This document shows, one piece after another, positions 1 through 23,729 of a stretch of DNA of 23,729 bases; positions within the stretch are counted from its first letter, which is position 1; each line of letters begins with the position of its first letter. The stretch is taken from the IMG/VR virus record IMGVR_UViG_2651869696_000004; one strand, 5' to 3'. The position numbers were made by a program, and so were the translations under genes. Origin of the DNA: a virus. Its lineage: Duplodnaviria > Heunggongvirae > Uroviricota > Caudoviricetes. The notes under the pieces were generated by a model that had not been told where the DNA came from, did not search any database, and worked only from the letters and a program-made list of their open reading frames with translations.

Positions 1-102
1 TGCCCGTTGACGGACTTCGGGGGAAAAACGAGTATTTTTAGTCATCCTGTTTACCTCTTTCTCAGGAAGTTTAGTCTCCAGGATTCCCGGGGCGGTTCAT
101 AA
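1..102 (+). CDS. 3' end of an ORF entering from the left edge (frame 1, stop TAA 100-102); possible upstream partner of the DUF1524 gene
   Basis: Open frame from window edge to TAA at 100-102, 4 nt before the TTG at 107; no recognisable motif in the 33 visible codons. Confidence 0.3.
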   Translation, partial: CPLTDFGGKTSIFSHPVYLFLRKFSLQDSRGGS

Positions 103-106
103 AGAA

Positions 107-946
107 TTGGTTGATGGTTTTGGCACAACCCCCATCTCACACTTTGGATATCGCATCGCAGACTATGATGTGACGACACTTTATCCGCTTGCTTTGTTCA
201 TTTCGATAGCTAACATCGCTGATGATGAGAAAGCAGCCATGTATAATGATCTTGTCTCCTACGTAGTACGAAGAGCCGTATGTGGCCTGACGCCAAAGAA
301 TTACAACAATGTATTTATGAATGTATTGCGGCACTTGGCTAAAACGGAAATTTCCAGTGTTGAGTTACGTAATATCCTCAATAACTTAAATGGCGAAGCC
401 TCACGTTGGCCTGGTGACTCAGAATTTCTCAACGCTTGCATCAATGCTCCACTTTATCCTGGCAGGCTCGACGCACCGAAAATGCGCTCAATGTTAACGG
501 AACTTGAAAGAGAACTTTGTCGCCAAGTGAAGACCGAAAAGCCTGATGTTCCAAATCTTTCTAATCTCGATATCGATCATCTTATGCCCCAAAGTTGGTA
601 TTCCTGTTGGCCTCTCGAAAATGGTCGTATGGTGACAAATTCAGATGCTACGGTATTGAACCAAATTGTTCTGTCTGGAACCGATCTTACCCCTGAACAG
701 CTACTGGTAAGGAAACGGCAACAAGCGATAGCTACTTTGGGAAATCTAACTTTGCTTAACCTTAGCGTAAACCGTTCTGTTCAGAATGCTGTATTTCTGA
801 AAAAACGTGATGCTCTCATCGTCCACACCAATCTACGACTGAACATTCCACTTATAGTTAAGGATAAATGGGATGAGGATGAAATCCTGGAGCGGGGTAA
901 AAATTTGGGGGAAATTGCATTGAAAGTATGGCCAAAACACGATTAA
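107..946 (+). CDS. DUF1524/GmrD-like His-Me finger (HNH-type) nuclease domain protein; start codon uncertain (TTG at 107 or ATG at 239)
   Basis: Motifs DIDHLMPQS and GNLTLLNLSVNRSVQNAVFLKKRD match the DUF1524 signature found at the C-terminus of GmrSD-type enzymes; in-frame stop at 8-10 excludes a longer N-terminus in this frame; appears lower in GC than the phage genes by eye. Confidence 0.7.
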   Translation: MVDGFGTTPISHFGYRIADYDVTTLYPLALFISIANIADDEKAAMYNDLVSYVVRRAVCGLTPKNYNNVFMNVLRHLAKTEISSVELRNILNNLNGEASRWPGDSEFLNACINAPLYPGRLDAPKMRSMLTELERELCRQVKTEKPDVPNLSNLDIDHLMPQSWYSCWPLENGRMVTNSDATVLNQIVLSGTDLTPEQLLVRKRQQAIATLGNLTLLNLSVNRSVQNAVFLKKRDALIVHTNLRLNIPLIVKDKWDEDEILERGKNLGEIALKVWPKHD

Positions 947-967
947 TGCAATTAATAAAATGATTAT

Positions 968-993
968 AGCGGCCTTACCTTAGTAAGGCCGCT
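968..993 (+). terminator. Stem-loop (10-bp stem agcggcctta / taaggccgct, 6-nt loop) 22 nt after the DUF1524 gene stop; possible bidirectional terminator
   Basis: Perfect inverted repeat read directly; flanked by A/T-rich sequence on both sides but no clean U-tract on the plus strand. Confidence 0.45.
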
Positions 994-1041
994 ACTCACT
1001 ATTAAATACTTTAATTTGCATCAAGAACAGCAATGTCAGCC

Positions 1042-1170
1042 CTAGGTCTCGGACTTTGTACCGCTTATCTTGTTTTCAAAAATCAGCTCGCATCCTGCAC
1101 AGTTCAGCGCATTACGTTGTAGATCTGTGTTCTGGTCATTTGTTGATACGCGTACATAGCCAATAAGCAT
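1042..1170 (-). pseudogene. Serine DNA invertase (Gin/Pin/Hin/Cin family) N-terminal remnant, 43 codons then TAG
   Basis: Minus-strand translation from ATG at 1170 gives MLIGYVRVSTNDQNTDLQRNALNCAGCELIFENKISGTKSET*, which matches the conserved invertase N-terminus including the catalytic Ser in YVRVST; similarity ends about codon 40 and no downstream invertase sequence is present. Confidence 0.85.
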
Positions 1171-1224
1171 GGTAGATCCCCCTGACAAAAGCAGGAATGA
1201 TGCCATTTGCTCGTTATTTCTGCA

Positions 1225-1250
1225 TTTTCATAAACGTTGGTTTGGGAGAA
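1225..1250. repeat. Left crossover site of invertible segment (TTTTCATAAACG-TT-GGTTTGGGAGAA)
   Basis: 26-bp site with two 12-bp half-sites around a 2-bp core; inverted relative to 3145-3170 with a 14-bp perfect match; resembles gix/hix/pix architecture. Confidence 0.7.
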
Positions 1251-1747
1251 GGCTCTGCATTACCTGCGGTGTGCCTGTTCCGTGGCCTTCCGCCACTCCG
1301 CCGACAGGCTGGCTGAAATGCAATGGTGCGGCTTTTTCTGCTGAAGAATACCCGGAACTGGCAAAGGCTTACCCGACAAATAAATTGCCTGATTTACGCG
1401 GTGAATTTATTCGTGGCTGGGATGATGGGCGTAGTGCGGATGCGGGGAGAACAATATTATCCGCTCAGGGCGATGCCATACGTAATATCTATGGTGAGTT
1501 CAAGACTGTAAACACCGAAAATTATTCAATATGGGAATCAGTAGGCTCGTTTAAGGGGGCAGTGGTGCCTTTGAACCCCTCAACGAACAATAGTTATTTC
1601 TCCTTAGTCAGAAGTATGGTGACAGAAAGGTCCGAGGGCGGTGTTTACCCAAAAGTGATTGGCCTTGATGCTTCAAGAATTGTTCCAACTGCAAACGAAA
1701 ATCGACCCCGTAACATTGCCTTTAATTATATCGTGAGGGCTGCCTGA
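1251..1747 (+). CDS. Alternative tail-fibre C-terminal cassette (Sv'-like) with tail-collar domain; no start codon of its own; out of frame with the crossover site as it stands
   Basis: PVPWPSATPPTGWLKCNGAAFSAEEYPELAKAY...LPDLRGEFIRGWDDGR is a phage tail-collar-type motif; the track ORF 1169-1747 reads through the invertase start and the crossover site, so its first 27 codons are not genuine. Confidence 0.7.
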
Positions 1748-2349
1748 TGGATAAAGCTATATTAAATAAGGAACTCATCGCCACAAAGGCGGGAGATATT
1801 ACCGTTTATAATTATGATGGTGAAACACGAGAATATATTTCCACATCAACCGAATATCTTGCTGTGGGTGTCGGTATCCCGGCATGTTCCTGTTTAGATG
1901 CTCCTGGCTCATATAAAGCTGGTTATGCAATTTGCCGTTCTGCAGATTTTAACTCATGGGAATATGTGCCAGACCATCGCGGTGAAATCGTCTATAGCAC
2001 CGAAACAGGAGAATCAAAAGAAATCACAGCTCCGGGTGATTACCCTGAAAAGACAACCACTATCGCCCCGTTAACGCCATACGATAAATGGGATGGTGAG
2101 AAATGGGTGACGGATACCGAGGCACAGCATAGAGCAGCAGTAGACATGGCAGAAACACAGCGGCAGTCGCTGATTGATGCTGCAATGGTTTCCATTAGTC
2201 TGATTCAACTGAAATTGCAGGCCGGGAGGAAGCTGACGCAGGCAGAAAACACCCGACTTAACGCCGTGCTGGATTACACTGACGCGGTGACGGCAACAGA
2301 TACCAGCACCGCGCCGGATGTCATCTGGCCTGAACTGCCGGAGGCGTAG
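1747..2349 (+). CDS. Tail fibre assembly protein (Tfa), partner of the alternative fibre cassette
   Basis: 200 aa; start overlaps the cassette stop (TGATG); C-terminus DYTDAVTATDTSTAPDVIWPELPEA is similar to the C-terminus of the convergent Tfa. Confidence 0.8.
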   Translation: MDKAILNKELIATKAGDITVYNYDGETREYISTSTEYLAVGVGIPACSCLDAPGSYKAGYAICRSADFNSWEYVPDHRGEIVYSTETGESKEITAPGDYPEKTTTIAPLTPYDKWDGEKWVTDTEAQHRAAVDMAETQRQSLIDAAMVSISLIQLKLQAGRKLTQAENTRLNAVLDYTDAVTATDTSTAPDVIWPELPEA

Positions 2350-2773
2350 GCCATTCAATATCTGGAGCACTGGAGGTATCAACCAGCTCCAGTGCGTCCA
2401 GATAATCCAGCCACAAATTATATTGCGCCAGTTCGTCACCTTTCAGACGACCAATAGCGGCTTTACCAGGCCATTGTTTACTGTTCATATAATCGTTGGC
2501 CTGATTAATTAGTAGCTGTCTTTCTGATTCAGTAATTTCAGTAAGTTCTTCATGCGTAGGGGCAGGAATATCCGCCCACGCGGGCAGCCCATCACCTCCG
2601 GCAATACGGATTTTTCCTTGTGGCGGTTCAGCCATAAATTCACTGATAATATTTTGACTCACCTCCTTAGCATCTGATAAATCCCATCCCTCTGATTTAT
2701 ATTTATCAATCATATCCACAGGGAAAAAAGCATTATGCCTTGCGCTATAAACATATTCGTTCATATAAATCAT
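2321..2773 (-). CDS. Tail fibre assembly protein (Tfa) for the currently expressed fibre
   Basis: 150 aa immediately downstream of the fibre gene; conserved Tfa C-terminal region LWLDYLDALELVDTSSAPDIEWP; 3' ends of the two tfa genes overlap convergently at 2321-2349. Confidence 0.8.
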   Translation of the reverse strand: MIYMNEYVYSARHNAFFPVDMIDKYKSEGWDLSDAKEVSQNIISEFMAEPPQGKIRIAGGDGLPAWADIPAPTHEELTEITESERQLLINQANDYMNSKQWPGKAAIGRLKGDELAQYNLWLDYLDALELVDTSSAPDIEWPTPPAVQAR

Positions 2774-2784
2774 CCTGAATAAAA

Positions 2785-3447
2785 TTATTCACCAACAGCC
2801 CACCAACTGTAAGTCATTGACACCTTGTCGCTGGTTGATGCAGTTCTGTAAGCAGAATTAAAGCCGGTTAATGTTGGGCCTTCTACGGACATAACGAATC
2901 CACGCCCTGCACCAAAAGGCGCACCGCCATCGCCAGAATGGGTAAGAATGGCGATATCCGCTTTTTTAGGGAAAGGGATAGGAAATGTAATCCTCATTGT
3001 TTGCGTCGATAATTTCGGCATAGCCTCACCTCGACCATATTGCAGGATTTTCCCGTTGGGTAATTTCATCCATCCATCACCACTGGCAAAAGAGGTCATG
3101 TCCGGTATCTGATTTTCCCCTGTCCCCACCCCTCGTTTTGCTGCTTCTCCCAAACCAAGGTTTTCGAGAGCCGTTTTCACCGTGCCATCCGATTTGATAT
3201 CACCAAACGGATTCTTGCGGCTTAACAGCAGAGCACGAAGCGCGGTAAGCAACTGGTCGTTTCGCCCCTTCTCCAGGCTGGCACCGGATGCCTCCACCAC
3301 GCTGCAAAGCTCCTCCTGCAACATATCAAAGTAGTCATCATCCAGATCGGTGGCAGGTGTGCCGGTCTGGGGGTTACCACGGGTAAAACCGTTCTTACCC
3401 GCGCCGAACTTATCCTTCTGCGCGGTTTTCGTGTCTATACGATGCAT
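2785..3447 (-). CDS. Tail fibre protein (StfP-like); constant N-terminal part outside and variable C-terminal part inside the invertible segment
   Basis: 220 aa directly downstream of the gp48-like gene; crossover site 3145-3170 falls at codons 93-101 ([12 protein letters not shown]). Confidence 0.8.
3145..3170. repeat. Right crossover site of invertible segment (TTCTCCCAAACC-AA-GGTTTTCGAGAG)
   Basis: Inverted copy of the 1225-1250 site; core dinucleotides are identical when the sites are aligned in the same orientation. Confidence 0.7.
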
Positions 3448-3450
3448 GGA

Positions 3451-4035
3451 TTACTCCGGATATTTAAAAATTACGTAGGTATGCGACGGGCAGAGTTTGT
3501 TAAGCACACACTCGACAACGGTGTCGCCCCAGATACGCAGCGCGGAATCACAGGGATCGCCACATGTCATCCAGGTGGTGTTGGTGGCAGCTGGCATGTT
3601 GACCTGCCAGTAATACCGCCATTCCGGCGCATTCACCGCGTCAGTACAGGCCAATGAGCAGGTGAAGGTGCTTTTGTCGTATCGCGTGATGGTGGCAGCT
3701 GGTCTGCCCAGGGCAGCAAGCTGGGCAAGATAAAAATCCTCGTTGATGCCGCCCGCCAGGTTAACCTTCGCATCCAGCCGTTGCTGACGCTGGCGAAGGG
3801 TCTGTGTCCCTGTAGGAATACATTCATCCGGCAGGCCGCACAGACGCTCCCAGCGATTTATCAGTTCGGTGGTGGTGCGCGGATCCAGCTCCCGCATCAG
3901 GGCATCCGCACGCTGATGAACGCGGGTTAATGACGGTGCCGCACCGGCAATCGCCGGATCGCTGGCTGACCACGCCGGACCGGGCGGCAACAGTGCTGAC
4001 AACAGACGGATGTAATCATCGTTTGTCACGTCCAT
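3451..4035 (-). CDS. Mu gp48-like tail protein (DUF2313/YmfQ-like)
   Basis: 194 aa; position between baseplate J-like gene and tail fibre; N-terminus [16 protein letters not shown] typical of this family. Confidence 0.75.
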
Positions 4036-5084
4036 GAAATCGCCCCCAGAACCGCCAGCTCATTTTTCGCAATGGTGATATTGTCCGCCGGTGCAAGCAA
4101 CTGATGGCTGTATTCCCCGTTCGCACCGGAAATCGCTTCACTGATACGTGACACCTTCAGTTCTCCCTGCGGATAACCATCACGCAGCAGGAACGAACGC
4201 AACTCCGCGGTGATGGCAGCCCGTATTTCCGGTGTGTCCGGCGTCACACGGATATGAAAATCCACCGTATGTGCCACCGGCCTGAACACATACAAATCAG
4301 AGCCTGCCACCGGGGCCAGTGGCCCGATATGTTGTCTTGCCGCCGTTTCCGTTGATTCTTCCGGAATGGGATTAATCAGGTCACTGCTGGCAATCATCAC
4401 ACCGACAGTCCCCGTTCCCATCCAGTGTCGGTATGTCCATGCGCGGGTAATGCCAGGCACTTCTTTAGCCCAGACGACATAGTCCCCGTCAGCCCCGCCC
4501 TGCGGCGTCCAGTAATACCGCTCAATGACGCGGGCGCGCCACGTTTCCAGCTCTTCAGTATCAAATCCGCCTGTCAGGGTGTCAGCCACACCGGAAGACG
4601 GCAGACCATTCACCGGCGTGACCAGGATTAATGCCGTACCGTCGTCAGCGTTACCGACCGCACCTGCACTTGAGCAGGCGATCGGCACGCGCAGGACACC
4701 ACCGGAGCTGATTGCATCGTCAGTTGTCGTGTACTGCACCAGGTCATCGCGCTGAATAACACTCCCGGCAGTCACCTTCAGGCCATCGCTGACACCTTCC
4801 CAGCGCATATACCCGCTGGCAACCGTGGCACCCTTGCGCGGACACCGTTTCATCGCAGCATGTCGCGCCAGCCAGGACTCATCGCACAGGTCAGGCAGCA
4901 TATTCATTGCCAGATAATCGATGTAACCGTAGACCGTATGCAGCGCCGCCGCATACACCTTTGCCCGCACGTCTTCATCCATGCGCCGGAGCGTGTCGCT
5001 GACGTCCAGCCTGGCGAATAAATCGTTACGGAGCATACTGATATTTTCTGCCAGCGTCGGGCGCTGAAATTCACTGTCCGCCAT
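4026..5084 (-). CDS. Baseplate J-like protein (Mu gp47-like)
   Basis: 352 aa; conserved position and length in Mu-like baseplate module. Confidence 0.8.
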
Positions 5085-5499
5085 GCGTTATCGCACTCCA
5101 CAGATCATCAAAAGAAATCACTACTGGTCCATCACGACGCCAGAGGGTGATACTGTTACCCAGCTCATTAATCCCGGTGCGGTGGATATCCAGATCAATA
5201 CGGGACACCACGCCGTCATCAATCATCCATTGCAGGCATTCGCGGATATATCCCCTTACCGTCTGCACCAGCTGATTGGTCAGTTTGCTGCGCTGAAGCA
5301 GCCACAGTCGGGAGCCGTAACGGTCATTCTGTACCGCAGGCCAGGTATCCCCCCACCATCCCATCGGGACGTCGGCATTGTCATCAGGCTCCGCCCGCCG
5401 CCAGGTGAACAGGGAAATCACCACGGCGCGGGTCAGCGGATCCAGCGGTGCGCTGGCGCAGGTGCGTTTACCGTTCACCGTCAGCCACAGTTCCATCAT
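5071..5499 (-). CDS. Mu gp46-like baseplate protein
   Basis: 142 aa; synteny between baseplate V and J-like genes. Confidence 0.7.
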   Translation of the reverse strand: MMELWLTVNGKRTCASAPLDPLTRAVVISLFTWRRAEPDDNADVPMGWWGDTWPAVQNDRYGSRLWLLQRSKLTNQLVQTVRGYIRECLQWMIDDGVVSRIDLDIHRTGINELGNSITLWRRDGPVVISFDDLWSAITHGGQ

Positions 5500-6044
5500 G
5501 CCTCCATCGCTTTATCAGGTTTGTCGGTGTTACTGCCCTGACCGTTCTCCCTGTGACGATGCCCGTTATAGGCAAGCCGCATCGCTGACATGGTGGTGCC
5601 GCCGGAGTCGCACAGGTCTTTCACCTGTCCGGTCACTTCCAGATCCATTTCAAAACGTGCTTCAGGTGCATTGCGAAACGTGATCGTTTTCCCTGCACCG
5701 TCCACCACGATCCCCTCCCGGGTCAGCGTCACAGACTGCCCCTGATCGTCATAGACAGCCACCTCACCCGTCTGCAGCCCTTTCAGGCGGTAGCGCCGGT
5801 CCGACACCGTAACAACCACCGCATGAGAACGGTCGCCATCCGGAAACAACACCACCGCTTCCGCACCGCTGTTTGCCCTTGCGGTAAAACCGTAGGGTTC
5901 AAGATGTTCAACCCCGGCTTTGGGTTCACCGGCAATCAGGGACACATCCACGGTCTGACATTTCGTGGCGGCACTGATGCTTTTCACCACGGCCCGCCCA
6001 ATCAGGCCGAGGAGTTGTCGCTGCATGGCTTCAATCGTCCTCAT
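5496..6044 (-). CDS. Baseplate assembly protein V / spike (Mu gp45-like)
   Basis: 182 aa; synteny; overlapping start/stop with neighbours. Confidence 0.75.
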   Translation of the reverse strand: MRTIEAMQRQLLGLIGRAVVKSISAATKCQTVDVSLIAGEPKAGVEHLEPYGFTARANSGAEAVVLFPDGDRSHAVVVTVSDRRYRLKGLQTGEVAVYDDQGQSVTLTREGIVVDGAGKTITFRNAPEARFEMDLEVTGQVKDLCDSGGTTMSAMRLAYNGHRHRENGQGSNTDKPDKAMEA

Positions 6045-7123
6045 CAGAACGGGTCCTCCTGTACTCTGGCTTTTTTCTTTTTCCGCGCGCCGGGGGCTTC
6101 GGGTTCAGGCAGATAAGCATCAGGTGGGCCGACACGGATTTCCGTCAGGGTGCCGTTCTGGTCCTGAGTAAACGTGACTTCCGAAACAAGCAGTTCAGTA
6201 TTGTCGAAACCACAGACCGGATCGAAGACAATCACCCGCTGGTTGGGCTGCCACAGCGTACCGTTACCCTGTCGCCAGCCCTGCACCACATAGGTGGTTT
6301 CATCCGTCCGCGCCGCCCGTTGTCGGGCTTCAAAGTCAGCACGTGCAATACAGCCTGCCCCCGTAGCCTGCCCTGTCTGCCTGATATACATCGGACGGTA
6401 ACGGGCAATAAATGCGTCCTCTGTGCGGGCCCGCAGCGCGGTGGTGGTGGCCTCACCGAAATCATCGTCGTTTCCGGCACGCTGCCCCGCCACCTGGTAA
6501 ACAGAAAACCGCTCCCGGATACTCTTCTCCGTATCGCAGGAAAGGATGTTTTCCCCGAGTACCAGCGCAGTATGTGCCCGCGTTGAGCCAATCCCGCCAA
6601 TCACCAGCCTGCCGTGCGGGTCGTCATAAGCCAGTGCCTGCTGCTGACCGAGTATTTTGTTGATTACCTCAATCACCGTTTCACCATGATCAGGCTGGAC
6701 ATCAGTAATAACACCCGACGGCGCACCGTTGTTCACCACCTCAATGCCGAAAGGCGCAGCAAGCGCCTGCGCAATCTGTACCAGCGAGCGTCCGTTAAAC
6801 TGTGTCGGTTCGGCTGCACAGTCAATCAGGTCAGCCGTCAGACTACGTCCGGCAATACCGGTGCTGACCGAACGGGCATCGTAACGAACGGGCGTCGCCT
6901 CCACCCAGCCGGTGATCACCAGCTCATCACCAATCAGCACTTCCACTTTTGAACCGTTTTTAATGCGCGGCTGAAGCGTGGTGATACCCTCATCTCCCGG
7001 CCACTGGCGAGTGATCTCCACACTGAAATCCCGCGCCAGCCGTTCAATACCGGCACCGATGCGCACCGATGTCCAGCCATTCCACTCCCGGCCATTTACC
7101 CGTAGTGTGACATTGTCGTTCAT
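6044..7123 (-). CDS. Mu gp44 (P)-like baseplate hub / tail protein
   Basis: 359 aa; synteny downstream of DNA circulation gene; lysine-rich C-terminus KKKKARVQEDPF. Confidence 0.7.
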   Translation of the reverse strand: MNDNVTLRVNGREWNGWTSVRIGAGIERLARDFSVEITRQWPGDEGITTLQPRIKNGSKVEVLIGDELVITGWVEATPVRYDARSVSTGIAGRSLTADLIDCAAEPTQFNGRSLVQIAQALAAPFGIEVVNNGAPSGVITDVQPDHGETVIEVINKILGQQQALAYDDPHGRLVIGGIGSTRAHTALVLGENILSCDTEKSIRERFSVYQVAGQRAGNDDDFGEATTTALRARTEDAFIARYRPMYIRQTGQATGAGCIARADFEARQRAARTDETTYVVQGWRQGNGTLWQPNQRVIVFDPVCGFDNTELLVSEVTFTQDQNGTLTEIRVGPPDAYLPEPEAPGARKKKKARVQEDPF

Positions 7124-8448
7124 TGCACTGGCACCTTCAGAGGGATCACCGGCACAAAGCCGGGATGCGTAATGGCATTACGCCGGATAATGTCCGCGTC
7201 ACGCGCCGCGTTATCAAACCAGGTCGCCGCCAGCACCAGCGCGGGTAAAACCTCATCCGGTGTGCGCTGAATGATCCGTGCAGACTGTTCAAGGCGCGTG
7301 TTGATATCCGCATTCAGATCTGCTTTCACCCGGCGCAGCGCCAGAAACAGCGCATCACTGGTTGTACGGGACAACTCCTTATCAATTGCCGTATTCAGTG
7401 TGTCGCGAATGTCAGTCAGTTCTTCCCACGTCGGCAGGTCAACCGTGTTTTTCACCGCCGGTGCATTGTTCAGTGCCGGATGCGTGACGGAAGGCCAGCC
7501 AGTGCTCTGCGCAGGTGTTGTTGCCTGCTCCACTGCGGCATTCTGCATCACCGCGGAAGTTGTTGGCGCAGGCAATCGGGTGACGGCATACGCCGCTTCG
7601 CTGATTGCGGTCGTACGAAGGGTGCTGGCAACCACGTTACGCTGCTGCGTCGCCGTGGCGGTGGTTTTACTGTCCGTTTTCCAGACGCCGCGCGGTTGCA
7701 GATCGCTGCCGAGGCTGACACCGGAAAGCGTTTTGATCATGGTGACCAGGTCGCTGGCGTTACCATAAAGGCGTTTCCCGGTACGCCACATTTTCTGCAC
7801 CTGCTCAACGAAATTTTTGCCTGACGATGGCGGCGGCAGAAGTACCGAGATATCCCCCTGCAACAGCCTGGCGGCATCCGATACGGCAGAATCCACCACT
7901 TTCATCGCATCAGAAACATACCCAAGCATTGTGCTGGCATTACCGACGACGTCGTTCTGCACAAAATCTGCCACGCCATCGATACTGAAACCACTGAAAC
8001 TGTCACTGATGCAGTCATCCAGTGCAGAACAGGATGACATCAGCGTCTGCGCCGTCGCCGCACCTGATGTGGGGTAAGAGAGTTCTCCCGCTTCGACAAA
8101 CTTCAGGTCAAAGCGGACAATACGCCCTTCACTCTTCGATGTGCTGACCCGAACCTCCCCGTCAACACAGACTTTCAGCTCACCGTATGTCGGATGGACA
8201 AGCGTGCCGGGACCGGGTTTATTCAGCGCGTCAATCAGGCGATCGCGCTGGTCAAAGCAGTCATCTCCCACCACATAAGCCGTGATGGACGGGCGGAAAG
8301 TGATTTTCCCCAGGTCTTCGGCATAGGGTTTGTCGCGGTTCGGGTATTCGTGCGTTTCCACACGACGACCGGTTCCCGCACTTTCTTCTTCAACCTTAAA
8401 CGGCACACCGCGAAATGACGCGTCCTGAAGTCTGTCTTTCCACGTCAT
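7120..8448 (-). CDS. DNA circulation protein (Mu N / gp43-like); start moved to ATG at 8448
   Basis: N-terminal MTWKDRLQDASFRGVPF is characteristic of the Mu N family; GGAG Shine-Dalgarno 5-8 nt upstream of ATG 8448; the track start at 8490 lacks this. Confidence 0.75.
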   Translation of the reverse strand: MTWKDRLQDASFRGVPFKVEEESAGTGRRVETHEYPNRDKPYAEDLGKITFRPSITAYVVGDDCFDQRDRLIDALNKPGPGTLVHPTYGELKVCVDGEVRVSTSKSEGRIVRFDLKFVEAGELSYPTSGAATAQTLMSSCSALDDCISDSFSGFSIDGVADFVQNDVVGNASTMLGYVSDAMKVVDSAVSDAARLLQGDISVLLPPPSSGKNFVEQVQKMWRTGKRLYGNASDLVTMIKTLSGVSLGSDLQPRGVWKTDSKTTATATQQRNVVASTLRTTAISEAAYAVTRLPAPTTSAVMQNAAVEQATTPAQSTGWPSVTHPALNNAPAVKNTVDLPTWEELTDIRDTLNTAIDKELSRTTSDALFLALRRVKADLNADINTRLEQSARIIQRTPDEVLPALVLAATWFDNAARDADIIRRNAITHPGFVPVIPLKVPVQ

Positions 8449-8508
8449 ATAAACTCCGTACATAAAAAATCCCACCGGAGTGGGACTCATTAACAGATTA
8501 ATTTTTCA

Positions 8509-10344
8509 TTACCTGCCAAAGCGCGTATAGCCAACATCATGGCTGACATCAAAACCGCTGGATCGCGTTTCCATAACCCGCATACCCGGAGGCGAATTCA
8601 CAAAAGAGACCTTGATCTCACCATCAACTTTTGGCGCAGAAGCTTTGTTAATCATGAAGGGATTCGGGCCTGTGGCATCGGAGGCGTTGTTTGACTGAGC
8701 CGGATCTACCGCCGGATAAGGTGTGTATCCCCGCGCCGGTATTCCCGTCCCATAAGCATCATAAGCACCCGCGCCCCACTGCGCAGAGTTAATGGCATCG
8801 ACCGTGTCACCGGAACTGTCGGTAAACCACTCAATAATTGGCTTCAGCTTGTCCCACATATTCTGAAACCACTTAACAACCGGTCCCCAGTTATTGATGA
8901 CCATCCCCAGCGGCGACCAGGCAAAAACTTTCTTCAGAAGTTCCCAGCCAGCCTCAAAATAAGGACCAATGGTTTCCCAGAGTTTCTTAAAATAAGGTCC
9001 GACAACATCCCAGTTAGTGATAATTAATCCCGCAGCCAGGGCTATCGCCGTCGCAATCATGCCAATCGGCGTCATCGACATGATCCTGCTGACAATACTG
9101 ATGGCACCGCCAACGCCCATCAATCCCAGTTTCAGAATCGCAAGACCGGCAGCAAGCCCGACGACGCCGCGAATAACCCGGGGATTTTCATCCGCAAACT
9201 TCGTGAATTTTTCCCCTAACACCCCCAGCCATTGCGTGATATTTTTAGCGTCACCAGAAAATGCGCCGCCAATAGCTGCAAGACCGTTAGTTGCGGTCCC
9301 CGTCATTGCCTCCCACAGGTTGGACAGCGTACCAAGCTGTGCCTGAACACGTTTATTCAGGCTGGCCTGTTTATTCATCTTCTGCTGGATCTGATCGTAG
9401 CCATCCTTTCCTTTATCGATTAGTGCATTGACCACCTGAAGGGTTTCGGCATCATCACCAAATATTGCCTTAAGTACACCTGTTCGCTTAACGTCGGTCA
9501 GTTTTCGCAGCTTTGCCAGTTGCCTGAACATGTTATCAAGACCGCCAAAACTTCCTTTGCCGTCAGTAAAATCGAGCTGTACCCCGAGTTTCTGGCGGGC
9601 CATGACTTTATTGACGTCCCTGATTTTCTTAACGCTTAATCCGGACTGGATAACTTTTCGCAGGGCATTACCTGCCGACTCCCCGTTCATCCCCATCTGA
9701 TCCATCATGACGCTGATGGGGGCAAGGCTCTGTGCAGCCTGAAGACCGTCCTTGTTCACCATCTTCAGAACAGAGCTGGTTTTAGTGAAGAAGGACAACA
9801 TGTTGGTATCGTCAACGCCCAGATAAAACGCCTTCTGGATAGTGTCGAACAGCCCCATCATGTCTTCTGACGCCGTTCCGGTAGCATCCTGCATCTTTGC
9901 GGCAAACTCAGCAGCCGCTTCCGGTGTTTTTTTCAGTTGTACCGCAAGATAAGCAGTCGCTTTCCCCACACCGCCAAGAATGTTTTCTGCCGGGATCCCC
10001 TGACGCACCAGCATCTGCATCATGTTCTGGAAATCAGCCGTTGTACCGGGTAGCTGGTTACCCAGACCAATAGCCAGTTTATTGATGTCCTGAAAGCTCT
10101 TTCCGACCTCACCGTTCGCATCCATCATGGCAACTTTCAGCCCGGTGGCGGCGTTTTCCTGATCGGCATAAGATTTCAGGGAAAGCGTCAGACCCGCTGC
10201 CAGTCCGCCACCAAGCGCCAGCCCACCCTGTGACGCTTCTTCCGCCTGGCGTTTAAATCCCCGGATTTTCTTTTGCATTTTCGACAGCGCGGGAGAAAGC
10301 CTGTCGACACCGGTGATCAACGCCTTAAGCTCAAATTCAGCCAT
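8509..10344 (-). CDS. Tail tape measure protein
   Basis: 611 aa; Gly/Ala-rich hydrophobic central segments; sits downstream of the chaperone pair. Confidence 0.85.
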   Translation of the reverse strand: MAEFELKALITGVDRLSPALSKMQKKIRGFKRQAEEASQGGLALGGGLAAGLTLSLKSYADQENAATGLKVAMMDANGEVGKSFQDINKLAIGLGNQLPGTTADFQNMMQMLVRQGIPAENILGGVGKATAYLAVQLKKTPEAAAEFAAKMQDATGTASEDMMGLFDTIQKAFYLGVDDTNMLSFFTKTSSVLKMVNKDGLQAAQSLAPISVMMDQMGMNGESAGNALRKVIQSGLSVKKIRDVNKVMARQKLGVQLDFTDGKGSFGGLDNMFRQLAKLRKLTDVKRTGVLKAIFGDDAETLQVVNALIDKGKDGYDQIQQKMNKQASLNKRVQAQLGTLSNLWEAMTGTATNGLAAIGGAFSGDAKNITQWLGVLGEKFTKFADENPRVIRGVVGLAAGLAILKLGLMGVGGAISIVSRIMSMTPIGMIATAIALAAGLIITNWDVVGPYFKKLWETIGPYFEAGWELLKKVFAWSPLGMVINNWGPVVKWFQNMWDKLKPIIEWFTDSSGDTVDAINSAQWGAGAYDAYGTGIPARGYTPYPAVDPAQSNNASDATGPNPFMINKASAPKVDGEIKVSFVNSPPGMRVMETRSSGFDVSHDVGYTRFGR

Positions 10345-10519
10345 GTGTGCGTTTCTCCTGCTCTATCCTGTTTGCCTGACTGACCAGCAAGGGAATTTCA
10401 CTGATCGGCATATTCAGCAATTCGAAGGGATTAATGCGCCAGTAGCTGGCGCAGTCAAAGAAGCGATCAGTGAGGTATTCAGCCGTCAGGCCTGGAGGAA
10501 AAAACCGGCCACAAGCCAC
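10337..10519 (-). CDS. Tail assembly chaperone -1 frame extension (GT-like)
   Basis: ORF in the -1 frame overlapping the 3' end of the chaperone gene and running to the tape measure start. Confidence 0.6.
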   Translation of the reverse strand: MACGRFFPPGLTAEYLTDRFFDCASYWRINPFELLNMPISEIPLLVSQANRIEQEKRTHG

Positions 10520-10755
10520 GCCGCTGCATTCAGGTCTGCCGGAGACATCTGGTCGACAGAGTTTTGCGGCACTTTCGCCAGCCGCACAATGTATTTCGAT
10601 ACCACATGCGCCAGAAGTCTGACGGACTCATCCTGATTCATCTGGTAGGGATACCCCAGCTCGCGGACATCTTTCCCGGTGGGCTCATCAAACTCCAGTA
10701 CGGAGAGTGTCTCGCCATGAGCGGTAATCGGTTTCTTTAACTCAAGCTCTTTCAT
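10486..10755 (-). CDS. Tail assembly chaperone (G-like, Mu gp41 analogue)
   Basis: 89 aa between tube and tape measure genes; ends 6 codons after a slippery heptamer. Confidence 0.65.
   Translation of the reverse strand: MKELELKKPITAHGETLSVLEFDEPTGKDVRELGYPYQMNQDESVRLLAHVVSKYIVRLAKVPQNSVDQMSPADLNAAAWLVAGFFLQA
10498..10504 (-). promoter_or_regulatory. Candidate -1 programmed frameshift slippery heptamer T_TTT_TTC
   Basis: Minus strand reads gcc ggT TTT TTC ctc cag gcc tga in the chaperone frame; the overlapping ORF is in the -1 frame. Confidence 0.5.
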
Positions 10756-11111
10756 TACTGGTAATCCCCTTCTTCACCGTGGAACTCAAGATCGACCGTG
10801 CCTTCTTCGGCATTATGGTTCGCTTCGCCGTGCAGCCAGGCAGACGACAGTACATAGACCTGACCGTTCGCCAGCTCGGCAGTGATGGTCATCTCATCAG
10901 ACGAGGTGATTTTGCTCACCGGAAAATTCTTCGGCACCTTGAAGGTCCCTTTGACATAAGGCGCACGGTGAGTTTCCTTGCGGTCCACTGAACCGTCCAG
11001 GCCGATGATGTCATCATTGACCGTCCTGTTCATGGGCACCTCAATGCCGCCGGTCAGCGATAGCTGCTGACCGTCAATTTTGAAATAACAGGTTCCCCCG
11101 ATACGGGCCAT
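10755..11111 (-). CDS. Tail tube protein (Mu gp40-like)
   Basis: 118 aa immediately downstream of sheath gene. Confidence 0.8.
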   Translation of the reverse strand: MARIGGTCYFKIDGQQLSLTGGIEVPMNRTVNDDIIGLDGSVDRKETHRAPYVKGTFKVPKNFPVSKITSSDEMTITAELANGQVYVLSSAWLHGEANHNAEEGTVDLEFHGEEGDYQ

Positions 11112-12607
11112 TATGCAGACTCCTCTGAATACTGAAGACGGAACTGATTAACCACGGCAAAGACACGCAGCTGGTTAACATAGTCAGGCGGGAACAGCGT
11201 GTTCAGGCGGTTCGGATCGCTGGCATCACGCTCCACAACCAGGTACTGCTTAAACAGTTCGTAGTTTTCCACGATCCCCGCACGCTCAAGCTGACGGTAG
11301 GTTGCCAGCAGTTCCCCTTTGATCACCGCCGGGGTGACAATCGCCTGACCGGGACCAAAGCGGGTACCGTCACTGGCAAGCTTGTGACGCCCGTACTTAC
11401 TGGTAATGACGGATTTCAGTTTGCGCAGTACATACGCGCTGGTATGCAGCGTCTCACTGTCGAGGTAACTGTTATCCGCAACCCCGTAAGCGTTTTTCCT
11501 GTACGTGGTGACATCACGCTGAATGCGTAGTACCCCGTTTTCGACATACGCCGTTGCCACGCCATGAGACAGCAGGGTCTGTTGTTCGGTCATCGTGAAC
11601 CGTTTCCCCTTCGGCGCAGGCAGCATACCCACCAGCTCACCGGTCTGCGTGGGACGTGCCGGATCGTTGCGGATAAACACCGCTGCGCGGGCGGTACGGC
11701 TTGCCGCCAGCTCGTCGGCAGGCGTCTGGGTCTCTTTTTCGTACCCCGCCAGGGTAATGTGCTGCTGGTTAAACTGGTCACCTGCGGTCACCAGTTCTGA
11801 CAGCGTGCCGATCTTTGCCGTATACACATGACCATACAGCTGACGCGCATAGCTCCAGCGACCGCTGGTATCGTTCATCTCGGTCACCAGCGTGTTAACG
11901 GAGGCCGTGTCGTTGAACGGCAGGCCGATATAATCAAACGGCTCATCCGCCATTGCAGCCACCGCGCCGGTGAGAACAGGAGAGCCCGTTCCGGCGGTCC
12001 CCGTCGCCACGGCAATCTGTACGCCCGCAGGCAGCACTTCGCCCCCACCAAAGCCGTAGTAATTGAGGCTGACAGGAATTTCATTCCCGCAAAGCCCCTT
12101 ATGACGCGCGGTCAGTGTGACCACGCCAGCCGAAGATGAGGCCGTAAACGGCAGGGCCGGAACGGCATTGATGGCATCCTGGATACTGCTGGCAATCGTC
12201 GTGACGTTATCGCCGTTAGTCACCGGTGCCTGCACGCGGGTACGTCCCACATAAACATTCACCGTGCCGGTTTCGGTTGCCGCCCCGGTCACCGTCAGCG
12301 TAACTGTTGCCGCCGCGCCCGTGGATTCAGGAACGGCAATTACATACAGTTCACCAAACGGGTCGGTCTGGCGATAAGCCTCGACCATACGCGCCAGCTG
12401 ACTTCCCGCACCACAAATCTGGCGTGCATAGTCTGCCGACGGCATCAGCACCAGACTGTTGGCAACAATCTCTGCACCGTTATTGGCATGACCAATCAGC
12501 AGCGATGCTCCGCTGTCCTGTGCAGTATTCGCCGCCTGGTTATCCATTTCCGCATAAAACAGCGGAACCAGCGTATTCGACGGAATGGTGTTAAAGCTTA
12601 TCGTCAT
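11111..12607 (-). CDS. Contractile tail sheath protein (Mu L / gp39-like)
   Basis: 498 aa; position and size; followed by the tube gene with ATGA overlap. Confidence 0.85.
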   Translation of the reverse strand: MTISFNTIPSNTLVPLFYAEMDNQAANTAQDSGASLLIGHANNGAEIVANSLVLMPSADYARQICGAGSQLARMVEAYRQTDPFGELYVIAVPESTGAAATVTLTVTGAATETGTVNVYVGRTRVQAPVTNGDNVTTIASSIQDAINAVPALPFTASSSAGVVTLTARHKGLCGNEIPVSLNYYGFGGGEVLPAGVQIAVATGTAGTGSPVLTGAVAAMADEPFDYIGLPFNDTASVNTLVTEMNDTSGRWSYARQLYGHVYTAKIGTLSELVTAGDQFNQQHITLAGYEKETQTPADELAASRTARAAVFIRNDPARPTQTGELVGMLPAPKGKRFTMTEQQTLLSHGVATAYVENGVLRIQRDVTTYRKNAYGVADNSYLDSETLHTSAYVLRKLKSVITSKYGRHKLASDGTRFGPGQAIVTPAVIKGELLATYRQLERAGIVENYELFKQYLVVERDASDPNRLNTLFPPDYVNQLRVFAVVNQFRLQYSEESA

Positions 12608-12760
12608 CGGTGTTCACCTTTTTATTCACGCGCCGGATATCACCCGCTGCTTCACGGCGCAGCCAGTAGTTATTCTCGTCAACATTTCGCCCTTCGGCGG
12701 GCAAAAGGTCACCGCGGGCAGGGTCAGGCACTGACCGCCCTTTAACAGGTTTCACAAACA
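12591..12760 (-). CDS. Small DUF2635-like Mu-type protein, apparently disrupted by a 1-nt frameshift
   Basis: ATG at 12760 gives MFVKPVKGRSVPD, then the protein-like continuation PARGDLLPAEGRNVDENNYWLRREAAGDIRRV... lies in the next frame (stop 12591-12593); in-frame reading stops at 12626. Confidence 0.4.
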
Positions 12761-12769
12761 TGAAGATTC

Positions 12770-13330
12770 TCAGGAAGGAAGGGTTATTTCGGTGTGATGT
12801 TCGATATCGCCGTCAGGCCCGTTACCGGGATCGAGATAATCAACATCAATCGCCAGCGTTCGCAGTTCATCCAGACTGTTCAGGTCATCCTGCTGGCGGG
12901 TATCGTCTTCAGTCAGCTCGCTGATGATCGAAAAATCGAACTGATAAATCAGCTCATGACGATTCAGATCCAGCAGCGTGCCGCCGTCATAGTTAATCGG
13001 ATTACCGCACGCTTCCGGGTTCCAGCCCAGCAGGGCCTTAAAGAGCATCTGCCGGACATCGTCCACCACATCATACGAAGCAAACTGACCGCGCTCATCA
13101 CGCCCGTTACTCAGTATGACAACCACGGAGAAGCCCTCTTTCAGCTCCTGCCAGTAGTCGGTCTGGCTTTTGTTTTCTCCCGGAGAATCATCCCCCGGTA
13201 CCACATACGCCGCCGGGAGTCTCAGCTTTCCGACCTCCGGCAGATTTTTGAACTGTGCCGCGCCTGCAACCCGGTTTTCAAAATACGGACAGCGGGCACG
13301 CAGTGCAGCAATAACAGGCGTCAGTTTCAT
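12770..13330 (-). CDS. Putative tail completion / neck protein (virion structural, acidic)
   Basis: 186 aa; position between head-tail joining genes and sheath; assignment by synteny only. Confidence 0.45.
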   Translation of the reverse strand: MKLTPVIAALRARCPYFENRVAGAAQFKNLPEVGKLRLPAAYVVPGDDSPGENKSQTDYWQELKEGFSVVVILSNGRDERGQFASYDVVDDVRQMLFKALLGWNPEACGNPINYDGGTLLDLNRHELIYQFDFSIISELTEDDTRQQDDLNSLDELRTLAIDVDYLDPGNGPDGDIEHHTEITLPS

Positions 13331-13833
13331 CTGTGTCGTCGCTCCGGCTTCAGTGATTTACGCAATTCCCGCGCCAGAAAATAGCGTGTCCAGCTGTGGT
13401 TCTTTTCAAGCGTTTCCACCATGAAGTTATTACGTGGAGCCAGTCGCCAGCCTCTGCCACCGGATGCACCACGATGATGGCTGCGACGACGCTTTGCCCC
13501 TCTCTTCACGCCATAGAACAAAAAAGCCGGATAAAAATCACCGGTGATGCGGCGGTTTCCCTCACCATTACGCTGGTTAGGGGCTATACGTGCCATAAAA
13601 CCAGGGCGATGTTTACTGGCTCTGGGTACCATGTAACCAATCGAACGAGCCAGGCGTCCGGTCTGATAACCGGGGTTTTCACCCGGTGCCGACCGCGCAC
13701 GGCGCATCACCAGCCGACGGGCATCACGCATATGACGCTGACCAATCGTGACAAACGCCCGCCGGACACGGGCGCGGTTAAAGCGCATCTCCGCGGGCTG
13801 CTGAAAATCAACGTGCAAAAAGGAAGTCGTCAT
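13327..13833 (-). CDS. Head-tail joining protein (HK97 gp10-like family, tentative)
   Basis: 168 aa, basic; synteny downstream of adaptor. Confidence 0.5.
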   Translation of the reverse strand: MTTSFLHVDFQQPAEMRFNRARVRRAFVTIGQRHMRDARRLVMRRARSAPGENPGYQTGRLARSIGYMVPRASKHRPGFMARIAPNQRNGEGNRRITGDFYPAFLFYGVKRGAKRRRSHHRGASGGRGWRLAPRNNFMVETLEKNHSWTRYFLARELRKSLKPERRHR

Positions 13834-14218
13834 TGTTGCCTCCGTGACTCTGCCTACATTCGCCCAGCTCCGTACACTCCAGCAGCAGAAAGCGCCGCGC
13901 CCCGTTCAGATCGCGCTGACGTTTCACCCGGTACACACTGTCACCGCAGACCACCTCATAATCAGCGGTGATCCCCCGGCGGTAACGAATGGTGATGTAA
14001 TGGGTGATGGCGTCCCCGGTCTGCGCGGTTTCCTGCCAGGTGGTGGCACTGGTCTGGATAACCTTCGCCCATGTCCGGAACGTAACCGGGTATTGAGGCT
14101 CCACGCCAAAGTTATCCGCGGGCATATCCACCCGCAGGCGGATCAGGACGCGTTTATTCAGTTCACCGGGGTCCGGCAGAATGTAGGTTGCGCTGGTCTG
14201 CGCCTGACGAATTTTCAT
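13808..14218 (-). CDS. Head-tail adaptor / head closure protein
   Basis: 136 aa; synteny; sequence pattern compatible with Phage_H_T_join-type adaptors. Confidence 0.6.
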   Translation of the reverse strand: MKIRQAQTSATYILPDPGELNKRVLIRLRVDMPADNFGVEPQYPVTFRTWAKVIQTSATTWQETAQTGDAITHYITIRYRRGITADYEVVCGDSVYRVKRQRDLNGARRFLLLECTELGECRQSHGGNNDDFLFAR

Positions 14219-14538
14219 TGCGGAAAGTACCTGTACGGGCCGACAAGCCAGCCAAAACTCTGCGGCATGTCGAGTTTCTCCACTTCCGTAACCGACGAGC
14301 GGTTTTCGTAAAAATGGCTGATAAGCATCAGCATCCCCAGACGAATATCATCCGGCAGGTGCAGCCCGTCCGGATCGCTGTCCGGAATGGTTTCATCCGG
14401 TGCATAGAGCTTCCGGTTCAGATACGTTTCCGTCCGCTTTTGTGCCGCACATGCCAGCAGTTGCAGATGGCGGTCATCAGTATCGAAATCCTCATCCAGC
14501 CGGAGTTGGGCTTTAATCTCTTCCATTGTCAGAAGCAT
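14215..14538 (-). CDS. Head-tail connector protein (gp6-like)
   Basis: 107 aa; N-terminal MEEIKAQLRLDEDFDTDD is typical of gp6-like connector proteins. Confidence 0.65.
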   Translation of the reverse strand: MLLTMEEIKAQLRLDEDFDTDDRHLQLLACAAQKRTETYLNRKLYAPDETIPDSDPDGLHLPDDIRLGMLMLISHFYENRSSVTEVEKLDMPQSFGWLVGPYRYFPQ

Positions 14539-14540
14539 AC

Positions 14541-14741
14541 TCAGCCCTCTTTACTGGTCGTGGCTTTTTTCTCTTTTGCCGCTTTACTGCTTTTTGCACT
14601 GATTCCGCGCTCTGCTAACCCGGCCTGAAGTGCAATCTCCTGCACCCGGGCAGGAAGCGCCCCGTCGTCATACTCACCGGCCCGAATGACCTCAACACGC
14701 ATACCGTCCGGTGACCATTTCAGATCTTGTTTCAGGATCAT
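14541..14741 (-). CDS. Hypothetical small protein downstream of major capsid gene
   Basis: 66 aa ORF with Lys-rich C-terminus; no recognisable motif. Confidence 0.4.
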   Translation of the reverse strand: MILKQDLKWSPDGMRVEVIRAGEYDDGALPARVQEIALQAGLAERGISAKSSKAAKEKKATTSKEG

Positions 14742-14761
14742 GATTCTTCACCCGTCAGAAC

Positions 14762-14783
14762 AGGGGCGCGGTTCCGCGCCCCT
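14762..14783 (-). other. GC-rich stem-loop (9-bp stem, 4-nt loop) immediately 3' of the major capsid gene; no U-tract
   Basis: aggggcgcg-gttc-cgcgcccct read directly, between capsid stop (14790) and next start (14741). Confidence 0.5.
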
Positions 14784-14789
14784 GAGTGA

Positions 14790-15995
14790 TTACGCCGCTG
14801 CAATCTTCAGCAGTTTGATGGCCTGCGAATCGACCAGCATCCCGCCGGTGCGCTTGGTGGTATAAAAACCGACAAACGGTTTATTGGTGTACGGGTCACG
14901 CAGAATGCGGGTGCCGATACGGTCAACGATGGTGTAACCCCGTTTGAAGTTACCAAATGCAATGGCTTTCGCATCAGCGGCGATATCCGGCATCTGTTCG
15001 TTTTCAGCGATACCGTAACCCGCCAGAGAGGACGGCTGCCCCAGTTCCAGCCCCGGACGCCACAGATAGTTACCCTCGGTGTCTTTCAGCAGACGGATGG
15101 CAAACAGGCTGTTGTTGTTCATCATGAACTTCGCGCCAGTGCGGTGTGCCTTACGCAGCGTGTAAATCAGTTTGATAATGGCGTCTGCGGTCACCGCGGT
15201 CGCTTCGCCGGATACAATATGCTGAAGTTTGCCGAACGCCCGGACCTTGTCGGTTTCATCAGTGGATTCATACGCCAGGAACCCTTTCGGCTTCTTGGTA
15301 CCATCGCCGGTGGTAAAGGCAATTTCTTCCTGTTCGGCAAATTCGGTTGCCAGCTCGCTGTTGATCCAGGCCTCCACGTTGAAAAAGGCATCATCCAGCA
15401 TTTTCTGGGTGGCCTGCGGGTTACCGTAGATTTCCCCCATGAAAGGTTCAATCAGCCCCAGTCTGGAAGTGGCAGTCTGGGAGCGCGCGTCAGTCTCGCC
15501 AACCCATCCGGAAGCCGTGCCGCCCAGATTCACAAGTTTTTTGTAGTCGGAACCGCCAACGGTGATCACCGTGGCTTCCTGGCGCATCACCACTTCATCT
15601 TTCAGCAAGGTCAGAATGTTGCGATCCAGCGCTTCCGGCACGGCATAGCCACCGTCTTCATCGGTGCCCACCTGTAATGCCTTGCGCTCCAGATCGCGCA
15701 GACCATCTTCACGGCCTTTACGCAGGAAGCCCACAAACGCTTCTTTATGCTCGGTGGCCAGTTTATTCTGCGCACCACCTGCCGGACGTTTCAGCTCAAG
15801 CAGCTCTTTTTCAAGGTCGCTTTTGAGATTTTCCAGCTCGCTGAGTTTTCCGTTCAGGGTTTCCACCTGCCCGGCAAGTTTGCCTTTTTCCTGCTCAATC
15901 GCCTCCACGCGCTTGTCGTTCTTTGCTTTGAAGTCGTCAAACTTCTGCTGCAGCTCCTGCGCGACCTGTTCGACATCTTTAATATCTACCGCCAT
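14790..15995 (-). CDS. Major capsid protein, HK97 family
   Basis: 401 aa with N-terminal coiled-coil delta-like region followed by HK97-type capsid domain; follows the prohead protease. Confidence 0.9.
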   Translation of the reverse strand: MAVDIKDVEQVAQELQQKFDDFKAKNDKRVEAIEQEKGKLAGQVETLNGKLSELENLKSDLEKELLELKRPAGGAQNKLATEHKEAFVGFLRKGREDGLRDLERKALQVGTDEDGGYAVPEALDRNILTLLKDEVVMRQEATVITVGGSDYKKLVNLGGTASGWVGETDARSQTATSRLGLIEPFMGEIYGNPQATQKMLDDAFFNVEAWINSELATEFAEQEEIAFTTGDGTKKPKGFLAYESTDETDKVRAFGKLQHIVSGEATAVTADAIIKLIYTLRKAHRTGAKFMMNNNSLFAIRLLKDTEGNYLWRPGLELGQPSSLAGYGIAENEQMPDIAADAKAIAFGNFKRGYTIVDRIGTRILRDPYTNKPFVGFYTTKRTGGMLVDSQAIKLLKIAAA

Positions 15996-16009
15996 CGTAT
16001 TTCTCCTGA

Positions 16010-16696
16010 TTAGAAGTTCAGATTTTTCAGTGCATTCAGTGCAGAGCTCACATCCTCAGCGTCGCGCAGGGACAGTGCGCTATAGCCCCCGGCCATGAAT
16101 GCTTTGGCCTGGGTACGGGAGAGTCCGACATCACGCAGGACTCTTTCGATTTTTTTCTGTTCGGGGATTTCCCCGCGGGCCAGCGCGTTCTTGACGTCGC
16201 TGATCCGTGCCTCGTCGTTAGACGGGAACGTCACCAGACTGACTTCCCAGAGGTCGATTTCTTTCAGCAGAAAGGCTTCTTTCGTCCGGTCGTATTCCCA
16301 GTCCTTCAGGACGTACCCAATAGAAAGGCCGGTTAACGAACCGGCCTTCATGTGTGCATGTGCGCGTTTTGCCAGGGGATCATCATCAATGAGCAACCGC
16401 CCCCTGACGTAAAGCCCGACATCGTCTTCCTTCATTTCGGTGTAAACACCGATGGGCTCATCCATGCGGTGCTGCCAGAGCAGCGCAGGTAACGCTTTTC
16501 TGTCACTCCACGCCCGCAGGGAAGCAGCAAATGCCCCGGACATCACCACATCATCGTGGCTGTCCTTTACACCAAAGACGGAGCCATACCCTTCAAACTC
16601 ACCGGAGTCACTGACAGATTTCAGACTCAGCGGTACATCAAGACGTTGTTTCGTCTGCATTGGCGTTATCCTTCTGCTTACCGGCTTTACTGCCAT
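16010..16696 (-). CDS. Prohead protease, HK97 family (start may be the internal ATG at 16660)
   Basis: 228 aa; GEFEGYGSVFGVKDSHDDVVMSGAF region typical of HK97 proteases; overlaps portal 3' end. Confidence 0.85.
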   Translation of the reverse strand: MAVKPVSRRITPMQTKQRLDVPLSLKSVSDSGEFEGYGSVFGVKDSHDDVVMSGAFAASLRAWSDRKALPALLWQHRMDEPIGVYTEMKEDDVGLYVRGRLLIDDDPLAKRAHAHMKAGSLTGLSIGYVLKDWEYDRTKEAFLLKEIDLWEVSLVTFPSNDEARISDVKNALARGEIPEQKKIERVLRDVGLSRTQAKAFMAGGYSALSLRDAEDVSSALNALKNLNF

Positions 16697-17879
16697 CGGA
16701 GGGTTTCGTGGTCATGTTCATCGGTGTGAGATAGACATCCCCACCGGGACGCGGATTCATATCTTCCAGGTCGCGGCAGTCATTGGGAGAGTAAATTCCC
16801 CAGTTAATCCCGGTGGCGTAGGCTTCAAAACGGGACTTCATATCCCCGCGCAGTAACGCCCCGGCGTTAAATTTGGCGTAATAAACGCCCTGCTTACTTT
16901 TTCGTACCAGTCCGGTGTTGATCCGCTGTTCGATGCGGGTCAGATACGGCACCAGTGAATAGTTGATAAATCCGAGCCCCAGTTCTTCGATATTGTTGAA
17001 GGTGGCGCGATCGGTGTTCTGCACCATGTGCAACGGTACCCGGAACAGACGACAGATTTCTTCAAGCTGAAACTTGCGGGTTTCCAGGAACTGGCTGTCC
17101 TCGGCGTTCAGCGCCATCGACTTCCAGTCCAGCCCCATCTCAAGGATCATCGGGCGGTGAGCATTGCCAAGCCCGGTGTGACGCTCCTCAAAATCTTTCT
17201 TCAGGCGCTCATAAGCCTGATCTGACAGCGTCTGCTCTGTACGCAACACACCCGACGTCACCGCACCATTGCTGAACAGTCTGGCCCCGTGCTCTTCAGT
17301 CGCTGCCGCCAGCGATATTGCCTCGCGGGCATAGGCGACGGGATTCAGCCCCACCAGTCCGTCCAGCGTCAGCGTGCGCACATGCCAGATATCCTCCTGG
17401 CTCAGCACATCCGTGGAGCCGTCCGGGAATGTGACCTGATAGACCGGCTCCCAGCTACTGTTAAGCTTCGGTACCACACAACCGGGATCGACGGGCAGCA
17501 GTTCAGCCACTTCGCCAAATGCTTTCACTTTGTAGGCGTAAAAGTTTCCCCTCAGGCACAGACAGGTGACCACCAGCTCCCAGAACTCCTGCGGCGTCAT
17601 ATAGCCATTGGGATGCGTGGAGATCAGCTTATGCAGACGTTCGCCGGTGGCTCTCTGTTTCAGGCTGCCGTTCAGGTGATACAGATTGCAGGGCAACATC
17701 CCGACCGACTCTGCCAGCACCCTGACGCAGGAAAAAACCGCCGTCAGTCGCATGGCCCGCTGGCTGCTGATCTGCTTTCCGGTATAGGTGTCATATGATA
17801 GCCCGATAGCCTCCGCCAGCTCTGCTGGCGTGGTCACCGGTGCGTCACTTTTTCGTTGAAATAATCCCGAAAAGAACAC
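16638..17879 (-). CDS. Portal protein, HK97 family
   Basis: 413 aa; position between terminase and protease; acidic C-terminal tail. Confidence 0.9.
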   Translation of the reverse strand: MFFSGLFQRKSDAPVTTPAELAEAIGLSYDTYTGKQISSQRAMRLTAVFSCVRVLAESVGMLPCNLYHLNGSLKQRATGERLHKLISTHPNGYMTPQEFWELVVTCLCLRGNFYAYKVKAFGEVAELLPVDPGCVVPKLNSSWEPVYQVTFPDGSTDVLSQEDIWHVRTLTLDGLVGLNPVAYAREAISLAAATEEHGARLFSNGAVTSGVLRTEQTLSDQAYERLKKDFEERHTGLGNAHRPMILEMGLDWKSMALNAEDSQFLETRKFQLEEICRLFRVPLHMVQNTDRATFNNIEELGLGFINYSLVPYLTRIEQRINTGLVRKSKQGVYYAKFNAGALLRGDMKSRFEAYATGINWGIYSPNDCRDLEDMNPRPGGDVYLTPMNMTTKPSDGSKAGKQKDNANADETTS

Positions 17880-18061
17880 TATTTACCTCCGCCGAAAGAC
17901 GGCTGTGTACGGTCGAGATATCGCGCCACCAGCCACGACCAGAACAGACACAACGCCCCGGCAACAACAAACCCCGCCGGGGGATAAATCAGCCAGGCAC
18001 CATACGCCAGCAAAAGCGCCCCCAGCACGCCCACCAGAGGCGCGAGAATCAGCATGATCAT
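17879..18061 (-). CDS. Small two-helix membrane protein between terminase and portal
   Basis: 60 aa with two hydrophobic segments; function unknown. Confidence 0.45.
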
Positions 18062-18072
18062 AATTACCTCAG

Positions 18073-19806
18073 TTAAAGCGAGCGGATCCCATAGGACTCA
18101 ATGTGGTCAGACAGCGTGTCTTCTTTCTCGTACAGCATGGCTCTGCCAACCGCCATAATCAGCGCAACTGCACCATCGATTTTGTTTTCCGCCTGCTCTT
18201 TGACGGGCTTCACCACATCATCGTTACCCGGAATGGTTTTGCCGACCACGTTGCCGATACACCAGGTCATGATGGGATTGCCATCATGATGAAAGCGCCC
18301 CGATTCAATTGCCGCTTCCAGCTCTTTCATCGGGTCGGACATGTTGGTGTAGTTCTGAATGATAGTGATGGGGTTCAGGTCTTCATCAGCAAGGTCATGT
18401 GACAACCCGGTCGCCCCGAAGGGGTCGATGGGTGACTCACTGACCGGGCTGATTTTGTTCGCCGCTTTGGCCTCCTCGAGGATGTAGCGATAATCCACCT
18501 CCGCACCATCGGTAACGGTCAGAACGCCCATTTCCACCCATTTCTGAAAGCGTTCGGCTGTCCGGCGATCTTCATTTTTCTCGACGCTGTACACCGTGTC
18601 ATACGGTACCCAGAAACGCGGGGCCACACTGTAGTAATGCGTTTTACCGTCAATCTCGCGGGTATAAAGTCGCGCCATGCTGTTCATATCCAGCTTACGC
18701 GCCAGGTCAAAGGCCAGAATGCACGGCTGCCCCTCGAACTGCTCAAGGGTCAGTGATTTATCCTCGCAGCTCTGCCAGCTCACCAGGTTGAAATACGCCG
18801 AACGCGCCGACACCCAGATATTGAGGTGTTTTGTTTTAAAGACGTTTGCCAGACGGGCGTTATTTTTCGCACGCTGCTGCTGACTTAACAAAAATTCGCG
18901 ATAAACCGACACGCCAATATTTGGATTGGCTTTTTCCAGCACCTGCGGGTCGGTCCAGTCGTCACCTTCATCAACGGTATAGATGATCCCGAACAGTTCA
19001 TCGTTAGGCACCGAGCCGTTGAGCATCTCGATGACTTCCCGCCGTTTGTCGTAGCACGGCCCCTCAATGTTGTACCCGGCGGTAGTGATAGCCCACATCA
19101 GTGGCTGACGTCGCGCCCCCATCCCGGTAAGCATCGTGGTGTAAAGCGCATCTGTGGCGTGCTCGTGATATTCATCCACCACCGCACAGTGGGGTGATGA
19201 ACCATCACCGGGGTTACCGATCAGCGGTTCAAAACGCGCACCATCCTCCGGACGGTTCATGTTTGAGGCGTTAACCTCAATCCCGAACGCTTCCGTCAGC
19301 ATGGGTGTGCGTTTACACATCAGTCTTGCCGGACGAAAGACTTCCCATGCCTGTTTCTCCGTCGTGGCACCGGAATACACTTCCGCGCCGAACTCGTTAT
19401 CACAGGCAAAACAATACAGGGCGACACCGGCAGAGATTGCCGATTTGCCGTTCTTACGGGGGATTTCGGTATACACCTCACGGAAGCGGCGCAGCCGGGA
19501 GCCTTTATTGACCCAGCCAAACGCGCAGCAGATCACAAAGAGCTGCCACGGCTCCAGCGTGATGGGCATCCTCTTAAATGCCCACTCACCCTTAGTGTGC
19601 GGCAACAGCTGAATAAATTTCGCGGCCCGTTCAGCCAGGTCCTTGTCGAAGCGGTAACGAAACGACTTACTTTTTTCCGCCATCAGGTCATCAAGATGGC
19701 GCTGGCAGGCCTGAATCACAAACTGGCAGGCCACAATCTTTCCGCGCACGACATCACGGGCATACTGATTGGCAGCATTTACGTTGGGGTAAGATTTCCG
19801 GCTCAT
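18073..19806 (-). CDS. Terminase large subunit
   Basis: 577 aa; Walker A-like IPRKNGKS; C-terminal nuclease region; overlaps small subunit gene by 4 nt. Confidence 0.9.
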
Positions 19807-20306
19807 GATTCGATGATTTTCAGAAACGGGTTAGTGGCTTTCTTCTGCCCCGCCAGGCCAATCAGACGCTGGCGGCTGCTGGGGTCGAGTCCGAGCATTG
19901 CCCCCGTACTGCTCATCTCGGACTCCTGTTCTTTTTTGGCGGTCAGCTCCGGATTTTTGACCCTGCCGCCCATTGCACCGGTGATGGTGTTGCCCTGTCT
20001 GGCAATATTTTTCACGGCACGTCGCCAGAACTCGTAGGCCACGCACCACCGCTCAAGCACCGCGAGGTCAGTCACGCACAGCAGGCCCTGACCGCAGAGT
20101 TCTTTAGTTGTCAGTTGCCACATGATCGTAGCGAGAGGGAGATCTTCTTCAGCGAACCACTCCGGTGGCTCAACACCTTTGATGGGCGTAAAAACAGGTT
20201 CATCTTTATTCAGGGCTCGCTTGCCGGGGTTTCCGGCCAGCGCCTTGCGCGCCGTTGGCTTGGGGCGACGCCCGGAACGCCCCGCCGTTCCAGCCATATG
20301 CGGCAC
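19803..20306 (-). CDS. Terminase small subunit (P27 family)
   Basis: 167 aa, basic N-terminus; immediately upstream of large subunit. Confidence 0.8.
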
Positions 20307-20335
20307 TCCTGGTTAAATTTCATTTTTCGCGGGTA

Positions 20336-20396
20336 TAAAAAAACGATGGGGCGGGCAGTCCGGAAGACGTCAGGTCACAGGGATTTGACCCGCCCC
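20336..20396 (-). other. Inverted repeat GGGGCGGG / CCCGCCCC (8-bp arms, 33-nt spacer) followed on the minus strand by a T7 run; candidate cos-region structure and/or intrinsic terminator
   Basis: Read directly in the 116-bp gap between HNH stop and terminase small subunit start. Confidence 0.35.
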
Positions 20397-20422
20397 TCCC
20401 CTCTGGCAGTGGGAACTGGTTC

Positions 20423-20773
20423 TTACTTCAGCCGTTCACGGGCCGTCTTCGCCTTATGACACAGCCAGCACAGACTCTGCAGATTACTGTCGGCATCAGA
20501 GCCGCCATGCGCTTTAGGAATGATGTGGTCAACGGTTTTCGCCTCACGCACCACACCAGCACGCAGACATAACTGACATAAACCTTTATCACGCTTCAGC
20601 ACACGCGCGCGGATAACATCCCACTTCGAACCATAGCCGCGCTGGTGACGGGATTGTCCTGGCTTGTATTGTTTCCAGCCTTCGCTTTTGTGGCTTTCGC
20701 AGTAGCCTGACGGGTCAGTCGTGGTATTGCGGCAGCCGCGAACGCGGCAGGCTTTTGGGATTCTAGGGGGCAT
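20423..20773 (-). CDS. HNH endonuclease (terminase-associated)
   Basis: 116 aa; CxxC...DHIIPKAHGG...N...LCWLCH zinc-finger HNH motif; immediately upstream of terminase genes; no obvious Shine-Dalgarno. Confidence 0.9.
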   Translation of the reverse strand: MPPRIPKACRVRGCRNTTTDPSGYCESHKSEGWKQYKPGQSRHQRGYGSKWDVIRARVLKRDKGLCQLCLRAGVVREAKTVDHIIPKAHGGSDADSNLQSLCWLCHKAKTARERLK

Positions 20774-20823
20774 ATAAAAAATTTATAATAAGTAAAATAA
20801 TAAAGAAAAATGCTCAAAGGCAA

Positions 20824-21378
20824 TTATCTTGACTCAAATACAAATCTAGAAGAGATGAGCTTATCAAGCATTTTCATAAGTAAATCCTTACTCTCACCAC
20901 CATTTATATATTTATTAAAGTTAGACTCGAACTCATGCCAAACTTTTTCTAACTCAGTATTATCAAATAAGTGCTCTGTCGCAAACCATGAAGATTGGCA
21001 ACAATCGAAAATACTCAAAAGCTCATCAAATCTTTTAACATTCTCTTCTCCCAACTCAATTTGCTGACTAATAAGATCTACATCTTTAAATAGCCATTTC
21101 GCAATAACTTGCTCTCGTTCATCATTGAGTTGCTCGGGGTCAATATTGACAGGCATAAATAATAGAGCTGTCTTTAATTTCTTTAATGCATTCCTAAAAT
21201 CTATTTTTACTTTTGTTTTCTCTTGTTCCCTCCACGTAAATAATGCCTTGAACGCCAAAAACAAAGTAACAATAGTAGCTCCAGCACTCACCCAAGATGC
21301 AATCATTGCCCAACAAGCCCACTCAGCAGCAGCACGGTTTGCTACAAGTGTCTCATATGCAATATAATTTTCGTTCAT
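20824..21378 (-). CDS. AT-rich moron: membrane-anchored protein of unknown function
   Basis: 184 aa; one N-terminal hydrophobic helix (about residues 20-47) then acidic helical domain; GAGGT Shine-Dalgarno 4-5 nt before the ATG; region conspicuously AT-rich versus flanking phage genes. Confidence 0.6.
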   Translation of the reverse strand: MNENYIAYETLVANRAAAEWACWAMIASWVSAGATIVTLFLAFKALFTWREQEKTKVKIDFRNALKKLKTALLFMPVNIDPEQLNDEREQVIAKWLFKDVDLISQQIELGEENVKRFDELLSIFDCCQSSWFATEHLFDNTELEKVWHEFESNFNKYINGGESKDLLMKMLDKLISSRFVFESR

Positions 21379-21455
21379 TTTTACCTCACTGTTAATAGTG
21401 AGAGTATTGTAACTAAAAGCATAATAACTAGAACAGTCAAATAAAAATATTTCAC

Positions 21456-21734
21456 CTAATGAATATTATTATTCAAATGCAGATTGTACTTTTGCTCTCC
21501 TAACCTACGAAGATCAGACTTATCACGGTTACATAGCCCCAGTGCTGATAGCAGACTTACATTCAAACTAAGACTATCCCCATAAGTCAGAGGATTGGGT
21601 ATAACTGGCTGTGGAGTTTCAGCGAGCAGGTTCGCCGGTAACGGTATCGTTGGAACCTGCACGTATACTGTCCGCGTACTTCCGCAACCGGTCAGCAGCG
21701 ACATCAGGCACAGGGCGTGAAGCGCAATCATCAT
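21456..21734 (-). CDS. Rz1: o-spanin (Rz1-like outer-membrane lipoprotein), overlapping the 3' end of Rz in another frame
   Basis: Internal start MMIALHALCLMSLLTGC with lipobox LTGC, followed by a Pro-rich segment; overlaps and extends beyond Rz. Confidence 0.65.
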   Translation of the reverse strand: MMIALHALCLMSLLTGCGSTRTVYVQVPTIPLPANLLAETPQPVIPNPLTYGDSLSLNVSLLSALGLCNRDKSDLRRLGEQKYNLHLNNNIH

Positions 21735-22011
21735 CCGCAACAGCCACTTTGATATCTTCCTGGGTTCTCTGTGACTCCAGTGCGATCTGCTGTTTTGCAT
21801 GCTGGTTAGCCTCCAAAACTGTATTGACGATTTGCATTGATTGCAGGACGTTATTGGTAATGGCAGTTGCTGATTCAGCATTTTGTAAAGCCTCATCAGC
21901 ACGTTTCTTTTCGTACTGATATTTGCTGTAGTAGTAGTTGGCTGACCAGATGAAAGAACCAATGGCAGTAACGAAAAAAGCAGCGATAATCAGCTTATAA
22001 CTCAACTTCAT
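21619..22011 (-). CDS. Rz: i-spanin (Rz-like)
   Basis: 130 aa; N-terminal transmembrane segment LIIAAFFVTAIGSFIW then coiled-coil periplasmic domain; directly after endolysin. Confidence 0.8.
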   Translation of the reverse strand: MKLSYKLIIAAFFVTAIGSFIWSANYYYSKYQYEKKRADEALQNAESATAITNNVLQSMQIVNTVLEANQHAKQQIALESQRTQEDIKVAVADDDCASRPVPDVAADRLRKYADSIRAGSNDTVTGEPAR

Positions 22012-22471
22012 TTACCACCCCACCAGCCTCTTTAAATCGGGCAATCAGGTCACCGATTTTATGTTCATACTGACCGTAACCTGCGCCCGGCAGTGAAGCC
22101 CAGATATTGCTGCAACGATCGATAGCCTGACGGATATCACCGCGATCAATCATCGGTAAAGCGCCACGCTCTTTAATCTGCTGCAATGCCACTGCGTCCT
22201 GGCTTTTGGGGGAGAAGTCTTTCAGACCAAGCTGTTTACGGTAAGCATCCCACCATCGGGAAAGAATCTGGTAGCGTCCAGCAGCCGTTGATTTAAGTTT
22301 TGGGTTTAGCGTGACAAGTTTGCGAGGGTGGTCGGAGTAATCAGTGAAGAGTTCACCACCGACAATAACGTCATAACCGTGGTTACATGTCGGTTGCCGT
22401 CCATTATCCGTTCCTTCTGACCATGCCACCATATCGAGGAAAGCTTTACGCTGGGAATTTAGTACCTGCAT
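21995..22471 (-). CDS. R: Endolysin, lambda R-type lytic transglycosylase
   Basis: 158 aa; close to lambda R over the full length as recalled from memory (NQRKAFLDM.AWSEGTDNGRQ...), not confirmed by search. Confidence 0.9.
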   Translation of the reverse strand: MQVLNSQRKAFLDMVAWSEGTDNGRQPTCNHGYDVIVGGELFTDYSDHPRKLVTLNPKLKSTAAGRYQILSRWWDAYRKQLGLKDFSPKSQDAVALQQIKERGALPMIDRGDIRQAIDRCSNIWASLPGAGYGQYEHKIGDLIARFKEAGGVVNEVEL

Positions 22472-22474
22472 AAA

Positions 22475-22810
22475 TTACTCCTTAGAGCCACCAAACTTGT
22501 TACCGATTACTCTCATTGCAGCCCCACGAATTGCATCGACCCCGATCAGCCCCACCCCACCACCAATGGCAACAGAAAGCGATTTAGGCCATCCGACATA
22601 CTCAAGCGCGGATGCAAAGGTCAGCGTCAGAGCGCCACAGAGCAAAATTTCGAGTGTTTTTCGTTTCCAGCCGCCACCACCACCAAAATAGGCAATACGC
22701 AAACCAGCCATAACAATCGACATAATCACTGCGCCCAGCGGCGTATCTCCACGCCACCAGCTCTGGAACAACTCCAGCCAGTCCGGCCAGGTATTTGGGT
22801 TATGAGGCAT
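22475..22810 (-). CDS. Putative holin (three predicted transmembrane segments); start set at ATG 22810
   Basis: Immediately upstream of endolysin; three hydrophobic segments and charged C-terminus; GAGGTGA upstream of ATG 22810; the track start at 22882 is a GTG inside the terminator hairpin. Confidence 0.55.
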   Translation of the reverse strand: MPHNPNTWPDWLELFQSWWRGDTPLGAVIMSIVMAGLRIAYFGGGGGWKRKTLEILLCGALTLTFASALEYVGWPKSLSVAIGGGVGLIGVDAIRGAAMRVIGNKFGGSKE

Positions 22811-22852
22811 TTCGTCATCTCTCACCTCGCGATTATTTGCGGGTGCTGTGTT

Positions 22853-22880
22853 GGAAATAAAAAGGCCACGCAACGTGGCC
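22853..22880 (-). terminator. Intrinsic terminator on the late-gene strand (7-bp GC stem, 3-nt loop, then TTTTTATTT)
   Basis: Minus strand reads GGCCACG-TTG-CGTGGCC followed by TTTTTATTTCC; lies between methyltransferase stop and holin start. Confidence 0.6.
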
Positions 22881-22887
22881 ACCAGAA

Positions 22888-23646
22888 TTATTTCCCCACC
22901 AGTTCACTTACCTCTTTCACTGTCTGGTTAAACCGATCTGACTCAAGCTCAACACCTAACGCCCGACGCCCCAGCTCCATTGCTGCTTTTATTGTGGAAC
23001 CAGATCCCATAAAAAAATCAGCAACCAGATCACCTGGTCGACTACTGGCATTGATTATTTGCCGGAGCATATCCGCCGGTTTCTCACACGGATGTTTACC
23101 CGGGTAGAACTGAACGGGTTTATGCGTCCAGACATCGGTATAAGGCACGGAGACTGATACGGAGAAATAGCGCCGGAGAGATTTAAACTCATCCAGCAAT
23201 TCAGAATATTTGCGATTCAGTGAATCATAAGATGCCACCAGCTGGTGGTGTGTCTGTTCCAGTTGTTGTTCCTGAAACTTCTCTGCCGCTATACGGGAAA
23301 ACAGTGCCTGCAACTTCCGGTAGTCAGCCTCATTCGGCAACTGCCACTGACTGGCACCAAACCAGTGGGAAACCATGTTTTTCTTACCAGTGGCTTCGGC
23401 AATCTGTTTTGCCGTTATACCCAGTTCGGCACGTGCATCCCTGAAATACGATATCAGCGGTGCCATTATGTGCTGTTTGAGTTCCCTTTCTTTTTCCGCA
23501 TAGCCGTCACTTTTGCCGCGATATGGCCCCTGGTAATGTTCAGCAAACAGAACGCGCTCTGTAGCGGGGAAATATGCCCGCAGGCTTTCTTTATTACACC
23601 CGTTCCATCGTCCGGACGGCTTCGCCCAGATGGGTAATGACTCCAA
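22888..23646 (-). CDS. DNA methyltransferase (N6-adenine/N4-cytosine, beta-class-like) lacking the N-terminal DPPY-type motif in this frame
   Basis: C-terminus HPCEKPADMLRQIINASSRPGDLVADFFMGSGST matches the HPTQKP...DPFAGSGTT AdoMet-binding region of YhdJ-type methylases; no DPPY-like motif upstream; TTG start. Confidence 0.7.
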   Translation of the reverse strand: MESLPIWAKPSGRWNGCNKESLRAYFPATERVLFAEHYQGPYRGKSDGYAEKERELKQHIMAPLISYFRDARAELGITAKQIAEATGKKNMVSHWFGASQWQLPNEADYRKLQALFSRIAAEKFQEQQLEQTHHQLVASYDSLNRKYSELLDEFKSLRRYFSVSVSVPYTDVWTHKPVQFYPGKHPCEKPADMLRQIINASSRPGDLVADFFMGSGSTIKAAMELGRRALGVELESDRFNQTVKEVSELVGK

Positions 23647-23647
23647 C

Positions 23648-23729
23648 TTATTGATAGTGTTTTATGTTCAGATAATGCCCGATGACTTTGTCATGCAGCT
23701 CCACCGATTTTGAGAACGACAGCGACTTC
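23648..23729 (-). CDS. 3' end of an ORF entering from the right edge (stop TAA 23648-23650)
   Basis: Open frame from window edge ending 2 nt before the methyltransferase TTG; may be the missing N-terminal part of the methyltransferase in another frame, or a separate gene. Confidence 0.3.
   Translation of the reverse strand, partial: KSLSFSKSVELHDKVIGHYLNIKHYQ

Follow-up and report, generated by a model that had tools for sequence, protein, structure and literature searches.

A prophage-borne gmrSD gene of the UTI89 allele type, very probably reduced to a pseudogene fragment by IS629

Introduction

The left end of the 23,729-nucleotide stretch of Caudoviricetes DNA analysed here (hereafter the window) raises the question of what a nuclease gene at the edge of a prophage represents: a working two-gene restriction module, a single gene split by a frameshift, or the remains of something larger. 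A sequence-only reading had put forward the first two options, on the grounds that an open reading frame (ORF) with a DUF1524 signature and no N-terminal DUF262 domain is preceded by a second ORF that enters from the left and stops four nucleotides before it, and had viewed the locus as defence cargo at the prophage end.

The enzymes against which such a gene must be compared have been characterised in some detail. Eco94GmrSD, a protein of 629 aa, carries out ATP-stimulated cleavage of DNA containing glucosylated 5-hydroxymethylcytosine (glc-5hmC) or 5hmC, and its nuclease activity is abolished by the substitutions D507A, H508A, and N522A (He et al., 2015; PMC4437046). It shares 93% amino-acid identity with UTI89_C2960 (the "UT enzyme"), which was inactive in vitro when purified and whose activity was inferred from the restriction of T2 and T6 by strain UTI89, a strain that excludes these two phages and not T4 (PMC4437046). 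Both properties, the cutting of glc-5hmC or 5hmC DNA and T-even phage exclusion, are accordingly documented in vitro and in vivo for Eco94 and CT596, and in vivo only for the UT allele (PMC4437046). GmrSD genes were reported to lie on SfII-like prophages, directly downstream of the tail-fibre genes (PMC4437046).

The nuclease gene and its intact orthologues

The anticipated DUF1524 signature was recovered by profile search, the ORF at 107-946 (Table 1) matching Pfam PF07510 (GmrSD_C, equivalent to DUF1524) at E = 8.3e-21 and 74.8 bits over 137 of the 138 profile positions. GmrSD_C is the sole Pfam family matched by the remnant, and a Pfam search of both the ORF and its extended frame returned no DUF262/GmrSD_N match, in agreement with the domain content first proposed. 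The motif DIDHLMPQS includes the published catalytic pair D507-H508, with N522 downstream, such that the C-terminal His-Me finger with its (D/E/H)HxxP...N motif is present in the remnant and comprises the very residues mutagenised in Eco94GmrSD. In the PADLOC collection, the ORF matches positions 351-629 of the 629-position model PDLC03655, "Type IV methyl-directed restriction enzyme" (mREase_IV), at E = 2e-190.

Table 1. Features of the window discussed in the text (strand as given; a dot marks a feature without assigned strand)
Feature	Position	Strand	Remarks
Left end (IRL side) of IS629 (IS3 family)	1-99	-	100% identity to the multicopy element; rest of the 1310 bp lies beyond the left window edge
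First 15 codons of the IS629 transposase gene orfA, MTKNTRFSPEVRQRA	1-45	-	from translation; reads leftwards out of the window
3' remnant of single-chain gmrSD type IV restriction gene	100-946	+	codons K349-D629 (101-943) and stop
ORF	107-946	+	279 aa, TTG start; present in the ORF listing
Counterpart of the "GmrD" chain (M395-D629) in the laboratory two-chain CT596 enzyme	239-946	+	Supplementary Fig. S1 of PMC4437046 against the window sequence
His-Me finger catalytic residues D507 (575-577), H508 (578-580), N522 (620-622)	575-622	+	numbering on the 629-aa protein
13-bp GC-rich hairpin that separates the gmrSD stop codon from the invertase remnant	966-995	.	terminator-like site, scored on the minus strand
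Truncated pin-type serine invertase	1042-1206	-	about 52-54 codons left of 184; abuts the gmrSD remnant
20-nt inverted repeats, AAACGTTGGTTTGGGAGAAG	1232-1251 and 3144-3163		95% complementary; bound a 1.9-kb segment
Small HNH endonuclease gene	20423-20773	-	Pfam HNH, E = 3.8e-16; adjoins the terminase small-subunit gene
184-aa ORF	20824-21378	-	between the HNH endonuclease and lysis genes; lowest-GC stretch (0.34 at 21001-21500)
DNA methyltransferase gene	22888-23729	-	Pfam N6_N4_Mtase; PADLOC type II MTase positions 121-332 of 333; continues past the right edge; lies just beyond the holin

Intact relatives reveal how much of the gene is missing. In strain WP2-S18-ESBL-07 (L001), the homologous DNA lies within a single gene of 1890 nt. 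Its product, a "DUF262 domain-containing protein" of 629 aa (WP_000834401.1), contains both GmrSD_N (E = 3.7e-34, residues 8-256) and GmrSD_C (residues 451-619) and matches the PADLOC type IV model over its full 629 positions, with 1410 bits. Loci with the intact 1890-nt gene are 99.7% identical in DNA over window positions 99-1250, and the remnant agrees with the C-terminus of the L001 protein at 280 of 281 residues, the single change being K616N. When the frame is read from base 101, the apparent TTG start at 107 corresponds to the internal Leu351 of the 629-aa gene and is not a start codon. The remnant, 847 nt in length, therefore makes up the 3' 45% of a single-chain gene and spans one half of the connector between the domains together with the complete DUF1524/GmrSD_C nuclease domain. 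As the N-terminal DUF262 domain that accompanies the nuclease in the same polypeptide elsewhere is cut off by IS629 at base 99/100, the window, on the evidence of its sequence, contains a fragment of a GmrSD family member and not a complete one.

The closest characterised counterpart is EcoUTI89GmrSD (UTI89_C2960, WP_000834402.1), with which the window copy shares gene and locus: a 629-aa single chain with DUF262 and DUF1524 domains, situated within an SfII/e14-like prophage at ssrA, beside a pin remnant with the same breakpoint and next to tail-fibre genes. In UTI89 the L001 gene finds a single match (2,903,828-2,905,717, 99.3% identity), which is situated downstream of ssrA and adjoins a pin remnant and tail-fibre genes, and this position is the prophage position given for UTI89_C2960 by He et al. 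(PMC4437046). UTI89-like (ST95-type) strains, including NU14, show 99.0% DNA identity to window 99-1250, the UTI89 record itself having been compared over the full-length gene only (99.3% to L001). The window copy differs from EcoUTI89GmrSD in being cut at codon 349 by IS629, in lacking the DUF262 half on this side, and in the substitution K616N. At the positions that distinguish the alleles in Supplementary Fig. S1 of PMC4437046, the window follows the UT allele (KELVDGF, HFGYRIADYD, RRAVCG, ENGRMV, KHD). Eco94GmrSD and EcoCT596GmrSD (PMC4437046; Bair and Black, 2007, as cited there) belong to the same family and share the architecture, the D507-H508-N522 residues, and a prophage location beside tail-fibre genes; they differ in being intact, biochemically active members of another allele group that is sensitive to T4 IPI* and restricts T4 without ip1, whereas the window carries UT-type residues.

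Residue identity with the L001 protein, the UTI89 locus, the UT-type residues, and the PADLOC match all support orthology to the experimentally studied enzyme. Judged by these comparisons, window 100-946 is the back part of a known prophage-borne single-chain GmrSD gene of the UTI89 ("UT") allele type. A description of the gene, and of its place beside tail-fibre genes in an SfII-like prophage, has existed since 2015, and the proposed novelty of the locus therefore fails. Other defence proteins with DUF262 and DUF1524 domains, namely BrxU, SspE, PADLOC "Orf5", and HEC-06, follow the same two-domain logic; the intact orthologue matches the Orf5, HEC-06, and SspE models more weakly, at 57-259 bits as against 1410 bits for the type IV model. 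Among solved structures, a sequence search retrieved only 9jfl_B (E = 3.5e-8), over the N-terminal domain, as a distant DUF262 relative.

The IS629 end and the junction

The DNA to the left of the gene has a different origin. In a megablast search of window 1-1250 against 5,426 complete E. coli genomes, 296 genomes matched 99-1250 at 99-99.7% and never matched 1-98 in the same place; pairwise alignment with the intact gene likewise gave identity from window base 99 on and none earlier. Positions 1-99 are instead matched with 100% identity at 23,337 sites, both chromosomal and plasmid-borne, across 3,606 E. coli genomes, where the sequence is annotated "IS3 family transposase". A complete copy with the identical end (L006 390-1699) measures 1310 bp, has inverted ends beginning TGAACCGCCCCGGG, and is flanked by the 3-bp duplication TAT; over its full length it is 99.5% identical to features deposited as "insertion sequence: IS3 family IS629", and its annotated IS3-family transposase CDS, which includes a programmed frameshift, begins at the base corresponding to window 45. 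The name IS629 was thus assigned via annotated Stx-phage records, and the assignment is borne out by the terminal inverted repeat and by a multicopy distribution that ends exactly at the terminus. With IS629 as annotated in Stx phages of E. coli O157, the window shares the TGAACCGCCCCGGG termini and the orfA start; just 99 nt of the element fall in the window, with orfB, the site of the programmed -1 frameshift, and the other end outside it. A literature search with the IS terminal sequence returned nothing.

The IS629 end sits at codon 348/349 of gmrSD, inside the 84-aa connector. We infer a simple insertion rather than an IS-mediated deletion. In a 220-nt megablast against the 5,426 complete E. 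coli genomes, no copy of 1-99 ran on past base 99 into gmrSD (100-220). The exact IS/gene junction was found in none of these 5,426 genomes, and a 38-nt junction pattern searched in one genome per species gave no match; the IS629/gmrSD junction allele is known from this one sequence.

These alignments also settle the nature of the left-hand ORF. The open frame itself is real: frame 1 is open from base 1 for 33 codons and ends with TAA at 100-102, four bases before TTG107. It is, however, the antisense of the start of IS629 orfA and has no start codon, and its 33-residue translation has neither a Pfam match nor any similarity to gmrSD; an open stretch of 33 codons is unremarkable by chance, and this one is not a gene. 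As the supposed second ORF is the antisense of IS629 orfA, neither of the arrangements first considered applies.

A natural two-gene GmrS/GmrD-like module, in which the left-edge ORF would be the DUF262-bearing GmrS and the ORF at 107-946 the GmrD nuclease, would account for the close spacing of the two frames and for the lack of DUF262 in the downstream ORF. It would also demand a separate upstream DUF262 gene, and what lies there is an IS629 end unlike any part of gmrSD, whose translation matches nothing in Pfam. Moreover, intact loci carry a single 629-aa ORF, and the prototype for the arrangement, the "two-gene" gmrS/gmrD of strain CT596, is reportedly an artefact that arose when a single-chain gene was cloned (PMC4437046). 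The junction alignment and the identity of the IS refute the module, which has practically no probability left. The same holds for a single gmrSD gene divided by a frameshift, the remainder of whose protein would be encoded in the upstream frame. Two adjacent open frames on the same strand and a slippery-looking G5A5 run at 20-29 speak for such a split, but the DNA flanking a frameshift should resemble the gene on either side, and the DNA before base 99 fails to align with the gene while aligning with IS629 at 100%; we regard this reading as virtually impossible.

The cargo slot at the prophage end

The view of the locus as prophage-end cargo fared better than the proposals about its coding structure, and each of the observations behind it was upheld. 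GC content is 0.43 in 100-946 (0.41-0.43 for the cargo) as compared with 0.56 in the phage genes at 3451-20306, and the phage genes lie on the minus strand, opposite to the gmrSD remnant on the plus strand. The remnant directly abuts a truncated invertase, as stated at the outset. This invertase matches the Pfam Resolvase N-terminal domain over its residues 15-52 only (profile positions 2-47 of 145), does not retain the complete resolvase domain and C-terminal HTH of an invertase of about 184 aa, and is annotated "recombinase family protein, incomplete" in relatives. Alignment with the full-length pinE genes of ES5 and K-12 e14 and with the UTI89 remnant places the end of pinE homology at about 1046-1049, the same breakpoint as in UTI89. 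By this sequence evidence, the gmrSD block was joined to this prophage lineage once, in an ancestor. The hairpin between the gmrSD stop and the invertase remnant is likely a transcription terminator.

Neighbourhood comparison confirmed the suggested correspondence to the pin-mcrA position of prophage e14, the slot being the same in K-12 e14, where the order is ymfQ-stfP-tfaP-tfaE-stfE-pinE-mcrA-icdC. The two elements belong to one prophage lineage (ymfQ, ymfR, ymfL, and tfaE homologues) and share a slot composed of tail fibres, invertase, type IV restriction gene, and att site; they differ in that McrA is a protein of another family, which targets 5mC/5hmC, and in that pinE is full length in e14 and reduced to about 52 codons in the window. 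In related prophages of ES5 and 2009C-3133, similarity to the window begins only at about 1036-1049, and a full 184-aa pinE is followed by a GIY-YIG gene instead.

In L001, the order runs from ssrA through an AbiTii gene, a DinI-like pseudogene, gmrSD, the pin remnant, and the tail fibres to the integrase. The 3' end of ssrA (GGGTTCAACTCCCGCCAGCTCCACCA) recurs once in L001, on the far side of the integrase and of two small genes, where it immediately precedes the integrase of the next island; the repeat flanks the whole element, and gmrSD thus lies inside the att-bounded prophage. Strain 50EVA carries the same block of truncated DinI gene, gmrSD, and truncated pin, together with its prophage, at a tRNA-Pro gene, which indicates that the gene moves with the phage. 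The locus accordingly behaves as defence cargo at the prophage end, lying within the ssrA att repeats and beside the invertase, mobile with the prophage, and variable in content (mcrA, GIY-YIG, or gmrSD). The slot beside the invertase of e14/SfII-like prophages can therefore be viewed as a place where anti-phage genes are exchanged.

In the intact relatives, further variable, defence-like genes occupy the interval from ssrA to the DinI-like pseudogene. In WP2-S18-ESBL-07 this interval contains an AbiTii-family gene (L001 6145-7065; Pfam E = 3e-33, PADLOC E = 4.4e-33), and in UTI89 a GIY-YIG gene (L009 3176-3949) whose orientation relative to pin is opposite to that in ES5.

Distribution and repeated disruption of gmrSD

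Among the 5,426 complete E. coli genomes, gmrSD occurs in 306, always on the chromosome and at 93-100% identity. The full gene found no match among deposited phage genomes at megablast sensitivity.

Several other copies are interrupted as well. In a 1.2-kb Logan contig (SRR33574110; L005 1-63), found by exact look-up of the 279-aa ORF, a different insertion end lies 36 nt upstream of the window junction in a gene with the same N616 allele. From its terminal repeat, we take this end to be that of IS1. The contig had been considered a second instance of the window allele and was set aside as such, the alignment showing an IS1 end and thus a separate event. In 50EVA (L007 3001-4500), an IS3-family element, presumably IS2 from its appearance, is inserted in gmrSD at nt 123 with the 5-bp duplication AGGAT. 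Truncated forms in the databases (P0006, P0014) comprise a break after residue 481 and a 415-aa form that starts near residue 215. A 350-aa cluster member was evaluated as the matching N-terminal fragment and rejected, as it is an internal piece from a short contig. The notion that the connector is a hotspot for IS insertion was likewise discarded: the IS1 case was found via the same ORF call, which introduces an ascertainment bias, and the other breaks lie elsewhere.

Full-length CT596 gmrSD is strongly toxic at raised copy number (PMC4437046), and recurrent knockouts of gmrSD by different insertion sequences plausibly fit this reported toxicity. The repeated hits by IS629, IS1, and IS2 could reflect selection against a self-toxic defence gene.

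Loss of function and alternative readings

The sequence of events that best accommodates these findings begins with an ancestor strain that would have carried an e14/SfII-like myovirus prophage with a UT-type single-chain gmrSD as low-GC cargo at the tail-fibre end. In the intact 629-aa enzyme, the N-terminal DUF262 half (ParB-like, NTP-dependent or NTP-stimulated) is proposed to recognise DNA, and the C-terminal DUF1524 His-Me finger (D507-H508-N522) cuts glucosyl-hmC or hmC DNA and thereby excludes T-even phages. IS629 would then have transposed into codon 348/349, within the 84-aa inter-domain connector, with its transposase gene facing away from the remnant. What remains at the prophage is codons 349-629 without a promoter, a ribosome-binding site, a genuine start codon, or the DUF262 domain, the 3' 847 nt being parted from the promoter, the start, and the DUF262 half by what would be at least 1.3 kb of IS629. 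That the remnant lacks promoter, start codon, and DUF262 follows from the fact that similarity to the intact gene stops at 99/100, where the IS629 end begins. A simple scan for consensus sites found no sigma-70-like promoter in 1-1300, a result compatible with read-through transcription from the IS.

We accordingly consider, with high confidence, that the gmrSD copy of the window, cargo of an e14/SfII-like prophage and of the UT allele type, is a pseudogene fragment inactivated by IS629. Because neither GmrSD chain is active alone (PMC4437046), the strain has most probably lost GmrSD defence. The window copy is expected no longer to cleave glc-5hmC or 5hmC DNA or to keep out T-even phages, and no GmrSD-mediated T-even exclusion is predicted for the strain.

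One alternative is that the insertion created a working two-chain enzyme, in which a GmrS-like 5' half, encoded beyond IS629, would reassemble with a 3' half re-initiated at M395 (window 239), in the manner of the attenuated laboratory GmrS/GmrD and with less toxicity than the single chain. The position of the break invites this comparison: codon 349 falls within the connector at residues 311-394, an 84-aa segment that is missing from, and hence dispensable in, the active two-chain CT596 construct, and the GmrD chain of that construct begins (MYNDLVSYVV) at the methionine encoded at window 239 (Supplementary Fig. S1, PMC4437046). The toxicity of full-length CT596 gmrSD at higher copy number, cited above, also speaks for this reading, and the insertion would then represent a means for the host to keep a toxic type IV restriction enzyme at a tolerable level of activity. 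Against this, no promoter-like site precedes the remnant, and the intervening 1.3-kb IS has its transposase genes facing away, such that no transposase read-through is possible. The other independent disruptions, moreover, lie outside the connector (IS2 at nt 123, the break after residue 481, and the 415-aa form), and the pattern therefore looks like plain inactivation. We judge a functional two-chain enzyme to be very unlikely.

The remnant might also be produced by itself and have taken on a new role as an independent DUF1524 HNH nuclease, given that the domain and its catalytic residues are intact and only one substitution has accrued. GmrD alone, however, has no nuclease activity (PMC4437046), the remnant has no promoter or start signals, and its near-identity to intact alleles points to a recent insertion rather than to maintained function; this possibility is scarcely credible. 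With inactivation retained as the preferred reading, the locus is a known defence gene at a known prophage position, inactivated by a common insertion sequence, and is appropriately labelled as a gmrSD pseudogene fragment with an IS629 end and not as a two-gene restriction module.

Other features of the window

The segment bounded by the AAACGTTGGTTTGGGAGAAG inverted repeats contains alternative tail-fibre C-termini and tail-fibre assembly genes, and looks like a Pin-type invertible host-range switch. Truncation of its cognate invertase has probably locked this switch, unless a different invertase can serve it in trans.

Toward the right-hand end of the window, the arrangement of a small HNH gene beside the terminase small-subunit gene is the usual one in HK97-like cos-packaging phages; this HNH endonuclease has no relationship to the DUF1524 His-Me finger encoded near the left edge. 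The adjacent 184-aa ORF has no Pfam or PADLOC match, and related prophages have an equally long hypothetical protein annotated in the corresponding place. In the region near the holin, where the window has its DNA methyltransferase gene, related prophages carry a Kiwa KwaB-like gene (L004 24219-25103) or a KAP NTPase gene (L003 30991-32322), a variation that suggests a second cargo hotspot on the holin side.

Follow-up and report, generated by a model that had tools for sequence, protein, structure and literature searches.

A truncated pinE-type invertase gene beside a tail-fibre segment found in both orientations among e14-family prophages of Escherichia coli

Beside a pair of oppositely oriented tail-fibre cassettes in an E. 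coli prophage lies a DNA invertase gene cut down to its 5′ end, which raises the question of how this gene was broken and whether the neighbouring segment can still invert. The stub is very probably all that is left, as a dead 5′ end, of a pinE-type (Din-family) gene carried by an e14-family prophage, the rest having been replaced by a GmrSD-type restriction gene, with an adjoining P-like segment that can still be inverted in trans. In the mechanism proposed here, one old event would have replaced everything past about codon 50, together with the downstream sequence, by a convergent GmrSD gene and a hairpin, and a later 1-nt deletion would have produced a TAG at codon 43. The cis machinery would have survived as two 26-bp crossover sites and a segment of roughly 64 bp colinear with a Fis-bound enhancer, and the roughly 1.9-kb P-like segment would be invertible by a Pin-type recombinase supplied from elsewhere in the cell. 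Further decay would then have followed in the window, with an insertion sequence (IS) in the GmrSD gene and a frameshift in the silent fibre cassette.

The window, meaning the whole stretch of DNA analysed, is the complete 23,729-nt contig JHSV01000071.1 of the draft assembly GCA_001266155.1, taken in reverse orientation. By gene order and sequence similarity it is an e14-family prophage. The e14 element of K-12 has the order jayE, ymfQ, stfP, tfaP, tfaE, stfE, pinE and mcrA, and relatives of the window carry the PGAP names ymfQ, stfP, tfaE and pinE. The shared layout comprises baseplate J, YmfQ, Stf, Tfa, Tfa, Stf′, pin and a type IV restriction gene; the crossover repeat TTGGTTTGGGAGAAGG is identical to that of the e14 P-segment/PinE switch of K-12, the constant part of the fibre is near-identical, the silent cassette is StfE-like, and the stub matches pinE alleles at 117–121 of 123 nt. 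The two elements differ in four respects: pin is cut to 42 readable codons in the window whereas K-12 has a full pinE; the window element carries a convergently oriented GmrSD gene where e14 has mcrA; relatives of the window prophage lie at ssrA with a full late region whereas e14 lies at icd; and the variable domain of the expressed fibre is gp53-like, unlike that of K-12 StfP.

Read from right to left, the late region contains genes for a DNA methylase, a holin, an HNH endonuclease, the small and large terminase subunits, the portal, the protease and the capsid, and continues with the sheath, the tube, the tape measure, a Mu-like baseplate (gp45, 46, 47 and 48) and the fibre gene; it is apparently intact. 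The HNH endonuclease gene (20423–20773, minus strand) adjoins the small terminase gene, the DNA methylase gene (22888–23646, minus strand) lies at the far end of the late region, and both look intact. In related complete genomes the prophage abuts ssrA, and its end is made up of AbiTii, a DinI-like pseudogene, a 629-aa DUF262/DUF1524 protein and the stub. The left end of the window contains the following features.

1–98, minus strand: terminal part of an IS3-family element, including the beginning of its transposase ORF; the contig breaks off within this IS.
99–946, plus strand: the last 848 nt (3′ end) of a type IV restriction gene of the GmrSD type (DUF262 + DUF1524; Pfam GmrSD_C, E 8e-21).
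966–995, no strand: perfect hairpin of 12–13 bp (inverted repeat I9) between the GmrSD gene and the stub.
1018–1041, minus strand: probable degenerate, out-of-frame remnant of invertase codons about 43–50, from in-register identity and blastn alignment starts, with the junction at its left end.
1042–1170, minus strand: invertase stub of 42 codons plus TAG, Ser9 included.

From the ATG at 1170 to the TAG at 1042–1044 the stub reads MLIGYVRVSTNDQNTDLQRNALNCAGCELIFENKISGTKSET, followed by the stop; the longest ORF over it starts at 1206 and has 54 aa. The Pfam Resolvase N-terminal domain matches the stub (E 4e-8, profile positions 2–47 of 145), as do residues 1–41 of the Gin structures 4m6f and 3uj3 (E 2e-18). 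Position 9 is Ser in the stub and in 4m6f, and Ala in the 3uj3 chain. The nucleophilic serine of Din-family invertases is Ser9 in Gin and Ser10 in Hin, and we take Ser9 of the stub to be the catalytic serine. At the nucleotide level, positions 1–123 of the stub ORF agree with the full-length pinE gene of E. coli CB9615 at 121/123, with the HB-Coli0 allele at 117/123 and with the gene of phage Cartapus at 105/123. These alignments to serine invertases confirm what had been read from the letters alone (the sequence-only reading hereafter), namely that the minus-strand frame from 1170 encodes the N-terminus of a Gin/Pin/Hin/Cin invertase with its catalytic serine. The stub is evidently a real feature and not a chance ORF. 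It is also an ordinary pseudogene, already flagged by RefSeq: in relatives PGAP labels it ‘recombinase family protein, incomplete, missing C-terminus’, beside the DUF262 protein.

A tblastn search with full PinE recovers residues 1–44 and nothing more in the 23.7-kb window and in eight related loci reaching ±10 kb. By Pfam and tblastn the complete catalytic domain (about 100 aa) and the oligomerisation helix E are absent, the ORF ending at residue 42, and by tblastn the C-terminal helix-turn-helix DNA-binding domain is found neither in the window nor in relatives out to ±10 kb. Of the three features that make a Din invertase an enzyme, the N-terminal beta1-alphaA region with its serine is present and two are missing. 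Since the product of 42 residues is without most of the catalytic domain, and has neither the oligomerisation helix nor the DNA-binding domain, no invertase can be made in cis, in agreement with the initial proposal that the tail-fibre switch has no drive of its own in this element. That proposal put the loss at about 75% of the gene; about 77% is gone, with 42 of roughly 183 codons readable and about 50 traceable. Displacement of the 3′ part to a nearby position, as opposed to its deletion, was considered and ruled out, with no trace of it by tblastn within ±10 kb.

Similarity at the protein level stops at residue 41–42. The sequence-only reading, in which similarity ended about codon 40 with a TAG following, therefore holds for the protein but not for the DNA, in which weak homology runs about 25 nt further. 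The 40 nt past the TAG match four full-length alleles in register at 18–23 of 40 positions (binomial p 5e-3 to 1e-5), compared with 7–10 of 40 in an out-of-register control, and the in-register signal fades at about ORF nt 150, near window position 1022 and about 25 nt beyond the TAG. This ungapped comparison, with four alleles and an out-of-register control, replaced, as the appropriate test, local alignment with gaps of the sequence past the stop to pinE, which in comparison with shuffled sequence gave p 0.03 for one allele and no significance for another. Megablast and blastn alignments to some invertase alleles, including distant phage ones, begin at window position 1025 or 1036 and not at 1049. 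The replacement junction probably lies near 1018–1024. The further claim that no invertase sequence exists to the left of the stub fails for the degenerate remnant at 1018–1041 and stands beyond it, where tblastn finds nothing in the window or, in relatives, out to ±10 kb. The break does fall, as proposed, beside the 3′ end of the DUF1524 gene and its hairpin, with the stop of the gene at 946, the hairpin at 966–995 and the junction near 1022.

Compared with a ‘+1’ allele, which reads on to 60 codons, the window has lost 1 nt, and it is this deletion that creates the TAG. Strain ET201 (locus L002, about 4891–5073) has this ‘+1’ allele, with the frame SESLGLTLLFL... where PinE has SERPGLKKLLRTL. 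The junction-bearing IMG/VR contigs (L019–L049) are almost evenly divided, with the 60-codon allele in 16/31 and the 42-codon allele in 15/31; each of the two alleles is joined to several fibre cassette classes. Identity to pinE is about 98% over ORF nt 1–123 and drops abruptly to ~55% over the next 40 nt. Taken as a whole the sequence-only reading is supported, and the corrections to the junction and to the stop codon, which is a secondary frameshift, are minor.

A query spanning window positions 940–1260 (GmrSD 3′ end, hairpin, junction, stub and crossover site) is present at a coverage of at least 80% in 289 of 5,426 complete E. coli genomes, and loci with a full-length pinE align only rightwards from window position 1049 or 1036. 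The GmrSD-stub junction is also present on 31 IMG/VR contigs. It is found in none of 50,697 phage records (0/50,697); in the phage matches listed, similarity is confined to the invertase-stub part of the query, and most of these are annotated as DNA invertase. There is no match to the junction in the GTDB species-representative genomes, a result that says nothing on its spread outside E. coli. As a single junction is common to all carriers, the comparison points to one ancestral event.

GmrSD enzymes are type IV restriction systems acting on glucosyl-hmC DNA. The GmrSD gene beside the stub is interrupted by an IS3-family insertion at nt 1043 of 1890; GmrSD homology begins only at window position 99, the C-terminal 279 aa remain downstream of the IS, and the fused DUF262 + DUF1524 protein is not intact here. 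Because of this insertion the restriction gene is dead in the window strain. Across E. coli, numerous IS3-family copies, as many as 50 in one genome, match the first 98 nt of the window at 100% identity. In relatives the intact 629-aa homologue contains both domains and matches PADLOC mREase_IV from end to end (1410 bits). The hairpin is terminator-like on the minus (stub) strand, on which the site at 995→966 is followed by AATCATTTTA. The neighbour gene belongs to the same family as the GmrSD of E. coli CT596 and UTI89, from which the window copy differs in its disruption by the IS. The same stub junction is present in UTI89, which is among the strains used to study GmrSD; in the GmrSD literature no description was found of the invertase as a stub or of continued inversion of the adjoining segment.

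The slot downstream of pin is variably occupied in e14-like prophages. It contains mcrA in K-12 (L052, 7347–8180), a PD-T4-3 GIY-YIG gene adjoining an intact pinE in HB-Coli0 (L005, 2248–3021), and AbiTii together with GmrSD/mREase_IV in the element represented by the window (L001, 1145–2065 and 2959–4848); the slot is a defence-gene hotspot. UTI89 has both the GIY-YIG gene (L018, 1626–2399) and GmrSD. In a yfhH prophage of O111:H11 strain 8D pinE has been truncated a second time, independently, and retains 89 codons (L010, 2356–2622); the yfhH prophage of O55:H7 CB9615 (L004, 3074–3622) has a full pinE with a different downstream cargo gene. Cargo replacement at the hotspot probably removed the 3′ end of the invertase gene. 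On the phage-plasmid p13P477T-2 (L051, 1089–1647) a related invertase gene is annotated as frameshifted, in two pieces, beside an invertible fibre segment.

To the right of the stub start lies the fibre segment itself, with its crossover sites and the candidate enhancer.

About 1086–1149, no strand: candidate recombinational (Fis) enhancer of roughly 64 bp, from colinearity with the hin enhancer and a consensus scan.
1197–1316, plus strand: StfE-like ORF across the crossover site with its start outside the segment; it stops after 39 aa by frameshift.
1225–1250, no strand: left 26-bp crossover site, pix-type, TTTTCATAAACG TT GGTTTGGGAGAA (inverted repeat I1).
1252–1747, plus strand: silent variable fibre cassette with an StfE-like tail collar (Pfam Collar, E 1e-15), homologous to K-12 StfE.
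1747–2349, plus strand: tfaE-like tail-fibre assembly gene for the silent cassette (Pfam Caudo_TAP, E 7e-31).
2321–2773, minus strand: tail-fibre assembly gene for the expressed cassette (Pfam Caudo_TAP, E 4e-30).
2785–3447, minus strand: expressed tail-fibre gene, with an StfP-like constant N-terminal part of 101 aa followed by a gp53-like variable C-terminus (Pfam Gp53-like_C).
3145–3170, no strand: right 26-bp crossover site, inside the fibre gene, TTCTCCCAAACC AA GGTTTTCGAGAG (inverted repeat I1).

Both crossover sites are intact, with repeat arms that are 95% complementary around a central TT/AA, and the left site contains the published e14 P-segment repeat TTGGTTTGGGAGAAGG (PMC12529663). 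The alternative cassettes are oppositely oriented and have an assembly gene each, with collar plus tfa on the plus strand and gp53-like domain plus tfa on the minus strand. Over residues 1–101 the expressed fibre has two differences from K-12 StfP; the exact protein is encoded on 21 contigs. Among the IMG/VR contigs the crossover site on the stub side adjoins cassettes of at least four classes. An IS3-family element is located between the two tfa genes inside the invertible segment of c1-17 (L008, 6343–7571), and isolate 23 (L003) has lost most of the element beyond the segment and retains the gp53-like cassette beside the stub.

The silent cassette of the window has a lesion of its own. Relative to its nearest relatives (L012–L016; ORFs 1197–1316 and 1169–1747) one T is missing between 1266 and 1267, and the crossover site and the silent collar cassette are consequently in different frames. 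The same lesion is present in a second assembly, GCA_040813075.1 (L011), and it is therefore not a read error; that locus also contains an IS1 in baseplate J (7684–8381). A flip in the window would cut the phage fibre to 122 aa, yet would create an intact 137-aa StfE2-like ORF. The frameshift in the silent cassette suggests that the switch has been idle in the lineage of the window.

The candidate enhancer lies within the stub. The hin enhancer is 65 bp long with a Fis site at either end and is located about 100 bp from hixL (PMC2724282; PMC3798978), and in hin and gin the Fis-bound enhancer is within the first ~100 nt of the invertase gene. In the window two G-N13-C 15-mers (1135–1149 and 1086–1100), which fit a loose consensus, are situated 49 bp apart within 1086–1149, the nearer one 95.5 bp from the crossover centre, and the whole of this segment falls in the 123 nt of the ORF that are nearly identical to intact pinE (121/123). 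The locus resembles the Gin system of the Mu G segment, the Cin system of the P1 C segment and the Hin system of the Salmonella H segment in the homology of the stub to Gin residues 1–41 (E 2e-18), in its 26-bp sites with a common central dinucleotide, and in an enhancer-equivalent segment that lies within the 5′ part of the coding region, at a distance of about 95 bp from the site (PMC3798978, PMC2724282); it differs from them in having a remnant only, and no functional recombinase, in cis. By colinearity and the loose consensus match, positions 1086–1149 are a candidate Fis enhancer.

It is conceivable, and on balance rather doubtful, that the stub has been retained as an enhancer, with the host keeping an invertase-less yet flippable P-like segment within an anti-T-even defence island, and Pin-type inversion toggling an StfE2-like surface blocker. 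In e14, StfE2 is a surface-blocking protein against T2, and inversion of the P segment blocks T2 adsorption. Compatible with such retention is the fall in pinE identity from 98% to ~55% right past the enhancer-bearing part, shortly after the segment colinear with the Fis enhancer; possible causes of this drop are enhancer constraint, gene conversion from intact pinE copies that stopped before the junction, or an ancestral mosaic. In a K-12 pinE deletion mutant the P segment is locked despite a chromosomal pinQ (PMC12529663). This is compatible with enhancer retention on the assumption that the deletion took the whole ORF and hence the enhancer, and it is equally explained if PinE is the main basal invertase. 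Strains 730V1 and WL7562 were considered as enhancer-less controls for locking and set aside, being single IS26- and IS66-mediated disruptions unsuitable for population counts. Were the stub retained in this way, GmrSD would restrict glucosyl-hmC DNA, and any resident Pin-type recombinase would toggle the StfE2-like protein.

Whether the segment has moved since the invertase was truncated was addressed in other strains with a query consisting of a synthetic inverted junction, built as inversion of the segment would create it. The sequence-only reading had proposed a check for both orientations, and both are present among other strains with the same element. Six genomes contain the synthetic inverted junction for window-type cassettes over its full length (100% coverage). 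Between ES7 and ES8, which come from the same frog-farm sediment source, a 1,858-bp segment is the exact reverse complement, with breakpoints within the 20-bp repeats; the left flanks are identical over 5,452 nt (100%) and the right flanks have one mismatch in 3,363 nt (99.97%). A like difference in orientation separates c1-17 from WP2-S18. Within the UTI89 clade, 79 genomes have the UTI89-type junction and 24 (IHE3034, APEC O1 and PMV-1 included) have the synthetic inverted one, and among the matches listed these junctions are 100% identical over 700 nt and all are accompanied by the stub and the DUF262 gene. The locus therefore has paired sites, opposed cassettes and, in other strains, both orientations, while the cis invertase is missing. 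In the flipped strain ES8 (NZ_CM184330.1) the prophage is located ~54 kb further along the chromosome than in ES7 (NZ_CM184333.1), which suggests an extra element upstream.

These comparisons also bear on the possibility that the switch is locked and that the two orientations arose by homologous exchange of whole tail-fibre modules with other prophages. The cassettes are indeed highly mosaic, with the four or more classes at the stub-side site noted above, and many stub-bearing chromosomes have no detectable second invertase. However, import of modules in the opposite orientation would not yield clean, repeated and sequence-identical flips of the kind seen in the exact reverse complement of ES7 and ES8, bounded by 20-bp repeats and by flanks of 99.97–100% identity, or in the two fully identical junction types of the UTI89 clade (79 versus 24 genomes, identity among the matches listed), and a locked switch is accordingly unlikely. 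The preferred reading is that of a segment still invertible in trans, which in relatives has inverted cleanly, and more than once, after truncation of the invertase gene. Inversion after truncation implies a recombinase encoded elsewhere.

A Pin-type invertase acting in trans is the probable driver of the switch. The e14 P segment is inverted not only by PinE but also by PinQ and PinR, which belong to other prophages; the Salmonella H segment is a substrate of Fin, and the G and H segments are substrates of PinE (PMC12529663). Chimeric queries were used in which the count of places per record reveals a second invertase; they cover chromosomes only and miss plasmid-borne and divergent genes, and within this scope a second Din-type 3′ region is present in roughly 25 of the best 60 stub-bearing chromosomes. 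A chimeric pinQ query locates a pinQ-type gene on some other stub-bearing chromosomes. The distribution in individual strains is as follows.

ES8: Din-type yes, pinQ-type yes.
ES7: Din-type no, pinQ-type yes.
c1-17: Din-type no, pinQ-type yes.
UTI89: Din-type yes, pinQ-type no.
IHE3034: Din-type yes, pinQ-type no.
WP2-S18: Din-type no, pinQ-type no.
PMV-1: Din-type no, pinQ-type no.
ATCC 11775: Din-type no, pinQ-type no.

The second chromosomal Din-type copy of ES8 is a pinE-like 3′ region. On many stub-bearing chromosomes, those of WP2-S18, PMV-1 and ATCC 11775 among them, blastn finds neither a second Din-type nor a pinQ-type gene. In strains without a second chromosomal gene the recombinase could be plasmid-borne or too divergent, or the orientation could have been inherited from an ancestor.

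A function for the stub product itself is much less probable. A peptide of 42 aa (or 60 aa) could serve, for example, as an inhibitor of co-resident Pin-type invertases, and the stub ORF does keep its start codon and a GGGGGA Shine-Dalgarno-like motif, with its first 123 nt 95–98% identical to pinE alleles. Such a peptide, of which only residues 1–41 align with Gin, would nevertheless have little of the catalytic domain and nothing of the dimerisation helix E or the DNA-binding domain, and the occurrence at similar frequency of two alleles with different C-termini and lengths argues against constraint on it. The least probable alternative, that the stub is a sequencing or assembly artefact or that a simple frameshift interrupts an invertase gene which is otherwise complete, could appeal to the draft status of the contig and to the origin of the TAG in a 1-nt indel relative to the other allele, but it is refuted by the junction in 289 complete genomes and 31 viral contigs and by the lack of downstream invertase sequence in all frames, both in the window and in relatives out to ±10 kb. 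The stub is thus best read as the dead 5′ end of a pinE-type gene beside a segment that other recombinases may still invert.

What is new here is that an orphan switch flips in natural populations, which extends the known trans-complementation among Pin-type systems and does not constitute a new kind of system; its interest is moderate and lies in the orphan switch rather than in the stub. Gene replacement after pin, by mcrA, PD-T4-3 or GmrSD, can erode the 3′ end of the invertase gene, and appears to have done so at least twice independently. For annotation, it is unsafe to label a switch ‘locked’ or ‘dead’ from a pseudogene invertase alone. Given that P-segment inversion in e14 blocks adsorption of T2, the stub-bearing strains could offer a natural test of the need for the stub, with its candidate enhancer, in inversion in trans. 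A switch can outlive its own recombinase while its sites and the 5′ piece with the candidate enhancer survive, and phase variation of the tail fibre would then hinge on whichever Pin-type recombinases the cell carries.

Follow-up and report, generated by a model that had tools for sequence, protein, structure and literature searches.

The tail-fibre locus in this stretch of prophage DNA raises the question of whether it is a classical host-range switch of the G-segment/P-region kind, as the original prediction held, and, if so, whether the prophage can still operate it. The window, i.e. the whole stretch of 23,729 nucleotides that was analysed, contains two candidate crossover sites that delimit the locus.

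1225-1250: left crossover site, pix-type, TTTTCATAAACGTTGGTTTGGGAGAA, with core TT at 1237-1238
3145-3170: right crossover site, pix-type, TTCTCCCAAACCAAGGTTTTCGAGAG, with core AA at 3157-3158, lying within codons 93-101 of the fibre gene

The sequences and coordinates of both sites had been predicted exactly, as had their relationship as inverted copies with an identical core dinucleotide (TT and AA being one core in inverted orientation) and the position of the right site inside the expressed fibre gene, where codons 93-101 of the open reading frame at 2785-3447 (- strand) read ...ALENLGLGE.... A perfect arm is also present, but the inverted run extends over 15 nt (1237-1251 versus 3144-3158) rather than the predicted 14 bp. 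The reverse complement of the left site agrees with the right site at 21 of 26 positions, an inverted-repeat search returned 20-nt arms of 95% identity at the sites, and the half-sites, TTTTCATAAACG and TTCTCCCAAACC on the left and TTCTCCCAAACC and CTCTCGAAAACC on the right, are all 12 bp long and imperfect around the 2-bp core. The two sites were the only matches to a Gin-type degenerate 26-bp pattern in the 23.7-kb window, which, given that the pattern was built from the window sites together with the Mu gix sites, demonstrates uniqueness and is not an independent test; 100 shuffles gave no match (0 expected by chance).

Comparison with known sites reveals that both are base-for-base identical to those of the e14 P segment of Escherichia coli K-12 (26/26 bases each), and the published 16-bp e14 repeat, TTGGTTTGGGAGAAGG (PMC12529663), occurs at 1237-1252. 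The Mu sites, with half-sites TTATCCAAAACC and TTCCTGTAAACC, have 17-18 of 26 bases in common with those of the window, the core being GA/TC in Mu and AA/TT in the window. A chance inverted repeat was considered and rejected, both on the absence of pattern matches in the shuffles and on the identity with the K-12 sites. At the level of sequence, the locus is identified as a Pin-type (e14 P-region) invertible fibre segment. It measures 1,920 bp from site centre to site centre, and its contents, with the flanking start of one possible reading frame, are as follows.

1197-1238, + strand: mini-leader MMPFARYFCIFINV, 14 codons, outside the segment; its frame continues into the GLGE codons of the left site
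1251-1747, + strand: silent alternative fibre C terminus, StfE-type (Pfam Collar, phage tail Collar domain, 1e-15)
1747-2349, + strand: tail fibre assembly gene of the silent cassette, TfaE-type, 200 aa (Pfam Caudo_TAP, 7e-31)
2321-2773, - strand: tail fibre assembly gene of the expressed cassette (Pfam Caudo_TAP, 4e-30)
2785-3447, - strand: expressed tail fibre gene, 220 aa (Pfam Gp53-like_C, 8e-12)

Residues 1-101 of the expressed fibre form the constant part and are encoded outside the segment, and the variable C terminus corresponds to the Gp53-like_C domain; by Pfam, each of the two opposed C-terminal cassettes inside the segment has its own assembly gene. The 3' ends of the two opposed tfa genes overlap by 29 nt. 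In relatives the assembly gene of the silent cassette is annotated tfaE, and that of the expressed cassette starts at 2764 and encodes 147 aa. The exact 220-aa fibre protein is present on 21 contigs. The gene content is as had been predicted, with an alternative C terminus and its assembly gene facing the expressed pair, and the alternative C terminus is not simply a fragment without a reading frame, the leader being conserved and in frame in K-12 and at 12 of 12 related loci examined. There it opens a reading frame that runs into the cassette adjoining pin, whichever of the two that is, and that is annotated 'tail fiber protein' or stfE, and StfE/StfE2 chimeras have been described in K-12 e14 (PMC12529663). 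The description of the alternative cassette as promoterless rests on anatomy, the promoter scan being uninformative in this respect (4 matches versus 4.6 expected); upstream of the leader on the + strand the scan found no promoter.

The neighbouring genes outside the right site indicate the context in which the fibre is made.

3451-4035, - strand: Mu gp48/YmfQ-like gene (Pfam Phage_Mu_Gp48, 9e-27)
4026-5084, - strand: baseplate J gene (Pfam Baseplate_J, 4e-52)

These and the other late-operon genes upstream place the fibre gene last in a complete tail module of the myovirus type, and the remaining structural module in the window comprises sheath, tape measure, capsid, portal and terminase. In relatives the prophage adjoins ssrA.

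Within the silent cassette, a single nucleotide has been deleted between 1266 and 1267 (CCTG-CGGTG in the window versus CCTGTCGGTG in the related assemblies L006-L008), and this deletion shifts the alternative C terminus out of the frame of the constant part of the fibre. The deletion is the sole difference between the window and L006 across 8,903 bp. Sequencing error was ruled out as its cause, the independent assembly L005 having the same deletion. With the silent cassette frameshifted, inversion would give not an alternative fibre but a stub, the predicted product being a truncated fibre of 122 aa in place of that of 220 aa, and a predicted by-product is a 137-aa open reading frame joining the leader to the Gp53-like cassette. 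For annotation, it should be noted that the 192-aa 'tail fibre' open reading frame at 1169-1747 is an artefact of the frameshift. The original prediction had overlooked this defect, as well as a truncation of the pin gene on the other side of the left site.

The region outside the left site, in which that truncation lies, is organised as follows.

1-98, - strand: end of an IS629 (IS3-family) element, with the orfA start MTKNTRFSPEVRQRA, reading from 45 to 1
107-946, + strand: 3' fragment of a GmrSD/DUF262 type IV restriction gene (Pfam GmrSD_C, 8e-21)
966-995: perfect 12/13-bp GC-rich hairpin, terminator-like, between the GmrSD stop and the pin stump
1042-1170, - strand: pin invertase stump, MLIGYVRVSTNDQNTDLQRNALNCAGCELIFENKISGTKSE, followed by T and a stop (Pfam Resolvase N-terminal, positions 2-47 of 145)
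1086-1148: putative Fis-dependent recombinational enhancer inside the stump (two Fis-like 15-mers, from a motif scan and homology)

An intact serine invertase has about 185-195 aa, with a catalytic domain and a C-terminal helix-turn-helix. In the window, pin homology covers codons 1-41 and the reading frame ends after 42 codons, so that the greater part of the catalytic domain is missing from the stump, as are the oligomerisation helix and the DNA-binding domain. Over its first 122 nt the window pin is 98% identical to K-12 pinE, and the DNA alignment with pinE ends at 1049. When PinE and Gin were used as tblastn queries, residues 1-44 were matched at the stump (77% identical to Gin residues 1-44), with no other significant match in the window, and no intact serine invertase gene adjoins either site. 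A GmrSD/DUF262 cargo block stands in place of the 3' part of pin. In relatives the GmrSD gene is annotated DUF262 and encodes a full-length protein of 629 aa with GmrSD_N and GmrSD_C; in the window it is broken by IS629, whose insertion coincides with the contig end. The IS629 assignment follows from 99-100% matches to sequences that thousands of E. coli records annotate as IS629 family transposase, and homology with those relatives in which GmrSD is intact begins at 99. The inverted repeat of the hairpin is 100% complementary, the terminator-like match comprising 13 pairs. A search of 5,426 complete E. coli genomes gave the DUF262-stump-site junction of the window in 288. The sequence argues that the element's own invertase has been destroyed and the segment orphaned.

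The remaining part of pin is the counterpart of the region that holds the Fis-dependent enhancer in the Hin and Gin systems. Kahmann et al. are said to have located the Gin enhancer within gin in 1985. The two Fis-like 15-mers of the window, TATCAACAAATGACC at 1134-1148 and GTGCAGGATGCGAGC at 1086-1100, one of which agrees with a loose Fis consensus at 6 of 7 positions, are centred at 1141 and 1093, i.e. 48 positions apart, with 96.5 bp separating the proximal motif from the left-site centre; a motif scan gave the same spacing and the same distance to the site in Mu gin. The sequence across the motifs is identical to that of K-12 pinE. This arrangement resembles that of the Hin enhancer, the two Fis sites of which have centres 47 bp apart and lie about 100 bp from hixL (PMC3798978). 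The stump probably retains the 5' coding stretch of pin that matches the Fis-bound enhancer, its position in pin being assigned by homology and its function predicted.

Related genomes carry the segment in both orientations, with the breakpoints at the sites, rather than in one orientation only, which would have told against the original prediction. LH13-b, which has the stump, and D1, which has an intact pinE, carry the segment flipped relative to the window, and their alignments to it break at 1232-1251 and 3144. A contiguous flipped junction occurs in 514 genomes, compared with 72 for the window-type junction. The Collar cassette adjoins the stump in 67 genomes and the Gp53-like allele of the window does so in 6, most of the 288 stump carriers having other cassette alleles, such that these counts do not give a clean orientation ratio. 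The phage collection held no record covering at least 80% of the region. The most informative comparison is between near-identical E. coli prophages, those of ES7 on the one hand and ES8 and SFE8 on the other, which have the pin stump in common and the segment in opposite orientations. Their flanks, including the stump, are 100% identical over 6,452 bp and 99.98-100% identical over 4,182 bp, a segment of 1,858 bp is exactly inverted between the sites, and across 12.4 kb, the site overlaps excluded, no more than one substitution separates them. Opposite orientations on identical stumps and flanks imply that stump carriers still undergo inversion in the absence of a neighbouring invertase. The most likely agent is a Pin-family enzyme with its gene at another location in the genome. 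The near-identity of these prophages implies that such inversion is recent, and frequent relative to point mutation.

We consider it likely, with a probability of about 0.7, that the locus is an orphaned e14-type P segment with its sites and enhancer stretch intact, which can be flipped only in trans and for which a flip acts as an on/off switch. The P segment would close the tail operon of a prophage with a Mu-like tail. There, a Gin/Hin/Cin/Pin-group serine invertase would cleave the two 26-bp sites at their central AA/TT dinucleotide and turn the ends through 180 degrees, so that codons 1-101 of the fibre, which are constant, become linked to either of the C-terminal cassettes, each with its assembly gene behind it. 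The GmrSD/DUF262 block would have taken over everything beyond codon 41 of pin, with the loss of the prophage's own invertase, leaving as an apparently intact DNA substrate both sites and the 5' stretch of pin that corresponds to the Fis-bound enhancer. With its own invertase destroyed, any flipping of the segment should depend on a Pin-family invertase from another source in the cell. Given the 1-nt deletion in the Collar-type cassette, a flip in the window would leave host range as it is. It would exchange the fibre for the stub and would also put the Gp53-like cassette behind the leader, beside the stump. The identity of the sites, the truncation, the frameshift and the occurrence of both orientations in near-identical relatives with the same stump are established by the sequences; enhancer function, the identity of the flipping enzyme and any flipping by this isolate are inferred. 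Experimentally, the e14 sites have been inverted both by PinE and by PinQ from a different prophage (PMC12529663; PMC4272514). In a K-12 pinE deletion mutant the segment is locked (PMC12529663), which fits with loss of the enhancer, though it could also mean that inversion in trans is weak without induction.

Another reading is that inversion ceased when pin was lost, the present orientation being permanent and the sites being kept merely as coding sequence. The lack of an invertase in cis, the decay of the silent cassette and the gain of an IS1 within the baseplate J gene of the sister L005 prophage are all consistent with such an arrest, as is the single orientation of 7 of 7 loci encoding the exact fibre protein, although this is a consequence of the look-up method. 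The opposite orientations in ES7 and ES8/SFE8 on identical stumps and flanks are difficult to reconcile with it. A perfect repeat of 15 nt is too short for efficient homologous recombination, which likewise argues against arrest, and we regard this reading as quite unlikely.

It may also be that the segment has been domesticated by the host as a phase-variable defence switch, in which an invertase of the host or of another prophage produces a free receptor-binding domain, similar to StfE2, that blocks phage adsorption. The conservation in frame of the MMPFARYFCIFINV-GLGE leader at all loci, the 137-aa open reading frame of leader and Gp53-like cassette that inversion of the window would create, the preservation in the stump of exactly the enhancer-bearing part of pin and the proximity of defence cargo, GmrSD in the window and AbiTii in relatives, can all be read in this way, and in K-12 StfE2, a protein with a gp53-like domain, prevents T2 from adsorbing, with PinQ driving the inversion in trans (PMC12529663). 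However, the scan gave no promoter upstream of the leader on the + strand, the Gp53-like cassette of the window differs from the StfP cassette of K-12, and the K-12 result is based on overproduction and docking models (PMC12529663); on balance the proposal is improbable. A related suggestion, which is tentative and which we consider unlikely, is that the 41-codon stump is the shortest enhancer-bearing piece, perhaps retained for flipping by the invertases of other prophages, making the locus a trans-controlled, host-level phase-variable one that possibly serves phage exclusion, via a leader-fused free receptor-binding domain, rather than host range. Finally, despite the canonical architecture and sites and a structural module that looks complete, a self-contained working host-range switch, with the prophage flipping its own segment to alternate two functional fibres, is highly improbable, since it would require that both the invertase gene ending after 42 codons, with no other in the window, and the frameshift in the alternative cassette are assembly errors, whereas the deletion recurs in the independent assembly L005 and the junction in 288 complete genomes. 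Of the original prediction, the classical architecture stands, but a working switch in the window genome does not.

Knowledge of the e14 P segment dates back to the 1980s. As an orphaned segment of this type, the window locus has the e14 gene order (ymfQ - stf - tfa - tfa' - stf' - pin) and a silent cassette of the StfE/TfaE type in common with K-12, and the constant N terminus of its fibre differs from that of StfP at 2 of 101 residues. The differences lie in the expressed fibre, which has 220 aa and a different Gp53-like allele compared with the 209 aa of StfP, in the frameshift of the StfE-type cassette, which e14 does not have, and beyond pin, where e14 has mcrA, whereas in the window pin breaks off after codon 41 and GmrSD/DUF262 comes next. 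Moreover, e14 is a remnant in icd, whereas the window prophage has a full structural module and in relatives lies next to ssrA. The Mu G segment and Gin follow the same plan, with a constant fibre N terminus, two opposed cassettes of C terminus and assembly gene, 26-bp inverted sites and an invertase gene (a stump in the window) directly outside one site; the segment is, however, 3 kb in Mu and 1.9 kb in the window, the fibre of which is much shorter than that of Mu, and the window is without a functional invertase. Fin of Fels-2 reportedly acts in trans on Salmonella hix sites (work attributed to Kutsukake et al., 2006). The action of PinQ on e14 (PMC12529663) is likewise inversion by an invertase encoded elsewhere, as the comparison of ES7 with ES8 implies for the stump carriers. 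In both of these cases the resident invertase is still present, whereas the window segment would depend wholly on a foreign enzyme.

The overall comparison suggests that a known e14-type system is present here in a degenerate, orphaned state, as an ordinary, partly decayed example. As a switch it offers nothing new, its sites being the same as those of the long-known e14 P segment. What it adds is a widespread E. coli prophage lineage in which the invertase appears to have been lost to a defence-gene insertion, the sites and the stump with its putative enhancer have been kept, and orientation varies between near-identical strains. Such differences in orientation among stump carriers may be taken as natural evidence that the invertases of other elements keep such segments in play, and they bear on recent claims that inversions in cryptic prophages serve as anti-phage devices of the host.

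The two 26-bp sequences that the original prediction took to be crossover sites bounding an invertible fibre segment are present at 1225-1250 and 3145-3170. They are inverted copies, as proposed, with 21 of 26 positions agreeing between the right site and the reverse complement of the left, although the perfect run is 15 nt rather than 14; a repeat search gives 20-nt arms at 95% identity. The core dinucleotide is common to both, reading TT at the left and AA at the right, i.e. one core in inverted orientation, and the right site lies inside the fibre gene at codons 93-101, again as proposed. A degenerate site pattern gave two matches in 23.7 kb, both at these sites, and none in 100 shuffles; since the pattern was built from these two sites and the Mu gix sites, this establishes uniqueness in the window and is no independent test. 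Comparison with gix-type sites, suggested as a check, gave 17-18 of 26 bases common with Mu gixL/gixR, whereas both sites are identical (26/26 bases each) to those flanking the P segment of the K-12 cryptic prophage e14, on comparison with the e14 region. In e14, inversion of the 1,797-bp P segment by PinE or PinQ takes place at the repeat TTGGTTTGGGAGAAGG (PMC12529663), which we found at 1237-1252, and phase variation of the K-12 locus has been seen by sequencing and PCR (PMC4272514).

The window corresponds to contig JHSV01000071.1 of GCA_001266155.1 in its entirety and consists mostly of the minus-strand late region of a myovirus-type prophage, as revealed by domain annotation.

Features of the contig, from the late region towards position 1
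Late region, minus strand, domain annotation: terminase, portal, protease, capsid, sheath, tape measure, DNA-circularisation protein
Late region continued, minus strand, domain annotation: baseplate proteins, baseplate J, Mu gp48/YmfQ-like; the YmfQ-like gene is first in the e14-type order
2785-3447, minus strand: tail-fibre gene, 220 aa, last in the late operon; constant N-terminus with 2 of 101 residues unlike K-12 StfP
Minus strand: assembly gene, Caudo_TAP
Plus strand: convergent assembly gene, Caudo_TAP, TfaE-type
Plus strand: Collar-domain fibre C-terminus, StfE-type
1042-1170, minus strand: pin, last in the e14-type order, here a stump
966-995: strong hairpin downstream of the pin stump
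107-946: 3' part of a GmrSD/DUF262 gene, downstream of the hairpin and cut by the IS629 end
1-98, minus strand: IS629 end with the start of orfA, inserted in the GmrSD/DUF262 gene

At the far end, past the terminase and lysis-side genes, an ORF at 22888-23646 (minus strand) carries an N6_N4 DNA methylase domain. The gene order and domains, from annotation and domain search, agree with those of e14, as do the sites, which upholds the predicted invertible-fibre-segment architecture. By its sites, gene order and sequence, the element can be assigned to the e14 P-region family. It lacks the resident invertase, one of the features that define invertase switches, and is for this reason better regarded as a substrate of that wider family that has been orphaned.

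The resolvase-type ORF by the left site has a Pfam match to model positions 2-47 of 145 only. At the DNA level, homology with K-12 pinE extends from the left site across codons 1-41 and ends at 1049, codon 41 being followed by a T and then a stop, and tblastn with PinE and Gin detected no second invertase in the window. As the IS629 end falls at the very edge of the contig, this repeat is probably where the assembly broke. In relatives GmrSD is full-length (629 aa) with an AbiTii gene farther along, outside the coverage of the window, and in ES7 and its relatives a DinI-like pseudogene lies between the two. The slot beyond pin (window 107-1049; also the related loci L002, L003, L013 and L014) carries defence cargo that varies among e14-like prophages: mcrA (K-12, XH988), GIY-YIG (strain D1) or GmrSD/DUF262, with AbiTii in relatives. 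Of these versions only that with GmrSD has the 3' part of pin removed; the mcrA and GIY-YIG slots adjoin full-length pinE, intact in K-12 and D1, whereas the L002 copy has a frameshift. The DUF262-stump-site junction of the window is shared by 288 of 5,426 E. coli genomes, and the truncation is therefore a single old, widespread event.

Both orientations of the segment, rather than only one, occur in related genomes, and the proposed refutation by a single orientation thus does not apply. Among complete E. coli genomes, 514 carry the flipped junction (a synthetic query in which the constant part is followed by the Collar cassette) as a contiguous match, and 72 carry the window-type junction in this way. 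Near-identical stump-bearing prophages were observed in the orientation of the window (ES7, WP2-S18-ESBL-07, MIN6) and in the opposite one (ES8, SFE8, c1-17). ES7 and ES8, both from one frog-farm sediment, have left flanks (6,452 bp, including the stump) that are 100% identical and right flanks (4,182 bp) with one substitution, while the 1,858 bp between the sites are exactly inverted with the sequences of both sites retained. In ES7, ES8 and SFE8 (L014-L016, 1900-6150) the prophage end adjoins ssrA (tmRNA) and smpB, whereas K-12 e14 sits in icd. Since such near-identical stump-bearing prophages have opposite orientations, inversion has occurred after loss of the invertase, and at a high rate compared with point mutation. 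Ordinary homologous recombination needs a longer match than a 15-nt perfect repeat. The most economical candidate for the agent would be a Pin-family invertase encoded elsewhere, for which inversion of e14 by PinQ of prophage Qin in K-12 is a direct precedent in trans (PMC12529663).

The silent cassette is frameshifted in this isolate. Relatives read GGT TTG GGA GAA GGC TCT GCA TTA CCT GTC GGT GTG CCT GTT CCG TGG (GLGEGSALPVGVPVPW), and the window is without a T between 1266 and 1267. A sequencing slip is ruled out as the source, the same deletion being present in L005 (GCA_040813075.1), an independent assembly that is close to complete and, this common deletion apart, 100% identical to the window. 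In that sister genome the baseplate J position is interrupted by IS1 (L005 3684-4381), which fits further decay and agrees with a prophage lineage in decay. Because the deletion is the sole difference from L006 (GCA_946415125.1) across 8,903 bp, it is, on this comparison, a very recent mutation. The fibre predicted after inversion has 122 aa, ending ...GLGEGSALPAVCLFRGLPPLRRQAG. The gene call reports 1169-1747 (plus strand) as a 192-aa Collar protein; this ORF is an artefact. Its unrelated upstream ATG lies within the pin stump, which is encoded on the other strand, and only the deletion puts that ATG and the Collar domain into one reading frame.

A short conserved leader, MMPFARYFCIFINV (1197-1238), lies outside the segment in frame with the left-site GLGE codons, as it does in K-12 and in 12 of 12 related loci examined, and therefore any cassette in the 'silent' position forms an ORF. 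In the window this ORF is predicted, a promoter scan being uninformative, and the 1-nt deletion ends it after 39 codons; in K-12 e14 the leader-fused ORFs are the StfE and StfE2 of PMC12529663, where StfE2, a protein with a gp53-like domain, is reported to block T2 adsorption when overproduced.

The stump carries two Fis-like 15-mers centred at 1141 and 1093, 48 positions apart, with the proximal one 96.5 bp from the left-site centre. The same two motifs occur at the same distances in Mu gin, and the stretch is identical to K-12 pinE. In the Gin and Hin systems the enhancer lies within the 5' portion of the invertase coding sequence. The stump retains the part of pin corresponding to these enhancers, from which we infer a candidate enhancer function; the Hin enhancer has two Fis sites 47 bp apart, centre to centre, ~100 bp from hixL (PMC3798978).

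In this isolate, the Gp53-like-tipped fibre and its assembly protein occupy the expressed position. Most probably, the segment would flip if Fis and an invertase from another element came together on both sites and the putative stump enhancer. After such a flip the fibre product would be truncated, and beside the stump there would be a 137-aa ORF in which the leader is joined to the Gp53-like tip. With the invertase a stump and the silent cassette frameshifted, the predicted host-range switch does not hold here, the element being an on/off switch at best. It seems rather unlikely that selection has kept the enhancer-bearing stump because it belongs to a phase-variable locus under host control, perhaps with a role in defence. 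The mechanism offers nothing new, the switch being already known; mild novelty lies solely in how common the combination of stump and sites is, and in its apparently continued flipping in trans.

Follow-up and report, generated by a model that had tools for sequence, protein, structure and literature searches.

A one-nucleotide deletion puts the alternative tail-fibre tip out of frame in an e14-type invertible segment of an Escherichia coli prophage

One of the two alternative tail-fibre tips carried by an e14-type invertible segment was found to be out of frame by a single nucleotide in the 23,729-bp stretch of DNA analysed here (the window), which comprises the whole of contig JHSV01000071.1 from the draft assembly GCA_001266155.1. 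The deletion responsible is a real and recent pseudogenising mutation that is private to one lineage and ordinary in kind, and it did not arise as a homopolymer error in sequencing. The account that very probably explains the locus as a whole is that the recent loss of a T killed the StfE-type tip, that the invertase gene pin had been cut earlier and that the segment flips by means of an invertase encoded elsewhere.

The window is the late region of a temperate myovirus prophage of E. coli that belongs to the SfII/SfV/e14 family. Its left 3.5 kb follow the layout seen at the right end of e14, a cryptic prophage of K-12, in the order ymfQ, a fibre gene with a gp53-like tip, tfa, a convergent tfaE, a Collar-domain tip, a fragment of pin and a DUF262/GmrSD_C gene (Table 1). 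The locus at the end of the tail-fibre gene is an e14-type invertible P segment of approximately 1.92 kb. It is bounded by two inverted 26-bp sites, each with a 2-bp core, and the right one lies inside the fibre gene at ...LENLGLGE. Within these two sites there is a 20-nt inverted repeat (1232-1251 and 3144-3163) that is 95% complementary, and the 16-mer TTGGTTTGGGAGAAGG common to both sites is the repeat published for the P segment of e14 (PMC12529663). Comparison of the window with an assembly in which the segment is inverted (IMG/VR UViG_2654587570_000002, hereafter L006) narrowed the exchange point to 1237-1251. The segment holds two opposed C-terminal cassettes, each with its own Tfa, namely Collar and Caudo_TAP on the plus strand and Gp53-like_C and Caudo_TAP on the minus strand. 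The fibre that is currently expressed has a constant N-terminal part, running from 3447 down to the crossover, and a variable gp53-like tip encoded at 2785-3144. Inversion of the segment would swap the C-terminal receptor-binding tip together with its chaperone, the alternatives being the gp53-like tip expressed in the window and the Collar-domain tip of the StfE type. The 3' ends of the convergent tfaE (plus strand) and tfa (minus strand) overlap by 29 nt at 2321-2349, and the same overlap occurs in K-12 e14. The pin-proximal leader ORF stops early in the window while its counterpart in K-12 stfE continues in frame. No sigma-70-like promoter was found in a scan of 850-1450, and expression of the leader ORF is thus without sequence support.

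Table 1. Features of the invertible tail-fibre locus and its flank, in window coordinates.
Feature	Position	Strand	Basis or remark
3' part of DUF262/GmrSD_C (type IV restriction-like) gene	107..946	+	PF07510 GmrSD_C
Perfect hairpin, 12-13 bp stem, 4-nt loop	966..995		scan: terminator-like, minus strand
pin DNA-invertase remnant, first 41 codons (MLIGYVRVSTNDQ...)	1049..1170	-	37/41 identical to residues 1-41 of the 197-aa pro483 invertase
Pin-proximal leader ORF, StfE-type start MMPFARYFCIFINVGLGE, stops after 39 codons	1197..1316	+	translation MMPFARYFCIFINVGLGEGSALPAVCLFRGLPPLRRQAG
Left crossover site, 26 bp	1225..1250		TTTTCATAAACG TT GGTTTGGGAGAA; core TT 1237-1238
1-nt deletion, T absent between g1266 and c1267	1266..1267	+	ancestral CCT GTC GGT GTG
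Alternative fibre tip, StfE type	1271..1747	+	PF07484 Collar; open, one base off the frame of the crossover site
tfaE-type tail-fibre assembly chaperone of the alternative tip, 200 aa, intact	1747..2349	+	PF02413 Caudo_TAP; length as K-12 TfaE
Chaperone of the currently expressed tip	2321..2773	-	ORF list, domain search
Currently expressed fibre gene, 220 aa	2785..3447	-	PF21882 Gp53-like_C; length as annotated relatives
Right crossover site, 26 bp	3145..3170		TTCTCCCAAACC AA GGTTTTCGAGAG; core AA 3157-3158

The fibre frame was read codon by codon across the left crossover site. It proceeds as GGT (1239) TTG GGA GAA GGC (1251) TCT GCA TTA CCT GCG GTG TGC ... GGC TGA, which past the crossover translates to GLGEGSALPAVCLFRGLPPLRRQAG and ends at the stop codon at 1314-1316. 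The Collar-domain reading (VPVPWPSATPPTGWLKCNG...) begins at 1271 and is open to 1747. It is offset by 2 mod 3 from the fibre frame, from which it follows that one base is missing. A sequence-only reading of the window had placed both the stop and the one-nucleotide offset of the Collar tip in this way, and these frames proved exact. The tip itself matches PF07484 and retains the conserved C-terminus ...RPRNIAFNYIVRAA, and it is not in frame with the linker at the crossover site, GLGEGSALPVGVPVPW, the spacer being 21 nt instead of 22 nt long. From GVPVPWPS to its end, the tip has 100% protein identity with intact proteins (P0003, P0004, P0009 and P0012), which indicates that the lesion is recent. 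The intact proteins that match the tip are widely distributed, one of them occurring on 413 contigs. The GTG at 1271 was considered as an independent start codon for the tip and rejected, as no Shine-Dalgarno-like sequence is visible upstream and a tip made in this manner would lack the constant part that binds the baseplate.

Alignment to relatives was used to identify the missing base. XH988, WP2-S18-ESBL-07, pro483, Shigella flexneri, E. coli A2, HK97 stf, a P2-like phage and K-12 e14 all have one base more than the window, and all read CCN GTY GGN GTN, that is P-V-G-V. The expectation that the silent StfE-type cassette is out of frame was thereby borne out against the intact HK97 stf, pro483, P2-like phage and K-12 stfE. 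Intact relatives with the same sequence as the window had been named as the observation that would speak against a lesion, and every intact relative was instead longer by one base. The survey was then extended by 120 loci from IMG/VR, collected with a degenerate pattern accepting either length, and the spacer between the crossover repeat and CCNGTNCCNTGGCC was tabulated for 133 junctions. The spacer is 22 nt long in 130 of these, 129 of which encode GSALPVGV and one of which (L232) encodes GSALPAGV. A 21-nt spacer is found in the remaining 3 of 133 only, namely the window, a second record of the same contig (L005) and L006. Seven loci carry CTCTGCATTACCTGTCGGTGTG, which is the window sequence with an inserted T. 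The three closest cassettes, which belong to these seven and over 1080 nt of tip and tfaE are 99.63% (L163) and 99.44% (L210 and L203) identical to the window, all have CCTGTCGGTGTG. As the closest cassettes equal the window plus a T, the lesion is the loss of the T of the GTC valine codon, between g1266 and c1267. This changes CCT GTC GGT GTG to CCTGCGGTGTG at a point 28 nt inside the crossover core, so that the window has CCTGCGG at 1263-1269 where the form with the T has CCTGTCGG.

The repair proposed in the sequence-only reading was the addition of a G to the run at 1266-1269 (gcgg to gcggg). This does restore the frame, but the nearest relatives have a T at this place and encode PVGV, not PAGV. 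A natural PAGV allele does exist in L232 (CCCGCGGGTGTG), whose 22-nt spacer flanks show 3 differences from the window and whose tfaE part is 88.6% identical. Loss of a G from an L232-like allele with GCGGG is formally possible; it was rejected as the less parsimonious route, given that the near-identical cassettes all have GTC and that L232 is clearly a different haplotype.

A missing base in a single contig may also reflect an error of sequencing or assembly, in which case the extra base would be present in the genome and the cassette intact. The window is a contig from a draft assembly, single-base indels are the classic consensus error, and the allele is known elsewhere from one closely related assembly only. 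The absent base is, however, a T flanked by G and C and lies outside any homopolymer, contrary to the homopolymer error suggested earlier. Furthermore, the window matches 22 of 22 SfII proteins at full length and without gaps at 93-100% identity, a set that begins with the YmfQ/Mup48-like baseplate protein and ends with the small terminase subunit. These late genes show no other coding indel, which indicates that the assembly is not indel-prone. The deletion is also repeated in L006, a longer contig in which the segment has the opposite orientation and which, over the ~9.4 kb compared, differs from the window by 2 SNPs, both located outside the segment at window positions 3588 and 9221. An error is therefore unlikely, even though the two deletion-bearing assemblies might come from closely related isolates or even from related data. 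Outside the variable fibre end the sole other indel relative to SfII is at window 14762, where the window has GGGG and SfII has GGGGG. This position is intergenic; the spacer concerned separates the major capsid gene (start 15995, minus strand) from the gene that follows it downstream.

The deletion allele was subsequently sought in larger collections. The 43-nt deletion junction was absent from 5,426 complete E. coli genomes and from the metagenome contigs scanned. The allele was likewise absent from the GTDB species representatives, where the flexible pattern matched one locus only, an intact one in Shigella flexneri. Judged from these collections, the deletion allele is private to one lineage. 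In the e14-like locus of E. coli A2 (L007, NZ_CP028772.1 3867637-3870410) the annotation marks frameshifts in each of pinE, the Collar tip and the gp53-like fibre, which indicates that point decay of such cassettes is common.

The invertase gene that would be expected beside the segment is not intact. Only the 41 N-terminal codons of pin are present, and this remnant is non-functional. Homology to K-12 pinE starts at window 1049, and in relatives that share the junction pin is annotated as 'missing C-terminus'. The hairpin listed in Table 1 lies just downstream of the DUF262 gene and before the end of the pin homology. The E. coli genomes WP2-S18-ESBL-07 and ES8 have a gene for a DUF262 protein of 629 aa at this location, and in ES8 it is preceded upstream by an AbiTii-domain gene and a decayed dinI-like gene. 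When window 107-1048 is compared with K-12 e14 (L012 5847-6680), a DUF262/GmrSD-type gene is found where mcrA sits in e14, and the replacement of mcrA removed the 3' three-quarters of pin as well. On sequence comparison this prophage end looks like a defence hot spot at which one type IV restriction gene has been swapped for another. The pin remnant reaches 192 bp from the crossover core and contains weak, loose Fis-like 15-mers at 1086-1100 and 1135-1149, the centres of which are 49 bp apart and ~95 and ~144 bp from the core. For comparison, the enhancer of the Hin system has its proximal Fis site ~100 bp away from hixL (PMC3798978). By analogy, the remnant may still hold the recombinational enhancer.

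The junction between DUF262 and truncated pin was found, at 99.2-99.7% identity, in complete E. coli genomes that have an in-frame cassette. As the truncation is shared by genomes with an intact cassette, it is older than the deletion. The earlier proposal that the cassette had decayed together with the invertase was accordingly supported in part only, as the two events are not of the same age. Pin-truncated genomes occur both in the window-like orientation (GPEC1405, WP2-S18-ESBL-07, MIN6 and ES7) and in the inverted orientation (SFE8, c1-17, ES8, 23CRST010 and YF-1), the latter having been found with the in-silico inverted junction as query. ES7 (L011) and ES8 (L010) are sister strains from the same frog-farm sediment source and differ by the inversion and one SNP, with ~5.1 kb of the 5.4-kb ES7 locus aligned. 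The fibre of ES8 is a 241-aa in-frame fusion. Both orientations are thus seen between the window and L006, among pin-truncated complete genomes and between ES7 and ES8. The window and L006 share the truncation as well as the deletion and differ in orientation, which means that inversion took place after both events and without a local invertase. It also means that the StfE-type cassette, taken to be unexpressed in the sequence-only reading, is not permanently so, as pin-truncated strains and the window lineage itself occur in both orientations. Most likely, a Pin-family invertase encoded elsewhere in the genome acts in trans. The invertases Gin, Cin, Pin and Hin cross-complement each other. 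PinQ of prophage Qin has been shown experimentally to invert the P segment of e14 (PMC12529663).

The consequences of the deletion depend on orientation. In the window, the gp53-like fibre is intact and the StfE-type ORF next to pin would end after its 39 codons. After a flip, the fibre gene would read 21 wrong codons and then stop, giving a 122-aa product without a tip. An inversion product of this kind had been predicted from the window, and it exists in L006, where the flipped fibre ORF is 122 aa long. Virions made in the flipped state would presumably lack functional fibres. In this lineage a host-range switch between two tips has in effect been reduced to one with a single tip and a null state.

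Beside the pin remnant, L006 has a 137-aa ORF (264-677) that consists of the leader MMPFARYFCIFINVGLGE and the gp53-like tip; its equivalent in the window is 1197-1250 followed by the reverse complement of 2785-3144. Its architecture is that of the K-12 StfE2 chimera, whereas its tip differs in sequence from that of K-12. StfE2 is reported to block adsorption of phage T2 in K-12 (Kirigo et al., PMC12529663), and StfE and StfP are reported to be ineffective in defence and sometimes deleterious (PMC12529663). As the gp53-like tip of the window differs from the StfP tip of K-12, the StfE2 phenotype cannot simply be carried over to the window.

These observations bear on whether the frameshift has been tolerated or selected, either as an on/off fibre switch or as a favoured loss of an StfE/StfP2-type product with the leader and gp53-like product kept. 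The segment does still flip, the flipped state keeps the 137-aa ORF of leader and gp53-like tip while the fibre is truncated, and defence activity has been reported for StfE2 and not for StfE and StfP, which can even be harmful (PMC12529663). The deletion was nevertheless encountered in a single lineage when more than 130 junctions and 5,426 genomes were examined, with no sign of recurrent selection, the tip is not that of K-12 StfP, and a neutral recent mutation fits the data equally well. Selection is consequently considered very unlikely. There is an even slimmer chance that a composite scheme applies, in which the deletion makes an on/off fibre switch operated by the invertase of another prophage. 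One orientation would then give complete fibres and the other would give particles without fibres, with the leader joined to the gp53-like tip made as a free protein, and a low level of -1 slippage at the heptamer T TTG GGA of the crossover site might partly rescue the fibre.

Programmed -1 ribosomal frameshifting as the sole rescue of the tip was evaluated separately. The sequence T TTG GGA (1241-1247) is a heptamer in X XXY YYZ phase, and the -1 frame, which would read ...ENLGLGRRLCITCGVPVPWPS..., is open to 1747. The heptamer is, however, part of the recombination half-site GGTTTGGGAGAA and is present in every in-frame relative, while the out-of-frame arrangement is found in the window lineage only and is not conserved. 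In addition, the RNA fold of 1248-1340 is no better than that of shuffled sequences (z = -0.73), and the conserved linker GEGSALPVG would be replaced in the product. UUUGGGA is not known as one of the efficient slippery sequences of bacteria. Programmed frameshifting was therefore rejected, there being no stimulatory structure and the heptamer being universal in the family, and it is given next to no credence here. The phase of T TTG GGA in the crossover half-site is probably incidental.

Loss of a T in a cassette that can still be flipped into use remains the preferred explanation, and its practical meaning is mainly one of annotation. The annotation of the tip at 1271-1747 should read pseudogene with a frameshift and that of the pin fragment remnant, and a single usable fibre tip, not two, is to be expected of this prophage. 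Nothing in this is new in kind: the system is well known, the inactivating mutation is an ordinary one, and the finding matters little beyond annotation. The locus does provide a natural example of the published point that a Pin-type segment can go on flipping after its own invertase has been destroyed. It also illustrates the published point that a 'silent' cassette, being under intermittent selection only, can gain a null mutation that is seen as a truncated fibre in flipped siblings.

In the G segment of Mu (Gin), the C segment of P1 (Cin) and the Hin/hix system, serine invertases act at 26-bp sites with a 2-bp core. The sites of Mu and P1 lie within the tail-fibre gene, so that the same constant N-terminal part can be followed by one or the other C-terminal tip, each with its chaperone, and in the Mu, P1 and Hin systems a Fis-bound enhancer is located in the 5' part of the invertase gene. 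The window differs from these systems in that its cis invertase is dead and one of its two tips is frameshifted, and in that its enhancer is putative, with weak Fis-like matches only.

Among phages, SfII, SfI, SfIV and SfV of Shigella and the E. coli phage vB_EcoM-689R6 are collinear with the window at 97-97.5% DNA identity, over a stretch from ~3.1 kb to 20.4 kb that extends from ymfQ to the small terminase subunit. Similarity to this group ends at the variable end of the fibre, the fibre of SfII being ~63% identical to that of the window. At the other side, similarity to SfII ends at ~20410. A 116-aa ORF at 20423-20773, just upstream of the small terminase, corresponds to a gene of vB_EcoM-689R6 whose annotation is homing endonuclease.

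The closest counterpart of the switch itself is the P segment of K-12 e14 (stfP/tfaP - tfaE/stfE - pinE), which has the same gene order as the window and the same 16-nt inverted repeat. In its constant part the fibre of the window hardly differs from K-12 StfP, and both loci have the same type of StfE leader and linker. The window differs from K-12 e14 in that its pin is reduced to 41 codons, mcrA is replaced by the DUF262/GmrSD gene, and the expressed tip is different in sequence from the StfP tip. The StfE-type cassette of the window has a 1-nt deletion where that of K-12 has none. In contrast to the heavily deleted e14, the prophage described here is a nearly complete member of the SfII/SfV family with a complete late region.

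Follow-up and report, generated by a model that had tools for sequence, protein, structure and literature searches.

The tail gene cluster analysed here probably carries an ordinary programmed -1 frameshift like that of P2 E/E+E', which would yield a short and a fused form of the tail assembly chaperone. The cluster lies in a 23,729-nt stretch of DNA (hereafter the window), in which the first-pass annotation had proposed a candidate programmed -1 frameshift; that proposal is strongly supported by the comparative sequence evidence presented below.

Megablast searches identified the window as part of an SfV-like temperate myophage or prophage of the Shigella/E. coli type, with ~97% identity to vB_EcoM-689R6, SfI, SfV and SfII over the whole window and 98-99% identity to the same phages over a 1-kb interval. 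The minus-strand gene order is sheath, tube, an 89-codon chaperone ORF, a 142-nt interval, tape measure and a gene for a DNA-circulation protein. Within this long-tail cluster the chaperone gene is thus flanked by the tube and tape measure genes, as initially suggested, and the Pfam and PHROG matches of its neighbours agree with this placement; the sheath gene is also labelled tail sheath in SfV and related records. The relevant features are as follows:

11111-12607, minus strand: contractile tail sheath, 498 aa (Pfam Phage_sheath_1, Phage_sheath_1C and Phage_sheath_domII)
10755-11111, minus strand: tail tube, 118 aa (Pfam PF10618 Tail_tube, E = 2.4e-33; phrog_185, tail tube protein)
10486-10755, minus strand: tail assembly chaperone, zero-frame product of 89 aa (PF10109 Phage_TAC_7), with its stop TGA at 10488-10486
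10498-10504, minus strand: slippery heptamer T_TTT_TTC (P-site TTT 10503-10501, A-site TTC 10500-10498)
10337-10498, minus strand: -1 frame extension, 53 codons plus TGA 10339-10337 (phrog_32181 match and -1-frame third-position variability)
10435-10453, minus strand: hairpin or palindrome, possibly associated (folding energy and conservation)
8509-10344, minus strand: tape measure protein, 611 aa (Pfam PF10145 PhageMin_Tail; PHROG tape measure families)

Near its end, the zero frame of the chaperone gene reads ...GTG GCC GGT TTT TTC CTC CAG GCC TGA on the minus strand. The heptamer T_TTT_TTC (10504-10498) occupies codons 85-86 of 89, and direct reading confirmed both the coordinates given for it in the first-pass annotation and its X_XXY_YYZ phase. 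The zero-frame TGA (10488-10486) lies three codons past the heptamer. Read from 10498, the -1 frame continues CCT CCA GGC... (first codon CCT, 10498-10496) and stays open for 53 codons up to the TGA at 10339-10337, where its stop overlaps the tape-measure start (ATG 10344-10342) within ATGGCTGA, in an 8-nt overlap; a second ORF in the -1 frame reaching the tape measure start was therefore present, as had been claimed. The deduced coding sequence of the fusion is complement(join(10337..10498,10498..10755)), with base 10498 read twice, and the predicted product comprises 86 + 53 = 139 aa with the junction peptide ...AGFFPPGLTAEY...; a peptide spanning this predicted junction reads ...WLVAGFFPPGLTAEYLTDR. 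The span originally highlighted, 10486-10519, extends from the chaperone stop to the GTG that opens the -1 ORF (10337-10519, 60 aa) in the mechanical ORF list.

The window contains 14 copies of TTTTTTY, where shuffled sequences gave an expectation of 10.1 ± 3.8, and 19 heptamers in X_XXY_YYZ phase were counted in 6753 minus-strand gene codons. Since the heptamer by itself is found at chance frequency, its significance rests on position and conservation. Only one of these 19, that at 10504-10498, combined a location in the last five codons of its gene with a long -1 ORF ending on the start of the next gene. Other in-phase heptamers included CCCAAAT at 22793-22799 (minus strand; holin-like gene 22475-22882, -1 ORF of 63 codons) and TTTTTTG at 13519-13525 (minus strand; gene 13327-13833, -1 ORF of 29 codons), neither of them at a gene end.

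Conservation of the arrangement was assessed in a survey of 178 loci, 18 from one-genome-per-species contigs and 160 from IMG/VR (123 distinct sequences), and in a further 10 loci reached through diverged protein matches. An in-phase T_TTT_TTY was kept in 187 of these 188 related loci (177/178 in the survey and 10/10 in the extra set). Among the distinct survey sequences the run was TTTTTTC in 120/123 and TTTTTTT in 3/123, located at codons 81-85, while three more distant phages, among them P2 with its experimentally proven shift, carry T_TTT_TTG. The sole survey exception was L085 (IMG/VR 2585427757_000001), which reads GGG TTT TTT CTC, with the run displaced by one base and the X_XXY_YYZ phase broken. 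Nearly all survey extensions were 52-55 codons long, the exceptions being two truncated contigs and the rearranged locus L083, and they ended at the tape-measure start or no more than 32 nt from it, where such a start was found. The 8-nt overlap of the -1 stop with the tape-measure ATG characterises the window group, whereas in other groups this stop is a few nt at most from the start. The surveyed arrangement spans Enterobacterales, Burkholderia and Pseudomonas, and was seen in plaque-forming SfV, SfI, SfII, EPP-1, AH07 and P2.

A tblastn search with the deduced fusion retrieved 30 phage records, with the zero-frame and -1-frame pieces both present in 23 of them, down to 39% identity. Twelve phage relatives and P2 displayed T_TTT_TTC, T_TTT_TTT or T_TTT_TTG at chaperone codons 78-89, followed by 50-63 codons of open -1 frame up to the tape-measure start, and the deduced fusions of these relatives and P2 E+E' could be aligned end to end. 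At the protein level, relatives as far removed as those of the SfIV, ST64B, phiP27, Burkholderia and Pseudomonas groups still had a conserved extension.

Individual loci showed local peculiarities. In L083 (IMG/VR 2541047860_000003) the -1 ORF loses its similarity after ...ELLN and stays open for over 300 codons of unrelated sequence, owing to an insertion, a rearrangement or a chimeric contig. L199 and L200, of the Candidatus Hamiltonella defensa type (an aphid symbiont), keep TTTTTTC with a zero-frame product of 95 aa, and have a second in-phase heptamer, CCCGGGA, three codons later, which opens the same -1 ORF. A T7 run (CGT TTT TTT GAC) located three bases before the distal hairpin described below in some relatives was considered as a second slip site and rejected, as it consists of variable Arg-Phe-Phe codons and reads CGC TTC TTT in the window.

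The base immediately before the run was T across lineages, in codons as different as GGT, CGT, AAT, AGT, CCT and GAT (Gly, Arg, Asn, Ser, Pro and Asp). A constant T in spite of differing amino acids points to constraint on the nucleotide rather than on the amino acid. The block GGTTTTTTCCT, which contains the heptamer, was invariant in 16 homologues with 53% variable sites and is one of the two longest invariant blocks; just upstream of it, the third position of an Ala codon varies freely. The sequence TGGCTGA at the -1 stop and tape-measure start was likewise invariant in the 16 homologues. Codon periodicity was compared in 13 enterobacterial homologues (68-98% DNA identity to the window). 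Split by zero-frame codon position, the variable sites upstream of the heptamer numbered 35/22/75; split by -1-frame codon position, those downstream of it numbered 29/19/42. This switch in periodicity indicates that the coding phase steps back by one at the heptamer. Judged by these substitution patterns, the interval evolves as protein in the -1 frame.

The 89-aa zero-frame product matched PF10109 at 58 bits (cut-off 25) over residues 4-86. This family is Phage_TAC_7, described as 'Phage tail assembly chaperone proteins, E, or 41 or 14', and P2 E+E' scores 47.8 bits on it. PF10109 was the sole match in the Pfam search of the window chaperone at E ≤ 1, which returned neither lambda gpG/gpGT nor the PF23746 family; the NCBIfam search gave no match, and the PDB sequence search gave spurious light-harvesting-complex matches only. 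The -1 extension matched phrog_32181, a family of unassigned function, with E = 3e-41. No match between PF06528 (Phage_P2_GpE, the P2 E' part) and the -1 extension was obtained at E ≤ 10, while P2 E' itself scored 78.7 bits. A profile of 14 diverse extensions was collinear with P2 E' and weakly similar to it in hhalign (E = 0.004, probability 9%), and BLASTP of the window fusion against P2 E+E' was not significant (E = 0.54). An AlphaFold model of the fusion, built with no alignment, had a pLDDT of 51, too poor for a fold search.

Six metagenome or Logan proteins (P0001-P0006) were tried as natural single-ORF fusions and discarded, because each contained several frame errors (e.g. GFSSSLTAEY) and came from a single short contig. 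They look like homopolymer errors in noisy assemblies, and their frame errors indicate that the T6 run misleads gene callers.

RNA folding, recommended in the first-pass annotation as a check for a downstream stimulatory structure, turned out negative at the canonical distance in the window group. No stable structure was found 5-9 nt past the heptamer, where the 38-50 nt downstream fold like shuffles (z = 0.1-0.3), and RNAalifold on 14 homologues revealed no conserved helix at this distance; the site thus lacks the stem-loop or pseudoknot 5-9 nt downstream which forms part of a canonical bipartite -1 PRF signal. A Shine-Dalgarno-like element upstream of the heptamer was also not seen in the sequence read. 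Two candidate structures were rejected: relatives do not preserve a weak GGCC/GGCU stem located 5 nt downstream, and a helix enclosing the heptamer, with covariation at one pair, is broken in 5/14 sequences and would be unwound by the ribosome. Some Burkholderia-group loci (L009, L114-L126 and L129) have a GC-rich hairpin 7-8 nt past TTTTTTC, at canonical stimulator distance; both arms differ between L009 (GGCGTC-TCA-GACGCC) and L129 (CGGCGTG-CGA-CACGCCG), yet the pairing is kept. The window group lacks any comparable proximal hairpin.

A different hairpin was found further downstream at 10453-10435 (minus strand), starting 44 nt past the heptamer. It forms a perfect 8-bp stem with a 3-nt loop, UGCGCCAG-CUA-CUGGCGCA (TGCGCCAG-CTA-CTGGCGCA as DNA, inside the -1 extension and with a single occurrence in the window). 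Its folding energy is -13.7 kcal/mol (z = -4.5, with 0/200 shuffles as stable), and it was the only consistent RNAalifold helix downstream. Among 16 enterobacterial homologues the hairpin is the least variable 19-nt stretch of the chaperone gene pair. All four stem positions open to synonymous change (TGC, GCC, TAC, CGC) are invariant, while 43/53 third positions of the extension vary (chance ~5e-4 in a post-hoc hypergeometric estimate). Two outlying homologues, L028 and L199, have lost the hairpin, and the SfIV and P2 groups lack it; an Rfam scan of 10250-10800 gave one sub-threshold chance match, and the hairpin fits no Rfam family.

At a distance of 44 nt this hairpin cannot act in the way a canonical stimulator does, and it is probably not one. 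The tape measure gene initiates ~90 nt beyond it, and it is reached by frameshifted ribosomes only. We consider it doubtful that the hairpin is a functional RNA element tied to recoding, either as a modulator of the shift frequency at an unusual distance or by coupling translation of the extension to tape-measure initiation. As it shows no covariation, a DNA-level palindrome or codon bias may underlie it; it may also simply result from the CASYWR peptide in combination with codon bias.

Three other explanations of the locus were weighed against ribosomal frameshifting. The heptamer and the open -1 frame might be coincidental, or a fixed mutation in a decaying prophage, leaving the 142-nt interval effectively non-coding. 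The chance frequency of the heptamer in the window fits such an absence of recoding, but the presence of the arrangement in plaque-forming phages and in 187/188 loci, together with the protein-like evolution of the interval in the -1 frame, makes it scarcely credible. The two frames might instead be separate genes, with the -1 ORF translated alone from GTG 10519 into a free 60-aa protein. A GTG-start ORF (10337-10519) does exist in the window, the record ON470584 labels the -1 ORF as a hypothetical protein, and gene callers reported it in L194 and L202. However, this GTG consists of the chaperone's TGG Trp codon together with the variable third base before it, and most relatives have CTG there; the 16 nt preceding GTG 10519 contain no Shine-Dalgarno-like sequence; and 15/28 representative homologues, including P2 and the checked representatives of the SfIV/ST64B/phiP27 clade, offer no start codon (ATG, GTG or TTG) in the -1 frame ahead of the heptamer. 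Downstream, the first start is usually at least 26 codons in, beyond the conserved FDCASYWRINP motif. Independent initiation is accordingly very improbable.

Conservation of the -1 ORF cannot separate ribosomal from transcriptional slippage, because the predicted protein is identical: if RNA polymerase added one U on the T6 run, the resulting U7 transcripts (GGU UUU UUU CCU...) would encode the same 139-aa fusion. Consistent with slippage of the polymerase, the signal is a homopolymer run, 7 T long in the SfIV, ST64B and phiP27 group, and the window group has no canonical ribosomal stimulator. E. coli genes also contain fewer runs of 7 U or A than expected, whatever the frame, possibly as a result of slippage (PMC4066793). 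Productive slippage in bacteria, on the other hand, has been documented on runs of about 9 A or T (PMC5009743), whereas here the run is 6 long in 120/123 distinct sequences, without lengthening. In keeping with the rule for tandem-tRNA slippage, its position invariably fits T_TTT_TTN, where the final N is free to be C, T or G. For the homologous site in P2, both annotation and citing literature speak of a translational frameshift, and the hairpin in Burkholderia-group homologues, 7-8 nt downstream, has the spacing expected for ribosomal shifting. Taken with these observations, transcriptional slippage appears unlikely as the source of the fusion.

We return to programmed -1 frameshifting by the ribosome as the preferred reading. 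U_UUU_UUC allows a single tRNA-Phe species to pair again with UUU at the P site as well as the A site (tandem slippage). As we infer fusion production, its ribosomal nature and efficiency and the division of labour between the domains, most ribosomes would translate from the chaperone start at 10755 to the TGA at 10488-10486 and release the 89-aa chaperone. A minority would slip back by one base on U_UUU_UUC while tRNA-Phe fills both ribosomal sites (UUU in P, UUC in A), after which both tRNAs would re-pair with UUU. The shifted ribosomes would then read 53 more codons and stop at TGA 10339-10337, giving a 139-aa fusion with the first 86 residues common to both products. By analogy with P2 E/E+E' and lambda G/GT, the common N-terminal domain may coat the tape measure protein, while the -1 extension may recruit the tube subunit. 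A fixed low frequency of shifting would, by the same analogy, set the product ratio needed for correct tail assembly, and neither protein would be expected in the virion. H_HH.U_UU.Y motifs are among the most efficient in E. coli (Sharma et al. 2014, PMC4066793), and both U_UU.U_UU.C and U_UU.U_UU.U give more than 0.1% frameshifting in this host without a stimulator (PMC4066793). No fusion protein, reporter assay or mass spectrum for the SfV-like group was found.

The signal is of a well-known kind of tail chaperone frameshift, is real and strongly conserved, and is unannotated in the checked records of the group. None of the GenBank/RefSeq records checked (SfV, SfI, SfII, SfIV, ST64B, phiP27, EPP-1, AH07 and the SfV-like Pseudomonas cluster) contained a joined fusion CDS, and several of them have in its place either 142 nt left without explanation or an isolated hypothetical gene of 60 aa. 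The word 'frameshift' is absent from the SfIV genome paper. Phages of the SfV type may already be listed by Xu et al. 2004. Annotation of complement(join(10337..10498,10498..10755)), and of the corresponding joins in relatives, would complete the set of tail assembly genes, including that of the Pseudomonas tail cluster, and would give phrog_32181 a function. Knowledge of frameshifting itself is unchanged by this result, the value of which lies mostly in annotation.

Two further regions of the window deserve mention. At 1169-2349 (plus strand) and 2321-3447 (minus strand) there are two opposed sets, each with a tail-fibre C-terminus and a fibre-assembly gene. They are flanked by a 20-nt inverted repeat (1232-1251 and 3144-3163, 95% complementary) with the core AAACCAAGGTTT, which resembles the hix/gix/cix crossover sites of DNA invertases. 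The region 1169-3447 looks like an invertible host-range segment, and no invertase gene was identified within the window. Adjoining the tail-fibre region, a 279-aa ORF at 107-946 (plus strand) contains a GmrSD_C restriction-endonuclease C-terminal domain (PF07510, E = 8e-21) and is possibly a prophage-carried defence gene.

Among known systems, membership of PF10109 and the T6 run at the same codon assign the window cassette to the P2 E/E+E' type. The N-terminal domain of P2 E/E+E' belongs to PF10109, as does the window chaperone, and in both phages the chaperone pair immediately precedes the tape measure gene within a cluster for a contractile tail. In P2 the T6 run is at codon 84, in the window at codon 85; the products are 91 and 142 aa in P2 versus 89 and 139 aa in the window, and the -1 stop of P2 E+E' overlaps the start of the tape measure gene T by 8 nt, exactly as in the window. 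Neither has a hairpin at the canonical distance downstream. The two differ in the signal itself, where the last base of the heptamer is G in P2 and C in the window, and the zero-frame stop follows after six codons in P2 and three in the window. The extensions belong to different families, PF06528 for P2 E' and phrog_32181 for the window, with weak profile similarity of the latter to E', and the tail genes around the window chaperone are Mu-/SfV-like, not P2-like. The P2 RefSeq record marks the TTTTTTG site as a -1 translational frameshift. According to the account in PMC3091744, which cites Christie et al. 2002, this site gives E (91 aa) and E+E' (142 aa) by -1 frameshifting. A downstream hairpin is reported to be missing in P2 and its Burkholderia relatives (PMC3091744), and P2-type sites have been reported to shift 2-3 times more often than that of lambda (PMC5009743).

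The first-pass annotation had assigned the pair to the lambda G/GT type, which stands as a functional and architectural analogy, whereas the homology is to P2 E/E+E' (PF10109, with T6 at the same codon). In lambda G/GT, too, the two products begin with the same sequence, an infrequent -1 shift occurs towards the end of the short ORF, and the pair directly precedes the tape measure gene. Its shift reportedly takes place at G_GGA_AAG. No sequence homology to the window was detected, so that the resemblance is architectural only; furthermore, the slipping tRNAs are Gly/Lys in lambda versus Phe/Phe in the window, and the lambda tail is of the siphovirus type rather than contractile. According to the lambda model, coating of the tape measure protein falls to the short chaperone and recruitment of the tube protein to the extension; the ratio of the two products is critical, and neither is found in the virion (PMC5009743).

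The surrounding genes correspond to those of Mu, the window's sheath, tube, tape measure and DNA-circulation proteins being annotated as homologues of Mu L, M, gp42 and gp43, with the chaperone in the same position in the cluster. Mu gp41, however, is a 144-aa protein that matches PF23746 (Gp41_Mu) at 119.5 bits and PF10109 at 24.7 bits, just under the cut-off, and unlike the window chaperone gene it has no in-phase X_XXY_YYZ heptamer. Recoding of Mu gp41 is reported as -2 in the account given in PMC2628397, citing Xu et al. 2004. The different family of Mu gp41 and its missing -1 heptamer indicate that the window cassette is a P2-like element inside a Mu-like tail module, and this P2-type E/E' recoding cassette represents a small, clear case of mosaicism of a recoding signal.

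Follow-up and report, generated by a model that had tools for sequence, protein, structure and literature searches.

The window analyzed in this work (the whole stretch of 23,729 nt, IMG/VR virus record IMGVR_UViG_2651869696_000004) represents the late region of a prophage of E. coli and Salmonella. The head of this prophage is of HK97 type, its tail is contractile (myovirus-type) and its terminase is P27-type, and all of its late genes lie on the minus strand. An AT-rich insert with one gene separates the lysis genes from the HNH and terminase genes. The features of the insert and of its surroundings are as follows.

18073-19806, minus strand: TerL
19803-20306, minus strand: TerS, P27-type
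20423-20773, minus strand: HNH
20774-21455, minus strand: AT-rich cargo insert (moron), from the Rz1/LysC stop to the HNH start, delimited by GC content and by the junctions of relatives
20774-20823, minus strand: 3' spacer of 16% GC with no terminator (scan; fold z = -0.06)
20824-21378, minus strand: 184-aa CDS with ATG start, member of phrog_6169 (ORF call and family match)
21378-21376, minus strand: ATG start codon
21383-21390, minus strand: 3' hairpin arm AGTGAG (21390-21385) overlapping the Shine-Dalgarno (SD) sequence GAGGT (21387-21383), assigned from pairing and controls
21397-21402, minus strand: anti-SD CTCACT, the 5' hairpin arm (alignment and folding)
21406-21411, minus strand: -10-like box TACAAT (TAnAAT in the family), abutting the anti-SD (alignment of 13 leaders)
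21412-21440, minus strand: TTGACT-17-TTTAGT, present in the window version of the leader only (read from the sequence; not called by the promoter scan)
21419-21455, minus strand: putative decayed remnant of a 41-nt element (by-eye leader comparison; right-most ~16 nt 10/16 identical to the consensus)
21456-21647, minus strand: Rz1/LysC
21619-22011, minus strand: Rz (DUF2570)
21995-22471, minus strand: GH24 endolysin
22475-22882, minus strand: lambda-type holin
22888-23646, minus strand: DNA methylase

The GC content of the 682-bp insert (20774-21455) is 0.327, made up of 0.351 in the gene, 0.26 in the 5' spacer and 0.16 in the 3' spacer, as against 0.553 on the HNH/terminase side, 0.489 on the lysis side and 0.53 in the whole window. 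A preliminary description of this DNA had reported a 184-aa ORF in a markedly AT-rich region, and both the ORF call and the base composition (0.327 versus 0.49-0.55) bear this out. The region of the insert is matched at 99.9% identity by several E. coli chromosomes and at 99.3% by Salmonella phage 118970_sal3.

Twenty-seven of 5,426 complete E. coli genomes carry the insert, as does one of 50,697 phage records. In records sampled down the similarity ranking (H31-H49) both flanks are kept and the insert is absent, and in two same-backbone relatives with like lysis and HNH/TerS flanks (L065 and L066) the junction consists of 26 nt only. The slots of other relatives hold a DUF6236, DUF2441 or GrlR-like gene, a 65-aa ORF or a gene for a 145-aa protein that is itself a divergent phrog_6169 member. 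These alternative cargoes are single genes, each on the late strand and each AT-rich (GC 0.33-0.41). Because the empty-slot relatives carry an Rz1 allele different from that of the window, the exact left boundary of the insert cannot be placed.

Homologues with 59-70% identity, again on the late strand, have the lysis genes on one side and the small terminase gene on the other. Their backbones are unrelated, number at least five and differ in holin, endolysin and terminase: a Citrobacter backbone with a lambda-type Nu1/GpA terminase, a Klebsiella backbone with Terminase_4, holin_8 and a GH19 endolysin, a Serratia backbone with a Terminase_2 small subunit (and a Terminase_3 large subunit in locus L008), and one backbone each from Kosakonia and Enterobacter. 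These mixed lysis and terminase partners make a role tied to one particular holin, spanin or terminase unlikely. The homologues have a GC content of 0.35-0.41 versus 0.43-0.58 in their 3-kb flanks, and thus share with the window insert a composition unlike that of the neighboring genes. In Klebsiella relatives an Acb2/Tad1-hairpin gene (counter-defence) occupies the same slot too.

The gene had been proposed to be a foreign accessory insert, and the comparison agrees with this: it is absent from close relatives, it is AT-rich everywhere, and it occupies the same site in unrelated backbones, which is not the pattern of a core gene with typical GC in relatives. We conclude that the insert is a genuine moron of an uncharacterized membrane-protein family, a horizontally acquired single-gene cassette, and that the slot between the spanin and the HNH/terminase genes of this HK97-like prophage with P27-type terminase is hypervariable. 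The cargo slot itself is of a kind already known from lambdoid phages. Morons in the sense of Juhala and Hendrix are familiar from lambdoid and HK97-like phages, e.g., lambda bor downstream of Rz and HK97 gp15. Like these, the insert is an extra gene between conserved late genes, missing at the same junction in close relatives and deviant in composition, its homologues have their own promoter-like box and terminator, and its location after the lysis genes is that of bor. It differs from them in that the window copy lacks a terminator and the gene is on the late-gene strand, and in the protein itself, for which the PHROG scans detected no similarity to families of assigned function.

At their stop codon the homologues have a strong intrinsic terminator; the Citrobacter locus has another one upstream, after the lysis genes. 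The same CCGCCnnnGGGCGG-T run also follows unrelated cargo in E. coli slots and therefore behaves as a shared slot boundary. On either side of the window gene, terminator scanning and folding found no terminator; the 3' spacer of 50 nt shows no structure (z = -0.06) and leads directly into the HNH start codon, for which no recognizable SD was found. The window gene therefore lies in line with late transcription.

At the 90% identity level the protein forms 13 clusters, every one of them from Enterobacterales. When 1.84 billion representatives (50% identity) were searched with a profile, 122 relatives were recovered, of which 58 had E-values below 1e-10. Apart from a few short fragments and one weak 420-aa match, nearly all of the relatives are 130-220 aa long. 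Every one of the 31 aligned members matches phrog_6169, a PHROG of unassigned function, and the other PHROGs matched by these members are likewise without assigned function. The family is thus widespread in Enterobacterales prophages and completely uncharacterized. When the protein and 31 diverse members were scanned, no match to annotated Pfam, PHROG, PADLOC or NCBIfam models was found; the best hit among the PADLOC-DB defence models was CARF_TM at E = 0.021, with 0.0013-0.0054 for one member each. The profile search of the PDB returned nothing meaningful (top E = 0.012, a C-type lectin fragment), and fold searches with the predicted structure returned generic helical (four-helix) bundles only. 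All of the distant members are named "hypothetical protein" in their sources, and no mention of the protein or of phrog_6169 was found in the literature. HepS and Tai were considered as described relatives and rejected, since the papers concern unrelated proteins. Identification as a SLATT-type transmembrane (TM) effector was also rejected (SLATT_1 E = 0.0068 and 16.4 bits versus a cut-off of 41, with one hydrophobic segment, not two). The family does share with SLATT and CARF_TM effectors a membrane helix followed by a helical cytoplasmic domain, along with weak sub-threshold matches, but it differs from them in having one TM helix instead of two and no partner sensor or nucleotide-signaling gene nearby. 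In comparisons of homologues dN is 0.2-0.28 and dS is saturated, which indicates strong purifying selection on a real gene.

The description of the product as one N-terminal TM helix and an acidic helical domain with no recognized motif is upheld by hydrophobicity, charge distribution, AlphaFold2 (AF2) prediction and the family scans. There is one hydrophobic segment at residues ~21-49, with flank charges of +1/-3 before it and +8/-3 after it, and from the positive-inside rule we infer an N-out/C-in, single-pass inner-membrane topology. The C-terminal domain is acidic (12 K/R versus 23 D/E). The AF2 model, built from the 31-sequence alignment (pLDDT 88.2), is all-helical, with helices at residues 3-73, 81-97, 101-138, 142-158 and 164-176; the long helix 3-73 passes the membrane and joins a bundle with helices 81-97 to 164-176, so that the C-terminal part is predicted to be an acidic cytoplasmic four-helix bundle. 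The protein would accordingly be made of a short conserved periplasmic N-tail, then a TM segment with a basic juxtamembrane helix, where conservation is highest, and finally an acidic bundle that varies more. The N-terminal module, with a TW..QEK.KVK..FK motif, scores 0.53-0.59 in conservation versus 0.28-0.45 for the C-domain, and many profile matches span residues 1-80 only. A Serratia chimera (P0013) has the leader and the first ~45 residues in common with the family and a different C-terminal domain. Such a constant head and variable tail would be expected if the cytoplasmic domain recognizes changing partners.

The preliminary description had also noted a palindrome with one arm over the GAGGT SD, and had suggested that it could form a hairpin that sequesters the ribosome-binding site (RBS) or serve as an operator. 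The palindrome is indeed found at 21385-21402, where arms of 6 bp (CTCACT/AGTGAG) enclose a loop of 6 nt, and it is conserved across the family. Taken alone, the 48-nt leader of the window is modestly unusual (dG -9.1, z = -2.0). We aligned 13 leaders, the upstream regions of homologues from different backbones, and found a conserved unit of TAnAAT, 0-3 nt, the anti-SD (C)ACCTCA, a 6-10-nt loop, the SD TGAGGTG, 4-6 nt and the ATG. This unit persists despite saturation at synonymous sites. In the helix, 89.9% of alignment cells are paired versus 35-56% when the partners are slid; pairing includes G-U pairs and a few double changes (CCCCTC/GGGGGG, CCTCTT/AAGGAGG and ATCCTCAT/ATGAGGAT). Covariation is modest, with three pairs showing double changes, because the SD itself is constrained. 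In the read-through context, the predicted unpaired probability of the SD has a median of 0.01 in 15 family leaders versus 0.27 in 53 controls (long phage ORFs from the same loci; p = 0.0003). Hairpins over the SD as a general feature of cassette genes were rejected, as 65 other cassette genes have a median of 0.35, no different from controls. No Rfam family matches the leader. The conservation, the compensatory changes and the control set thus support an RBS-sequestering hairpin, at the level of predicted RNA pairing, and together they make a stronger case than the reading of a single sequence could give.

The conserved leader unit begins with the TAnAAT box. In the 13 leaders T1, A2, A4, A5 and T6 of this box are conserved and position 3 is free, which is the pattern of a sigma-70 -10 element and makes the box a candidate promoter. 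In the Serratia homologue L008 the promoter scan calls GTGACA-17-TAAAAT (10/12) on it; the TACAAT of the window is without a good -35. The sigma70 promoter proposed earlier for the window, TTGACT-17-TTTAGT, stands in part: the sequence is there (TTGACT at 21440-21435, TTTAGT at 21417-21412), but its -10 is poor, as position 2 is not the key A, the promoter scan passes over it, and the homologues lack it. It may still serve the window copy, to which it is specific, and is probably not the conserved element, which is the TAnAAT box one base downstream. As the -10-like box abuts the anti-SD, transcription from it would start at the last base of the anti-SD arm, 7 nt past the box, where 11 of the 13 leaders have a purine; the predicted +1 of an own-promoter transcript in the window is A21399. 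The predicted unpaired probability of the SD in the family leaders is at most 0.04 in read-through transcripts versus 0.08-0.78 in transcripts from the predicted own start (0.04 and 0.78, respectively, for the window).

This geometry suggests a simple mechanism. A sigma-70 RNA polymerase at TACAAT would begin its transcript about 7 nt further on, where the anti-SD ends; this transcript would be without the anti-SD, its SD would be free, and the protein would be translated in the lysogen. A late-operon transcript reading through from the lysis genes would include the anti-SD, its SD would be folded away, and no translation would follow. We infer that the leader may act as a filter of transcript origin, with own transcripts translatable and late read-through silent. 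In the insertion sequences IS10 and IS50, fold-back inhibition reportedly shields the transposase from outside read-through. In the moron leader the RBS would likewise pair with sequence upstream of the native start, the position of which is predicted from the -10-like box, and by analogy only own-promoter transcripts would be without the pairing sequence and hence be translated. The difference is that the logic proposed here is drawn from the abutment of the -10 box and the anti-SD, and that the gene is a prophage moron in a late operon, not a transposase. If the rule is true, a gene inside a strongly transcribed late operon would be translated from its own promoter only, which would explain how prophages silence potentially self-harmful cargo during their own lytic growth.

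Alternatively, the hairpin could be carried by all transcripts and throttle translation in general, serve as an RNA thermometer or stabilize the 5' end; transcripts would then start upstream of it, in the window from TTGACT-17-TTTAGT and 2-3 nt ahead of the hairpin. Such a reading bears on regulation alone and would fit any function of the protein. The presence of TTGACT-17-TTTAGT in the window agrees with it, as do the short stems, A/U-rich loops and dG of -6 to -16 kcal/mol of the family leaders. In addition, most homologues are preceded by a 41-nt element, AAGGCATTACAGCAGGCATTCAnnnAGTGCCTGTGATAATG, and many have within it a further -10-like motif, TGTGATAAT, which precedes TAnAAT by 9 nt; transcripts from TGTGATAAT would include the whole hairpin. 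However, TAnAAT is kept at the exact -10 consensus positions and at a fixed distance to the anti-SD, even in the loci that have TAnAAT and no upstream 41-nt element (L008, L012, L059 and the window), 11 of the 13 leaders have a purine at the predicted +1, and a stabilizer hairpin has no need to include the SD. We therefore regard a hairpin on all transcripts as doubtful, though well worth keeping in mind, and prefer the filter of transcript origin.

How the window copy itself is expressed is a separate matter. Autonomous expression, as put forward in the preliminary description, can be hypothesized; with no terminators and no good -35 for TACAAT, the window copy may instead be expressed mainly within the late operon. 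At 33% GC the insert is also a likely target of H-NS, which may keep it silent in the lysogen.

Among the main sources of new anti-phage and lysogenic-conversion functions are the cargo slots of prophages, and an exclusion, abortive-infection or conversion function had been suggested for this gene. Its context makes this plausible; no similarity to a known system was found. In what we regard as its most likely role, the protein would be expressed in the lysogen and act at the membrane against incoming phages, either by exclusion at the inner membrane or by a membrane-acting abortive response. Membrane-located superinfection-exclusion proteins include P22 SieA, T4 Imm, HK97 gp15 and lactococcal Sie2009. 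Like them, the phrog_6169 protein is small and carried by a prophage as an accessory gene product, with a predicted inner-membrane anchor; unlike them, the bulk of it is predicted to be cytoplasmic, and none of the 31 members scanned showed sequence or profile similarity to superinfection-exclusion families, as only function-less PHROGs were matched. Taken by itself, a role in phage exclusion or defence is possible but falls somewhat short of probable. For the proposal in its general form, i.e., a mobile cargo cassette with its own leader filter and a membrane function against phages expressed in the lysogen, we consider the balance to be slightly in favor.

Two other roles would place the protein in the lytic cycle. 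The first is counter-defence or takeover of the host in the course of infection, as for other cargo in the accessory region that follows the lysis genes. The gene has the late-gene orientation, and Acb2/Tad1-hairpin genes, besides their place in the Klebsiella slot, adjoin the 41-nt element elsewhere. The leader design speaks against translation from late read-through transcripts, however, the homologues are insulated by terminators, and to our knowledge a membrane anchor is unusual among anti-defence sponges and inhibitors, which leaves this role quite unlikely. The second is that of a late lysis-accessory protein (an antiholin, a lysis-timing or a spanin-associated protein) made with the lysis cassette in lytic growth. 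A small membrane protein encoded directly downstream of Rz/Rz1, on the same strand and with no intervening terminator in the window, would suit such a role, and the neighborhood of lysis genes is conserved among homologues. Yet the gene is found with at least four different sets of holin, endolysin and spanin, most prophages with near-identical lysis cassettes are without it, a strong terminator cuts the Citrobacter homologue off from the lysis genes, the SD is predicted to be closed in read-through transcripts, and the Pfam and PHROG scans gave no match to a holin or antiholin family; we judge a lysis-accessory role to be even less likely than counter-defence.

That the palindrome is a DNA operator for a repressor, as the near-perfect inverted repeat close to a promoter-like box had suggested, is very improbable, since the arms vary among homologues yet stay complementary to the SD with G-U pairs tolerated, as fits an RNA and not a DNA site, the loop varies from 6 to 10 nt, and the repeat lies downstream of the -10 and over the RBS. 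We give hardly any credence to the window copy being a non-functional passenger in decay, its regulatory context lost: the 41-nt element is only a remnant and the downstream terminator is missing, but the -10 box, hairpin and SD are all intact, as is the ORF, which is 98.8-100% identical over the 27 E. coli genomes, one Salmonella phage and a 436-member cluster.

Much of the interest of the moron, together with its family-specific leader design, lies in the cassette element found in related loci. The 41-nt element forms a nested hairpin of -22.1 kcal/mol whose 3' arm bears an extended -10-like motif. It belongs to no Rfam family, and its sequence was not found in the literature. An intact copy is absent from the window and from the same-backbone relatives, and nhmmer gave no significant match in the window; the remnant at 21419-21455 would fit an import of the gene along with part of its original leader. 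Promoter-early stem-loop (PeSL) cassettes are known from T4-type phages (PMC2839356, PMC4122927). The 41-nt element resembles them in being a highly conserved stem-loop with a -10-like motif that borders small genes of various kinds and is arrayed in a hyperplastic region, and differs from them in sequence and in phage group (temperate enterobacterial phages); the resemblance applies to the related loci, the window having the remnant only. A bolder proposal would unite all of these observations: phrog_6169 would be a new membrane-anchored anti-phage family in which a conserved TM head is joined to a cytoplasmic sensor bundle that diversifies, an anti-SD embedded in the promoter would silence late read-through, confine translation to lysogeny and so prevent self-harm in lytic growth, and its cassettes would be bounded by an undescribed 41-nt stem-loop/-10 element that organizes PeSL-like arrays in temperate enterobacterial phages. 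We offer this as speculation that is unlikely to be right in every part. The element may mark and mobilize cargo cassettes of temperate phages, and if so it would be a search handle for more of them. It occurs, with sharp edges, in at least 120 viral contigs. Among the matches listed, 22 different gene clusters are found upstream of it (DUF2560 in 29 of 66 loci, and also Acb2/Tad1, Rha and Rz) and 47 different ORF clusters downstream, and in 17 loci two to three same-strand copies bracket single small genes.

Most homologues of the 184-aa one-TM protein are preceded by a 41-nt element that forms a nested stem-loop, AAGGCATTACAGCAGGCATTCAnnnAGTGCCTGTGATAATG, with sharp edges (-22.1 kcal/mol) and with TGTGATAAT contained in its 3' arm. 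The element was found in at least 120 viral contigs, where it is flanked by varied small accessory genes, an arrangement reminiscent of the T4 PeSL cassettes. No Rfam family matches it and no match was found in the literature. Copies on the same strand are also arrayed either side of single small genes, with gaps of 269-333 nt or ~935-1133 nt; the cargo bracketed in this way includes DUF2560, a 63-aa two-TM protein, Rha with an 84-aa ORF, and a 169-aa ORF. The positions in the window and in the related loci (L-numbers) are as follows.

Window 21419-21455, remnant of the 41-nt element
L013 3923-3963, 41-nt element
L038 3922-3961, 41-nt element
L064 3920-3961, 41-nt element
L073-L192, at least one copy per locus
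L175 5890-6580, array
L188 3161-5191, array
L090 5123-5517, array
L123 1545-2610, array

An identical intrinsic terminator, CCGCCnnnGGGCGG followed by 6-8 T, lies downstream of unrelated cargo genes in different phages; it is absent from the window. This terminator looks like a common right-hand boundary of the cargo slot and is possibly a recombination joint.

L002 5883-5902 and 6554-6571, terminator
L008 (Serratia) 5554-5571, terminator
Slots of L070, L071 and L072, terminator

In E. coli L1PEag1 (L069), the slot (1272-1851) carries a direct duplication of ~250 nt with part of the 5' end of HNH inside it, which is evidence of rearrangement at the junction. No recognisable Shine-Dalgarno sequence precedes the HNH start (20773) in the window, at 20774-20790 (…TTATAAATTTTTTATATG). 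The empty-slot relatives have AGGAA upstream of HNH, so the insert took the place of the ribosome-binding site of this gene.

In L068, an E. coli prophage with the same backbone, the cargo slot encodes a 'hypothetical protein' that is a divergent member of the 184-aa family (…VWRRQEALKAKMALK…LP…ICEHML…FVFK), and its gene has an anti-SD/SD pairing of its own, AACCT/AGGTT. Two chimeric relatives have the family's leader and, over their first ~45 residues, its N-tail and TM helix, joined to a C-terminal domain that is unrelated to that of the family. This suggests that the leader and TM 'head' form a portable module.

L068 1399-1836, minus strand, 145-aa divergent member
L012 (Serratia) 5001-5534, chimeric relative P0013
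L117, downstream ORF, chimeric relative

The accessory region that follows the lysis genes also contains, in Klebsiella prophages, Acb2/Tad1-hairpin genes (anti-CBASS/anti-Thoeris sponge-like), and elsewhere such genes adjoin the 41-nt element. In the window, an ORF encoding a GmrSD_C domain (PF07510, E = 8e-21) probably represents the 3' portion of a type IV restriction gene of the GmrSD type, cut off by the left end of the window; since this ORF is located beyond the tail-fibre genes, it appears to mark a second cargo site, occupied by a known defence gene.

L005 3863-4147, Acb2/Tad1-hairpin gene
L006 3859-4143, Acb2/Tad1-hairpin gene
L007 1060-1344, Acb2/Tad1-hairpin gene
L074, upstream ORF, Acb2/Tad1-hairpin gene
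Window 107-946, plus strand, ORF with GmrSD_C domain
Window 1747-2349, plus strand, tail-fibre assembly gene (Caudo_TAP)
Window 2321-2773, minus strand, tail-fibre assembly gene (Caudo_TAP)

The two Caudo_TAP genes are convergent and adjoin tail-fibre C-terminal segments within 1169-3447, a stretch of lower GC (0.41-0.48). Their arrangement resembles that of an invertible host-range segment.

The record of Salmonella phage 118970_sal3 (KU927493.2/NC_031940.1) is 77,375 bp long, with the insert present twice, and the genome announcement gives 39,464 bp (PMC5043551); the record looks like a concatemer. In L058, the sRNA family STnc100 was matched in Rfam at 867-1041 on the plus strand (58.9 bits, which exceeds the gathering score), ~3 kb upstream of a distant member of the 184-aa family.

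Follow-up and report, generated by a model that had tools for sequence, protein, structure and literature searches.

A putative Rho-independent terminator between the methylase and holin genes of an SfV-like lambdoid prophage

The Q cassette of lambdoid phages has been defined as the Q gene, PR', a pause element, a terminator and the downstream genes, and the Q proteins have been grouped into the families Q-lambda (PF03589), Q82 (PF06323) and Q21 (PF06530) (PMC9388147). Q is described as a nozzle on the RNA exit channel, which blocks the formation of terminator hairpins processively over tens of thousands of nucleotides (PMC9388147). Terminators lying directly ahead of the lysis genes have also been annotated. 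The GenBank record of Shigella phage SfV (U82619.2, 35222..35253) carries a "putative rho-independent terminator" between orf48, which encodes a methylase, and the holin gene S, and in the record of phage Ayreon (MF807953.1, 42529..42568) a terminator is annotated after the methylase gene.

The same element was found in the DNA analysed here, a stretch of 23,729 nucleotides referred to as the window. The hairpin and T-tract of the annotated SfV terminator are identical to those of the window, and its position is the same, with 7 nt separating it from the methylase stop and 53 nt from the start of S; the Ayreon element differs from that of the window in the loop only. Nothing material separates the two annotated elements from the present one, except that the methylase gene upstream of it in the window is cut by IS1. 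The hairpin is already known as a putative terminator from the SfV annotation.

Late operon of the window and anatomy of the hairpin

The window was approximately 95% identical to SfV and to several E. coli phages, and its sequence points to an SfV-like lambdoid prophage. The hairpin and the genes for the methylase and the holin are all present on the minus strand, on which the holin is followed by endolysin, Rz/Rz1, an ORF of 184 amino acids, an HNH endonuclease and a P27-family small terminase, and then by large terminase, portal, protease and capsid genes and, further on, those for the sheath and tail fibres. The gene order therefore identifies the minus strand as the late operon of a contractile-tailed lambdoid prophage of the SfV type. 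The 158-amino-acids-long endolysin (21995..22471, minus strand) corresponds to the SfV lysin R and is annotated in E. coli FT130 as a glycoside hydrolase family 24 protein. The Rz-like i-spanin (21619..22011, minus strand) matched DUF2570 (2.2e-05), and an Rz1/LysC-like o-spanin embedded in Rz could be placed at about 21456..21734 on the same strand by collinearity with FT130.

Several other features were recorded along the window. Between Rz/Rz1 and the HNH gene, the GC content drops to 0.34-0.37 at 20800-21450, compared to 0.50-0.59 on either side, and this AT-rich island contains the 184-aa ORF (20824..21378, minus strand), which had no Pfam match. A promoter-like TTAACA-17-GAAAAT (21395..21367) is present just upstream of this ORF, relatives carry other cargo such as Bor at the same position, and on its sequence the island is a moron candidate. 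At the far end of the prophage, a GmrSD_C-domain protein (107-946, plus strand) may represent a type IV restriction or defence gene. It adjoins a tail-fibre region (1169-2773) with two genes for tail-fibre assembly, the 3' ends of which overlap on opposite strands, and with a Collar-domain fragment; by this arrangement the region looks like an invertible host-range segment. The Rfam scan of the whole window returned no family.

The stem-loop GGCCACG-TTG-CGTGGCC (22864..22880, minus strand) consists of a perfect 7-bp stem with six G-C pairs and a 3-nt loop, and the hairpin alone folds at -11.3 kcal/mol. The T-tract TTTTTATTT (22855..22863, minus strand), in which eight of the nine bases are an uninterrupted run of T, begins at the base directly 3' of the stem and is followed by CC to position 22853. 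The stem lies 7 nt past the methylase stop codon TAA (22890..22888) and is followed after 53 nt by the holin ATG (22810..22808). In its sequence, the element thus has the G+C-rich perfect stem, the short loop and the directly adjoining 3' U-rich tract of an intrinsic terminator, and its location is also that of one, as it is non-coding, lies 3' of the methylase gene and has the methylase orientation. The initial annotation had described this hairpin and T-run on the late-gene strand in a 77-bp gap between the methylase stop and the holin start; both descriptions agree with the present analysis (minus strand, 22880..22855; gap 22887..22811, 77 nt). The opposite strand of the hairpin reads ACCAGAATTATTT and has no T-tract, and the hairpin is therefore unidirectional; a bidirectional terminator could be ruled out, as the plus-strand tail is without a T-run.

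A strict scan was conducted for perfect stems of at least 7 bp with at least six G-C pairs, loops of 3-8 nt and at least eight T in nine bases. The hairpin at 22864..22880 was the sole match on both strands of the 23.7-kb window, and an equivalent hairpin was present in none of 300 dinucleotide-preserving shuffles under the same strict criteria. A loose terminator scan of the window revealed no overall enrichment (22 sites compared to 14 ± 4.2 in shuffles). The 101-nt context of the hairpin produced a folding z-score of -2.8. With its 3-nt loop and a predicted stem energy of -11.3 kcal/mol, the element is a good, not exceptionally strong, putative terminator. Another terminator-like hairpin, with a 12-bp stem and the weak T-tail TTTTGCTGGC, was observed just after the large terminase gene (18016-18043, minus strand), probably inside a small ymfR-like ORF; it is a further site for late transcription to cross.

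The sequence scan detected no promoter-like site between the hairpin and the holin gene; the lysis and morphogenesis genes therefore depend on read-through, as had been proposed initially. The position of the hairpin 7 nt past the methylase stop codon could also suit an element that stabilises the 3' end of the methylase message, or bars its processing, with no meaningful termination. Stable GC hairpins at 3' ends protect mRNA. Such a function is very unlikely here, however, as the conserved and uninterrupted U-tract (8/9) is typical of termination, whereas protection against exonucleases does not require one. Moreover, transcripts made by Q-modified polymerase run on, so that no 3' end of this kind would be produced without termination or cleavage.

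Conservation of the hairpin and the start of the holin gene

The hairpin of the window was also identical in mEp460_4F5, E. coli FT130 and 689R6, and the T-tract TTTTTATTT was invariant in seven aligned methylase-carrying phage and prophage sequences. When prophage contexts were fetched by the holin protein alone, so that retrieval was not conditioned on the hairpin, the hairpin was present in all ten, including four of the 689R6 type, in which the methylase gene is mostly replaced and only its 3' end is left. SfIV possesses neither the methylase nor the hairpin and T-tract element. A second survey utilized 120 viral contigs containing the motif. The methylase was the upstream gene in 106 of the 113 contigs with enough upstream sequence, and the downstream holin was of the S21 type in 74 and of the lambda type in 43; as this survey was conditioned on the motif, it demonstrates linkage, not conservation.

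Comparison of the flanks revealed the module to which the hairpin belongs. Phages cdtI, mEp460 and Ayreon have the methylase and the hairpin in common with the window, and their homology ends near window position 22838, after which they continue with a holin of the unrelated S21 type (MKSMDK...) and with another endolysin. SfIV has the holin and endolysin in common with the window, with homology from about position 22830, and carries a different terminator-like hairpin approximately 125 nt before the Shine-Dalgarno sequence. The hairpin is thus found ahead of two unrelated holin classes, lambda-type and S21-type. The initial annotation had placed it immediately upstream of the lysis cassette; these comparisons assign it to the 3' end of the methylase module rather than to that cassette. 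In SerU-LTIIb, the methylase homologue is followed by tRNA genes instead of a terminator, and distant homologues of the methylase therefore do not always have a terminator behind them.

Among the variants, the arms and the T-tract were kept and the loop changed: TTG was found with a 7-bp stem, and GTAG, GTCAG or GCAG with one of 6 bp. Two loci showed a GGTCACG variant, in which pairing is kept only as G-U, in RNA. No double compensatory change was present in the terminator stem among the variants; the stem is nearly invariant, and covariation therefore neither supports nor contradicts the structure. The 7-nt arms are exact reverse complements and a mosaic junction lies only ~25-40 nt away, as might be expected of a palindrome acting in DNA, either bound by a dimeric protein or used for recombination at the module junction. 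Such a role is most improbable, however. The loop of 3, 4 or 5 nt shifts the spacing of the half-sites among variants, which argues against a protein-binding palindrome; the C-to-T variant pairs only in RNA; a strand-specific T-tract would have no role in a symmetric DNA site; and the homology breakpoints fall downstream of the T-tract, outside the palindrome.

The holin gene (22475..22810, minus strand) starts at ATG 22810 and encodes a 111-amino-acids-long class I holin of the lambda family. It matched PF05106 (2.6e-27), with residues 3-105 of 111 covering profile positions 2-99 of 99, and was 25% identical to lambda S. A holin gene of 336 nt, equivalent to window 22810..22475, is given both by SfV S and by NCBI for E. 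coli FT130, where the prophage has 100% identity to the window over the junction of methylase and holin. The GTG of the ORF track (22882..22880) shares the first base of the stem, and the first ~10 codons from this start would be made up of the hairpin and T-tract. The initial annotation had noted this overlap and preferred the start at 22810; the overlap was found as described, and the preferred start is supported by SfV S, by the FT130 annotation and by the full-length PF05106 match. The 140-aa holin calls in mEp460_4F5 and 689R6 run through the terminator and overlap the methylase gene, and were regarded as artefacts. The holin annotation should consequently start at ATG 22810, and not at GTG 22882 or at the longer automated starts.

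An extended start and a dual start were also considered and rejected. The in-frame GTG 22825 is out of frame in SfIV owing to a 2-nt insertion, and the residues which it would add, RDDE, are net acidic, against an antiholin-type start. A likeness to the dual start of lambda S (ATGACGAAATG compared to ATGAAGATG) was superficial, as the two N-termini are 5 residues out of register when the proteins are aligned.

A second stem-loop was predicted upstream of the holin gene (22823..22845, minus strand), formed by CACCCGC (22845..22839) and GCGAGGTG (22830..22823), and it would occlude the Shine-Dalgarno sequence GAGGTG (22828..22823). Its arms are conserved before the two unrelated holins with a loop of 4, 7 or 8 nt, and it recalls a stem-loop that closely precedes S in lambda (CCCC..GGGG; L139, 1368-1381). 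Only one-sided (wobble) changes, and no compensatory pairs, could be observed in this second stem, and the evidence for the structure is therefore weak. An out-of-frame ATG at 22818 is located 4 nt past GAGGTG, a better spacing than the 12 nt of the holin ATG 22810. It opens an ORF of 30 codons (22726-22818, minus strand) which overlaps the holin start, and it is conserved in all methylase-linked copies, while SfIV has ATA. This ATG could be a decoy start, or it could be meaningless.

Q, PR' and tR' of the relatives and IS1 in the window

A Q antiterminator gene was present upstream, in the same orientation and 1.6-4 kb away, in all relatives with intact upstream DNA. SfV Q has 250 amino acids, belongs to PF03589 and is 34% identical to lambda Q (E = 3e-42). 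Its stop codon lies 1654 nt from the hairpin, with orf47 and the methylase gene in between. The alignment of the Q-proximal regions of SfV and lambda revealed a -10 element (TAAGAT in SfV, TAAATT in lambda), and the sigma-dependent pause element AACGATGGG follows SfV Q with the same spacing as in lambda. A separate hairpin, AACCCGC-CGCTGA-GCGGGTT with a T-run, starts 107 nt past the SfV Q stop and is also an annotated terminator. It could further be noted that in SfV (L001) the decamer GATAAGATTT at 3153-3162, which contains the putative PR' -10, is repeated at 3193-3202, 40 nt downstream and just before the tR' hairpin; this second copy might serve as a further sigma-dependent pause element.

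On this comparison the tR' analogue exists but is a different element, located directly after Q. The methylase-holin hairpin lies approximately 1.5 kb downstream of tR'. In every relative examined, two to four terminator-like sites were present from Q to S, and this hairpin was the final one. The initial annotation had likened it to the pR'-tR' arrangement, in which a late promoter shortly upstream would yield a short transcript until Q acts. A strong terminator motif placed right before the lysis cassette suits a tR' equivalent, as does the fact that in lambda tR' is the last terminator before S. Nevertheless, this analogy fails and is very improbable: in SfV-type relatives the PR' -10, AACGATGGG and a distinct tR' hairpin are all found within ~130 nt of the Q stop, whereas the hairpin is not promoter-proximal but 1654 nt from the Q stop in SfV, with 1.25 kb of coding sequence ahead of it, back towards Q. 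Moreover, the methylase 3' region has no promoter-like site, and this one hairpin is found behind Q genes of three families that are unrelated to each other.

The last observation comes from the ten holin-anchored contexts. All ten had an upstream Q, of PF03589 in eight loci, of PF06323 in one (L131) and of PF06530 in one (L138), and the same holin, the hairpin and, except in the 689R6-type loci, an intact methylase cassette were found downstream of all three families. PR', the Q-binding element and the pause element are specific to a given Q; the hairpin is tied to no Q family, an indifference which is expected of a generic downstream terminator that a polymerase loaded with any Q would pass.

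A more far-reaching possibility is that the whole 77-nt linker, i.e. the terminator with the stem occluding the Shine-Dalgarno sequence, forms a portable "lysis gate", in which a transcriptional barrier is coupled to a translational throttle and which serves as a preferred recombination joint. The linker is common to two unrelated holin classes and is found downstream of all three Q families. If it is such a gate, it would keep an intact lysis cassette silent and tolerable for the host in IS1-disrupted prophages, and the ATG 22818 decoy could damp holin translation in place of the in-frame dual start of lambda S. We regard this idea as speculative and improbable.

The upstream region of the window itself is interrupted. 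The methylase gene, encoding a DNA N6/N4 methyltransferase, is represented by its 3' 745 nt (22888..23632, minus strand), which encode residues ~104-350 of a protein that has 350 amino acids when intact; the intact SfV homologue matches PF01555. Homology to intact methylase copies of E. coli prophages ends at window position 23632, and the gene has therefore lost its first 103 codons and with them the catalytic DPPY motif. The adjoining sequence (23632..23729, minus strand) is an end of IS1 with the insB-proximal inverted repeat, 100% identical over 98 nt to the IS1 of SfIV, and this stretch matches 5089 of 5426 E. coli genomes. IS1 continues beyond the end of the window, and its transposase has the direction of the late genes, towards the hairpin. 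Window 22700-23632, from the methylase remnant into the holin gene, was 100% identical to prophages in E. coli genomes; in spite of these copies, the methylase/IS1 junction was absent from complete E. coli genomes, and it also had no match when representative genomes were scanned for the exact pattern. Apart from the window, the truncated methylase product of 252 aa was found only in a 2.7-kb draft contig, which likewise ends at IS1.

As IS1 cuts the methylase gene, an upstream Q gene and promoter cannot be assumed to be contiguous with the window. Lambda Q-like antitermination acting from further upstream, as the initial annotation had proposed, is well supported in the relatives by the presence of Q and of a PR'-like unit, the very elements to be sought beyond the window, but in this genome the upstream sequence is IS1. 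On the sequence of the junction, the late operon of the window is probably uncoupled from Q, and the hairpin may be a relic here. IS1 insertions are polar, and even a simple insertion probably lowers the late transcription that reaches the lysis genes. Transcription reading out of IS1 would in turn be halted by the hairpin. The severing of the late region from its upstream control bears on whether lysis of the host by this prophage can be induced.

Role of the hairpin and cassettes between Q and the lysis genes

We consider it probable that the hairpin is a Rho-independent terminator which ends the orf47-methylase cassette within a Q-dependent late operon and serves as a back-up barrier for the lysis genes. 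This cassette would follow the Q/PR'/tR' control unit and precede the lysis genes. A polymerase without Q would form the GGCCACG/CGUGGCC hairpin, release at the U-tract and stop 53 nt short of the holin gene; such unmodified polymerase could come from leak-through at tR', from a weak promoter in the cassette or, in this genome, from IS1. A Q-loaded polymerase from PR' would be unable to form terminator hairpins and would pass this hairpin as well as tR' and other terminators, and the read-through would allow expression of the holin, endolysin, spanins, terminase, and head and tail genes. The hairpin would accordingly act as a second-line barrier against premature expression of the lysis genes and not as the switch terminator. 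Termination in vivo, its override by Q and a selected role as barrier are each what we infer from the sequence comparisons.

The main alternative is that the cassette is a moron which the lysogen expresses from a promoter within the cassette itself, with the hairpin mainly ending that transcript. The cassette is indeed optional among relatives, since it is missing in SfIV and partly replaced in 689R6-type loci, and the terminator at its 3' end comes and goes with it (SfIV is without both; cdtI and Ayreon have both), as is expected of a moron. In addition, the slot between Q and the lysis genes in SfIV is described as occupied by a moron that is bordered by signals for initiation and termination (PMC3851460), and the neighbouring cassettes found in the same slot in Ayreon and in an Stx2c phage each end in their own terminator. 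However, a simple consensus scan, which is an insensitive one, detected no sigma-70-like promoter on the coding strand from tR' to S in SfV. The GC content of the methylase region (0.48-0.50) is also no different from its flanks, the remnant resembling the lysis genes in this regard. With neither a promoter of its own nor an atypical composition detected, the methylase cassette therefore falls short of the full definition of a moron. Furthermore, the hairpin is kept where the methylase is truncated or destroyed, as in the 689R6-type loci and the window, which suggests that its value is independent of the methylase. On balance, the moron explanation is unlikely, and a terminator acting as a back-up barrier remains the preferred reading.

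Methylase cassettes can be seen elsewhere between Q and late genes. A divergent methylase (~79% identity) is present in Stx2c phages, where a strong terminator of unrelated sequence comes after it, 60 nt ahead of stx2A. In the Stx2c phage record LC727876.1 (L140), which is essentially unannotated, the stretch 2693-4117 holds the methylase homologue, located between a lambda-family Q and stx2A, together with the terminator GGCTCGC-TTTT-GCGGGCC with T6 at 4039-4056. A literature search on methylase cassettes between Q and the lysis genes gave nothing relevant. The general picture from these sequences is one of optional cassettes accumulating in the interval from Q to the lysis genes; in several cases, namely the methylase cassette, the Ayreon ORF and stx2, the cassette is closed by a terminator of its own. 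SfV-like late operons would thus contain several intrinsic terminators, of which only the Q-proximal one is the switch. Stacked cassettes with terminal terminators illustrate the mosaicism of lambdoid phages and the need for processive antitermination by Q, and involve no new principle. As the hairpin is annotated in SfV and fits textbook lambdoid biology, it is therefore ordinary and matters mainly for correct annotation.

Among known systems, the SfIV moron (PMC3851460) and the Stx2c cassette with its terminator before stx2A resemble the present case in being optional cassettes between Q and the lysis genes that end in an intrinsic terminator. The insulator terminators of Tn916, as outlined in PMC11658703, block premature expression of the element's genes and are bypassed by dedicated antitermination, which is the same concept; Tn916 is an unrelated element in an unrelated host with a different antitermination mechanism, and on that outline the likeness is one of analogy only. 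Lambda tR' and the hairpin are both intrinsic terminators on the late strand ahead of the lysis genes, and override by Q would be expected for both. They differ in position: lambda tR' lies within ~200 nt of PR' and sets the short abortive transcript (6S RNA), whereas the hairpin follows approximately 1.5 kb further on, two genes later.

Follow-up and report, generated by a model that had tools for sequence, protein, structure and literature searches.

The M.EcoGII family of prophage-borne adenine methyltransferases

M.EcoGII and M.EcoGI are non-specific adenine DNA methyltransferases from prophages of E. coli O104:H4 C227-11 (PMC5778455; PMC7544214). The relatives of M.EcoGII are typical beta-class enzymes with an N-terminal DPPY (motif IV), a target-recognition domain (TRD) in the centre and FxGxG (motif I) at the C-terminal end (PMC5778455; PMC7544214). 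Motif IV and motif I are located on adjacent strands of one catalytic fold, and beta-class enzymes work as dimers with division of labour (PMC7544214). Members of the family are silent in the lysogen and toxic if expressed, and lytic growth is presumed to activate them (PMC5778455; PMC7544214); it has been proposed that their late-expressed, broad adenine methylation shields progeny DNA from restriction (PMC5778455).

The locus described here lies at the right edge of a 23,729-nt stretch of tailed-phage DNA (IMG/VR record IMGVR_UViG_2651869696_000004), which as a whole is referred to as the window. A first-pass annotation had drawn attention to an ORF with the C-terminal AdoMet-binding region of a DNA methyltransferase, which is abutted by a second ORF in another frame. 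We consider it about 96% probable that an IS1 insertion into a methylase gene of the M.EcoGII family accounts for both the truncated ORF and the abutting one. A 768-bp IS1 would have transposed into codons 103–106 of the gene for a 350-aa orphan DNA adenine methyltransferase and would have made its usual 9-bp target duplication (CATCTGGGC). The target is a beta-class gene of the M.EcoGII family with the motif order IV(DPPY)-TRD-I(FxGxG). It belongs to the late operon of an E. coli/Shigella prophage of the SfV/SfII-like type, where it has the Q antiterminator on one side and the holin on the other. The window would be a draft-assembly contig halting 97 nt into the repeated IS1 and, since it stops inside the element, it shows just the right end of IS1 joined to the 3′ 745 nt of the gene. 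The TTG-initiated ORF would then be a mechanical read-out beginning in the IS1 inverted repeat, with the catalytic DPPY half across IS1 on another contig. The locus is a pseudogene of an ordinary kind, since the family is characterised and the disruption is by an IS, and thus already known biology. It should be annotated as an IS1-disrupted pseudogene of an M.EcoGII-family methyltransferase and not as a new truncated, two-part or divergent enzyme.

The features at the right edge of the window are:

22888..23646, minus strand: methyltransferase-remnant ORF, 252 aa, TTG start, first ATG at codon 61
22888..23632, minus strand: 3′ fragment of the M.EcoGII-family beta-class DNA adenine methyltransferase gene, 745 of 1053 nt, from the third base of codon 103 to the stop codon
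23624..23632, minus strand: one copy of the target-site duplication (9 bp, CATCTGGGC), with which the kept gene fragment begins, repeated before the IS1 left end on contig JHQY01000104.1
23633..23729, minus strand: right (3′) end of IS1, of which the final 97 nt are present together with the terminal inverted repeat, 97/97 identical to IS1A of E. coli ECN24
23648..23728, minus strand: InsB, the IS1 transposase, with its last 26 codons plus stop codon (Pfam DDE_Tnp_IS1, E = 2.1e-10, profile positions 106–131 of 131)

The methyltransferase fragment and its intact homologues

The ORF at 22888..23646 contains both HPCEKP and DFFMGSGST, as had been noted at first reading, and the latter aligns with motif I (FxGxG) of solved beta-class enzymes. 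It passes the gathering threshold of Pfam PF01555 (N6_N4_Mtase) with 84.6 bits (threshold 26.7), the match covering only profile positions 132–220 of 221, which is the C-terminal part. A search of the ORF for DPPY or any (D/N/S)PP(Y/F/W) version of motif IV found none, so that the ORF is to be regarded as a gene fragment rather than as an enzyme of the PF01555 family. The absence of DPPY, the TTG start and the position of the first ATG had all been described correctly. Phage methyltransferases match the ORF with 97–98% identity (E about 1e-152), which evidently is not a chance similarity.

The homologues from phages SfV (orf48, NP_599080.1), mEp460, cdtI, Ayreon and vB_EcoM-720R4, which are 97–98% identical in amino acid sequence to the window fragment over residues 104–350, are uninterrupted ORFs of 1053 nt; from the window copy, codons 1–102 are missing owing to IS1. 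Genes of the SfV orf48 type occupy the same place as the window gene, between Q/orf47 and a terminator-holin-endolysin-Rz series. The intact homologues have 350 aa with DPPY at residues 35–38, i.e., inside the 102 2/3 codons missing here, so the earlier suggestion of an N-terminal truncation is right for what the window contains. What is kept comprises motif I (DFFMGSGST), which binds AdoMet, as well as the target-recognition region. At the nucleotide level the 745 nt at 22888..23632 are identical (745/745) to a CDS of E. coli FT130 with a length of 1053 nt, at its 3′ end, and these 745 nt of the methylase gene occur in 1070 E. coli genomes.

The intact allele shares 279 of 347 residues (80%) with M.EcoGII, and the window fragment 191 of 246 (78%) with M.EcoGII residues 104–348; the M.EcoGII reference used for these numbers was machine-read from supplementary file 5 of PMC11551740 and may hold a few transcription errors. 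The two proteins are of nearly the same length (349 aa in M.EcoGII, 350 aa in the intact allele) and have the beta-class order DPPY-TRD-FxGxG in common. Both genes are prophage-borne and orphan, without a cognate nuclease: the window gene, in a lambdoid setting, is flanked by Q/orf47 and the holin gene, with lysis and packaging genes as neighbours and without a cognate restriction gene. Unlike the M.EcoGII gene, however, it is interrupted by IS1 and can no longer encode the full enzyme. It should also be noted that it belongs to the SfV orf48/mEp460/cdtI sub-clade (97–98%) and is not an M.EcoGII allele, its presumed non-specificity being an analogy drawn from M.EcoGII.

The label "YhdJ-type" given at first reading holds at the level of the Pfam family only. 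E. coli YhdJ shares PF01555 and the beta-class motif order with the window gene, but the YhdJ-type equivalog model (NCBIfam NF008572/PRK11524) scores SfV orf48 with 109.2 bits and the window ORF with 42 bits at a cut-off of 292. The window gene is therefore a distant paralogue of YhdJ rather than a YhdJ-type enzyme.

In the presumed target-recognition region, residues 69–95 of the ORF (window 23361..23441, minus strand) give a sub-threshold match to Pfam HTH_3 (E = 0.021, 15.3 bits, cut-off 23). The stretch concerned, LGITAKQIAEATGKKNMVSHW, is conserved in M.EcoGII and could be a helix-turn-helix-like DNA-contact element of this non-specific methylase family. A Pfam Pou match in the middle of the ORF is likewise below threshold (E = 0.091).

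An IS1 end at the right edge of the window

The second ORF, which enters from the right edge in another frame, ends with TAA at 23650..23648, and a single base (G, 23647) separates this stop codon from the TTG; the distance of 2 nt given previously differs only in counting convention. Its translation is the C-terminus of InsB, and the proposal that it could be a methyltransferase part is thereby contradicted. The DNA around it is the end of IS1: the terminus ...GGAGTCATTACC finishes at 23633, and the window stops inside the element. As reference the annotated 768-bp IS1A of E. coli ECN24 was used, which is itself flanked by a 9-bp target duplication; the two elements have in common the identical terminal 97 nt, the InsB C-terminus and a 9-bp target duplication. 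IS1A of ECN24 is complete, whereas at the window site the ends are visible and the interior is unassembled. Indeed, only ends of IS1 were assembled here (97 nt in the window, 96 nt on contig JHQY01000104.1), all retrieved contigs stopping 96–99 nt into the element, and that a complete 768-bp IS1 is present at the methylase site is our assumption. IS1 and the methylase gene have the same orientation.

The boundary is equally sharp in genome comparisons. In a megablast search of 22888..23729 against 5,426 complete E. coli genomes, query bases 1–97 behaved as a multi-copy repeat, found at 72,959 places in 5,041 genomes, and query bases 98–842 matched a single-copy "DNA-methyltransferase" gene. 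Homology to the intact genes begins abruptly at 23632 (query base 98), right after ...CATTACC of IS1. By its sequence the ORF at 22888..23646 is a chimera, which takes its 5′ start from IS1 and the rest from the methylase gene. The IS1-derived part comprises the TTG (23646..23644) and 11 further bases (23643..23633), together 14 nt or 4 2/3 codons, and the TTG "start" sits within the terminal inverted repeat. The first residues, MESLP, are IS1 sequence except for the last base of the proline codon, and it is for this reason that the tblastn matches of the ORF to phage methylases start at residue 6 (residues 6–252). No Shine-Dalgarno-like sequence was seen upstream of the TTG (CATAAAACACTATCAATAAG|TTG) or of the ATG at codon 61 (GGGAACTCAAACAGCACATA|ATG), and the 3′ fragment is therefore probably translated little or not at all.

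A frameshift typically shows itself as abutting ORFs in different frames, and the first-pass annotation had indeed considered a gene split by a frameshift, in which case (or in that of a nonsense split) the upstream ORF should be the displaced N-terminal half. A point-mutation split of the same allele is even known from a related strain (GAA to TAA at codon 149, Logan SRR10098858). The upstream ORF, however, is InsB and has no similarity to methyltransferases, and the nucleotide identity to intact genes stops at the IS1 terminus, with no continuation in another frame. The gene is split, as had been supposed, but by a 768-bp IS1; the chance that a frameshift or nonsense mutation did it is negligible. 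As a practical consequence, a search for IS termini should come first whenever an ORF abuts a contig edge.

The other half of the gene

A simple insertion of IS1 makes an exact prediction for the other side of the element: 106 codons including DPPY should end in the 9-bp CATCTGGGC and be followed by the left end of IS1, GGTGATGCTGCC..., so that the chimeric 5′ product should read ...NHIIWAVMLPTY*. In an exact-sequence look-up among about 15 billion proteins the predicted 112-aa product was found exactly, and the products expected for an 8-bp duplication, a 10-bp duplication or a different inverted-repeat variant were all three absent.

The 112-aa product comes from the extreme end of contig JHQY01000104.1 (our locus L007), which belongs to assembly GCA_001265185.1. 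On this contig the prophage early region and Q precede the 5′ fragment, the Q-orf47-methylase 5′ region being colinear with SfV, and 96 nt identical to the left end of IS1A follow. The second copy of CATCTGGGC is found at 8734..8742 of L007, directly before the IS1 left end. Another contig of the same assembly, JHQY01000067.1 (23,727 bp), was compared with the window over 10,842 bases and shows 0 mismatches. The 5′ fragment is thus known from contigs of a sequence-identical assembly, which is not necessarily the window's own sample, and no contig spans IS1.

When the 5′ fragment and the window fragment are joined in silico without IS1 and without one copy of the duplication, an intact open frame of 1053 nt (350 aa) results. 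Its sole difference from the FT130 gene is at base 3, FT130 having ATA where the joined gene has ATG. The lack of any substitution against the intact allele points to a very recent event without adaptation, and judging from the sequences compared the lesion is a recent and simple insertion of IS1 that has not been followed by secondary decay.

Adjacent deletions are a known consequence of IS1, what adjoins it on the far side is not visible in the window, and at least one other gene of the prophage is IS-truncated (at window 1..99). An IS1-mediated deletion or rearrangement that removed or displaced the gene's 5′ part, perhaps along with the early region of the prophage, and left a true terminal truncation had thus to be considered. 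It is very improbable in view of the complementary junction in the sequence-identical assembly: the matching 9-bp direct repeat is the hallmark of a simple insertion and would have been destroyed by an adjacent deletion, and the colinearity with SfV upstream of the repeat also speaks against a rearrangement.

The same junctions bear on the question whether the join between IS1 and the gene is merely a chimera formed at a contig end, the gene being intact in the real genome. Both ends of the window are IS ends, and a short-read contig with collapsed repeats as its boundaries is expected to look like this. Nevertheless, a unique sequence running exactly to an IS terminus, with the contig end in the repeat, is the pattern of a true insertion. 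Moreover, the IS1/gene right junction recurs in a second assembly (GCA_002075125.1), and in one of the two assemblies the reciprocal junction with the matching target duplication is present. An assembly artefact can therefore be practically dismissed. Among the 5,426 complete E. coli genomes there was no record with the window junction; the best full-length match (ECN24) has IS1 inserted elsewhere, upstream of a related gene. The source strain must accordingly be a draft genome of E. coli or Shigella that this set does not include. The exact 40-nt junction pattern had 0 hits in genome contigs with one genome per species, a collection too sparse for a strain-specific insertion.

Consequences for the enzyme

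The first-pass annotation had also entertained a two-part or divergent enzyme. Such an enzyme would require that the fragments complement each other, or that the C-terminal part functions as a non-catalytic AdoMet/DNA-binding protein. The division of labour in beta-class dimers (PMC7544214) lends this idea some attraction, and both the 112-aa DPPY-containing N-fragment and the C-fragment are still encoded in the same prophage. Yet the split was made by a mobile element and is not an evolved gene architecture. In FT130, in phage SfV and in the Logan SRR10098858 locus (L005) the methylase is a continuous stretch of the same length, 1053 nt, although with a premature stop in L005, and removal of IS1 plus one 9-bp copy restores the single 350-aa ORF of the window allele. 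The break lies inside the N-terminal block of the catalytic domain that aligns with solved beta-class enzymes (query 9–112), the C-fragment is without a plausible ribosome-binding site at either the TTG or the first ATG, and the complete absence of substitutions leaves no sign of adaptation to a divided state. We give a functional two-part or N-terminally divergent methyltransferase scarcely any credence.

Disruption by IS1 thus being the preferred reading, neither gene fragment should be able to methylate DNA alone because motif IV and motif I must share one catalytic fold (PMC7544214), and a phage-specific methylation motif from this locus is not to be expected. Progeny phage would lose the late-expressed broad adenine methylation proposed for the M.EcoGII family (PMC5778455). 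A prophage without its late-expressed, probably broad-specificity adenine methylase would release phage that is more sensitive to restriction. The anti-restriction role previously suggested for a phage-borne orphan methylase at this position fits the intact M.EcoGII relatives (PMC5778455) but not the window copy, which is presumably inactivated.

Prophage context

The whole window is the late region of an SfV/SfII/SfI/SfIV-like prophage with the gene order lysis, terminase, portal, capsid, Mu-like sheath, tape measure, baseplate and tail fibres. Outside the methylase it is 96–97.5% identical to morphogenesis modules of the SfII/SfI/SfIV/SfV type and of vB_EcoM phages. Within the late operon, the lysis and morphogenesis genes are located downstream of IS1. 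The features downstream of the methylase are:

22864..22880, minus strand: G+C-rich hairpin plus T-run (GGCCACGTTGCGTGGCC TTTTTATTTC) between the methylase stop codon and the holin gene
22475..22810, minus strand: holin S (Pfam Phage_holin_3_1, E = 4.6e-27)
21995..22471, minus strand: endolysin, gene order as in SfV and FT130
21619..22011, minus strand: Rz/Rz1, gene order as in SfV and FT130

The hairpin corresponds in place to an annotated rho-independent terminator in SfV (3252..3283 of our locus L002), and its sequence is conserved in the alignment. The lysis cassette (21619..22810, minus strand) follows the methylase in the same late transcription unit, and its order agrees with the annotations of SfV and FT130 and with the gene calls on the identical contig JHQY01000067.1. 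Antitermination can overcome IS polarity. Since Q-modified RNA polymerase resists termination, late transcription probably still reaches the lysis genes past IS1, as judged by analogy.

The left end of the window (1..99) is the terminus of an IS3-family (IS629-like) element, a sequence that 3,606 E. coli genomes carry at 23,337 places. The gene truncated by this element, at 107..946 (plus strand), is of the DUF262/GmrSD type (type IV restriction-like), and only its GmrSD_C/DUF1524 half is left as a 279-aa ORF (Pfam E = 8e-21); the intact gene in E. coli WP2-S18-ESBL-07 has 1890 nt. A prophage-borne defence gene has thus also been killed by an IS.

Other lesions in the methylase family

A lesion or possible lesion was encountered at four loci among the few inspected, namely the IS1 in the window, a nonsense codon 149, the ATA start of FT130 and the IS1 of ECN24. 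Several independent lesions in the methylase family give a hint of counter-selection of a toxic enzyme, drawn from few loci. That the IS1 in the window is itself one case of a recurrent, selected silencing of the toxic methylase in lysogens or, more exotically, that low-level methylation arises from non-covalent reassembly of the 112-aa DPPY fragment with the C-terminal one is in our estimation very improbable, and the plain IS1-disrupted pseudogene remains the preferred reading.

In the locus from Logan SRR10098858 (9527..10579 of L005) the same allele has been inactivated independently, without IS1, by a change of GAA to TAA at codon 149, which splits the methylase into gene calls of 148 aa and 192 aa. 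In E. coli FT130 (2193..2195 of our locus L001) there is ATA in place of ATG (CCATAAAAAATACTG versus CCATGAAAAATACTG). This gene is still annotated as an intact CDS, and the ATA is possibly another silencing lesion. In E. coli ECN24 (1830..2597 of our locus L003) a complete 768-bp IS1A with the target duplication CCAGAGTTA is located 24 bp upstream of a methylase ATG and parts this related gene of 1062 nt from its upstream late-operon sequence. Here IS1 has struck the same locus independently, in another prophage.

Further observations on the prophage

Between 1169 and 3447 the window carries two opposed pairs of a tail-fibre-tip and a tail-fibre-assembly gene:

1169..1747 and 1747..2349, plus strand: tail-fibre pair genes
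2321..2773 and 2785..3447, minus strand: tail-fibre pair genes

The arrangement resembles an invertible host-range cassette like the G segment of Mu. In related E. coli prophages there is just a partial "recombinase family protein" beside the tail-fibre cassette, so the switch may be locked in place.

Outside the window, the early region of the same prophage encodes a second methyltransferase (3877..4530 of L007, contig JHQY01000104.1). It is a member of the phage Dam family (Pfam PF05869) and adjoins PerC-like and LexA-like genes. Phage-specific methylation in this lysogen, if there is any, more likely comes from this Dam-family gene than from the disrupted methylase.
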